Translations under genes and position numbers: made by a program
Shown: positions 1-64,000 of the stretch, in pieces
Position numbering within the stretch: the first letter of the stretch is position 1
Layout: every line of letters starts with the position of its first letter
The notes under the pieces: generated by a model
What the model saw: only the letters and a program-made list of their open reading frames with translations
Database searches by the model: none
Told to the model about the DNA's origin: nothing
From: Narcine bancroftii
Taxonomy: Eukaryota
Assembly: GCF_036971445.1 (NCBI RefSeq)
Contig: NC_091473.1
Location: 86,986,001 to 87,050,000 of the forward strand
Length of the DNA: 64,000 nt
Direction: 5' to 3'

Positions 1-494
1 GGTTATTAGTCAATATATCATTCCAAATTGTCTGTCAAATCCATACAATAAGAAAAATAAAAGTTCTGCTTACAAGGTCAATTCTAGTATTTCGATTCTT
101 TCTAACGCCAAACCATTCCTTATCCTAAAATTGACAAGAATTCAAAATTATGTGTACAAGTATCACAAGTAACATTTTGTTCCTCAGCCAAGAAAATGAA
201 AATAGATTTATCTAATTGCAATTTATGAGTTGCTTTGTTATTTTATTGTGCACATTATTACAATAGTTCTTTAAATTCAATGATGTCCTGAACTTTACTG
301 GAACAACAAATAAGAGAATCATTTCAGATCTCATCATGACTGAGAATTTAATTTGAGCCTTTTTTATTAAAACTTAAAAATTGAACTTTAATTATGTTGC
401 TATCTAGGTTTCCATAAGGAAGAAGGCCAGCTCTCCTTGCATTGTCTGGCTTTGGTGGACTTTGACATCCAGATTAATGAAATTAATTTTTAAT

Positions 495-2150
495 TATAGA
501 ACATTGTAGTACAGTATAGGCCCTTCAGCCCACATCATTGTGCTGACCCATATATGCTACCAAAAAAACTAAACTCCCTCTACTTCATAACACTTTTTCT
601 TTCATCCATGTGCCTAAGAGTCTATTGTTCCAGCCGCCAGCACCACTTCTGCCAATGCATTCAAGGCACCCACAACTCTGTGTCGAAAAAAAATGTAGTC
701 CTGATTTCTCCCCTAAATTTTTCTCCCTTTTATACAGGTGTCCTCTGAGGTTTACTATTCCTGCCCTGGAAAAAAGGAGCTGGCCTATCAGAATTTTGTA
801 AACCTCCATTAAGTCACATTTCATCCTCCTTCACTCCAAAGAGAAAAGCCCTAGCTCTGCTAACCTTACCTCATAAAACACATTTTCTGATCCAGGCAAC
901 ATCCTGGTAAATACCCTCTGCACCCTACCATAGCTTCCACATCTTTCCTGTAATGAAGTGACCAGAGCAGAACACAATATTTTAAGTTTGGTCTCACCAG
1001 AGATTTATGGAGCTACAACATTACCTCATGACTCCTGAACTCAATCTCCTGATAAATGAAGCCCAGCGTAACGTAGGCCTTCTTAACTATCCTATCAACA
1101 TGTGTGGTGACCTTGAGAAATCTTAGTTTGGACCCCAAGGTGTCTCTGTTTTTTTGTACTATTAAATCTTCTACCATTAACCATGTACAATGCCTTCAGG
1201 TTTGACCTACCAAAATTGGTCACCTCACTGATCAGATTGAACTCCATCTGCCACTTTTCCACCCAATTCTGCATCTTGTCTATATCCCATTGTAACCTAT
1301 AACACCCTTCAGCACCATCCACAACCCCTCCAATCTTCATATCATCTGCATACTTGCTGACCCATCCCTCTTCTTCATCCAGGACATGTATAAAAATTAG
1401 AAAGAGTAGGGGGTCCCAGAACAGATGCCTGCGGAACTCCATTAGTCACTGACCTCTAGACAGAATATTTTCCATTCACTACCACTCTCTCCTTTCCACG
1501 GGCAAATCAATTCTGAATCCACACAGCCAAGGTTCCATGCATCCCATGCTTCGTGACTTTCTGAACGAGTCTCCCATGGGGGACCTTGTCAAATTACTGA
1601 CTAAAATCTATATACACATCTACTGCCCTACCTTCATCAATTTATTTTGTTATTTCCTCAAAAAGCTCAATTGGGCTCATGTGGCACAACCTCTCCTCAC
1701 AAAATGATACTGACTGTCTCTGAGAAGATTGTACTTCTCTAAATCATTTCCTTAAGAATCCTCTCCAATAGTTTGCCCACCACTGATGTAAGAATCACTG
1801 GTCTATAATTCCCAGGATCTCCCTATTACCTTTTTTTAAAATCAAGGGAATCCCGTTTGCCTTTCTCCAATTCCCCCATCATCTCTTCTGTGGTGAAGAG
1901 GGACTTATCAATCCTAATGTTTTTAAGAAGATCCAGCACTTGCTCAAAATTAATTTTAACGTGGTCCAGCATATCAACTTGTTCTATTTGACCTCACCTT
2001 GACCAAGATTCTTTTCTCTTGTGAATACTGAAGCAAAGTATTCATTTTGGGCCTTCCCTACCTTCCTGGCACATTTGCCTCTGTTATCTTAAATGGCCCT
2101 ACCTTCACTCTCATCATCCTTCTGTTCTTCACATAAGCATAGATCGCCTT
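495..2150 (-). mobile_element. CR1/HER1-type LINE, decayed RT region and 3' end
   Basis: ORF 1095-1442 has the CR1 RT motifs KYADD and WQMEFN; typical 3' tail near 495-540. Boundaries approximate. Confidence 0.8.
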
Positions 2151-2380
2151 GTTACTGAAATATTTTGCTTGAGAAAAATTGTCATTGGTGCATTTCCTTT
2201 GGAGTTATGAAACCGTGCATATAACAAGTCAATTAAGTACGATTAAAACAGTGGTTTTCAAACTTTTTCTTTCCACCCACATACCACCTTAAGCAATCCC
2301 TTACTAATCACAGAGCACCTATGGCATAGGGAATACTTAAAATGGTATGTGAATGGAAAGAAAAAGATTGAGAACCACTG
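2150..2380. mobile_element. Partial copy of the composite hAT MITE (spacer plus one palindromic arm)
   Basis: TIRs cagtggttttcaa / ttgagaaccactg; closely similar to 54947-55176. Confidence 0.8.
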
Positions 2381-3182
2381 CTCTACAGTGTCTGTGGTAA
2401 CAGTTCACTCATGCCAGATATATTTAAATACTGGCCAAAGTGAATACAGAAATGGTTTCAAAAAGTCTTTTACTGTGTGATTAATATTTAGTAGAAAGTA
2501 GAACATTTCTTGTATATTCTAATTTTAAAACACCTGATTAAGGGTCCTATGATAAATCATCAATTTTTTGAGAAAGTTGTTTGAGATTTATGATAGAGTA
2601 GTTAAATATTTGGAACAAACAATATTCTTGCAACAGAATAATTTTTTGGAGCAAATTTTATTTAAAAATCACTGTGATCACTTCCGTTGAACGTTGCAGT
2701 CTCTTGTTTCTCAGCCGTTCATCAGGAATTTCCAGTGAAGGGCTCAGGCCTGAAACATCGACTGCCTTTTACTTCCTATGGAGTTGAGTTTCTCCAGCAC
2801 TTTTGTGCACTGCACTAGAGCCTAGCATCTGCAGATGTTCTTTCTCATGTCTCCTTTGAACCTTTTGCTCATTGGAATGTTAAAATCACTGTTTTTCTTT
2901 TGGTTTTAATTTTAGGTAAAGACAATGCCATTACAGTGATTAGTTTCGCTGCTATGAAGAATTATTCTTGACACTTTTTAAACTTTGAGCCATGAAATTA
3001 ATTGAAAAGCATAGACATAGCCTGAGTGCTGTCTCAAGAGAGAATATTATTGCTTTAGGGTTAAGATTTGGCTGGAAATTGTCCTTGTCTACACTGTTAC
3101 TCCACTGAGAAGATTTTTTGAAGGTATTAAATTATCATAATGTGCAGATTTTTTTTATTTCCTTTCCTCCCCCACTCTTCAG

Positions 3183-3290
3183 TCAATCTGGTCAAGTTCA
3201 ATGATGCATCCTGGACCCTCTGCACTGGAGCAGCTGCTAATGCAGCAGAAGCAACAGCGAGGACTCGGCACACTGAACCCACCACACTGA
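3183..3290 (+). CDS. SMG7: SMG7 (NMD factor), last coding exon: SIWSSSMMHPGPSALEQLLMQQKQQRGLGTLNPPH*
   Basis: Polypyrimidine tract plus AG at 3181-3182, then a 108-nt frame ending TGA at 3288-3290. The peptide matches the SMG7 C-terminus as recalled (SIWSSSMMHPGPSALEQLLMQQKQKQQRGQGTMNPPH). SMG7 neighbours NCF2 in human. Confidence 0.93.
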   Translation, partial: SIWSSSMMHPGPSALEQLLMQQKQQRGLGTLNPPH

Positions 3291-5350
3291 GAGGCACAAT
3301 GGCATGACCGGTGAATCCAGGTTACACAACTCAAGGCATGTTGGGTTTGCATAACAACCCACGGTCCCCTGCAGGTGGCAGCCTTCTCTTTGTGTTTTCT
3401 TACTGGAGAGAGGGCGTAAGCACTCCACCAGTGCTGCGTGTGCACAAAGCTGCTGCTGAGGAAAAAAAAACAAAAAAAGAACATTACATGCTTCCTGTCA
3501 CTTCCAGAGGAAGGTCCATCACCCACCTCACAGTTATCTCCTAACCACTTGATTCTACTGAAAGATGCCCTATATTCTTCTCTATTTTATACATCTCTAA
3601 TATGGTTGGGCAAGAAAGGAGATGAAATAGGAAGGAAAACCCAAGTGGGCTGAGGTAGTGTTAAATAAAATAAGAGGAGAATCAGCTAATGAATGCTCTG
3701 CTAGTGAGGATGTGGTTAAGTTTTTTTTTTAAATCCTCTGTCATGGTTTTTGAGAGTGATCTTCTGCTCTGTTAAGGAACAGGTGTGCTTGTAATCTCTA
3801 AATGTAGTGACACTGGCCCATTTGTCAGCTTTCCTCAAACCTATTACATAAGGACGTGGAGGCATTCTGTTAGTAAATTTATATGAAGGCATCTTTTCAG
3901 ACAGGCAAGAGTTTTGTGTGTTTGAAAGCAGCTTCACATCACTGCACCTTTAGCGATTAGATTTTTTAAAAGGAAAAAACTAGTTAATGTCGATAGCTGC
4001 AGTAGTAATTACAATATTAAATACTTGTGATACGCTCTGTAGCAATCCTAGCTCAAATGTTGATAAGACGTGCAACAGAGCTCTGCTTTAAACAAAAAAA
4101 AAGCAGAAATTGCGAAGGATTTTAAATTAGTGGTTTTTGATCATAACAGTAGCTATAAATTTTACTATAGCATACCAACCTTGAAATGGGTTAATTTATC
4201 TATTTAGTTCTAGTTCTGGCTTTTTTTTAATTATTAGATAAAAACAGCTTTTGTCAGCTTCTGTCTGATGGTAAATTTTATTCCTGATTTGGCAGTGTCT
4301 TTCAAAGTGGAAAAAGGGTCCAGCAATGCTGCTGGTTCAGCAAAATGGGGCACAAAGCAGGTATGTGAGTCAGTGGGCCACTCGTACTTGTGGATGTTGG
4401 TTACTGCATGTGGCCACCTGCTACTCCCATTTACAATTTAAAGGAAAAATTATACGAAAAGCATGGGTCACACACTGTGGTCATCCTATCAGTAAGTTTC
4501 AGGATCTTGAATGTAACAAACATTTGTCCTTTTTGAGCTTTGTGGAAAGATCTGACTGAATGTATTGTTTGCAGACCCATGTAAAAATGTCTGTTAAAAT
4601 CATTCTTCCGTAATGAAAAAGTACTTGCAGAAGAAATGATTTCTGATGGCAAAAGCTGATGTAATTACAGGAAACCAATGTGTTCTGTTCTTATTTTGCA
4701 ATTGAAGAGTTACATTGTCTAAGTCACTGAAAGCTGTTCAAGATCAATATCTCATGCTTGTGGGGGTAAAGTAGAGCGCTCAGATGGTGGTGGTAATGAT
4801 CATTCAGGCCAGGTTTGATAAGAAGTGCAACACTAGAAAGGATAGGTGTGGAAAAATTGTTCTGAGAAATGATATTTAACAACTTCTCACAGTCTGAAGA
4901 CTGAAAAGCAGCTAAGACCACCTCCACTCACTGTTTTTATATATATATATTTATATATAAAAAGGAAGTCCACCAGTACTTTGTGCCAGTTCGAGGTCTT
5001 GCTGTACAGTCAACCCACTGAAACATTCCACCATTCTGCTCTGGTCACCTAAATCTAAAGCAATTCTGGTACTGAATCACCTCATCCTCAAGTGTATTCA
5101 CTGAGCTGACAAGTCCCAGAATGTTAGCAGAGGTACCAGGACATGAATTCACAACCTGCATGCATGTATGCTGTTCAGAATAATTACATTTCTGGGGAAC
5201 AGGAGCACTGCAAGAAAGATTATAGGGCCCTTGGAAGAAAATAAAATCTGTTCTGAGCTTTTGTGTTCATGTCTCTTTTGTGTAAGAACTTGTGCAGCAA
5301 TTGCTGGAATCAGCTTTGCCTTCAATAAATGAAACCATGTTCTAAATAAA
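3291..5350 (+). other. SMG7: Probable long SMG7 3'UTR; end uncertain
   Basis: Repeat-poor, U-rich stretch after the stop. AATAAA occurs at about 3664, 5240, 5324 and 5345. The sequence alone does not show which signal is used. Confidence 0.45.
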
Positions 5351-6456
5351 AGTTTATGTTTAATCACTTGGTTCTTCGCACAATGTTTTCCTTTTGAGGG
5401 TGATCCTTGAAGGAAAAATCTACAAACATGGGTGTGGTGCTAAACTTACATTAAACATTGTTAAAGATGCAAGATATATTGTGTTGTGTGCTACTTGCAT
5501 TTTCAAGATTTCTAATCTTTATATTTAAATCATGCAGGTTTGAAATGAATGTCACAGTTCCTTGCTGTTATATGATTATCTCTGCTGCAAATGAATGAGA
5601 GTAGGATTGGGCCTAGTTTAAATGCTCTGGTTTTTGAATAAAATGATGCAATGTCCTGTTCTTGAATTATAAATGAGGGATCATTTGGGGAGGTACTATA
5701 GCGACCTATGGAATTGTTCTTAAGAATGTTGCATTCTTGACCCTTGGTTGGCAATTTGGGCATTCCAAAACTCATTGCAGAGACTTGAGTACAAAAATTG
5801 AAGGTGGCACCCCAGTGCAATAGTGATCCAGTGTTGTGCTTTTGGGAGGAGGTGTTTTATTTCAGAGAAGGTTTTGTCTGCTCTTCTAGGGAGACCCCAC
5901 TGCACTCATCAAAAAATGGCAAGGAAATTCCCCTTAGTGATTGTACCAAATTATCCCTTGATATCAGTAAAAGCAAATGAATCTTGTTATTTATTCATGG
6001 GAATTGATGTGCACAACTTGGGTACTGCTTTTCTGAGGTTGTCAGGCACTGGAAGATTCTTTGGTCAGGAAGGTAGTGTTCTAATGCAGGTTTTTTCTTC
6101 ATCGTACTCATTCTTAAAGAAAAAGGGCATTTCAGAAAATCGGAGGTTGCAGTCCATCAATAACCAGCAAAACCAAATACAATTGTAAACTTTTACACTG
6201 AGTGATTATTGCTTCCTTTAGTCAGACCTTTGAGCATGCAATATATTCTAAGGAACTGCAGCAGAATGAAGAAATAATCAAGTGGGGAAATTGTTTAAAA
6301 AGGTAGGAATTCCTATGCTTTAAAATTGCTTTGTGTTTGGTGACTTGTTATATATTAAAAGTTGCTCTATACAAATGCCCTTTTATGATGCAGGAGGAGG
6401 CCATTCTTTTTCACACCATTCTCCTCCCCATTTCCCTGCATCCCTACAATTTATTA

Positions 6457-7973
6457 CAGTAAAACTCCCAGTATCCAGCACCGTATGAGATGCCGAATAT
6501 GCAAATTTGCTTGAGACTCACTCTTACAATGCCTAACTAATAAACTAATCCACCAGCATTAAGAATCAACAGTTTAAAGGACAAAAGATAGTGCAAAATG
6601 TAAAGCAATTTGAATAAGATCAGTATTGCAGTCCTTAATTAATCACGTGTGACAGTATGTAGATATGTTTTTGGGAGATAAATTGGGGCAGGCTTGTTAG
6701 TGTAGGTTACATACAAACACTTTAAAACAGATCTTATTTAAAATCCCGGAGCTCTGCTCATGCTAAGACATTTCAGGGCCAACGGGCTTTGAAAAAGCTT
6801 TGGAGAGTGGCCAAGAGAGCCACAGATTGTCTGGAGGGTCATGTGGTTCTTTAAGCAGAAAGAGATAAACAGAGAGAGAAGAGACATACACACAGAGATC
6901 AGTTCTACAGTGTTACAGTCAGCAACAGCAACTGAGACTGGAACAGGACAAGTTGGCAAGCTTGTGGAAAAACCCATTTGGAAGACAGGTTGTGAGTGCT
7001 TAGTTCAGCCTGGTCAAAACCCTTGTGGTTCATGCAAGAGAAGAGGACTGGCTGTCTAATGTTTCACTTGAAATAAGGGAAACTAAAAGGAACCCTGTAG
7101 TGACCTGAAAGAAAGAGGTTATCATCTGGAGAACCCTGAGGGGAAAAGTTTCTTTAGCAAGACACTGAAGTAGCTGATTAAAAAAGGAATCAGTTGTGGG
7201 TGTCAGCATGCAATGAATCTCTCTGAATACCAACAAGAACCGTCCTGAGTGGTAACCATTTGCCTTTCAAGCACCAAAGCCTGGTGAACTTTATAAATGT
7301 TAAATTCTGTGCACGGTATAAGAATTGCCTGCAACCAGTGAACTTGGAGGAATGAGAAGTGAGATTGGACTGTGAATTAACAAACTTTTCTGAACTTACA
7401 CATACGTGCACTTAGAATTAGAAGGGGGTTAAGTTAGATTAGTTAAGTCAATAGTGATAAAGTGTGATTCTGTTTTCATGTTTAAAGATAATTAAAAGTA
7501 AATTTTGTTAAAGTAACCATTTGTCTTGGTGAATATCTATGGCTGCTGGGTTTTGGGGTCCTCTGGGCTCGTAACACAGGTAATTCCCGTAACTTACAGC
7601 ATTAGTGATTGGAATTTAAATTTTGTAACAGCATTAACCCCCCCCCCTCTCCCCCACGTTTACAGACATATACTTAATAATATACTGATTAAAGCCTATT
7701 ACTAAGCAGGAAGCCAATAACGAGCAGCATCAACCAGCTCTTTACCCTGGGCGACACAAAAAATGTTTTCAAATACAGCTTTATTCAAATAGCACAACCA
7801 AGGCATTCCACTAGCTGAATATTTGTTCCCTGTCTTCACCAAAGGTTTGTGTTATTTCAGAGAACAATTACAATTTTAAACTTTATTTAAATTTTTATTT
7901 ATTTGAAATTATTTATCATCTCAATTTTTCTTTTTCCCAGTTGCTTGAATTCTGGATAATGGGGATTTTGCAA
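6457..7973. mobile_element. Tc1/mariner (Tigger-like) MITE interrupted by a solo LTR
   Basis: TA followed by cagtaaaactccc; both ends match the MITE at about 38563-38785 in reverse complement. Confidence 0.6.
6648..7576. mobile_element. Solo LTR, copy 1
   Basis: TGTGACA...CGTAACA termini; flanks cacg/cagg (4-bp TSD, 1 mismatch); direct repeat of 35435-36463. Confidence 0.75.
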
Positions 7974-9259
7974 TATATTTTGCATTTCCTTTTGGATTCC
8001 TTTTGCCACTTGTACCAAGTGGTAGTTTCCAACAGCTAATTAATTTACCATCAAATTATCAGGATGTGCAAGGAAAGTGGAGAAACAAGGTGGGACACAC
8101 CCTGGGTCAGTCCCAAGTCCTGGAGCTATAAGGCAAACTGCTGCATCACAAGTTTAACTCTCTAGCAAAGTTAAATTTGCTGGTGGTACCAATTGAGAAA
8201 TGAAATGGTCAAAGCTGAACAACTTGCATTTATGTTGCACCTTTTAGATATATGAACAGAAATTTTGTCAAACCATGTTTGACATTGGTACAAATGAGAT
8301 GTAGGACCAAATTTAGGCAGGTTTTAAAGAGGACTTTTAACAAAGTGAATTTTGAGATTGAGAGGCACCTAAATCAGTATACAATGGCTGTTGGGAAGGA
8401 GGCAGCAAATTTTGGGCTGTTCACGTTTATTGAGATGGATCAAAGCAGACTGGCTAGCAATGAATTAGGATTGTTAGAACTCGAGGTAACATGGGCTTCT
8501 GAGGCCATAATCCATACTTGTGAGTTTGTGAATGGAATTAAGTGATGTCATAGAAACATAAATGAGCAGTCTTCATGCAGGTTTAGATGTACGCTCCAAA
8601 GTTCTCTGGAGAAGTCTGGGTCAGATGAATGGCATCAAAATTTTGACATTTGAGAAGCAAAGCTTCCACTTTTTAAAAAATTCTGATTGGCTGCAGCATT
8701 GGCAGGAACCTTTGGGCTAGTCACGAAGAGTCCATGGAATAGAGCAGCCAGTGGTACTGAATATGATTGATTTGGGGAAATGGAAAGAAAAATGTAGCAA
8801 AGTCTCAGGTATGGAGTTTGGTTGACAGCTTTGATTGAAGCCTGATGCTGTTAAATTTGCTATTAGCTCAGGACAGCAATCCCCACCCCACATTGTTCTC
8901 CCCTTCATTTTGCTAACATTATCCTTCCTCTAAAGTAAAATTGTTTCCTTTGGACAATTTTATTTAGGGGTCAATGTAATCCAAATTTCTGACAGGTCCA
9001 AAATGCCCATCATATTCCTGGCAGTGATTTGGCCAAGTGACAGAAAGCCAGTTGAGATAGTGCTAAAAAAAGAATGCATTCTTTAAAGAGATGTACTGCC
9101 TGTATTTTTTAAGTTGAACTGAAAACTATTGGGTAAGATTGATTGCAATACTGAAATTAGTTGTCTTGACTCACTGAATTTCAATGTTATCTGGGCCTAT
9201 TGGAATGTTGTTGACAACATATTTGGGAAACTAACTTGCCAAATTTCTTAAGAAATTAC

Positions 9260-10350
9260 TTGGGAGAGCTATAAGGGGGCACGAGAAGACATTGGACAAG
9301 CAGGGTCAAAGAAAATCTTGAAGCATTATGCACAAGTGTAGAACAAAAGTATGACTAATATAAGGGTAGGATAAAGGCGAGAACATGTGTCTAGAGCTAG
9401 GAGAGGTCCTAAATATTTTGCTTCGATGCTCACTAGGAAGAGGGACCTTGGTGAATGTGATGTCAGCATAGAACAGGCTAATGTACTGGAGAATGTTGTG
9501 GTTTAGAATGAGGAAGTGCTGGATCTTGTTAAAAATATTTAGATAAGTTCCCCAGACTGGATGTGATAAACCCTAGGTACTGCAGGAAGCCATTGCGGGG
9601 ACATTGGCAATGATCTTCAAGTCTTCCCCAGCCATGTGAGGGGTACTGGATAATTATAGAATGACAAATGTAGTTCCCTTCTTTAAGAAAGGCAAGAGAA
9701 AGAATCCTGGAAACCATAGATCAATGAGTCTTACCTCAATGGTGGGCAAACTATTGAAGAGGATTCTTAGGGACACGATTTATGAGCTTTTCTCAGCATG
9801 AGTTTGTAAAGGACAGATGGTGCTGGCTTTTATTAGTTGGATTGAGATCAAGAGCCATGAACTAATGTAGCTCCATAAAAGTCTCGTTAAAACACTTGGA
9901 GTATTATGTTCAGTTCTGGTTGCCTGGATTGGGGAACATGTCCTATGAAGTCAGGTTGACAGAGCTAGAGCTTTTCTCTTTGGCTTGATGAAGGATGAGA
10001 GGTGACTTAATAAGGTACATAAAGTCATGAGGGGTTGAAGTAAACAGCCAGTACCTTATTCCTGGGGCAACAATAGCAAGTACCAGAAGACATCTGTAAA
10101 GTGAGTGGAGGAAAGTTTAAGGGAAACATGAGAGGTATGGTTTTTTAATACACAAAGTGGTGAGTCTGGAATATATTGCTGGGCGGGGTGGTGGAGGCTG
10201 GTAGCAATGGAATATTCATAAGACTCAGATTAACTCATGGATGTACATATCGAAGAAAAATTAGTGTGAGGTAGGGAATGATTTGTTGGTCGTAGAGTAG
10301 GTTTACATAGGTCGGCATAACGTCATAGGCCAAAGGACCTGTACTATTCC
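9260..10350 (+). mobile_element. Decayed CR1 LINE fragment
   Basis: CR1 ORF2-like pieces (PLFKKG, VGKLL) and a CR1-like 3' end; many deletions. Confidence 0.7.
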
Positions 10351-12575
10351 AAATTTGTTTCCAAAAAGAAAGAAAAATAATTCATGATATTATAACTAAC
10401 CCATGTTTGCAAAACTTATAAAAATGCATTGTTGAACACCAGCTAACCAAAACAAATCTAGGTAGTGTGTCATGGAATCTACTATTTGAGCTAGAGAACA
10501 TGGACAATGCCATTCTTGTCATTTCTAAAGTACATGATTCTGTCATGGTTGACAAGTGAGTTTGCCTTTGGTGCAAAAATATGTTTACAAAGCAAGCAAT
10601 TGAAGTTCTATTAAGGAGAACAAAGGCAATTAATTTACTAAGTTTATTGAATTATTCTTAAGGTACATACGAATGCGAAGCAGGTGTAGGCCCTCAAGCT
10701 TGCTGTGTCCTCTCTGCTTTTTAGGCAGTCCTTTGGGATTGAGCAGGATTTGTTTCCAAGCTGGTTTTGTGGATTCTCTGGCTCATAAGCAAATCACAGA
10801 CAGTTCCCCAGATGGAGTAGAAGGTGCCTGGAGAGGCAGGTGAGTCGGTCATTTGTGAGGTGATGTGTTCTGCCATTTACAGTGCTTTGAGCTGATTCAA
10901 AGACTCTGTTCTTAGCATGATCCCAAATGCTCTTCAGTTTGATCAGTCATAGACCAAGGCTTTTCAAGAATTGGTGGGAATATTCCATTATTTTTATTAA
11001 TTTGATAGAGAAATATTACATGTAAACATTGTTTAGCTATTAGCTTTTCTATAATGCATGGCAGAATGAGTCACATATCAATTATAAATTGTCTTATATA
11101 ATTCACAAAAAGTGAAATATCCTTGAGAATTTCACCTTGTATTCCAATATTGAGATATACATTGTGATTATCTAAATCAATCTCTTCTAGTTATAACAAA
11201 GGGAAAAAAAAACCCATACTAATCTAATTTCTCCTACTAAACAGGGTCACAAGCAAATAAAATGCAAAGAATTGAGTATTGACTGTTAGACATTGGATAG
11301 AAAACCCCCAGAGCATCCCTGCCTAAGTAATCGAATTATGATAATAATCCATGAATGGACTTTGTATCTAGTCAAATTCAACCTTGATCTCTTCAACATT
11401 ATATCTAATTTTCTCCAAACTCAAGCAAGACATAACATCCTGTAACCATTACATATGAGTTTGTGCTATGCTGTCTCTCCATCTTAGCAAAATTGCTCAA
11501 AATTGATAAAACAGATTTATTTTTTTATTTAACATTTTCCCATGGTGGATTGATAGCAATTATTTATAGTACTTTGATGGACCAAAGGATATGTTCAGGG
11601 GCAGGATCAAGAATGAATGGGAACGAGACTTGAATACATCAATTTCAGATGAAAATTGGGATAACACGCTTGATCTGATAATACTTTATTCTGTGCACGG
11701 CATTGTTTAATACAATTTAAAGTTGTACATAGAATACATCTGTCCAAAGTTAGATTCTCATTTTTGTCCTGATGTTGATCCACTATTTGACAAATGTAAA
11801 ATGTTTGAGGCTTCCATAGATGCTCTGTGGTTAATAAGGGATTACTTAAGAAGGGATGTGAGTGAGGGGAAAAAATGGTTGTGAACCACAAATCTAAATT
11901 CTTCCTAACTATATATCTGTGCATGGACTACCAGTAACAGACCTGTCAAAGAAATGGAAAGATATGCCACCAATGCTGCAAAATTAGCAATATTTACTGG
12001 CGGGATTAAAGAACCAACAATGATGTCTCCCAAGGCCAACATCCCTTATTTCAAGACTTTAATTCATTCTATTCTATCCATATGCCAAAAATCAGATTCT
12101 TCCTCATGGTAAATGATTTAAATCATTTTCCCCTTAAGAAAAGTGGAATTATTTGAGAATATGCTCAATTTTTTCTTTAATTTTTGAGGGTTTTGGTTGG
12201 TTGGGAAACCCTGGCCCATGAAATTGCATTGGGACATTGGGAACTTGGAATCTTCAGCATTTGAAAGGCCAATGAAAGTTATAGAAATACCTCCCGACCT
12301 AGCAGGAACCTTTAGTTTCACATGGCAGGGTCTGCGGTTCCTCCACTTCTCCCACATCAAACACCTCTTAACCTAAAGAATTGGAGGGAAAGCAAGTCAA
12401 TCCTCAATCCCAAGGTACAAACTACTGACACTAAGTTACCTTGCAACTCAACACATACAAGGAAGAAACATATCCATATTCAGAGGATCACCATTTTATG
12501 TATACAAACTACAAACTTTATCTTAATCTTGATATTCTTGGAGAAAAGGACCTCTTCAAAAATGTAATGTTTCAT

Positions 12576-12676
12576 TCATGGATTCTTAGTTTCAGCTTCG
12601 CTTAATTCTTTGATGAAGGTTACTGGGAAAATTCCAGTGTTTCCTTTACATTGCCCTTCCAACCAGTTGTCATTTA
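12576..12676 (-). CDS. NCF2: NCF2 last coding exon: [33 protein letters not shown]
   Basis: CTTTTTCTTCACAG acceptor; WLEG and GIFP SH3 motifs; TGA at 12578-12576. Confidence 0.93.
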
Positions 12677-15600
12677 CTGTGAAGAAAAAGCATAGCAGTT
12701 CTTGTTTAAAATAGAAAGCTGATAAAATGATCCAGAAGTGATTTAGATTTCTAATCTTGATGATGTGAAAAGAATTTATGACTAGATTTTCTTTACATTA
12801 TGAAACAAAAATTGTAGATCTACTTTTGTTAACATTTAATTGGGAAAATAGACCTTTGAGTTCTAACAGTTCTATTTTAAAAATGGAAACTTGGAATTTT
12901 AAATTGAGAGCCAAAGCTAATTTAAGAAGATCTATTACAGCTTAATTTTAAAAAAACCCATAATAAACAGTAATGATTTACAGTTTAATAAAAACCCTGG
13001 AATCCAGAATTCAAGCAGCCTCATCAACCAAAAAAAGGTTAAAAAAATCTTTTTCATAATTGACACACTGCTCCATTTGTTTGCCAATCGACACAACCTC
13101 AAGCAACCAGAAAATACACTTATCCCCAAATACCAAGGGTTTTACTGTATTAACGCTAAGTTGCAACATACAACGGGAGAAAAATCTAAAACTTCTAGAT
13201 ACTCAATTAATAGAGCTATTTAGGAATTACTTGCATTTGGCATTACTAAGGAGAATAAGGTGAATAGTTAAAGTGCATGGGAAATCAGCAAAATGTTCCA
13301 AATGGTGAAGAAAATCCAACAGGGAACACCTGTGGAAGGAGAGGGTTAGTGATTGCATTGATTCATTAACAGCTAAATATTACCAGCATTTTCTGTTATG
13401 GGATTACAAACTGCCAGGGAGCAGTCCTATAGATCATTAAACAAGAATAGAGGCTGTGGTTTGCTTATTCTACTGTTGGAGGATAGCAATTGTCCATAAG
13501 CTTCCAGTTACCATCAATACAGGTAGTATTCACATTCACTTTTGAATTGCCTGTTTGGCAATAACCACTATATTTTGAAATCCAATCCTGAAAAAAAGTT
13601 TACTTACAAAGAAGGGTGTAATCATTGAAGAAAATGAATGCAAGTTAGATTAATGTTTTATTTCATAATTGTCCTTGAACGAAAGCATAGTTGATGTTTC
13701 TTGGTGTGAGAGCCAACTACAGAAATCTATGGTTAATTGTTGATTAGAGTTGGGGTTAATCAAGTGTATAAGCAAGGCTTTGAGAGGATACGACTATGAT
13801 GCTTGTATTAAGCAGCATATAGAAAACAAGACAAATCTGAATAATTTTTGTGCTTAATTTATGAAAGATGAAATAAGATAAATAAAAGTGGATTGTTTAT
13901 GGAAGCACGTGAAAGGAGGAAGGGAGTGGAAGTAATGCTACTATCAACAATATGATTTAAAGACTGAAACTGGAATTAGTTAGCAAGAGTGAGGTTTTCT
14001 GGATCATCAATTATTCCAAAATGTATTTGATGGACTAGCCTTCGGTGCTGTTTGAATATAGAAAACACAGCAATAAGCTACTGTTTTCAAATGAGGCATG
14101 TTGCACACTGAAGTACTAAGCAGAAGCTGCCTGTAAGGGCTGTTGTCCGGTTCAACAGCATAGGCCGGCCACTCATCTTGTTACCATAAAGAACACTTGG
14201 GGCTAAGGAAAAGCTATTCAGCCAGCCAGCAGAGGAGATAGCAACTTCCATTACACCATCTCGAGGTACTGAGATCCAAGCAACTTGTTAACATGAAAGC
14301 AGCTGTGCACACACTCATTGTGCCGACTGTAACAATGTAACAGTATCACAATACAGAGCAGACACACAACTCACAAGCACTCCTCACAGCATATTACTTC
14401 TGTGACTCCACAAGGAGCCATATAGTGAGGGGATTAACCTTTAACTGTTTTTTTGCATAAAGGGTACTTTGAGGGGGATGAGCCCTCAAACATGTTTCTG
14501 GCACATCAGCAAGTCTTCGCAGCAAATTATTTATTAATGCTTGTAATGGCCCCATTTGGCTCTTATTCCTAAGAAAACATTCTGAGTGCTGAGGCAAGTA
14601 TAATGTAGACATACAGCATAGTAACAGGTCATTTCGGCCCACAAGTCCAAACCCCCCCAATTAACCTACACCATGGTACATTATGAATGATGGGAGCAAA
14701 CTGGAGCCCTCAGGGAAAATATCTTCTTCTTTGGCTTGGCTTCGCGGACGAAGATTTATGGAGGGGGTAAAAGTCCACGTCAGCTGCAGGCTCGTTTGTG
14801 GCTGACAAGTCCGATGCGGGACAGGCAGACACGGTTGCAGGGGAAAATTGGTTGGTTGGGGTTGGGTGTTGGGTTTTTTCTCCTTTGCCTTTTGTCAGTG
14901 AGGTGGGCTCTGCGGTCTTCTTCAAAGGAGGTTGCTGCCCGCCAAACTGTGAGGCGCCAAGATGCACGGTTTGAGGCGTTATCAGCCCACTGGCGGTGGT
15001 CAATGTGGCAGGCACCAAGAGATTTCTTTAGGCAGTCCTTGTACCTTTTCTTTGGTGCACCTCTGTCACGGTGGCCAGTGGAGAGCTCGCCATATAACAC
15101 AATCTTGGGAAGGCGATGGTCCTCCATTCTGGAGACGTGACCCATCCAGCGCAACTGGATCTTCAGCAGCGTGGACTCGATGCTGTCGACCTCTGCCATC
15201 TCGAGTACTTCGACGTTAGGGATGAAAGCGCTCCAATGGATGTTGAGGATGGAGCGGAGACAACGCTGGTGGAAGCGTTCTAGGAGCCGTAGGTGGTGCC
15301 GGTAGAGGACCCATGATTCGGAGCCGAACAGGAGTGTGGGTATGACAACGGCTCTGTATACGCTTATCTTTGTGAGGTTTTTCAGTTGGTTGTTTTTCCA
15401 GACTCTTTTGTGTAGTCTTCCAAAGGCGCTATTTGCCTTGGCGAGTCTGTTGTCTATCTCATTGTCGATCCTTGCATCTGATGAAATGGTGCAGCCGAGA
15501 TAGGTAAACTGGTTGACCGTTTTGAGTTTTGTGTGCCCGATGGAGATGTGGGGGGGCTGGTAGTCATGGTGGGGAGCTGGCTGATGGAGGACCTCAGTTT

Positions 15601-18600
15601 TCTTCAGGCTGACTTCCAGGCCAAACATTTTGGCAGTTTCCGCAAAGCAGGACGTCAAGCGCTGAAGATCTTGCTATTCTCCAATCATCCGGCACCTCTC
15701 CTGTGGCCAGAGAAGACACCATCTCTTCCCCCGCTTCCTGTAGTAACTTGTGATACATGTCATCTGGTCACAGACAGCGCAGGATTTAAACCCCAGACCC
15801 GATCACTAGTGCTTTAAATGCATTGTGCTAACCGCTATACCAAACGTACCGCCCCTAAAGTATTGAACCTAAAAAGCTGCACAGATCTCAATCTGTTCCA
15901 ATTAAGATTATAATGAAAGGTCACTGATCTAAAACATAATCCACTCCCCAAAATAGCCACCAGGCCCCTGAGCAACAGATATGTGGACAGATTTTAGAAA
16001 AGTGGAAAAAAAAACAGGGTAATTGTTATGGGAGACTTCAACTTCCCTAATATTGACTTTCTAAGTGCAAAAGGTTAAGATGGAGAAGGATTCGTGACTC
16101 AGTATGTGGACAAGCTGACTAGAGGAGAGGCCATACTAAATCTAGTATTGGGTAATGAACCTTGTCAGATAACAGACCTCTTGGAGGGTGAGTATTTTGG
16201 AAACAGCTACCACAACTCCCTGACCTTTAGTGTAGTTATGGTCCCGGATAGGAGTAGAAAGAATTAAATTTTAAAAAACTTGGATATACAGCACAGTAAC
16301 AGGCCATTTCTGCCCACGAGCCCAAGCCGACAATTTACACCCGATTAACCTACACCCCCAGTATGTTTCGAATGGTAGGAGAAAACCAGGGAAAACCCAC
16401 ACAAACATGGGGAGATGTACAAACTCCTTACAGCGTGGGATCCAAACCCTGGTTCTGATCAATGGTGCTGTCAAGGTGTTGTTTGCACTAACCACTATGC
16501 CAATTAAGCTGCCAAATGGGAAAGTGTTTAATTGGAGAAGGGTTAATTATGATGGGATTAGGGAGGAACTTGGGAAAGTAAATATGTTCTTAGCGAAATA
16601 AACAGCAGAACCACTTGCATGGGGTTTGAGACAGATTTGTCTGAGACGGAAAAGATGGCAGGGTGAAATAGCGACAGTTGACAAAAGAGATGGAACAGCT
16701 AGTTAAGAAAAAAGCAGCAAGTCAATAAGGGCTCACGAGAATTGAGAATAATGGAGCTAGAAGAGGGCATGAAAATGCTTGGCAAATAGGATCAAGCATA
16801 ACCCTAAGGCTTGCATGTATGGGAAAAACAGGATGGCAAGAGTGAAGGTAGGGCCACTTGGGAATATAGGTGGAATACGGCTGGAGACAAGTTATAAATG
16901 AATACTTTTCTACAGAGTTCACTCAGGAGAGGGACCTTGATGAATGTGAGGCCAGTGCAGAACAGGCTAATGTGTTTGAACATTTTGAGGTTGAGAAGGA
17001 GAATTTGCTGCATCTTGAATCTCAGGACCAGATGACGTGTATCACAAGTTACTACAGGAAGTGGGGGAAGAGATGGTGTCTTCTCTGGCCACAGGCGAGG
17101 TGCCGGATGATTGGAGAATAGCAAGTGTAGATCCCTCGTTAAGGAAAGATTTGTAGATTTTAGACATGCAGCATGGTAACAGACCCATGCTTCCCAATTA
17201 CACCTAATTGACCCCTAGTACGTTTCAAACGGTGGGAGGAAACCAGAGCGCTTCCCCCCACCCCCAACCTCAACCTGGGTAAAACTTAAAAACTCCTTAC
17301 AGACAGCACAGGATTCAAACCCTAGTCCTGATCGCAGGGACTACAACAGTGTTGCGCGAAGTGTGCTGCCTGATAGGTAATATCCTGGGAATTATGAACC
17401 AGTGAGTCTTGTGCCAGTAGTGGGTACATTATTGGAAAGGATTCTTAGGAATGGAATTTACAAATATTTATAGAGGTATAGTCAGCATGGCTTTCTTTGT
17501 GCCTCGTAAGCCTGGTTAAGTGTTTCAAGGTGATAAAAGAAATTGATAAAGGTACGGCAATAGATGTGGTGTACATGGATTTCAATCAGGTCCTCATGAT
17601 AGACTCGGTCAGAAAGTCATGAGGTACAGAATCGACTTACCTGCAGAAAGCAGAAGGTAGTAGTAGAGGGAACATATTCTATCTACAGGTCAGTGACTAG
17701 TGGAGTTCCGCAGTAAATAAGTAGAGGGATGGGTTAGTTAAGTGTGCAGATGACAGAGGGGTTGGAAGTGTCAAAGGTTGTTGGAGGTTACAACAGAATA
17801 TAGACAGGATACAAAGTTGGGTGCAGAGGAGGCAGATGGAGTTCAATCCAGATAAGCGTGAAGTAATGCATTTTGAAGGTCAGTTCTGGTTGTCTCATTA
17901 CAGGAAGGATGTGAAAGCTTTGGAGGAGGGGCTTAAGAGATTTACAAGAATGTTGTCTGGATTTGAGAACACATCTTGTGAGGCAGGATTAACAGAGCTA
18001 CAGCTTTTCACTTTGGAGCAAAGGGTGACTTAATAGAGTTCTACAAGATTATGAGAGACATACTGTAGATAGGTGGACAGTCAGCACATTTCACCAGACA
18101 GTAGCAAATACAAGACATCTGCAATAAGGTGGGAGAAAAGTTGAAGGAAGATTTTGGGTTTAAGTTTTTCTTTAATGCACAGAGCAATGGAATGGTAGTG
18201 GAGGCTGCTAAAATAGGGATATTTAAACAATTCTTAGGTACATTGGTGCAAGAAAAATAGAGGGTTATAGTGTGAGCTAGGGAAGGTTTAGATTGTGGAG
18301 TAAGTTTATATAAGTCAGTACAACAAAATAGGCTGAAGGGCATAGACTGTTATGTTCTATGTACTATTGGATGCTAAATGGAGTGCATACCTTTACAGAT
18401 CACTAAAACAACTGATGCGAAACATTGCCAAAAAGTTAAATATTTAATTTGCAATGACATAATTCTCACCTTGTGCTAAGACTTGGATGATGTCTCCTTC
18501 TTGAAAACTCAGATCGACAGGGGCTGAGACAATGTAGTCATATAATGCCACCACCTATTGTGAAAATCTTGTTACAAAATGTTTATCTCTGCAGGTACTT

Positions 18601-21600
18601 GAGCCTCTACTACCTTTCAACTCTGACATCATTGAACTTCAACATCAAGGCACCTTTCCCTTTGTCCCCATTTCCCAAATAACTATTTATAATCATTGCT
18701 TCCAAAGCCTTGTGGCATTCAGCGAAGACCAGAATGAATTCCTATACCCTGGGAGGGTTATCCTTGATGCCGACCATGGTTAACAGTTTAGCCATCAAAA
18801 GGAAAAGAACCTTTCAACATTTGTTTTAGAAAACCTAATAGAATTACAACTATTATTGGAAGTCCATAGATGAGGCTATTCTTCTCCAACAGACAGATTC
18901 CCAGGATGAAATTAAATAAAACTAGGCTGCACTCTTCCAACTTAATCCATGTAAACCCAAAGCACCATATATGACTAGTCTAAAGCTCCATGTCATAGCA
19001 ACACTATTTCCTTAATTTTGTCCTCTAATTTACTTCCTAATCCCTCAAGAGTTCAGAGATGATGTGCCAACTCACAGCTTTCACATCCATTAAACAGGAA
19101 AATATGCACCAGATTAAGCACGATGTAGAGTTGATGACTTCAACAAGGATTGGGAGGGAGACTAGCTAATTCGATAACACTTCAATAAGTACAACTCCAA
19201 TTATCCAAAATCCTGTTATCCAAAATTTCTTTGGATCTGAATGTGACATCTGTTCAGCTCTGAAATATTTTCAGATAAAGTAAAAAATCCTCATTTATCC
19301 AAAATGATGTAATTTCACCTCGGAAAAATATTTCACATAAATGAAGATATCCAAAACAATCAGAAATTCTCAGTTATCCAAAAAAAATTTCTGAGCCGAA
19401 CTGATGTCACAGGTAGAAAAAAGTTTGGTATTTTGGAAAAACCTGAGTAGAATTTCAAGTTTTTGGTGTTGGATTTATCTTATTTTGTTTTTTGGTGGGA
19501 ATTAAACTTATTTTATGCTTAAACAGCCTTCCCTTATTTAATCACTGTTTCAAGTGATTTGCTGTTGCTACTGGGCTGTTCTTTAAAATATGACCAGTTC
19601 TCTAAAATAGGCCTGGTCCTGATGATTTTGGATAATTGGAGTTGTACTGTAACTACAAATTATTAAATGTCACATAACTGTGATGGGAGTGTGGTGTGGC
19701 CTGCTAGCAAAACACAATTTATCTTCTGAGCGTGAGGTCGAGCTAATCTTGTACAAATGGTACTTGCTGGGGAGGGCATATCCAAAAGGGGAGCACCAAG
19801 TGCATGCCACAAATTTCTAGATTATTTTAACCTAGAAAATCATTAAATTTATTAACAGAATACTAATATTTTCAATTGCACTTTCCCTAATAACTTTTGA
19901 TCTAATGCAAATTTACTGTGTATTGTTGCTATATCTGCAACTTCCTCCAATCTTGAAACCTTCAGATATCTTAAAACTTGCTGGTAGTTACTCAGCCCAA
20001 CGACTTCTTCTTTTTCAAACAGTGGTACACATCAACCAAGGAGCACTAGAAACGGATAGTCAAAGCATGTGCTATTTCTTCCCCTTTCGTATCCAGCCCT
20101 GAGCAATATGCTTTTAAGATCCTGCACCCTTCAATATGTTGTATCTCTTTGTGTTTATCGTTTTCAATACTTCACACTCTCTTTCAATTCTAATCCCTTT
20201 TCACTATCTCTAGAAAAGAGAAAGGACAAAGTAATGTTTTAAAAGTTTACATATCCCCCATACGTTGGTGACTGTTCTCACTTGTTCATTGTAGAAAGAT
20301 TATTCTTTATTTGACCTGCAACTATATCTTCATATACCCTCAACATAAATGGTTGTACCTTGCACTTCAGGCTTTCTGCAAAACCATTTCTCTGTCAATA
20401 AATTTTCCCTTTTTTTTGGTGCATCGTTCTTCAATTGCCTGGCTGTTGAAATAAGTTGTTGCTACTTTTCTTTTAATGGGTACACACATTTGTTTTGAAC
20501 CATTATTACCCTCCTGGAATTCCTTCCACTGCTCTGAAATGTATTTACTTTGTTAGCTATTTCTAGTCATCTTTTGTTAAATGTAATCTGTCTAGTAAAA
20601 TGGACTTTGTTTCCCAGGTACTCCCAGATTCTGCAATTGCATTACACTGCATGCACTGCCACATCAATCTAACTTTTATTTTCACAAACTAATTATAAGG
20701 AAGCACCTCTGTGCTAAAAGTTTTCCACTCACTGTTTCATCTCAAATTTATAGTGATGAGAGAATACAAAAAGTATAAATGTTTAGAGAATGAATACTTA
20801 CCTCCAGAAACTTGCACCAAATGACCAAACGCTGATTACTGACCTCACTCCACACTTCCTTCATTTTGTTTTCACTGGTAATGGGAACAAGCTCACTTTC
20901 AGCTTGTGATTTGTAACTGACAGGAGGAACCAAAGATGGGAAAAAAAATTGTGACTTGGATTCAGTGCATTAAAAAAGATGCATGTCAGCCTGACCTCTG
21001 CAGTGCGATTACTAACATTTATGTAAATCTTATGCCAAGATTTGATTTTTTTTTAAAACTATTATGCATTTAGATCTTGGGGATAAATTCAGGACTTCAT
21101 GCTATTCCTTTCAAGAGTGTGGGAATTACCTCAACATTTCACACGTCCATTCTTAAGAGTGGCTTGCCTTCATAGCAATGCATGAGCATTTCATCCTTAC
21201 ATTTTTGGAGTGGGTGGCACTGGCAAGGCCAGCATTATTGGCCGGTTCTAACTTCCCTTAATCTTATAAAGGTTTAATCAAGTCTTTTTGGTGAAGGCAC
21301 TTAACACTATTGGTGAGTTCTGTGATCTAGACCCAAGTGCCAATGAAGGATCATGTTCAAGTCAGGATAGTGTGCCACATGGATAATAAACTACTACTAG
21401 TGGTAATGCAGTGTGCCATCAGGCTTGGGAGGTGCTGATGGAGTAGCCTAGGCAAGAGACTAATGGATTTAATTGATGTGTGCAGGGTCTGAGAGGAGTA
21501 AATGTAAAGGATAGCTGATGATGTCCATCATTGGTGCCTCATTAGCCCCAAGCTTCTTGAAGCTCCACTCAGAATGTTCATTTCATTATGTGCCTAACTC

Positions 21601-24600
21601 GACGGAAGGATTTATTTATCGGACAGAGTTGCTCATCACAGGATATCCAGCATTATCAGGACAATTTAAAGTCTTACGTACCTCAGCTCAAGTCTTTTTT
21701 CGGACACGTTGAACTTCCGGCAAATGACACCCATCATCTCACTGAGCAACAGCCCTGGTTTTACACGTACAGCCACAGAGTATTTGAAGTGTATTTTAAC
21801 AATACAACTTTTAGGCAGAGTGCAATTCTTCCGCTATTCCACAAAGAAGAAAATAATTGCATATTAGCACAATTTGATATTACTGCATCATTAGGAATAA
21901 CATTACTTCATGACATGACTAAATTACGAATTTAGGGAATTGTGGGAAAAGCAAACAAGAGGCCTAAGATCCATGCTTTTGTATCATAAGGCAAATTTGA
22001 ATGTCATGTCCGCTAGGTAATACAAGGAGCCAGAAGGAATATTGATGAAACATCTGTATTGAAATGTGCTTAATTATTATTAGGAAAAATTGGATGGAAA
22101 CAGACAGTTTGAATGAAAAGAACTGTAGTCATAGATCCTGAGTTAATATCCTCTCAGGAAGGGTAGAAGGCACCCCTCCCAACCCCCAAGTTGAAAATCC
22201 TGGCCATCTTTCTTTAACAGTATAGTGGATGAACAGTTCAATAATTCACTGCTGCCTTCTTCAAGCTAATAGTCAGTGCTCACCAAATTTTGACCTTGCT
22301 GAAGGCAGCTGCATCCCAGAAAAATATCAAGTTTCACATCAAAATCATTGGTAGAGCATCAGCCTTTCTGCTCATCAAGTACAAATTATAGCTGTAATCC
22401 ACAGACACCCTCTCCATAACAAACTGCGGGACAGTGCAAAACTGCCCCAAATGGAACACAAGAGAAAATAAAGTATACTTTTTTCACAGCACTCAGGATA
22501 TAATCCAATGAACAAGAACACTAATGGGGTAAATATTTAGCAATATGTATAGAAAAGAATTTTCATACCCAGAACATGGCTGAAGGAAAATTGGCACAAA
22601 TCCAGCTTTACACTGTCCCAGCTTGTTATGGAGAGGGTGTCTTTGAGGATTGAGATGCATCATGGAATCACAGAACACTGGGATTTGGGGTTCAGAGGAT
22701 GAAACCCATTACTAGGGTCTGGCACCAGCTTCTCCATGCATTGACATGCCACCCAGGCCTTGTTTGTGATCAAACTGTCTTCTATTTGGCTGCATAGCTC
22801 TCCCCAGCCAGATATTCCTCTAAGACACACATGTCAAACTCAGGCCCGCGGGCCAAATTTGGCCCGTGATATAATTATATTTGGCCCACAAGATCATATA
22901 TGTATTAGAGCTGGTCCACTGGCCGCCGGGCCAGTATAGCGCATGCACAGCTAATACTACAAATCCCAGAATGCTTTGCAGATGCATTGGCGCCGGCCCG
23001 TCAGCCCGCTAATCGCCCCCACCTCCTCTCTTTACTTTCATTAGCATCTGTGACCTGTCGCCCAACTCACATGTAATAAACCCCTGACGAAAAATGGCCG
23101 AACGGAAGACAGAAAACAGGACCTTTCAAGACAGGTGGGAGGGAGACTATATGTTCATCATTTTAAAAGACAAACCTGTTTGACATTGAAGCAAGTTGTT
23201 ATTTTTTTGACTTGTTGGCTTGTGAAAAAAAAAACATTTAAAAGGAGCTTAAAGGCTATAGAGAAATATTATTTATTGAATATTTTATTTCTCATTTGTT
23301 AAAATGCTTCTTCTGGAAAGAGTTTAACCAAAACTATTATTAAACATTTATTTTAATAAGAAAAAGTTTAACATTACATATGTTGAAAGAAGAGAAAACA
23401 TGCAGATGTTGTTGAAAATTTTCAATAAATATTTAGTTTGGCCCACGACTTAGTCCAAGTTTTTAATTTTGGCCCTCCGTGAATTTGAGTTTGACACCCC
23501 TGCACTAAGATGACAAGAGAGAGTGAACATATTTCAGCACATCCAAGAGGTAATTTGAGAGTTAGGATCGGGATGGTCAGATAACACAAAACAACCACTA
23601 ATGGTGTGTTTGGTAGTTGCTGAGAGATGTTTCAGTCCAATTGCAGTATGAAGCCCTGTACCTCTGTGTGGTTGCATTTTAAACACAGCCTTCAAAGCAG
23701 CTTCTCAAATGCAAGCCACGGCCACTACAATGGCACAGGGCAGGGTTTGGCACCTCTTCCCGCCACACTACAACAGTAGTTTTCTTATTTTAAAAAAATT
23801 ACATTATTCATACTTGTTCTGTTGTGACACAAGGACCAAGAGCACGAAGGTTAAACAGGACTTCAAGGTCAACGGTAAGAAGGATACATATGTTCTCTGT
23901 TAAGAATTAAATCACTGGAAAACTGGGATTAAAACATTTTTTTACCTTCAACTTGGAAGCATGGTTTACAGAGTAGTTGTTGGTTCATACCATACACTAG
24001 AATTGAGCTAATAATTCTCACAATAATAATTAGGTTGCTCTGTTTTAGGTATGGTATAATGGCTCAGATTTAAATGTAAAATACATAAGAGACCCTGAGC
24101 CTGTTCTGCCCAATTAACCTACAACACCCCCCCTCCCCCCCATACGTTTAAGGCTGGGAGGAAGCCTACACAGACACAGGGAGAATATACTTCCTCCTGA
24201 CAAACTGCCGGATTCAAACTCGGGTCACTGCAACAGCTTTGTGATAATCACTAACCATTCTGCTCCAATGAAGGAAGAACCAAGTCTCTGATTGACTGCA
24301 CAAGAGATTGTAGATGTTGTAATCTGGAGAAAAATACAAAATGCTGGAGGAACTTTGGGTTTGGCAGCACTGTGGAGGCAATGGAATAGGTGATGTTTCC
24401 GATCGAGACCCTACATTAGATCTGAGGGCATAGAAAGGAGATGGCCATCAAAGCATAGCCTGCTTCCTTTTCCCTTTAACACTTAATTGTCTTTTACCTG
24501 AATCTTTTTTGAAGGTTCCATCACCCCTGGGCTGGGTACATTTTCATCTGAAAAAAACAATAAGAGCATTTTTTTTTTCCCCAGAAACCATAGTGAACTC

Positions 24601-27600
24601 AACAATGTTCTTGAATGTTATTACAGGCCCTGGCACTCACTCACTTATGTTTTTTAAAACCTCAAAACTGGATGTAGTCTGGGGTGAGGATGCTGAATAA
24701 CCAGAATTGATATGCATCACCAGGCAACAAGAGAGCAATTATCCATTCTCAACAATGCACATTAAGGTTTCTTTATTGTAGTCCCAATTTAATTCCTGTT
24801 TCGGATATAAAGATACAACTCTATTCAAACCTGCTTAAATTATAACATTGTACAAACTTGCTATCACCTGAGAAATGGAGCATTCATTTGATCCCAATCC
24901 CATTCATGGTGCAGGCTCCAAGCTCCAACCATGGTCAGAATCCTATGATCACATTTTTTCACCAAAGATCACCCTGAAGCCCAGGTCATTTTCATTACCA
25001 AACACTTAGTGTCAAATTGAAATCTACACTCCTGGGATCACTTCAAAATTCTGTTAATGATGTAGAGTTTCTGCTCATGATCAGTCCTCATTGCTGATAT
25101 TGAAGAATATTTCCACCACTAATCTTAAGATAGGAATTTTAGCCTATGCTTGAAAGGATGGGGTGGGCGAAAGAGAGGCAAAATGGAAAAGTAATTCTCT
25201 TGTCTTTCCAGTACCATCAGGCTACCTCCCCCCACCACTGCTCAGCATCATGTGAGCTCGTGTGTCAATCCTGTGCAGGTCCCAGAAATAAATAGAGTTG
25301 TAAACGCTTAATTGGGGCGCTACTGTGGAGAATTCAGGATCTTTTATTTGAAAAACACAGTTTCCTGCATTTTTATTTTATATTGTTCATTTGAATACAA
25401 TTTCTTCAAATACTTTTGCCATTTTGCATTGATATAATTGGATGCACCAAAATCCTTTTAGCTGGTGCAATTACAGATATAATAGTGCTATCATGTGAAG
25501 CTCCTCACCTTTCACACCAAGTGGTTTTTCGGGAGCTGTTGTCCTGGGTGGTGCAGGGATATCTGGAGATGATAGTCTTTCTTCCTAATCAAAGAGCACA
25601 AAAAGGATTTCTATTTTATCTATAAAAATTTAACCGGGAGTGGGGGGGGGGGGGGGTCATCTTTAAAACAAATTATACAATTAATTACCCAACACACTAT
25701 TTTTAAACTTTTTTTTGTACATAAAATCTGGGTGGGTTTACATTGCTTTGACAAAGTGTCAATGGTTCTCTTTTCTTCTTTGGATTCCATAAAATTCCAG
25801 GTTGGAAGGCAACCGAAATCAAAACTTTTTGCAGTCTGTGCAGAACTATTATTCTCCCTAGTCCCACTGACCTTCACCCCGACCATACCCGTCTAATCCA
25901 TGTACCTATCCAAATTCTTAAAAATTAAATTTGAGCCCATTTCAGCTGACAGCTCGTTCCACACTCGCACCACTCTCTTTGTGAAGAGATTCCCCCTCAT
26001 GTTCTCCCAAAACTTTTCCCCATTCACCCATGTCCTCTGGTTTGTATCTCACTTACCCTCTGGAAAAAGCCTACCCATATCTACTCTGTCTAGTCACCTC
26101 AATTTTAAATACCTCTGCCAAATCCCCCTCATTCTTCTATGCTCCTGTTTAACCTTTGCCTGTAACTCAGTTCATGAAGTCCTGGGAACATACTAGTAGA
26201 TCTTTTCTGCACTCTTTCTATCTTACTGATATATTTAATACTTAGATTTAAAAAGGCCAATATGCCAAAAATTCTCTTGGCAACCCTGTCTAACTGTGAC
26301 ACCGCTTTCAGGGAATTATGTATATGTATTCCCAGATTCCTCTGTTCTATCGGCCTACCATTTACCATGTAGGTCCTACCTTGGTTAGTCCTTCCAAAAT
26401 GCAATACCTCACACTTGTCTGCATTAACTTGCATCTGCCATTTTTCAGATCATTTTTTCAGTTGGTCCAGATCCCTCTGCAAGTTTTGAAAGCCTTCCTC
26501 ACTGTCCACAACATCTCCAATCTTTCTGTCATCAGCAAACTTCCTGATCCAGATAATTAATATAATGACAAACAACAATAGTCCCAGCATCAATCCCTGA
26601 GGCACACCACTCGTCACAGACCTCCAGTCAGAGAAGCAATCATCCACTGTTCCTCTCCCGCTTCTCCTGTGTAGCCAATGTTGAATCCAATTGACTACCT
26701 CCCCATGAATATCTACCATCTGATGTTTTCTGACTAACCTCCCATGCAGAACCTTGTCAAAGGCCTTACTAAAGTCCATGTAGACAACACCACAGCCTTT
26801 CCTTCATCAACATTCCTGGTAACCTCAAAAAACTAAGATTGCTTAAACACAACTTACCACGTACAAAGCCATGTTGGCTATCCCTCATCAGTCTCTGCTC
26901 ATCCAAATACTTGCTTACTTGATTCCTAAGAACACCTTTCAATAACTTGCATACTTTTGGAACAATGTTTTAAAAAAAAAACAGAATAACAAGAGCTATC
27001 TTTCAATCCTCCAACATTTTTAAATACCTCTAAGGACATTTTAAATATTTCTGCCAAAGTCCCTGTAATTTCTACACTATCCTCCTTCAAGGTCCGAGGG
27101 AATACCTTGTCAAACCCTGGGGATTTATGCACCCTTATTTGCTTTAAGACAGCAAGCACCTCCTCTTTAATCTGTATCAAGTCCATGGTCTCACAACTTG
27201 TTTTTCTTACTTCCTTAGACTGCCAGTTTCTTGAATAAATACTGATGCAAATTAAAACCATTTAAAATCTCCCCTATCTCTTTTGGCTCCAAACAAAGCC
27301 AACCACTCTGAACAAGGGGACCAATTTTGTCCCTTACTACCCTGTAGAAACCCTTAGGAATTTCATTCACATTGTTTGCCAAAGTAACATATCTTCTTTT
27401 AGCTCTCCTGATTTCTTTCTCAAGTTTTCTCTTGGATTTTTTATACTTCGATTACCTCATTTGCTCCATGTTGTCTATACCTGCTTCTTCCAAAGCAGAT
27501 CCCCAGTATCCCTCAAAATCCAAGGTTCTCAATGCCTGTTTACTCTGCCTTTAATCCTAACAGGAACATACAAACTCTAAAAATTTTGTCTATGAGGATC

Positions 27601-30600
27601 CTCCCCTTACCTATTACATCTCTTTCAGAAAACAACTTATCACAATCTATGTATTCTAGATCCTTTCACATTTCCTCAAAATTGGCCTTTCTCCAATTTA
27701 GAATCTCAGCCTGAGGCCCAGACCTATCCTTCTCCATAATTAACTTGAAACTAATGACATTATGGACCAAAATGTTCCCCTACACATACTTCTGTCACCT
27801 GTCCTGCTTTGCTCCCTAATAGCAGATCCAGTCTTGCACTCTTTCTGGTTGGTTCCTGTATATACTGATTTTTAAAAAACTTTCCTGAACACATTTGAGA
27901 AGTTCCAAGCCATCCAGCCTTTTTACAGTATGGGAGTCCCAGTCAATTTATGAAATATTAAAACCTACTATCACAACCTTTTGTTTTCTACAGTTGATTG
28001 CTATCTCTCCACAGATTTGCTACTCCAATTCTCACTGACTATTGGGTGGTTTATAATACAACCCCCTTGAGTTTGGTCATACTTTTCCCATTCCTCAGTT
28101 CTGCCCATATAGCCTCAGTAGATGAGCCCTCTGGTCTGTCCTGCCTGAGCACAGTTGTGATATTTTCCCTGATGAGCAAAGCCACTCCTCCCTCTTTCTA
28201 GCATGTCTGAAACAACAGAAACCTGGAATATTGAGCTGCCAGTCCTTCCCCTCTTGCATCCAAGTTTCACTGATGGCCACAATGTCATAATTCCTCAAAT
28301 CAATCCACGCTCTAAGATCGTCTACCTTTCCTATAATACTTACTTCATTAAATTAGATGCTCCTGAGAAAACTGCCATCATATACAACCCTTTGACTTCT
28401 GACATTACCTGCAATCTTCACTTCCATCTTTTTTCCCCTCCACTTCTCTATCTACACTGTTTCCCATCCCTCTGCAAATCTAGTTTAAAGCTCCCCAGAG
28501 AAGCACCAGCAAATCTTCACGCAAGGATATTAACCCCACTCCAGTTCAGATGCAAACCGTCCCATGGGAACAGGTCCCGCCTTCCCTGGAAGAGAGCTCA
28601 GTGATCCAGAATCCCTCCCTCCTGCACCATCTCTTTTCCCATGTATTAAGATGCATAATCCTCCTATTTCTATCCTCACAAGCACATAGCATAGGTAGTA
28701 ATCCTGAGATCACAACTCTCGAGGTCCTGTCTTTCAACCTAGTACCCATCTCCCTGAGCTCTCCTTGCAGGACCTCTCACTCTTCCTATCTATGTCATTG
28801 GTTCCTATATGGACCATGACATCTGACTGCTCACTCTCCCTCCTAAGAATATCATGAACGCAATCTGAGAGACCTCAGGTCCTGGCACCAGGGAGGCAAC
28901 ATACCATCCAGGATACTCAATCTCTTCCATAGAATCTCTTATCTGTCCCCCTAACTATGGAAACCCCTATCACTACAGCTCCTCTTCTTTTTTCCTCCCT
29001 TCCCTTCTTAGCCACAAGACCAAACTCAGTGAGACCTAATCGCTGTGTTTTGTCCCTAGTAACTTCCATCTCCCCTCCTCAATAAGTATCCAAAATGAAA
29101 ACAGTATACAGGCATAACTTATATAACACAGTTAATTCAGTCCAAGTAAATTCAGTGTTATGGAAAATCGCACTGTTTAAAGCATTATTACAATCCACTT
29201 TAATGTAATATGATCCAATCCTACATTCTTTTACCTAGAACTCTTATGCAAATATTTTAAAGAGACATATAAAAATGAAAAATAACAAAGATCTTTTCCA
29301 ATTTCCACCATGTCTTGAGAGATAGTTTTAATTTGCACTTAAAAAGTAGTGATATTACTTGCATTATGTGGTAAAAGATCACGCCAAACAGCTTGTGTTG
29401 CTTGCAGTCACTTCAAGCCATGATTCACCAATGTTTTCGACTGCATTCTTGATGTTATAACTTTCAAAAACTCTGTTAAAGTCTTGAGATTTTATCCTAA
29501 GCTTTAATGGCTTGATAAAATGTTCATAGCAAATATAAACCTTGAACGTGGCAATGACACCCTGTAGGAATGATGTTGTGTTTGGTGGCAAAAAAAATAT
29601 TTTGACATTTCCTTCAACTCCGAAATAGCAGTTGAATGAGCTGCTGCATTGTCAAATAACAATAACATTTTAAAATCCAAGTTATTATCTCTGCAGTAAT
29701 GTTAGGTTGTAGGACAAAAATGGGTTTGTGTACCATTCTTCAAACAATTCTCTTGTCACCCAGGCTTTTTTTTAGATCTCCATATTGCAGGAAGTGCAAT
29801 TTTTGGTTATTATTATATTAAAATTATAAACCATGTTATATCAAAACCCACACTATACAAAACCATGTTATACAGGCAATGCCTGTATGTGCTATTGAGG
29901 GGAATACCCACAGGAGTGCCCTGCTCTGACTGTCAATTTCCTTTCCCTCTCCTGACTGTCACCCACCTACCTACCTACGACCTCCTCAGTGTGACAGCCT
30001 CCCTGTAACTCCTATCAGCCCATAAGCCTCCCAAATAGCTTTTACTTTCATTCATAGGTGACCATCAATACAATCTACAGTTTTCCAGTACACTGATAAA
30101 CTCATTGATGTCGATGGGGGTGGGGGTGGGAAATCCCCCCCAAATAGGTCCACAGCCATACTCCTAAACTGTGAACAAGGGCTTGTTTGGGTCAAACTGC
30201 TTTTCCTTTGCTCATCATGCACCTCCTGAATCTTTACAGGGTCTCCTAACTGAGATAAGCAGAGAGTGGGGAATTCTCAAAATTAAAAAAAAATGTTTAA
30301 TATCAAACAAAACTGGGCATTTTCTCTATTAATATCTTTACCTTTGTGGGTTCCAGTAGCTCCAGGTAATTGCTTGGAACTAACCCAGTCTAGCAAACAA
30401 GAAACAGAGTTAGGAGATCATCTATAACCAGTGTCCATCACATAATAAATGAGACCAAACTAAACTTTCCACTAACAGCCAAAAAGTTAACATTTTGTTT
30501 AAAATGTTGAGCTGAAAAGGCCTAACAACAAACAAGAAACATTACATTCCTTGTCATTAACAATGTGCACTTTATTGATTTTCTTTTGTTCTCTCTGTAT

Positions 30601-33600
30601 TGCAGTTTGTTTACATGTTATCTATTTACATTTCTTTTATTTGTTTACATTTTTACACTGTGTAGTTTATTTTTTGCACTATTAATTAGTGGTAATTCTG
30701 CCATGCCCACAGGAAAAAGGAATCTCAGGGTAGCATGTGATGTAATTTATATACTCTGCCAATAAATATGAAATGAAGAACAAGGATGAATGCTAGTGGG
30801 TGTGTTGTGTGCAAATGACCTTTCTGAGAGTAAACTTCTTGAGGTGATCTTCAATGACTTTCCTATTACCCCACCATTCCCCAGTCACATGAATTTTGAC
30901 TTAACTAGTGCCCAACCTTAAACAACTCAACTTTCCCAGAACAGCAACTTCACAAATGCAAAAAGCCAATGTAGGGTTAGTACCGTAAATATTCGTGTAA
31001 AATGCACCCCCCTCCCCATTTTTGAGGGGAGAAAGGGAGAAAACTTTTACCCCCGTGTATAATACAACCCCCTCCCCTCGCCCGCCCGATTCACACTGAC
31101 GTCTCTCTCCCTCCCCCCCCCCACCCAAGTCGTACTGGCATCTCTCCCCCCTTGACTGCCTGAGTCGCGCTGCCGTCTCTCCCCCTCTCCCGCCGCCGTC
31201 TCTCTCCCCCCCTCTCCCGCCACCGTCACTCCCCCCCTCTCCCACCCGACTCGTGCTGCCATCTCTCCCCTCTCCTCCCCCCAACCCTGTCGCGCTGCCA
31301 ACTCTCTCCCTTCTCTCGCCTGAGTTGTGCAGGTGTTTCTCCCCCCCCTCCTCCCTCTCCCGCCCAATTCATGCTGCTGTCTCTCCCCCTCCTCCTCCCA
31401 CCAACCTAGTCGCGCTGCCATCTCGATACAATAGAATGTATCGTCAGCCGACTATATTGTTAAACCTGGCAGAAATTTTTTTTAATTATAACCCTGTTTA
31501 TAATGCGACCTCCCCCTACTTTGAGTTCAAATTTCGGTACAAACTTTTTCGTATTATACTCGAACATTTACAGTAATCATGCCAAATCAAAAATGAGGTT
31601 TGGAACAAAGCAAATATCAGTTCAATAAAAGGTCATCAATCTGTTTCTGCTTGACTTTGAGTCTGTCTTTTGCTGTGTTTATTTCATTTTCATTTCACTT
31701 TGAATTTTGGTGGTTCTCAATCTGCCCACTAGTGTGGAGCAAACAGCAAGAAAATGGAAATAGTGACTCTGAATAGTAATACTGGATTCAGATATACCTT
31801 GAGGAGAATCATGATTGAAAATAGTGGAGATGTTTTGTAGGTTCATCTGCATCTGTGGGAAGAGAGTTAACTGTTTCTCTCATATCAGATGTTATTTGAC
31901 CTGCTGAGTGCTTCTAGTACTTTGTGTTTTTGGCATCAGCAGTTTAGTTTTTGGTATACCATATAATTTCAATTCAGTTACAACAAGAAGTTCATTGAGA
32001 GGATCACAATGTGGAAATGGCGAAGATTCCCTGGTGAACCATTGTCTGAGAGCTACATCAATGGGATCGGTCCACTCTAAGGTTTCACCATTCAACTTAT
32101 TTTCTGAATCAGATCAGATCCTATTTATTGCCATGTAATAAAACAGAAATAGATATAACACAAAATTGCCTTTAGTCTGCCATAAGGCAAAGATTCGCCA
32201 TAGGCTCAGAACCCTTTACAGTCAGAGATGCTTGGTTTCTCATTCTGTTCAAGGACCCTTTTCCTGTACAGGATTCTCAATAAATGTGCTTCACCACATC
32301 AGTTGATGATGGATGGGTTAGTTTAGAGACAGACAAAACGCTAAGAGACAGCTGGCTGGCATTCTTTTGTATCTTTGTCAGATTGGTTTATTGAATTAAC
32401 TCACCAGTTAAATCTGTTTTGATATTAATAATCCACTTGTCACAGAATGGTTAAGTGCTAATTCTGAGGGAAAACCCATGGTGACCCAAGGTAGAGCACT
32501 AATAGCCTGCCATTTTTAAAAAAAATTAGACCTTATAGCATGGTAACAGGTCCTTTCGCCCCCAAGAGCCCGTGCCACCCAGTAACACCCAATGATCTAC
32601 AATCCCGGTATTTTTTTTCTTTGAAGGCTGGGAGGAAACTGGAACACCCGGAGAAAATCCACATACATACAGGGAGAATGTACAAACTCCTTACAGACAG
32701 TGCTGGATTCTAATCCTGGTCGCTGGCGCAATAAGAGCATTGTGCTTACCACTAGCTAACTGTACCGCCCAAAAATATAAATGATTTGTACTTCAATAGG
32801 TATTTTAGGCCACCTTCTGTGTTGCTTTTGGTTATTTACCAACTATTATTGAAATAATACAATGTAAAAAAAAATGGCAACCTTGTTGCTGGTATGAACC
32901 TGGGAGAGCTCCTTCGCAGGGCTCTATTGCCCGGCTGTGATGGTGGCAGCTCCATACAGGCTTTAAACAGCAAGTTAAAGAAGTCAATGGTGTTTTTATT
33001 TATAGCATCCTGCAACCACATAGGTCTGAGACCAAGATGGCTGGGCAGCGTACCACAAAAGGTTCAGACTCTAGGGGAGGAGGAGACTGGAACAGGGCAC
33101 CAGAATCAGGAGATTAGCCCTCCCCCCAACCATTGAGGAGAAGCTAGGAGATGACTATAGAAAGGTTACCATGGCAGCGGACCAGCAAGGGGCTCAGAGG
33201 CTGAAGGACCCACACAGTGCGGGCTGGAGGCAACTTGCGGTCAAAGGATTCACACAGGTGGGCTGTTGCCAATCTGGAGTCAAAGAACTTACACCAGGAT
33301 ACAATAGACTGGATCATGGTAACCAGGTATGGTAATCAGGATTCGAGAGAGTGTTGAAAGCAAGAAGAGTTCTTGAAGGGCTCAGGCACTGAAAGTTTCC
33401 AAATTGTAACAGAAGTTTGTATTTGGAGCTTAGGTTGCCAATGGAGTGAACTACAGGAGCACTAGAGGCAAATCCACAGACACTCAATGTTTCTCAAGGA
33501 ACTCTATTTTGCTTCTATTTCTCTTATTGGGGATGTTGGGCAAAGCTAATGGTGACTCTTTGTTTTCCATTATGACAGGCAAAAGGTAAAGCACATCATA

Positions 33601-36600
33601 TATATTACATTTTATGTATTATTACGTGACAATAAAAGGAACGTTGAGACATGCAGAAAGCTTATGATTGTACTAAGTTCTACGTACTTAAAAGAATCTC
33701 ATAATATACATCAAACTTTGCTGTGACTGCTGTCTGTTGTTTGCCCATAATTCTATCATAAAATGTACAAGAATATTGCTACAGTAAACAAAATCGGCCA
33801 TACAGAATTGCAAGGAGCAGTCATCTCCCAGAGTGCACACTGCACTTTCCCATTTCTTTGTTAAAACTTGCCTTGTTGTTAAACATGACTGTGGCCCAGT
33901 TGTCGTGCCCCCACTGCAGCAGGAAAACTATATTTCCTGACTTCAATTCCAGCTCCATTTCATTATTTGGAATGAAGTTAAACAACACACGGTGAGGTTT
34001 ACCCTCCAGTGTTCTGAACAGATAAAGAAATTTTATTCAATATGGTTATACTTCTTAATGCACTCTTTTCAATATAGCATTATCATAGCAGAAATTAACA
34101 AGTGTATAGACATCCAACTTTTCAGAAAAAAACATTACAGAAATGTCATGTGTCAGTTAAACTTCCTCACATTTGATGAACTTTAAAGGTGATGACTTTA
34201 TATAATCACTCAGGAGGAAACTTGGCTAAACCCTCAAGATGTCAAGCAGATTAACCCTTTCAAAAATGACTACTGGGTGTAGTTTTACAAAGCTTCTGGA
34301 ATAGAAATGAACTTGGCATGGAACACATAAGTGATAAAATGGGGCTTTGGGAAGGAAGAAGAAAAGGTTTTGGTGGAGACACAAATATCAACAGCTATTT
34401 TGGTGTTGTATTTATAACCTTTAGAGATCTGCAAAATTAAATAAAGACAGAGACCCCCATAAAGGGAGAAGTGAACGTGGCCTATTCGTGCCAATAATCT
34501 TACCGGGGAAAAAAAAAGGTAAATCTGTAATATCTGTTAACATAATAATTAATTCTAGAATTAGGACTCTGCTCAACACAGAGCAGGTAGTTCTCCCTTT
34601 GTAGAACTTTGTACAACTTTGTACCGACAGTTTATTTCAGGATTAGAGGACAAGACTGGCTGAGTAACTCATTGCAGCTATTTGCAGACATGCACACCAG
34701 TTGCTGAGATCTCTGTAATCAGCACAGGATTACACACAGGACTTGGGACAAATAAAAACCACTTACTTCAATTTTTCTGGTGCTTTCTGTTGTGGGACAG
34801 GTTCTGGAGCCTGTTAATTAAATTTGAAAAACAAATTCACTGCTCTCCATTCTAAATAAAAAAGTGGGCCCATGATGCATAACAGAAATGATAGAGAGGT
34901 GCTGTATTACTGAAGGTAAAGATGCCTACAAATTTTGCAGCCAATTGATTCATATTAGCAAAAACTAAGATAAGCTCTCAGAGTGAAACAACCACAACTA
35001 GGCTTCTGCAATGTGCACCAATTTACAGCACTGAGAGGTAGGGGTGTGGGGGTGGGTGAGGAGGGGGAAAACAAAAAAAAATCAGGATTTCCATTCATAA
35101 TTTCCAACTCCAATCACCTGGCCAAACTCAGTTCCTAATACAATGTCTAGTATGGTCCCTTTTCTGGTTGGATACTACATGCTATTTAAATTAAAGCATT
35201 AACTAAATCCTATGGGTTATGATGCACTCCTGCACTCCCATCATAAGTCAAAAAAATAAGACCACACCTACCATTTTTATAATTAAATGTTGAATACACC
35301 ATGTTGAATTTTGAATACAGAGACTGTAAGTGTGGTTAAGTAAGCATCGTGAGACTGTATGCTATTCTGCCATTGCCCAGAATCGCGCGAGAGTAGCATT
35401 TCACATATCGTAAGTGCGGGGACACATTTGAACTTGTGACAGATTATGTGTGTTTGGATTGTATAGGGATATGTTTTGGGAGATAAATTGGGGAAGGTTT
35501 TTCAATGTAGGTCACATACAAACACTTTAAAACAGATCTTATTTAAAATTCTGGAGCTCTGCTCATGCTAGACATGACGGCTCCAGAGCCTTTGCAAAAG
35601 CTTTGGAGAGTGCCCAAGAGACTTCACTAATGGATTGTTGTTTCCAAAAAGGCAACAGATGAAAGAACTTGTTGGAGCTGCAGACTGTATGGAGTGGAAC
35701 TTGCTGTTCTAAGAGGGTCATGTGGTTCTGTAAGCAGAAAGAGTCAAACAGAGAGAGAAGAGACACACACACACAGATCAGTTCTGCAGTTTTACAGTCA
35801 GCAACAGCAGCTGGGACTGGAACAGGACAAGCTGGCAAGCTTGTGGAAAAACCCATTTGGAAGAGTGCTTAATTCAGCCTGGTTAAAGCCCTTGTGGTTC
35901 ATGCAAGAGGAGAGGACTGGCTGTCTAATGTTTCACTTGAAATAAGGGAAACAAAAAGGAACTCTGTGGTGACTTGAAAGAAAGAGATTATCATCTGGAG
36001 AACCCTGAGGGGGAAAGTTTCTTCGAATAGACACTGAGGCGGCTGATTAAAAAAGAATCAGTTGTGGGTGTCCCATGAACAACAAATCTCTCTCTGAAAA
36101 CTGACAAGAACCTTCCTGAGTGGTAACCATTTACCTTTCAAGCACCAAAGCCTGGTGAACTTTATAAATGTTAAATTCTGTGCACAGTATAAGAATTGCC
36201 TGCAACCAGTGAACTTGGAGGAATGAGAAGTTAGATTGGACTGTGAGTCAAAGAACTTTTCTGAACTTACATATACATTACATACATGTGCGCTTAGAAT
36301 TAGGAGGGGGTTAAGTTAGGTTAGTTAAGTCAATAGTGATAAGTTAAAGTACAATTCTGTTTTCATGTTTAAAGATAATTAAAAGCAACTTTTGTTTAAG
36401 TAACCAATTGTCTTGGTAAATATCTATTGCTGCTGGGTTTTGGAGTCCTCTGGGCTCGTAACAGACTCGAAATTGAAAGTATGGATTCGAACCATCATAA
36501 CTTTGAAAATTTGTAAGTCGGGTCCCGATTTACGATTGTCCATCTGTGTATTTTATACATATATTCCATATTAATGGCCAAATAAAATGACATTAATTTT

Positions 36601-39600
36601 TAATCATGCAGAATGAGAATTGTGAGTAAGAAAGGTGCAATCACCCTGAGGGCTATACCATAGGCAACAGATAATGTAAATGAATAATGGAAAAAAGCTT
36701 CAGTGTGGTCCTTGTAGGAGAATAATTTTCTCAATAGTGACACAGACTTCCTTACTGTTGGAGGCTGAAAAGGGGCAGAATTTATTCATGACGTTTGTCG
36801 AAGCAGTATGTTAATAATCCAACCAGGGAAGGGACTACGGTACATTGATTTGGAAAATCAGGCTGGCCAGGTGATCGGTGTTTTGGTATGAGATCATTTT
36901 GGGAATAGTGATCACAATCTGATTCGTTCAGGTGCAGTTCTGATCACATTAAAGGAAGAATGTAAAAGCTTTAGAGAGGATGGAGCAAAGATTTACCAGG
37001 ATGTTGCCTGGATTGGAGAACATGCTATATGAAGCAAGGTTAACCGAACTAGGTCTTTGCTCTTTGGAGTGATGAAGAATGAGAGGAGACTTGATTGACA
37101 TACATGAGATTATGAAAGATAGTAATAGGGTAGATTCCCAACATCTTTATCCCAGGGAAACAACAGCAAGTACCAGAGGACTTCGTTTCAGGTGAGTGGA
37201 GGAAAGTTTGGGGGAGACATCAGTGATTTGTTTTTTTATTTAAAAATAAAACTGGCGAGTGCCTGGAATGCATTGTTAGGTGTGGTGTTTGAAGTTGGTA
37301 CAATAGGGACATTCAAAAGACTCTCAGATAGGTACATGTATATAAGCTAAATAGAGGGTTATAGATGTGTGAACTGTTAGACTGAGTTAGATTGTTGTGG
37401 AGTTAGTTTATACACATCAGCACAACATTGTGGGCCAAAGGGCCTCTTCTGTGCTATAATGTTCTATATTCTGCAATCCCTTTGGTTTAAAAGAGAGTTG
37501 TGAATGAGGATGTCTGGACTTTGTGGGAAAATATTAAATTGAGGGAAGTCAAATTAGGTCATTATTTGACAGAAGTGAGGGAGAGTTAATTGGAAGTAGA
37601 TGTTATTGGTCAAGTCTACAATTGTCACATGGGATTGTTTAAGTACCAACTAAGTAGAGTCTAGGATCATGTGTACAGTGAGGAGCAAGGACAGGGGTAC
37701 CCAGATAAGATAAATTTGGATAACGAACAAGGTAGGGAATTTAGTCAAAAAGTAAAAGGATGCATTTGCTGGAAGCTGAATATAAAAATGGGAGGAGAGC
37801 TGGACATTGGGAAGGCAAAAAGGGCCATGAAATATTCTTGTTGAGTAGGGTTAAAGAGAATCCCAAAACATTTTATAACTACCTTAAACTGAAGAGGATA
37901 ATTAGGGCATGTATAGGACCATACAAGGACAAAGAAGGAAATTCCTGCTTGGAATCAGTGGAAGTGGGTGAAGTATGAGGTACTAAATTTTGTAAAGGTA
38001 CTTTGTATTAGTGTTCACCAAGAAGAAGCACACGTGGAGAGCAGTGTGGAGTATGCTGGGGTATTTTGAGATCAAGAGAAAGATGGTGCTGGGCCTTTCA
38101 AAGAGCATTAAGGTAGATAACTTTCCAGGGCTTGAATGGATAGATCCATGTTGAGAAAGAGGCAAAGGAGGAGATTACTGGGGCCCTGACAAAGATCTTT
38201 GTACCTCACTAGCAACAGCTGAAGTCCTGAAGAACTTTTATCAAGGAGGGAAGTAGAGATATCTAGGAACTTATAGGGCAGTGAGCCTGACATCAGTAGT
38301 AGAGAAACTAATGAAGAGGATACAGTGGGATAGGATTTATATGCATTTGAAAAGGCACAGTCAGATTAGGGATAGTCATTATGGCTTGTATGAGGTAGGT
38401 CATATCTTACATATGGATTTTTTTCAAGGTAATTGACAGCGGTAGGGAAGTGGATGCCTTCTACATTGACTTCAGTAAGGCATTTAACAAGGTCCCTCAT
38501 GTTAGGCTGATCCAGAAAGTATCCATGGTAAATCAATTATGTGGATACAGAATTGGCTGGCCCACAGAAAATACCCATTATCTGGAATTCAAGCAACCAG
38601 CAGCTTCAAGCAACTGACAAAAAAAATCACAGAAAATAGGTAAAAAAAATATGAACATTAAAAATTTGCTGCATCTGAGTGATTACTTTGCCAATCACAA
38701 AACACGCAATCTCAAGCAAACAGAAAATGTGCCTATCCAGCATCTACCAATCCCCAAAGGTGCTAGAGACTGGGGGTTTTACTTTAGAAGGTAGCAGTGG
38801 AAGAGTGCTAATCTGGCTCGAAGTCTATGACCATTGGTGTTTCACAGGGATTGGTATTGGAACCCCATTTTTTTGTGATATACGAATATGGTTTAGATTT
38901 AAAAATAAATGGTTTGCTCAGTAAGTTTGCAGATTACATAAAGATTGGTGGAGTTGTGGACATGTAGAGGGCTCTCAAAGAATACAGCATGATATAAATG
39001 AAATGGCAGATGGAGTTTAATCTGGGCAAATATGAGTTGCAAGATCAAGCACAAGGAGGAAAAAAATGGATAATCCCAGGTCTCTTAACAGAGGGATCTG
39101 GGAGACCAAGTCCATAGCTCCCAGAAACAACGTTCCTAAGTAGATAGGTAAAGGTGCTTGGCTTCATTGGTGAGGCCTTTAGTACATGAGCAAGGAAGTC
39201 ATTTTGCATCTATATAAAATTTTGTTTAGTCTACACTTTGAGTATTGTGCGCTATTCTGCTCCCCCTTATAGGAGGGATGTGAAGATTTTGGAAAGGGAG
39301 TAGAAGAGATTAAACAGGATGCTGTCTAGATGAGAGGATATAAGGCTTTAGGAGAGGCTAGACAAATTTTGGTCATTTTCTCTGAAGCAAGGAAACCTGA
39401 TATTGATAAAATTAAAAGGCATAGATAGGGTAGACGGTCAACATCATTTTCCAAGTTAAAAATGTTATATGTTCGATACCATTCTTTTATGGTGGGTGTG
39501 GGGGGAGTTTAAAAGAGTGTGTACGCAGTATTTTTTTAAAAATTTATTCCAAAATTGGTAGATGCCAGGGACAGACTGTCAGGAGTAGTGGTGGAAGCTG

Positions 39601-42600
39601 ATATGATAGTAGTGTTTAAGAGGCTTCGAGGTAGACATGTGAAAATTCAAGGAACAGGGGAACAGGTTTCATGTGCAAGTGGCAGAATTTTGGTTGATAT
39701 TTGGTATTGTGTTCGGCACAGACATCATGAGCCTGTTACTGTGCTGTACTGTTCGTTATTCCATCTACTATTCCTTAGCCCCCTTTACCAGCTCATTTAG
39801 ATTCTGTTGTAATCTCAAAGATCTAATGTGTTCCTTATACTGTTTCTTTGGGGACTATCTTTCTGTTTATCCAACATAAGGAAATCAAATGAGCTACCAG
39901 ATTTAAAGCCAGATAATAAAAATAAGCATATACCCGTCACATAGATGTTCAAGATAAAGCAGAAATAATTTTTAAAAATTCAATAACAGTAGCCATGAAA
40001 CTAGTAGGTTGTCATCTGGCTCATTAATGTGGTTCAGGGAAGGAAATCTGCCATTCTTAGCTGGTCTGACTCCTGACCCACCAATGTCATTCATTCATTA
40101 CCCATAACTCAGTTTGGAGGCAAAGTGAGACAATAAATTCTGGCACAACGAATTGACATCCACATTCAATAAAACAATATTAAAGTGAGAGTACATTTAA
40201 TAAAGTAGCATACAGATATTAATCATATTACTTAGGACAATAAAAGTACTGGGATAATTTTTTTTCCTTGTATCAAGTTACAAAAGATTCAAAACAGAAG
40301 CTTCCAATAACAATTAAATCATACAAATTCAAGATTAAATACACTGTTTTTAAAAAAAAACAGCCTAGATTTTCCAGTCAAATTTAGTAACACTATTGGC
40401 ATTCATTGCTCAGGATTTAGGAGATTCGATTTAGTTGAGGGAAAGATATAACCATATAACCATAACAGTACGGAAACAGGCCATCTCGGCCCCTCTAGTC
40501 CGTACCGATTTAAGTGATCTCCTCTAGTCCCACTTATCTGCTTCCTGCCCATAACCCTCCAATCCCCTCACATCCATGCACCTATCCAACTTTTTCTTAA
40601 ATGACAAAATCGACCTTGCTGCAACCACTCAATTAATCTCAAAACTTCAAATTTGTTATCTATTTGAAGCTGTTCCATTGTCAGCTTTTCATGAAAGCAG
40701 CTTCTCACAAACTAGTTCACCACTGGAATGCCTCGCTATTTCTCTATGTCACCCCAATACAAAAGAAGCATACCTAAGGAAATTAGCACAGGTTGCTTCA
40801 AGTATAAATACCCTTTTAATGAAGCAACATTTAAAAACTGCCAAGCAACTTCACTACACTGAAGATTTACCACAAACGAGCAGCTTATTTCTTATAATCT
40901 TAATTATCCTGAGAATTTTCAAAAACATGATATTTCCATCTCTCTTAATCCATTTCTTTTCTCTCTATTTTACCCTCCCTGATTTGTGATTTATCTTTGT
41001 CCACATGCAGTTAATCTAATTGAAGGAGATACTCAGTTGCTTTTCCCTTATACTCAGGTTCATTGTGAGATGTGGATATCACAGTAGTGCCATATTCCTT
41101 CAATGTAACATTAACATTTGCACTTTTTTTTCTCCGCCTCTGGAAAAACTCTAATCCAAATGACCTTGGTAAAACACTTAAATGTGATCCCAGAGTAAAA
41201 TCTGGCCCATTATTACATTTGAAAGGGTCAGGGTGAGGCCAGTTCTGTTTAAAACACATCAGACCTTAAGACCAATTCACTTCTGATAGGGTCACACATA
41301 AAGGAACTTTCTAACCAAATTCAATGTCCCAAATTCAGTGCCCTTTCACCTAAATTGTGCAATTATTCCAAAATGAAGCAATTTCAGTCCTCACGATTCA
41401 AACAAAAGTAACCTTGCATCAGATTGACAATATTTAAACCAGTAACTAACTGAGTAAAATTAATAACTGTGGTTCAAGAAATACTTATTTTTTCCAAGGA
41501 TTACATAAAATTAAACATACCGGAGGCTGCAAAGGAGCAAAACCCGAGAATGCATCTTTGTCGATGATTGATGCGACCACCTAGGAATCAGGCAAAGAAC
41601 AATTGAAATCTGTGTGCAGACTCTGTTAAGGTTGCTAACTTGACAACATTAATCAGTAATCCTTGGTGTTTTGGGTCTTAACCACACAAACATTCTCCTA
41701 AATAACTTATTCATCATAAAAATAGACAACAGATTTATTTCGACCCTTTTCCCTGAGGCTTCACCCAATTTGGAGCTACATTTGTCCTGGAGGTGATGAT
41801 CTGACCACTTATTTAAGAGTGGCATTTTCTGCTACCCCAACAGCACCTCTAGAACAGCTCATCTGCAGCTGAAACTGTGACTTCATCTTCTCAAAATCTG
41901 ACAATTCCAATTCACCCTTAAATAAACCCCCTCTTCCTACATTATAGCCTGAACTCTGCTGCTTCAGTTTTAATTCTCATAAAATACCCCTCATCCATTT
42001 CAAAATTAAAAATTTCACCCTGGTTTACAAATCTCTGCAGCCCGTGGCCCCTATCTATCTCTGTCAACTCCAACTAACCCAAATCCTGAGACTTTGCAAT
42101 TGGCCCACCAATGGTGGCTGTGCCTTCAGCTGCAGATTAGAGTTGATTTAAGCTGACCTTAGCTCTTTGACCACTTTTGGTACACTGGTCCTAATACCTG
42201 TGCTGATTGTTTTTCATCATAGTGTAGCACGGTTGCTATGGCTACAGCAGGGTTGTAACTCTGTGTTATAGCCCTAAGGATGTAGCTCGAATCCACAGAA
42301 CACACACACACACACACCAGTGGAGTGTATTCGACACTGAGTTTATTTAGTGGCAGCTCTGCCTTTTATAGTCAGCTCAACCAGATCACCACCGGGATGT
42401 GGCTTGATCGGGCCAGCTGCCGATTGGTTACCTCAGATGCCTGGGCCCCATGCGATCTACCGGCAGTGATTGGCCAGTTTCACCGCTCTGCTGGTGACCT
42501 ATGAAAAAGGGCAGCTCAGCCCCCACGAGGCTCTGCCAGTCGCCGCATTCAATGGCCATTTCCTGTGTTGCCGCTTCACGAATCCTCCGCCAGAACTGGC

Positions 42601-45600
42601 AATTGGGGCACTGTTTTTAGGAGGCCAGTACTTGTGCTGTGTTGGGCTGGTTCAAAGTCCAAGTAAGCCGGTTTCAACCTGTCAAGTGTGAAAGTCTCTT
42701 CCCTGCTGCCAATGTCCAAAACACAGGTGGAGCCGTTGAGTCTGAGGACATGGTATGGCCCCTTGTAAGACTACTGTAGAGGTGGCCGGTGAGCCCCGCG
42801 CTAAACAAACACTGTATTTACAGTCAGTAAAGTTCTTTGGGATGTAAATGAAGGGTTGGCCGTGGGGTCTAGGTTTAATGGAGGCCAGGGTGCCTAGGCG
42901 CTCACGTGGCTGGAGGCTCCCCTAAGTCCTCAGGGGCTGTCATGAATTTGTCTGGTATAACTAGGGGAGCGCCATAAACCAACTCAGCAGAGGATGCCTC
43001 GAGGTCTTCCTTGGGTGTGGTGCAGATGCATAACAGGACCCAAGGGAGTTCGTCAGCCCAGTTAGGTCCGTTAAGCCATGCTATTAAGGTTACTTTAAGG
43101 TGTTTTGTTTTATGTGTGTATTATTTATTGGTTTTTGAGGGGGGTGGGAAGGGATGAAGGGGGGAAGGGGGGGAAGGAAAAAAAGGAAATGTCACTGTGT
43201 ATACTCAATGAAGAACATTTGTATATATTGTTATTGATATGGTTCATAGTGTAATAACCAAAATAATTACAAAAAAAAAGGTTACCTTAAGGTGTCTGTG
43301 GAACCTCTCCACCAACCCATTAGCCTGTGTGTGATATGCCGTGGTGTGGTGGAGTTGGGTCCCCAGAGCATGGGCTAAGGCGGTCCACAGACTGGAAATG
43401 AATTGAGACCCCTGTCCAATGTAAGGTGTTTGGGAACCCCGAAACACATGCTTCTGTGGAAACCTCTGATAGTGGCACTACCTCTGGCCATCTGGTCGAC
43501 CATTGTGAGAAGAAATCGTGTGTCTCTGCATATGGGGAGAGGGCCCCACAGTATCAATATGCACGCAACTGAAACGGCGACTTGCTGGCTCAAATGTCTG
43601 TGGTGGAGCTTTGATACCAGTCTGGATTTTGGATGACTGGCACTGAGTACAAGTCCTGGCCCACAGCGTGTCCCTTTTGCGGAGGCTGTGTCAAACGTAC
43701 CTGTTTGCCACCTTTTTGACTGTAGTCCTGATGGTGGGGTAAGCCAAGTTGTGGACCGAGTCAAAAACTCGCCTCTTCCATGCAGCCGGAATGACAGGGC
43801 GAGGTTTACCCGTCGAGGTGTCACAGAGCAGCGTGTGAATGCTGAGGGAAATCTGGATGTCCTCCAGTTTTAAGCCGATGAGTGCTGTCCAGTACGCGGG
43901 AATGTCAGGGTCTGCTTGCTGCGCATCAGCCAGGGCTGCATAGTCGATGCAAGGGGTAGGGTTATGCACCGCCAAGATAGCCGGAGGGGATAGGGCGTCG
44001 GTCACCACATTGGATTTGCCGGCTATGTGTTCAATGCCCATTGTAAATTCGGAAATGTAGGACAGATGCCGCTGTGGCCTAGCTGACCATGGATCTGACA
44101 CCTTACTGAAGGGGTTTGTGGTCCAAGTAAATTTTGAACTTCCTGCCCTCCAGATAGTAACGAAAGTGCCAAATTGCCAGGTATAAGGCTAACAGTTCTC
44201 TTTCAAAGGCACTGGACTTGAGCTCTGGTGGCCTGAGGTGTTTACTGAAAAAGGCCAGCGGGTGCCACTGTCCATTCACCAGTTGCTCAAGTACACCCCC
44301 GTCCACTGTGCTGAAGGCGTCTGTCGTGAGGGCGGTTGGGGCTTCTGCCCACGGATGCACGAGAAGGGTGGTGTTGGCCAGGGTGTTTTTGGTGGCCTGG
44401 AAGGCCTCGGTCGCCTTTTGGGTCCATTGTATGTTTTGACTGGGTCCTGCCATGAGGGGAAAGAGTGGGTTCATGATGCGGGGCCACTGCAGGTATGAAG
44501 CGGTGATAAAAGTTGACCATACCTCCAAAGTCTTATAGTCCCTTCACTGTTGATGTCATGGGGAAAGAGCGAATAGCATCCACTTTAGTGGGTAGAAGTC
44601 TGGCTCCATGTTGCTTAATACAATGGTTCAGGAAGTCAATAGTCTTTCGGCCAAACTGGCACTTGGCCGGGTTGATAGTTAGGCCAAAATCGCTCAGCCT
44701 GGTGAAAAATTGTTTTAAGTGGGCAGAGTGCTCGGTGCGGGTAAAATGACAGTTATGATGGTGGATTTTGGGATGTCTTTGGGGTATACTGGGATCTGGT
44801 GATAGTCCCTGATGAGGTCCACCTTTGAGAATATTCATGCCCCTTGCAGGTTAACCGGGAAATCTTGGATATGGGGCATGGGCTCTTTGACTGGTATGGT
44901 GTCCTCATTGAGGTGGCAGTAGTCTCCAATCACCTGCTGCCTTGGGGACCATGTAGAGAGGAGAGGCCCAAGGACTATCGGTGTGCTGCACAATGCAGAT
45001 TTCCTCCATCTTTTTTGAACTCGTCCCTGGCTAGGTTAAATTCCTCGGGGGCGAGACACTGCGCCCTGGTGTGGAGGGGAGGACCCTCTGTAAAGATTTG
45101 GTGCCTCACCCCATGTTTGAGTTCTACCGAATGGAAGTGAGGCGTGGTGATGGAGGGGAATTCTGCTAGGACCCAAGCCAATTCGTTTTTGGCAATACTC
45201 ACCGAGTGCAGGTGGGGGCTGGTGAGTTCTGTACCCTTGAGGGAGAGTGACTGAAATGTCCAGGCATGCACCAGCCAGCGCCACTTGATATCCACCAGGA
45301 GTGAGTTGTCCCGCAGGAAATCTGCACCAGTAATGGTTGTTGCATAGCCACCACCGTAAACTTCCAAGTGAATTGGCTGTACTTGAAGCGTAGGGGAATG
45401 GTGCGGGTGCTGAATGTTCGGATGTTGGAGGAGTTTGCCACTCAGAGTCCCAGCCCACTTTGCCGCAGGGTGTCTTGAATGTGTAGCAGCCTATGCAGTT
45501 GGCAGGTCATTGCAGCCATTAATGACAGCCGGTCTGGGCATTTCCCTGGAACACACAGGGGGACCAGCATCGATGGGCCTCAGAACCCCACCGTTGGTGA

Positions 45601-48600
45601 TAGAAACAGTACTGCTCATCTTTGGGTCCAAAGCGCCGTTTGGACTAGTTGGGGTCACCACTGTAGTGAGGTTGCTATGGCTACAGGTTATAGCTCTCAG
45701 TTATAGCCCTAAAGATGTAGCTTGAATCCACAGGAGAAGAAAGACACACACACCAGTAGAGTGTATTCAACACTGAGTTTATTCAGTGGCAACTCTGCTT
45801 TTTATAGTCAGCTCGGCCGCGTCACCAACTTGAGCAGTGTGGCGTTCAGGTGGTCAGTTGCTCGGTGGTCTTCCTGGCTGGGTGCTGTTGATGTGGTGCT
45901 GTCACCTGTTTGAGTGAAGTGCAGGCATCCCTCTTCGCTGACCTTAGCAGGTCTGCTCAGGCAGCCACTTTCCTGGAGTCATCGAAGTCTTACACAGCAA
46001 TGAGCAGCCGGATGCCCTCGGGCCGCCTCTCCTGGAAGATCTGCTGGAACAGCGGGTAGGAGGTGTGACCATCATTGAGAGTGAGCAAGTCACTCAAGAG
46101 GGCGGAAGGGGTTCTGTCCCTCAAACAGTCGATATGCAACAGTCGAGGAGCGCACTCGCGCTTTGAGAGCCCGAAAGTGCGGGTTAACAGCTCTTTGATG
46201 GCCATACTTTACACGTTCTGGTGGCTGCTGGAGGAAGTCAATGATGCGGGTTGCGGTGTCCTGATCGAGGGCACTGACCACGTGGGAGTAGCACATGTTG
46301 TCGGCGGAGATCCGTCGAATGGCGAACTGTGCCTCTGCTTGCTGGAACCGCACCTGTGGTTGCAACGTCCAAAAGCCGGGCAGCTTCAACGCAGGTTGCT
46401 CTTCCATCTTCGGGTCCAAAGCGCCGTTTGGACTAGTTGGGGTCACCACTGTAGTGAGGTTGCTATGGCTACAGCTAGGTTATAGCTCTCAGTTATAGCC
46501 CTAAGGATGTAACTTGAATCCGCAGGAGAAGAAAGACACACACCAGGAGAGTGTATTCAACACTGAGTTTATTCAGTGGCAACTTTGCTTTTTATAGTCA
46601 TCTCAGCCGCGTCACCAACTTGAGCAGACCGGCTGCCAATTGATTACCTCATATGCCCCAATTGGGACCCCTGCGATCCACCGGTGGTGTTTGTCCAGTC
46701 TCCCCTCTCTTCCAGCGGCCTATCGATACAGGCATTTTAGCCCACACGATGCTTTGCCGGTTGCCGTGTTCGACGGCCATTTCCTGTGTCAGCCCGAGCA
46801 TGGGCTGCTACAATACTCTGTTTTTATTGCACACTAGCGTAACCTTCACTGAATTAAAGTTTTTATAGAAATATCGTTAGAATGAAGAACTGTCTTACAA
46901 TGAGAAAGCACAATGGACAATAGGGTTTCGGCATCAGAGTTACAGTGACTTGCAAGCTCTTTGCAGGATTATTTTGACAATTTGAGATTAAGTAAAATGA
47001 ATGACAGTGAATTTCCAGCTCGCAGGTTACATCTTCCAATTTGTTTTGCTATCAAGATCAGCAGAATTAAAGTGGTGATTGATGTAGGTACATCCATAAG
47101 TCACCATCACAGCTTGCAAACCGTCACACCAAAATGATACCTCCTCCAGCTAGTTTCTGACCCTATCCACCAGTAGAGTCTGGCATCTCCTCAGGAACCA
47201 CTGCAATGCTGGAAATTAACCCCACCACCTGGACTCTCCCACAACAGCCCTGTTTTAATACTGACTCCTTTTCCATTTGCAAAGGTGCAGTGGTCTCTCT
47301 GGGTCACTGGCACTCCAACTGAATAAGAGCAACATTGACAGAAAGCCAAATGCAGGTTGTCACATTTGTGGCCCGAAATGTGAAGTTAATAAAACATCAA
47401 ACACAAGTTTTTATCAGGTAAACTTCTCAGTGGCTTTATTCTCCCGTTTCCTTTGTTCTCCTGCTTGTGTTCTTATCTCTCTCTCTCATACCACATGACT
47501 TCCGGTACATCTCATACATATTCATTATCATGACATCCCTCCTTTATCAGAAATAAACTTTACCTTCACTTACCAATATCCCTCGGAAACATACAAACAT
47601 CGTAACTAATGGTAATACTATAACTCAACTACATAAAATTTACTTCCTACAGCACTCATACATGCACTTTATGATATAAGATTAAATACTGTCCCAAAGT
47701 TCTTATCAAAACTATGCCACAAAGTCTTCGTATCGTTTGGGTGCTTTCCGGTTTCGTTTCGGCCTGCCTGCGATATTGTCGTCGCTTCTCAGTTGTTCAC
47801 TCTCAGCGTCGGAAATACTGCTCGCCACGGCTTCGGGTGTTTCTGGCGCTCTAGTCACTTCATCAGGAGTGCTGGTAACTGCCTCTGGAACATCATCAGG
47901 TCTCTCAGTTTCAGCATCTCATATTGGCCTTTCAACTTCTTCGCTCGATGTATCTCTGGACTGGTACCTTTTTACACCTGATACATTTCTCTTATACAGG
48001 ACTCCAGTCAGAGACTTGACTGTCACCATACTGCCACTTCTGGATACGACAGTATAGGGTTGATGGTAATAAGGTGTGTCTAGCTTACCACCAGTTTCAT
48101 GCCTCACTAGAACATTATCTCCTGGCATGATGTCTGAGTACTTGGCTCCACGTTTCGAATCTGTGTACAGCTTTGCTGCACCTTTCTTTTCAGCATCGTG
48201 GTCCCTCATCTCCTGGTCGTCTCGGATTTCCTTTATTTCTGGCATTTTTTTGTGGATTTTTCTCCCAAAAAAATGCTTCTGCAGGACTTTTTCCAGTGGT
48301 TGCATGAGGCGTTGCTCGATAGACAGCCACATAAGATAGCAATGCTTCTCGCCAATTTTGTCCTTCAGCGTGTGCAATCCTCAATCGTTTTTCAATGGAC
48401 TGATTTTGTCTCTCTACTTCCCCATTGGCTTGCGGCCATTTCGGAGTTACTTTATGATGGTGGATACCTGTGGTCCTCATGTATTCCGCAAATGTCTCTG
48501 AAATGAATTGTGGACCATTGTCAGAGTATAATGTAACAGGTAATCCATATCTTGCAAATATCTCTGCTAATGCTTGTATTGTTTTTTCAGTGGTTGTGGA

Positions 48601-51600
48601 CTTCAACACCACGTACTCATAGTATCTGCTGTAGTAATCTATCACTACCATAATTGATTCACCCGTCGGTAAAGGTCCAAGAAAATCAACAGCTACGTCG
48701 ATCCATGGTCCTGTCGGAAGTTGCGTACTCCGGATCGGTCTGGCGGATTACTCCTATTTGTGATTTGACATCCGTGACAAGTTTTAACAAATTTCTCTGC
48801 GTCTTTATCACAACCTAGCCACCATACCTTGGTCCTGAGGTTTTGCTTGGTACCAACAATACCTAGGTGTCCTTCATGCGCTAAGGATACGATCTTCGGT
48901 CTCAATCTTTGCGGTATAACCAATCTGCAACCTCTTAATACACACTGTCCGATGCAACAAAGTTCGTCTCTAATGGGAATGTAAGCCTTGTGAGTACACT
49001 TGTCCCATTGTCCACTCTGTATGCATTCTCTTACTTCCATGAGTTCTGGATCACATTCGGATTCTCTCTCGACCTCCTTCGTAGTCACAGCTTTCGGTGT
49101 CGCCTGAATAGCTACGAAGCGTACAAAGCTCTCTGTTTCTGTTCCCAATTCTGACTTGGATTGTGGACCACCATCCTTCACCAATCTGGACAGCGGATCT
49201 GCAATGTTTGCTTTCCCTGCAATGTGGATTACTTTATATTTGTAGGGTTGTAGTCTGAGTACCCATCTCTCTATTCTGGCACATAGTTTGGATCTAGGTG
49301 CATAGATCACCTCTAATGGCTTATGATCTGTGATGAGTTCAAATTCAATGCCGTATAAATATGCATGGAACCTCTCACAGGCCCATACAAGTCCGAGTGC
49401 TTCTTTCTCTGTCTGAGAGTATCTTCTTTCCACATCTGATAACGATCTGCTGGCATAGGCAATGATTCTTGGTCCTCCATCATGCATCTGGACCAACACG
49501 GCTCCTAAACCAACCGGGCTGGCATCCGCTATGACTTTGGTTGATTCCGCCGGATCGTAATATCCAAGAGTTTTTGCATCTGTCAGGCTTTGCTTCAGCG
49601 CTGTGAACGCTTCCTTCTGCTCAGATCCAAAATGAAATGGTACACCTTTCCTGGCTAGTTTCCTTAGTGGTTCTGCCACTGTAGCGAAATTAGGAATGAA
49701 CTTTGCACAAAAATTGACCAATCCCAGGAAACTCCTCACCTCTGTTGCGTTCTGAGGTGCACATGCCTCTGCAATAGCTTTCACCTTGGCCTCTGCAGGG
49801 TTTAGTCCTTCCCGTGTAAGTCTGTGTCCCATGAAGTCCATTTTTAACACACCGAACTGGCACTTGTTTCCATTCACGGTAAGGCCTGCCTCCTGTAGTC
49901 TAGATAGTACACGCCTCAACCGTTTGTCATGCTCTTCCTTCGTTGGTGCATGGACTATGATGTCGTCAGAAATGTTGGCAACTTCAGGAATGCCTTGAAT
50001 CACTCGATGGATTTCATACTGGTAGATCTCAGAAGCTGCATTAATTCCAAATGATATTCTCTTGTAACGATACAATCCACAGTGAGTCACAAATGTTGTT
50101 ACATCTCGGGAACCTGGATCCAGCTCTAATTGATGATAGCCCCATTTCAGATCAATTTTTGAGAATATCTTGCTGGTAGTTAGTTCTTGAAGTATTTCCT
50201 CCACTGTTGGTATAGGGTGTCGTTCTCTAATTATAGCTTCATTGGCCATTCTCATGTCAACACATAGTCTTATGTCACCCTTTGGTTTGGGCACAATCAC
50301 TACTGGGCTGACCCATTGTGTCGAATGTTCCACCGGTTCAATAATGTCTTGTTCGATCAATTCTTTAATTTTGGCTTCGACTTTCCCACGAAGTCCAAAC
50401 CGAGTTCGGCGCATTGGTTGTGCCTTAGGTTTGACCGTTTCATCTACCGCTAGCTTCAATTGTCGACCTTTCAGCTTTCCTACTCCTTGGAAGACTGCGG
50501 GGAATTCTTGCTTCATATCCTCGTATGACTGAATTGAATTGACACAAGCTCCAATATGAAGTATTGCCAGGTCTTGCGCTGTGCTTCTACTCAACAATGG
50601 TTCTCCCCTCTCTTCTATGACCATAAACTCTGCTTCGGTGTACTTATCTCCAGCTTCAACAGTTGCAGTAAAACATCCAATGGTCTGCAATGGCTTGGTT
50701 GCTGTGTATGGATACAGTTTCTTGGAACACTTCTTTGAGGTACAGATGATCTTTTTCCTTTTCAACTTCTCCCATAAATGTCGATCAATCACATTACTGT
50801 CACTGCCTGAGTCTACAATGACCTGCACTGTCACTCCATCAATGATCACTGGGACCTTCTCATGACGTACTTCATTCAACATAAATTGGTAACAACTCTG
50901 TTCCTCCTGGGTATCATCATCGTCACCGTCTATCTGGCGAATGGTATCTTTCTTTCCAGGATACTTTCCTTTCCCCCAGGCTTTGCCTTTGGAAGTTGTA
51001 CTCTTCTTCTTCTGGTCTGCATTGGACTTGCTTTTGCACTTCTTTGCAAAGTGGTCCTTACCTCCACACTTTCTGCAAACTTTGCCTTTGGCCAGGTAAT
51101 ATGGGTCTTTTCCAAAGTGACCTCGGTTTCCACATCGATAACACTCCACGTCCTGTGTCGGCGTATATCTTGGCTGGTTATGGCGATGTGAGAGCCTCTT
51201 AATTTGCTGGCTTGAGTTGTCTTTCAGGGTCATGGTATGAAATTGCCCTTCAACAGCCTCTAATGCAGCAGCAATGGTTAAAGCATCGGTGTGTTCCAAC
51301 TCACTCCCTCTTTCCAGTAGACGTCTTCTGAGTTTATCTGATCTGCAGTGCTGTATGACTTGATCCAATAATTGGTTGTCCAAATCAGCTGGCATGTAAT
51401 TGCATCCAACAGCTAGCTGGCGTAGTCTCGTCACGTACTGAGCAATTGTCTGGCCATCTTCTTGTCTCGTTCTCCGAAACAAATGGCGTTGAAATGTAGC
51501 ATTCGGTGTCACTACATAGTGTGCATTTAATGCATCTACCGCTTTCCGGTACTCATCCTTTCTTCCAGTATTCAAAAGTGTCTTAAATGTTTCCCGAACT

Positions 51601-54600
51601 GTGGGTCCAGCCGTGAAAAGAAGTAACGCCCTTCTCTGCGCTTTTTGTTCAACTGTACCGGTATCTAGAAATAGGCCACGACTGTCGGCGTAGGATTCAA
51701 ATTCTTCCAGCCATGCCTTCCACTTCACACTTACAGTGCTTGCATCACCCGTTGGGTCAAAATGAGCAATTCCACTATGTGTTAGAAAGTCACCGTCTGC
51801 CCCAGCCATGAGGAAATATTCCAGCCCCAAAAGTACTGACTCACAGAGAAAATTCTTATCACCTTGAAGTTGTCTGTAATCCTCTGTAATCTTGTTTAGT
51901 CTTTAATTTTCTTCAAGCTTCTTTCATCCTCGTCGCCAATGTCACATTTGTGGCCCGAAATGTGAAGTTAATAAAACATCAAACACAAGTTTTATCAGGT
52001 AAACTTCTCAGTGGCTTTATTCTCCCGTTTCCTTTGTTCTCCTGCTTGTGTTCTTATCTCTCTCTCTCATACCACATGACTTCCGGTACATCTCATACAT
52101 ATTCATTATCATGACACAGGTCAGCTCCCTGTTCAATGCAAGGCACTAATAAAAATGGTAACTAAACCAGCTCAAATTTGAGTTTCGGATTTTGTATTTT
52201 AAAAAGTGTCGAAATCACTTAACCTGGTTGAGTTCTGCAATGCCTATCTGTTCGGTATTGCCAACTGCTTAATTCTTTATTACCATCCTTTCCCAAGTTT
52301 TCAGTTAGCCTGGATTTCCTGTAACAAATCAAACAAACCCTTCTCAAATAAAAAAAGCCTTTGGAAATGGATGCCACAACAATTAAGATTCAACAGCCAT
52401 TTACTTATCATTAGAGAAGATCAAGTAAGGCAGTTAGGAGAGAAACTGGATGTGAGGAAGTGAACTGGGCTGCTCTGTTCCCTAGGAAATGCCAGATTCT
52501 ACTCCTGTTTCCGACTTCTATCCCATTCAGAACCAAGTATTTGACAGCATCTTTGAAGAGATTCATTTTTTTGGTCATGTCCACAATAATCTCATTCTGG
52601 TTTAATCTCACAAACTGGAGATTACAATGGTATCAATGGATAATGGATTGTCAGACCTAGGCCATTGAAATTCAGTGAGGACAGCAGCATTAAACTGGAC
52701 CATTGCTTGCAAAATCCTTTAGCAACGAAGGTGGGAAGCCAGAGTACTGATTGGTTAAATGGGAATGATTCATTACCATGGCCTCTCCCAGGAAGTCTTG
52801 CTTTTCCAGCTGAGCCACGATCTTTTTCTTTGGTCTGAAAAATTTTCCAACTGGAAACTGCAGGGGCTGAAACAGCTCTCGGTTCTGAGAAGAGAGATCA
52901 AGATGCAAATAGTCACTGAACTTAAAAAACAGACAATCTGGATATTGCAGGGTGTTTGTGACACATTAAACCCCATGCAACTGCCAGCAGCTTTATAGTT
53001 CCTGTACAAGCCACGTAAATATACAAATCCCAAAGTTGCTGTCAGGAGTTTGTTGGCACTTCGCTGATTACATTCTGATGCTGGTCTCTGGAGATAACAT
53101 AGGGGCAGGATGTTGCAGAGATTTCCATCTCCTGTGATGGTCAATCTGGCAGAGGAACAGAAAGTTGGTATCTATACAAATGCAATCTGTCCCCAAGGCA
53201 ACAATTTATAAGCTGCAATTTCATGTGGTCTGAGGGCAAGTAGTTCTCGTACCAAGGATACGTTTTATGGTGTTTCTATAAGAATTGATAAGAGACACTG
53301 GCACTTGGGGACCTGATGGATTTCCTTAGGCTTTTGAGGAAGTCAAGATGATGGCTTGGCTATAGTGTCAATGTGTTTATAGTGGTTACAATTTTAATTG
53401 AGACATTCAGAAATATTGGCAGTTGTGAGGGGCTGTTCTCTCACCCTGCGCTATTACAGCACAAATTCCATCCAATATTTAGGAAACGGGTGTGCTATGA
53501 GGAAAATTAACTTCCTAATATTTCAAGTTTTTTCATCTCATTCCATTGATGATAGCAGCTGGAGCCTCTTACTGACAGACCCAACAAATGGCATTTATAC
53601 CAAAGCACAGATCTCCTTTCCTAAGATTATATGACTCAAGCATATAATGAGCCAGGACACTTGGGAATTTCCCCGAACATATATCGGTTGTTAGCCAACT
53701 AAGGCAGAATCTACTGCCCATCTTCATACATCGATTCTCATCAAATACATTGATAGATACAGCAAATTAATGATAATTCATATGAACAAATGAATTAGGA
53801 GCAGGAATTCCACTCAGCACCTCAAACATGTTCCATCATTAAATAAGTTAACATTTGATCTTACTGCAACCTCAACTTGGCATTCCTGTGATAACCTTTC
53901 ACCCTACTGGTTTATCGAGAATTTATCTGCCTCTGCCTTAGAAATATTTTAAGTCCTGCTTTCACTTTTTGAAGAGTTACAAAGATATACAGTAATCATA
54001 AAAATGGTCATCTCATTAGTGATAAATAAGTTAACCCTCGTGTTTAAACAGTGACACTTCGTTTTAAATCTACCAACACGAAGAAACATCCTTCCCTCAA
54101 CAAAAATCTACACAGACCATCATGATCTTGCATGTTTAAATAAAGCCTGCAATCACACTTCTAAACTCTATACAACCTTTCCCCCTAAGAAAATCTATTT
54201 CAAATATTAAGCCAGTAAACCTTCTTTGAGCTGTTTCCAATGAATTTTCCTTAAATAAACAGAGCCTCAGTGTGCACAGTTCACCAGCTGTGGTCTCACC
54301 AATGTCCCAAATTGTCATGGATATCACATGCAACCTGTGGGCACAGCAGAGAGTAGCAAATATACAAGGCATTTAGAGACAAGAGGAAAGACAATACCCA
54401 AATGGCTTCCAGAGCTTGATCCACAAAATTGTGCTTGGCTTCCATTTTAAAAGTCAAGGCTTTCTTTACAATCTGTTCAGCTTTGTCCCATTCCTGTATC
54501 ATGACGTGTGACAATGCCAAATTGTGAAGCACCTGCAAGGAACAATTAACAAAGAGGTTAGAGTACTAGTGTTGTCTGTAAATTTAAATGACCAGTTTTT

Positions 54601-57600
54601 AACAATAAGCATTGTGATACAAATAGAATTGTGATAATAAATAGTTTGTGGTCTAAATATGAGCTTTATTATACTGCTGGGCTCCATGCTCAGATCTTAC
54701 AGTGTTTGACCTTGGAATTAGCATTTTAAACAACTTCTATCTGACTCTGCACAGCTATTGGTGGGCATTTCAAAACTCCCGTTCTTTGTCTATATTCTAA
54801 CCCAGTGGTTCTCAATCTTTTTCTTTCCACTCACATACCACTTTAAGGAATTCCTATGCAAGAGGTGCTCTGTAATTAGTAAGGGATTCGTTAAAGTGGT
54901 ATGTGAGTGGGGGAAAAAGGTTGAGAACCCCTGCTCTAGAACTAATTGTTGTTGAAATATTTTGCTTGAGAAAAATTGTCATTGACTCATTTCCTTTAGA
55001 GTTATGAAACCGTGCACATAACAAGTCAATTAGGTACAATTAAAACAGTGATTTTCAAACTTTTTCTTTCCGCTCACATACTACTTTAAGTAATCCCTTA
55101 CTAATCACAGAACACCTATGCATAGGGATTACTTAAGGTGGTGTGTGAGTGGAAAGAAAACGTTTGAGAACCACTGCACTAACTCCTCCCATTCACTTAT
55201 TGACTCCATAACTTAGGTTTATCCCTATGGTAGCCCTGGTTTTACTTTATCAAAGGTATCCCAGCAACCCCCTCCCCCCATCCTCCTTGCAGTTTTATAA
55301 ACTTCTTTTGTCTTCACCCTAGTTCTGACGAAGGGTCTATGACCTGCAGAATATTTGCAGCATTTTCTGCTTGTATTTTTTTTTTAACTTTCAGTGAAAG
55401 CTGGGCATTGATTACCCATTTAAATGTCATTTAGAAGACATGGCGCCACTAAAACATCAGTCTAACTTTAAAACATTCGATGACACAAAGATTCGTCACC
55501 CTCTTAAAAGAGAGTAGGATTACGACTTCATGTGAACTTGACTTAAATTCTGCTCCTTGCTTGAAGTCTCAGCTGTTCAAATCAAAGATCCTTTCTCCCA
55601 CAGTATTTTTCTTTATTAATCCAAACTCCAAACTTCGTTATGGATCGAATGGAAATACTCTGCTTGGGGGATGAGAGGGAGGGTGAGAATCATTGTGCCA
55701 ATCAAAATATTTTGGCTCCATCACCATCACAGAAACTGCTCCTGGTCAGTCTGTCAACTCCCTTCCTCACCAGAGTGCTAGTATTGCTTTAGCTAGATCC
55801 TTCCAATCCATCCTGAAATATTTGGCAAAGCACCTGCAGGGTACTCCTCCATGCTAGGGATACATGTCAACTTGATGAGCAACCCAGACAGGTTCAAACA
55901 TTTCTCAATGAATGCAAGTGTAAGCTTGCATAATGCAAACCGTCTGCATGTTGTTTTTTTTTCCCCATTTACTGTTAAATGTTCTTATCCAAGATTTTGG
56001 ACATGTTAGCCAGCCTTAGGAAACAGGTTGGAATTAATATACAGATGATGCCAAAATGCAGAAAATCATTGTGTAAATTTGTGGGCATTGCCCAGGAAAC
56101 AACCACAATGTGCAGCATTCCAGGACCCACGTGCAAGGTGAACAATACCTCCTCTGCCCACTGGACTGCTAATCCAACTTAAAGCTTCCGACAGTTCAAG
56201 AAGCATCTTAGGGTTTGATTCCTGATCCTCAACTGCTATCATCTAAATCTTGTGCACCAGAAAGACCAGCTAAGAGCTTACATCATGTTGATGCCTCATG
56301 AACCCCAAAATGTGCATGAAGTGAGTATTTTTCTTTTAGGATCAATCCCTTATTGTACAATCTACCAAGACTGATTTTCTCTCTGTTTCTGCCATGGGTG
56401 TCCTTTTTTCCCCATACTCTCTATTTTTTGAACTGGCCAGCTTGGCATGAGTGAACATATACTTTAAATTTACTCCTGGTGAAATGCAGACCCCTCTACC
56501 TGCCCGGGGAATTCTCGGCCATGCTGATTGCCGCAGTCTAAATTCCACCTTCAGCTAATGAGGCTGAAGCCATGAAGGAGCTTTATGGTGCCATCTGCAT
56601 AGCCTAGACTTCCTACCCTGATGGTGCCATGATTGTTGTTGATGACTTCAATCACACCAACCTGAAAAATTTTTTACCACGGTTTCAACAGTAGCCCCTT
56701 TTCTACTGGGATTCCAGATAATTGGCTGGGCAGTGATCTGGGGTAGGAAGCCCTTTGTGCCATTTCCACTGGGCCACTGTTAACTGGGACAGTAATTGCT
56801 TTTCCACTGAACACCCTCATCTCCGGGGATCAGAGTGTTCTACCTTCAACTGGAAACAGGTGACTTTCTGCTGTCCCTTTTCCATTGGTTTTATTAGCAA
56901 ATGCCAAGGCTATGAGTAGGGGTAGAGGTGGTTAATCCCCAGCATGAATTGATGTCATTTGACATCAACGTTCGGACAGTGTACCTTTTCCACTGGACCC
57001 TGTCAAAGTAAATTCCTGGGATGGGGTGCCAGTGGAAAAGGAGCTAGAATGTGAACTTCACCACCAAAGAGAACACCCTGAATCAGGTCTACATCAACGT
57101 CCTTGGTGCATACAAGGATGAACCTCGTCCCCACCTTGGTTACTCAAATCACATGTCTGTCCTGCTAACCCCAGCACGAGGACCGCTGGCAAAGCAAACT
57201 AGGTTAGTTCGCAGGGAGATCAGGACGTGGCCTGGGAGGTGAGGGTGGTCATAGCAGTGCTGCAGAACTGCCTTGAGACCAGTGCCAGTGACTGTAGCTG
57301 TTTCAGGGAGGCAGCTACCTACATTGGTCATAGAAACATAGAGGAGTACATGAGCTCAGTGACTAGCTACATCAGTAAGTGCATTGAGGATGTCACTGAG
57401 ATAAAATGCTTCATGACCAGGGATAACCAGAAACCATGGTTGGTTGTAGAGATCTGGGCCCTTCTCAGAGATCGTGATGCTGCCTTCAGGACAGGGGATA
57501 GTATGGCACTAATGTCAGCCAGGGCTGAACTCTCCCATGCATTCCAGAAGGCAAAGGAGGGTATCCACAGAAGATCCACAGGCAGCTGTGGGATACTGGC

Positions 57601-60337
57601 GCACAAGGCACATGTAGCAAGGGATCTAGACTATTACAAATCACAAGTCAACCTTGCAAATCAAGAACAATGACTCCTTCCTTCCGGACACACTTAACAC
57701 CTTCTATACACGATGTGATGATAAGAGCAGGATGATACCAAAGAAAGCTCCATGCTCCCCTGGTGAAGGGGGCCCCGCATAACCAGAGCTGAGGTGAGGA
57801 GTACCCTATCCAAGATGAACCCACACGAGGCGGCGGGAACAGACAACATACCTGGTCAGATACTGAAGGACTGCGCAAACCAACTGACAGAGGTCTTCAC
57901 AGACATCTTCAACACTTCACTGCAGAAGTCCACCATTTCCACAGGGTTCAAGACAGCCAACATCATCCAGGTACCCAAGAAGGCAACAATAACAGGTCTC
58001 AATGACTAACTCCTTGTGGCCCTGATGTCCACCATTATGAAATGCTTCAAGCAACTGGTGATGGAATGCATCAAAGCACATCTGCCAGAGACGCTGGATC
58101 TATTTCAATTCACCTATAGAAGAAACCATTCCACAGACGATGCTATAGCCTCATTGCTTCAATCTGTCCTGGCCCTCTTGGAGAATGACACCTCATATGC
58201 CAGGCTGCTCCTTGACTTCAACTTGGCATTTAATACAATAATTCCCCAAAGGCTGGTGGAGAAGCTGTCATCACTGGGACTCAACACCCCTCTCTGTAAC
58301 TGGATCCTGGACTTCCGAATGGAAAAAACAGTTTGTCCGGGTTGGTAGCAGGGTACTGAGCACCATCACACTGAGCCCTGGCACACCTCAGGGCAGTGTG
58401 CTCAGCCATGCCTGTTCACACCACTGATCCATGTTTGCATCACCAGATCCAGTTCCAACAATGTCATCACATTTATAGATAACAATAGATGGCCTCATCA
58501 GTAACAACAATGGGTCGCACTACTGAGAAGGGGTGGAAAATGGTGAGAGAGTAACAACCTGAGTCTCAATGTGGTCAAGATTAAGGAAATGATCTTGGAC
58601 TTCAGGAGGACCAGAAATGACCTCCCTCCACTACACATCAATAATTCTGTAGTTGAGAGTGTGGAGAGCACCAAGTTTCTTGGAGTTCACTTAATTAGTG
58701 ACCTATTATGGACACTCTACTGACTCAGTGTCAGATCACTCATTGGAGAGCTACTGGTACCATGTAACCCAGTACTACCTGTTGCATGGTCGAGTGGTTG
58801 GCAACTAAACTTGCACCCCGACCAGGCTTGCCTGGTGCAGAGGGTGGGTAGACACCCTGCAAGATGAAAAACAAGACCTGTCAAAGAGCAGATGAACCCT
58901 CTCGTAGGGTCAATGGCCATCTAGCAAACACGTGCTGTGAAGCACAGAAACGGCATCCCTTGTATCAAAGCTCGGTCTGGCCATTCACTGTAACAGAACT
59001 TCCCCAGCCGTCTTGGACCTCACCATGCCACTGGATCCAGCAGAGGATGTCGAGAGGGTGGGTCTGGAACTGTGCAACCCCTACTCACTTAAATCCATTC
59101 ACACACATACTGTTCCTTTCTGAGGAGTAGGGATCGTCATATCAAACTCTGCAGACTGAAAGGAACCATCATCCTATGGGATGGATAGCCAGGTGATGAT
59201 GAATGTGGACTCTCAACATATCCTTACCAGGCTTGCCAGGTATAGAAGATTACACTTCCTGAGAAGACTGAAGCTGGCAAGGCTACCGGCTACCATTATG
59301 TCAGCCTTCCACAGGAGCTCTATTGAGAGCGTCCTGGCCGGCTTTATCACAGTGTGGTACGATTGCAGCAGAGAAATGGATTGGAGGTTAATCCACAGAG
59401 TGGCAGAGAGGATCACCGGAGTGTCTCTTCCCCCCCGACCCCCCACCACCACCCACCCCACCACAATGATATGATCTCCCAGGATTATTATTTGAAGAGG
59501 GTGCACAAAATCATTGAGGACCCCTTCCACCCTTCACACAGCATCTTTCAGCTGCTCCCATCAAGAAAGAGGTAGAGGAGTATCAGAGCCAGCACCACCA
59601 GGCTGGGGAAGAGCTTCTTCCCATAGGCAGTGAAAATGGTGAACGATCACACTGCTCACACTGACCATCCAAGACTCTCATTTGTACAAAACAAATTTAT
59701 TTATATATTTTTATAGATATAATACTTATCCTGCATATGCTTTATTTGTCTGGTTGCGTGTCTGCATGTTTTGCACCGAGGACCAGATTGGATTCGTCAG
59801 GTTGTACTTGTACAATCAGATGACAATAAACTTGACTTACCTGACAAGCACTCAGCTTGTACCTTAGGCCCAGCTGATTGTAGTCAATCAACTGATTACC
59901 CCTCAGTAGATTAAATGCTTCTGTGAAATCCCTCAAAGCCTCTTCATACCTGAGCACAAAATTTGGTGCAATATAAATAAAACAAAATAACCAGAAGATA
60001 TTACACAAGTGTATTATGACTTCCATCAACAGACATTGGTTTGCAAGTTCTGACGAACATACAGTACAAATGCCAAAACAGACAAAAATAAAATCAATAC
60101 TTCAAGTCTCACATTCATACAGCTTTTAAAATGTAATTGATAAAGTGAAGTCAGACTTCCCCAAATAGCCTACCACAGAAATCTCTGGGTGCCTACTGAT
60201 TTCACTTCAAAATGTATCAAATCAATTCCAAGATAATGTAGGAAAGCAACTTACTTTTCATTTTTGTATAAGGTATTCCCTCGTTGAAAAAAAGCCACTG
60301 CCAAATGCTCATCCCTGCAGATACTCTTGTCAAATGC
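12576..60337 (-). CDS. NCF2: NCF2 / p67phox, spliced and 5'-partial: join of the 14 exons listed below (1308 nt, 435 aa plus stop); TPR - activation domain - SH3 - PB1 - SH3
   Basis: All exon phases join into one open frame. Motifs seen: [13 protein letters not shown], LGxAxVVAS, two SH3 domains, and PB1 with the conserved Lys (IVKIHFK). Exon sizes 83/109/135/108/60/44/142/76/152 match human NCF2 as recalled. SMG7 synteny and the PB1 lysine favour NCF2 over NOXA1. Confidence 0.93.
14585..15856 (-). mobile_element. tRNA-derived V-SINE/HE1-like SINE split by an RTE insertion
   Basis: Halves at 14585-14722 and 15770-15856 match sibling copies at about 16280-16505, 17200-17370, 24095-24265, 32525-32771 and 61765-61985 (+). 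Confidence 0.75.
14723..15668 (-). mobile_element. RTE-clade LINE, 5'-truncated, young, with an intact 292-codon RT C-terminal frame
   Basis: ORF 14780-15658 has [27 protein letters not shown] and [10 protein letters not shown]; (GAA)n tail at about 14723; CpG-rich. Confidence 0.9.
15960..18362 (+). mobile_element. Decayed CR1 LINE carrying two SINE insertions
   Basis: Endonuclease motif VMGDFNFP at about 16025, RT remnants, 3' tail tatgttctatg; SINEs at about 16280-16505 and 17200-17370. Confidence 0.78.
18470..18554 (-). CDS. NCF2: NCF2 exon (SH3-B): [28 protein letters not shown]
   Basis: TAG acceptor, GTGAGA donor, 85 nt; ALYDY and LSFQEGDII motifs. Confidence 0.9.
19188..19649. mobile_element. 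Tc1/mariner-type MITE with nested inverted repeats
   Basis: TIR agtacaactccaattatccaaaat / attttggataattggagttgtact, TA flanks, and an internal tgtgacatc/gatgtcaca inverted pair. Confidence 0.8.
20802..20916 (-). CDS. NCF2: NCF2 exon (PB1, C-half): [38 protein letters not shown]
   Basis: CAG acceptor, GTAAGT donor, 115 nt. Confidence 0.92.
21682..21833 (-). CDS. NCF2: NCF2 exon (PB1, N-half): [51 protein letters not shown]
   Basis: TAG acceptor, GTACGT donor, 152 nt. Confidence 0.92.
22826..23502 (+). mobile_element. hAT (Charlie/Buster-like) internal-deletion derivative
   Basis: TIR tgtcaaactc / gagtttgacacccctg; 8-bp TSD ctctaaga/cactaaga; transposase N-terminal remnant [21 protein letters not shown] at about 23094. 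Confidence 0.85.
24498..24547 (-). CDS. NCF2: NCF2 exon (linker): [17 protein letters not shown]
   Basis: Strong TTGTTTTTTTCAG acceptor, GTAAAA donor, 50 nt. Phase 1 to 0 restores the frame. Little sequence homology, so the call rests on splice sites and phase. Confidence 0.72.
25509..25584 (-). CDS. NCF2: NCF2 exon (linker): [25 protein letters not shown]
   Basis: TAG acceptor, GTGAGG donor, 76 nt; DIPAPP motif. Confidence 0.88.
25862..30030 (-). mobile_element. Near full-span decayed CR1 LINE (ORF1 esterase-like, endonuclease, RT)
   Basis: VVISGLLP (28546-28749), [10 protein letters not shown] (28095-28298), [19 protein letters not shown] (26450-26779); interrupted at 29109-29885. Confidence 0.85.
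29109..29885. mobile_element. Tc1/mariner-type non-autonomous element inside the CR1
   Basis: TA-caggcat...tataac at the left end and gttata...atgcctg-TA at the right end. Confidence 0.6.
30342..30389 (-). CDS. NCF2: NCF2 exon (end of SH3-A): [16 protein letters not shown]
   Basis: TAG acceptor, GTAAAG donor, 48 nt; GLVPxNYLE motif. Confidence 0.9.
30983..31573. mobile_element. Tigger/pogo-like MITE containing a C/T-rich minisatellite (about 31070-31425)
   Basis: TA-ccgtaaatattcg / cgaacatttacag-TA termini; repeated gtcgcgctgccatctctccccc-like units. Confidence 0.75.
33872..34013 (-). CDS. NCF2: NCF2 exon (SH3-A): [47 protein letters not shown]
   Basis: CAG acceptor, 142 nt, non-canonical GCAAGT donor; DNWATVMFN motif. 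Confidence 0.92.
34767..34810 (-). CDS. NCF2: NCF2 exon (proline-rich region): [15 protein letters not shown]
   Basis: CAG acceptor, GTAAGT donor, 44 nt; phase 0 to 2 as both neighbours require. Confidence 0.85.
35435..36463. mobile_element. Solo LTR, copy 2 (longer)
   Basis: TGTGACA...CGTAACA termini; flanks aact/gact; same family as 6648-7576. Confidence 0.75.
36750..39775 (+). mobile_element. Decayed CR1 with a nested CR1 3' fragment (about 36927-37470) and a MITE (about 38563-38785)
   Basis: [16 protein letters not shown] and KFAD motifs; two separate CR1-type 3' tails. Confidence 0.72.
41521..41580 (-). CDS. NCF2: NCF2 exon (activation domain): [20 protein letters not shown]
   Basis: TAG acceptor, GTATGT donor, 60 nt; FSGFAPLQP motif. 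Confidence 0.94.
42223..46812 (-). mobile_element. Gypsy LTR retrotransposon, CsRn1-like, decayed
   Basis: 5' LTR 46450-46812 (tgtag...ctaca) and truncated 3' LTR 42223 to about 42570; PBS TGGTGACCCC (tRNA-Trp type); gag [18 protein letters not shown]; RNase H and integrase remnants ([11 protein letters not shown]); flanks atag/atac. Confidence 0.88.
43104..43277 (+). mobile_element. Short L1/Tx1 3'-end insertion with poly(A), inside the Gypsy integrase
   Basis: 18-bp TSD aaggttactttaaggtgt (43086-43103) / aaggttaccttaaggtgt (43278-43295); matches the 3'UTR of the L1 at about 62570-62760. Confidence 0.85.
47358..52116 (-). mobile_element. Full-length young Gypsy LTR retrotransposon (Mag/SURL-like)
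   Basis: LTRs 47358-47535 and 51940-52116 differ by one T in a homopolymer; perfect 5-bp TSD caggt; PBS TGGCGACGAGGATG (tRNA-Ser type); PPT AAAGGAGGGA. Confidence 0.96.
47712..51809 (-). pseudogene. Single gag-pol polyprotein of the Mag-like Gypsy (CCHC knuckles, protease, RT, RNase H, integrase) with three lesions
   Basis: 1045-aa ORF with [28 protein letters not shown] and HHCC motifs. Lesions: 1-nt deletion near 48739, an extra T near 48270, and TGA at 47919-47921. The frame continues to [17 protein letters not shown] at 47712. Confidence 0.9.
52777..52884 (-). CDS. NCF2: NCF2 exon: [36 protein letters not shown]
   Basis: CAG acceptor, GTAATG donor, 108 nt; PVGKxFRP motif. Confidence 0.93.
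54398..54532 (-). CDS. NCF2: NCF2 exon (TPR4): [45 protein letters not shown]
   Basis: CAG acceptor, GTATTG donor, 135 nt. Confidence 0.92.
54803..55176. mobile_element. Composite fold-back: two inverted hAT MITEs (54803-54933, 55046-55176) flanking a 112-bp spacer
   Basis: Each arm has its own cagtggttctcaa-type TIRs and the arm interiors are reverse complements; outer flanks ttctaacc/cactaact. Confidence 0.85.
56692..57046. mobile_element. Non-autonomous DNA transposon inside Rex1
   Basis: TIR tagccccttttctactgg / ccagtggaaaaggagcta; repeated internal tttccactg motifs; superfamily uncertain. Confidence 0.7.
58718..59205 (+). mobile_element. Non-coding retroposon with a (TGA)n tail inside Rex1
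   Basis: Interrupts the Rex1 RT; TSD tggacactc/tggactctc; tail gtgatgatgaa. Confidence 0.6.
59841..59949 (-). CDS. NCF2: NCF2 exon (TPR, Rac-binding insertion): [36 protein letters not shown]
   Basis: CAG acceptor, GTAAGT donor, 109 nt; RGNQLIDY motif. Confidence 0.95.
60255..60337 (-). CDS. NCF2: NCF2 exon (TPR): [28 protein letters not shown]
   Basis: CAG acceptor, GTAAGT donor, 83 nt. Confidence 0.93.
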
Positions 60338-60799
60338 CTGGAGAATAAGGAGTGCAGATTAATCCTCCTCTCCCATTAAAGCACCCTACAACTCATTGCT
60401 GCTTTAAGGTACACTACTGTTTCAAGATGGCATTACTAAACTACTTAATTATCATTCTATTTAACCCACAACCAGTAAAAATTGTCTTCCAATAATATTA
60501 ACAAAAAAATTCATTTTCAGTAGAAACATGGAAAATAGTAGAAGCCATTTAAGCCTTTAAGCTTGCACCACCATTCAATATGATCATCTCTGATCATATC
60601 ACTTAAAAACTTTATCCTCATTCTGACTGTTCCCTTTGATCCAGATTGCCCATAGGGCAGCATCCAACTCCACTTTGAAAAGATCTAATGAACTAGCCTC
60701 ATCAACTTTCTGTGGCAGAGAGTTCCACACTTGCTAGCAAACTTACGGGAATCAAAAACATATGAAGAGTGCTAAAGAAAGTGGACAGCAGGTTTTGAG

Positions 60800-61755
60800 A
60801 AAAAACACAGAAATACTGGAGGAACTCAGTGGTCTCACATCATCTTCCCCTCTCAGATTTTCTCCCTCCCCGCTAATCATCCCTTTGGCACCTATCCCTA
60901 TGACCACAAGAGATGCTCCACTTGCACCCACACCTCCTCCCTCACCACCAATCGGGGTCTCAAAGAGTCCTTCCAAGTGAAGTAACACTTCGCTTGTGAA
61001 TCTGCAGGAATTATCTTCTGCATCTGGTGTTCTCGTTGTGGTCTCCTTTACATCGGAGAGACTGGGCGCAGACTGGGAAATTGCTTCATTGAGCATCTCA
61101 AATTAGAGGCCATCTGCAAATTAGAGAGACAACACCTCATCTTCCATCTGGGCACCACCCCCCCCCCAACCAATGACATCAACATCTTCTTCTCCAGTTT
61201 CTGTTAAAACCACCCTTCTCTCTCTTCTTCCTCCCTTCCCAACACCTTCTTCTTTCCCCTGCTCCTTTCCTCTAATAAAGATACATAACCAATGTTTTGG
61301 ACTTGAGCCCAAATTGTTGCTCATCTTTGTTATATACCTGCTGAATTTCTCCAGCATTGTGTTTTTACTTCAATCAGTGTCTACAGACTTTTTTGTTTAA
61401 ATTCTTTCTTCAAGTTCTGTCTCTCTCTCTCTCCCTCTCTCTCTTCCCTCTTCCCACTATCTCCTTTCACAGAGCCAAAATCAATTCTCACCTTTCATCA
61501 TATCCAATTAACATCTTTTGGCTGTTGGTCTGAACTTCTCCCCCTCTTATTCTTCCTCCTTTCTCTCCCCAGTCTTTAATTCAGATCCATGCCTGTTTTT
61601 TTTTTGCCTATACCTTGAAGGGGTCAGGCTCAAAATAGCAATAATACATCTTTACCTCCTATGAATGCTGCGAGACCGGCTCAGTTCCTCGGTATTTCTG
61701 TGGGTTTTTTTTTAACTCCAATCACAGCATCTGCTGACTTTCAGATTTCACAACA
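60800..61755 (+). mobile_element. Penelope-like element remnant (GIY-YIG endonuclease plus terminal repeats)
   Basis: About 60990-61080 reads CESAGIIFCIWCSRCGLLYIGETGRRLG. Confidence 0.75.
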
Positions 61756-62569
61756 GGCTTTGAGCAGCACCGTTAGAGTGGTAGTTGGCACTAGTTTATT
61801 ACAGTGCAACCAACCTGGACTCTAATCGATGCTGCCTCTATGTTCTCCCCATGACCTGCATGGGTTTTCTCCAGGTGCTCCACTTTCCTCCCACCCTCCA
61901 AAATGCCCAGCATTGGTGGACTAATTCAGTGAAGTAAAGCTACACTGGTTTCGTGGGCTGGAATGTCCTTCAACTACGCTGTATCATTAAATGATTATTT
62001 TACATTAAACATTTTCTGCTTGAACATGGTAATTGCCAAGTGATGTTTGCCTGATAAATGAGTAAATATTTCCCTCACTTGCAAGCTCAAACTTGCCATT
62101 GGCAATGTTCTAAAGATCAGCCTTTTGGCTAAGACCTTTTATCAACCTTGAGATGATTGGATCCCCAAGGACCTGTTCATACAAGGAGAAAGAGGACACC
62201 TGTGGCTGCAAGAACTTCTGAGGATGTGCAAGTTGAACAGCTGATGCAGGGGCAGATCCATGCTGATTGGAGGACCAATCTAAAACCTCTTTCCAGCATT
62301 AAGTCCACCACCAACAGTCTTACAAGGGTGGACAGGGAAAGCTCTTCTGTAGGCCAAGGCATCCATTACACTGTCAGGGTGACAGTAAAGGATGCGAAGA
62401 AGGGGAATCCTTTCAACCAGGACCTCTATCATTAAGAAAGTTCTGGAGAGCTGCAAGTTTGAGACAAATAACATCTACTGCCCAAGTAATGATCACTGAT
62501 GTCATCCAGCAGAATAGCAGAAGATGATCCAAGACGTCTATGAGAGGAGAAACAAGGCTCCACTCTCAC

Positions 62570-64000
62570 TTTTTTTATATAATTTTTATTTTTCACACTG
62601 GGAACCATATCAACCAAAATACATACAAACATTTGCCTCTTAAATATACACAGTGCCATTTTCTCCCCTTTTTTCCCCCCTACCTTCTCACCCCCCCTCC
62701 CCCTCCATTTAACATATCCAATTAACATCCAATTCAACATATACAATACAATAAAATCATTAAACAATGTCATCAAACAATGAAAAATAAACAAGAAAAA
62801 TGTGTCATCTACTTTTACACACTGGATCAAGTCATTTTCTCTTCTTATCATTTTAGGGGGGATGAGCCCTCTCTGTTAGTTTCCATGTATAGTTCCCAAA
62901 TTTGTTCAAATAATGTGAATTAATTTTTTAAATTATGTTATTTTTTCCAATGGAATACATTTATTCATTTCCATGTACCATTGCTATACTCTCAGGCTCT
63001 CTTCCAATTTCCAAGTTAACATTATACATTTTTTTGCTACAGCTAAGGTTATCATAATTAATCGTTTTTGTGTTTCATCCAGTTTGAGGCCTAATTCTTT
63101 ACTTCTTATATTACTTAGAAGAAAGATCTCTGGATTTTTTGGTATGTTGCTTTTTGTGATTTTATTTAATATCTGATTTAGTTCTTCCCAAAACTTTTTC
63201 ACTTTCTCACATACCCAAATTGCATGTACTGTTGATCCCATTTCCTACTTACAGCAAAAGTATCTATTTGATAATGTTGGATCCAATTTTTTTTAACTTT
63301 TGGGGCATGATATATAACCTGTGTAACCAATTATACTGTATCATGCGTAACCAGAACATAACTTTTCCCATATTTCATTTTTTATCTTTATGTTTAAATC
63401 CTTTTTCCACTTTTGTTTAGGTTTATAGCTTATTTCATCATTTTCGTTCACTTGCAGCTTGATGTACATGTTCGTTATAAATCTTTTAATTATCATTGTG
63501 TCTGTGAGGGGAATAATGGACATCCCTATCAACGTTAGCAGTAATTCTTTCCAATATTCTAAGTCTTCCTGCAATTTCTTTATTAGTGTCTGATAATTTA
63601 ATTTGTACAAGTGGCTTAAATTATTATCTAACCTAATACCTAGGTATCAGATTGCTTGTGTTTGCCATTTAAATGGTGATTCTTTTTTAAATTCTGTATA
63701 ATCTGCATTACTCATTGGCATCACTTCACTTTTCTTTGCGTTAATCTTTCTCCATACTCCTTCAATTTCTTATGTAGTTCTTTTATTGATATTCCTGGTA
63801 CTGTTAAGTATACTATGATGTCATCTGCAAATAAACTGATTTTATACTCCTCTTTTATTTTTATCCCTTTTATTTTATTTTCTGTTCTTCTCAGTTCTGC
63901 CAATGGTTCTATTGCTAAAGCGAACAGTGAGGGAAATAATGGACATCCCTGCCTAGTTGACCTACTTAATTTAAATTGGTTCGATACATATCCATTTACT
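62570..64000 (-). mobile_element. L1/Tx1-type LINE 3' part, running off the window
   Basis: RQGCPL and KISLFADDIIVYL RT motifs; C-terminal HAIWVCEKV; G-rich 3'UTR and A-rich tail. Confidence 0.88.

Follow-up and report, generated by a model that had tools for sequence, protein, structure and literature searches.

The NCF2 gene and its splice donor

The window, a stretch of 64,000 nucleotides from a 3.3-Gb vertebrate genome, carries NCF2 on its minus strand. This gene assignment, made in the initial annotation, is borne out by protein matches, exon mapping and domain architecture. The exon at 59841-59949 matches residues 87-122 of p67phox (NCF2), while a protein search with the exon at 54398-54532 found the 493-aa NCF2 of the electric ray Narcine (98% identity). 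The exons of this protein are distributed along the window, and Pfam finds in it the TPR, two SH3 and PB1 domains by which NCF2 (p67phox) is told from NOXA1. The features of the gene discussed here are:

60255..60337, minus strand: preceding NCF2 exon, 83 nt; the 305-nt intron that follows it is skipped in the contig of run X7
59841..59949, minus strand: NCF2 exon, 109 nt, TPR domain, residues 87-122; protein match and RNA contig
59835..59840, minus strand: 5' splice site GTAAGT of NCF2 intron 54533-59840; used in the X7 contig
54398..54532, minus strand: next NCF2 exon, 135 nt; spliced to 59841 in probable RNA; protein mapping

The donor of intron 54533-59840 reads CAG/GTAAGTCAAGTTTATTG on the gene strand, the slash marking the exon boundary, and the plus strand accordingly reads ...CAATAAACTTGACTTAC/CTG at 59841. 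In a 2,435-nt contig of run X7, 60255-60337 is followed directly by 59841-59949 and then by the exon ending at 54532; the loose end before 59839 is the 54398-54532 exon, with the jump at 59839-59841. As this contig splices there, the donor at 59840 is used in splicing, judging from a single contig of a single run, which is probable RNA by its spliced behaviour, no run being recorded as RNA. Elsewhere in the gene, a predicted NCF2 exon end at 33872 on the minus strand is followed by GC (AAG/GCAAGT), likely marking a GC-AG intron.

A 5'-truncated LINE antisense to NCF2

Between these exons lies a decayed LINE, whose 3' end runs directly into the donor of the exon at 59841, as initially described. 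Its parts are:

56470..56473, plus strand: left TTAC; together with 59837-59840 it forms a candidate target-site duplication of 4 nt, and its last base is the first of the LINE
56473..59838, plus strand: decayed Rex1-like LINE, 5'-truncated, antisense to NCF2; delimited by family homology ends and segments
56692..57046, unstranded: MITE nested in the LINE, 355 nt, with 25-nt terminal inverted repeats, 80% complementary
~58720..59252, unstranded: second nested repeated insert, ~530 nt, dividing the reverse transcriptase (RT) region
59825..59838, plus strand: LINE 3' end, AATAAA followed by (CTTGA)n, here CTTGA CTT; its four final bases occupy donor positions +6 to +3

The copy starts inside the putative endonuclease region and continues with the reverse transcriptase, a PF09004 region, the 3' UTR and the tail. 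Remnants of RVT_1 (E=1.3e-6) and PF09004 (E=3.6e-7) are detected by Pfam; measured against the column majority of the family, the copy retains 88-91% identity. On the left, the flank reads ...ACTTTAAATTTAC up to 56473, and family homology begins at that same base, the C of the left TTAC, from which most of the 39 other copies align. Family sequence extends further 5', with sequence absent from the window, and the window copy is therefore truncated inside the putative endonuclease region. An extension of the consensus 5' of 56470 had been expected to speak against an insertion at this point; it exists, but shows only 5' truncation. The element had further been described as a 3.4-kb LINE, and while this span holds, it comprises ~2.5 kb of LINE and two inserts that are absent from other family copies. 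The first of these, the MITE, is presumably Harbinger-like, and both would be mobile elements that inserted later into the dead LINE.

Several further elements occur in the window. At 54800-55200, the intron that holds the LINE also contains a short element of very high copy number and inverted structure. Also in an NCF2 intron, at 48693-51902 (minus strand), a 1,069-aa stop-free frame carries gag, protease, RT and RNase H-like motifs with an integrase frame adjoining, which we take to be a Ty3/Gypsy-like LTR retrotransposon, and a second, decayed LTR retrotransposon of like kind is found at ~43400-45500. A 297-aa frame at 14780-15673 (minus strand) resembles, we assume, the end of an RTE-type LINE, and 62600-64000 (minus strand) is presumably an L1/Tx1-like fragment.

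Classification of the LINE family

The closest proteins to the family RT are teleost open reading frames combining RT and PF09004, with ~65% identity. Rex1-type RTs are recognised by motifs matching primers described in PMC4635592, FSSAFNT and RLFLLR, spaced ~550-575 nt apart. FSSAFNT, encoded by primer RTX1-F1, is present in 113 of the 120 RT relatives, and the window copy carries FNLAFNT and RRLHFLR 1,050 nt apart, the ~530-nt insert included, with a spacing of mostly 571-574 nt in the teleost relatives. In its RVT_1 domain and motif spacing, the reverse transcriptase is of the Rex1 type. Matching of the Rex1 primers at the nucleotide level was uninformative, and the motif spacing was used instead. 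A further trait described for Rex1/Babar elements is a 3' UTR with a tandem oligonucleotide tail of 5-7 nt behind it (PMC4635592), and the 5-nt (CTTGA)n of the present family is such a tail. The frame upstream of the RT in the family (L038) has no Pfam match, while some RT relatives carry PF14529 or PF03372 there. By RT similarity, motifs and tail, the LINE appears Rex1-like and fits Rex1/Babar descriptions. The family is abundant, the genome containing 7,518 exact 14-mer tail ends versus 57 for a control.

Register of the tail with the donor

In the family, the (CTTGA)n tail comes after AATAAA; it varies in length and stops at variable points in the 29 other copies read. It is the reverse complement of AAGT(C), and in the NCF2 intron it is in register with donor positions +3 to +6 (CAG/GTAAGTCAAG). 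Since this register reaches 59838, only the GT at +1 and +2 is clearly host sequence, while +3 to +6 are all tail-like. The initial annotation had assigned +5 and +6 to the tail, which was right as to tail-like sequence but too narrow in its extent. As the tail is periodic, gains of a unit leave GTAAGT unchanged, and such a gain is seen in organism C, where one more ACTTG unit than in organisms A and B stands directly behind the donor (window 59830-59838). Tail length has accordingly changed after the insertion without altering the splice site.

Age of the insertion and related organisms

The same tail is found at the donor in organisms B and C (runs X5 and X6), with no substitution listed across 59822-59861, although the contigs of both cover only ~25-30 nt of the LINE, which does not exceed the 31-letter bridging rule. 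Being shared in this way by three organisms, the insertion is old. It also predates the split of A and B, since the difference in the neighbouring intron (59950-60254, 305 nt; at least 19 substitutions relative to organism B) is smaller than the decay of the LINE itself. For organism D (run X8), the exon stretch gave no match, which is not evidence of absence.

An empty site was found neither in the contigs of related organisms nor among metagenome matches. The 5' junction was not displayed in organisms B or C when the LINE was included in the query, as repeats swamped the matching. An 838-nt contig of organism B (X5) matches 55974-56269 and then continues with 336 unmatched letters from window position 56270, and this organism may differ just left of the LINE 5' end. 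The metagenome scan returned two matches, one unrelated and one a bony-fish-like NCF2 exon (L184:356-465), probably host DNA. This exon, too distant for the introns to be aligned, has the same boundaries and the donor GAG/GTATGT, with G at +5 and T at +6, which is weak evidence for the explanation preferred below. The sequence ATTTAAAAG in that contig resembles the proposed empty site and was treated as an AT-rich coincidence.

The donor before the insertion

TTAC is common to the left flank (to 56473) and the donor, as initially noted, and from this a 4-nt target-site duplication, an empty site reading GTAAATTTAAAG and a change of the donor from GTAAAT to GTAAGT had been proposed. If TTAC is a true duplication, the LINE would have landed by chance in a donor reading CAG/GTAAAT, primed by 2 nt (TT), and its tail would have changed +5 from A to G. 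The two TTAC stretches lie where such a duplication should place them, and NCF2 has other donors lacking G at +5 (AAG/GTAAAG, CAG/GTAAAA and TGG/GTATTG). Duplications of this size would also be in keeping with the peak at 3-5 bp described for the L2 and CR1 clades in PMC4245944, and microhomology of 1 nt at the 5' end agrees with the annealing pathway in PMC4760211, according to which microhomology of 1-2 nt is common at the 5' junctions of LINEs in these clades.

The family itself argues against this reconstruction. Matches of at least 4 nt at both ends occur in 5 of 48 copies (7.7 expected) and in 3 of 26 (4.8 expected); pooled, there are 9 in 76 versus 12.8 expected, and in tight windows 8 versus 7.9. 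Unrelated left flanks match the NCF2 junction equally well in 8/76 cases (tight) or 15/76 (wide). Furthermore, the family reads GAGTACCTCC at the truncation point, so that the LINE may account for one base of the left TTAC, or for three if a 1-nt gap is allowed. The counts concern copies with both ends, interrupted, low-scoring or off-locus copies having been dropped first, and the test is of modest power because the copies are old and HMM ends imprecise: planted 4-nt duplications were detected in 39% of 150 simulated cases versus 21% of unplanted ones, HMM ends were placed correctly to 4 nt in only ~70%, and 3-nt duplications are invisible to it. In addition, GTAAAT donors are far rarer than GTAAGT donors. 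The shared TTAC is thus real yet not beyond chance, and an upgrade of the donor from GTAAAT is a possible but unlikely history. It is more likely that the donor already read GTAAG(T) when the LINE arrived.

Do LINE tails target splice donors?

The initial annotation went on to suggest that 5' splice sites could be targets of antisense insertion by ACTTG-tailed LINEs, which would rebuild the sites. As the tail is complementary to the donor, priming by microhomology would favour GTAAGT words, and this idea was examined among tails sampled as exact or one-mismatch matches of one or two units. Ends reading CTT plus a base other than G number 1,215, of which 607 continue with A and 40 with AC; a further 12 have a two-unit tail. 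In the two patterns screened, 52 ends are donor-like versus 7,518 exact tail ends, and only the NCF2 end is a shown donor, where 0.3-1.9 real donors would be expected by chance, a figure that rests on an assumed 2e5 donors and on assumed hexamer shares. AG/GT is not enriched, adjoining the tail at 6 of 51 sites other than NCF2, compared with a background of 8.0% (P=0.22); including NCF2, the count of 7/52 is slightly above background. The 3' flanks are heterogeneous, with AC following only 40 of the 1,215 ends, and the family therefore lacks the single target motif of a sequence-targeted non-LTR retrotransposon.

Inspection of 53 sites (the 52 and L147) revealed 15 adjoining repeats, 6 without a frame of 15 aa, 7 with G/GT and an open frame (one being NCF2) and 25 with an open frame but no G/GT. 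Four of the six other G/GT candidates, aligned together with the NCF2 control, returned NCF2 proteins only (14/14), a weak result, given a possible bias of the search words towards the first row; this homology test concerned coding exons only and left out the 25 sites without G/GT and two with it. Among 9 exact tails with AG/GT, NCF2 alone is at a shown exon, and four further ones have repeat flanks (3/4) or frames no longer than 21 aa. Selection, moreover, would keep tails that abut donors and so favour their detection. Strong donor targeting is excluded among the tails and patterns screened, which leaves room for a mild excess, and a preference of these LINEs for splice donors is most improbable. 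No paper on LINE tails targeting donors was found in a listing-level search of the open-access literature. Scarcely less improbable is a combined scenario in which a weak GTAAAT donor was made consensus GTAAGT and CTTGA LINEs are modestly over-represented at donors through tail-donor pairing, the tail growing and shrinking without breaking GTAAGT as a self-healing route.

An apparent avoidance of AC after the tail (40/607 versus a background of 18.7%) was rejected, as 20 of 22 sampled ends with tail plus A read AA, often in decayed tail units. Two exon screens were not used, since both missed the NCF2 exon: one based on acceptors and polypyrimidine tracts, for which this exon was the positive control, and one based on Pfam, in which 0 of 39 flank peptides matched. 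Three one-mismatch look-alikes of the tail (L169, L174 and L180) have no LINE body. At L180, an open frame is followed by AAG/GTAAGT, and donor-like words can thus resemble the tail without an insertion.

A probable chance insertion, likely tolerated, at a working donor

The locus is probably best explained by an old Rex1-like LINE lying antisense inside a working NCF2 donor, where it likely came to rest by chance. Its tail, with AAGT at +3 to +6, leaves GTAAGT intact, and this is the likely reason why the insertion was tolerated. A few bases inside the intron, the endonuclease may have cut the gene strand, and in target-primed reverse transcription the free end (GTAA, GTAAG or GTAAGT) could then have served as primer by pairing with UU or ACUU of the RNA tail. 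Truncation at the 5' end would have occurred in the endonuclease region, with joining via ~1 nt of microhomology. With a donor reading GTAAG(T), up to 4 nt could have paired with the tail and no clean duplication would have been left, like being replaced by like. Priming by microhomology had been proposed from the start, and the register between tail and donor is as such priming would give; the priming itself is what we infer from it. Survival may then have depended on the retained GTAAGT and the antisense orientation.

The insertion is a clean illustration of why an antisense element can survive right beside a donor, and, being shared, it can serve as a phylogenetic marker for these rays. LINE tails would contribute splice-site sequence to a small extent if donor upgrading or enrichment were true; the counts point to chance, with a handful of such cases in each genome, and not to a mechanism.

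Comparison with known systems

The Rex1/Babar non-LTR retrotransposons of Volff and colleagues, as described in PMC4635592 and PMC6274825, resemble the present family in 5' truncation and in a 3' UTR ending in a 5-nt tandem tail, and their endonuclease region upstream of the RT has a putative counterpart here. They differ from it in that the host here is a cartilaginous fish and the tail unit is CTTGA, and none of the protein matches is named Rex1. Junctions described for L2- and CR1-clade LINEs in PMC4245944 and PMC4760211 are likewise 5'-truncated with ~1-2 nt of microhomology and include short duplications, blunt joints or target-site truncations, like the junction in NCF2, whereas a duplication peak such as theirs is undetectable in the old Rex1-like family.

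A second comparison concerns retroposons in genes. The canine merle SINE in PMEL (PMC6091007) is also an antisense retroposon insertion, yet its coat phenotype is described as tied to tail length, whereas the NCF2 LINE goes with normal splicing and no known phenotype. Closest are the exon-proximal intronic transposable elements analysed by Zhang et al. (2011; PMC3088655). In mammals, elements lying closer than 20 bp to an exon are reported there to be found preferentially beside donors and in antisense, the situation of the NCF2 LINE, and this is explained by selection: with a donor core of only ~6 nt, purifying selection would leave the survivors biased to that side. Those elements are mostly poly(A)-tailed and near the donor, while the microsatellite tail in NCF2 extends into the donor core. 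The NCF2 insertion, verified, old and tolerated, is thus a real but ordinary illustration of this known pattern.
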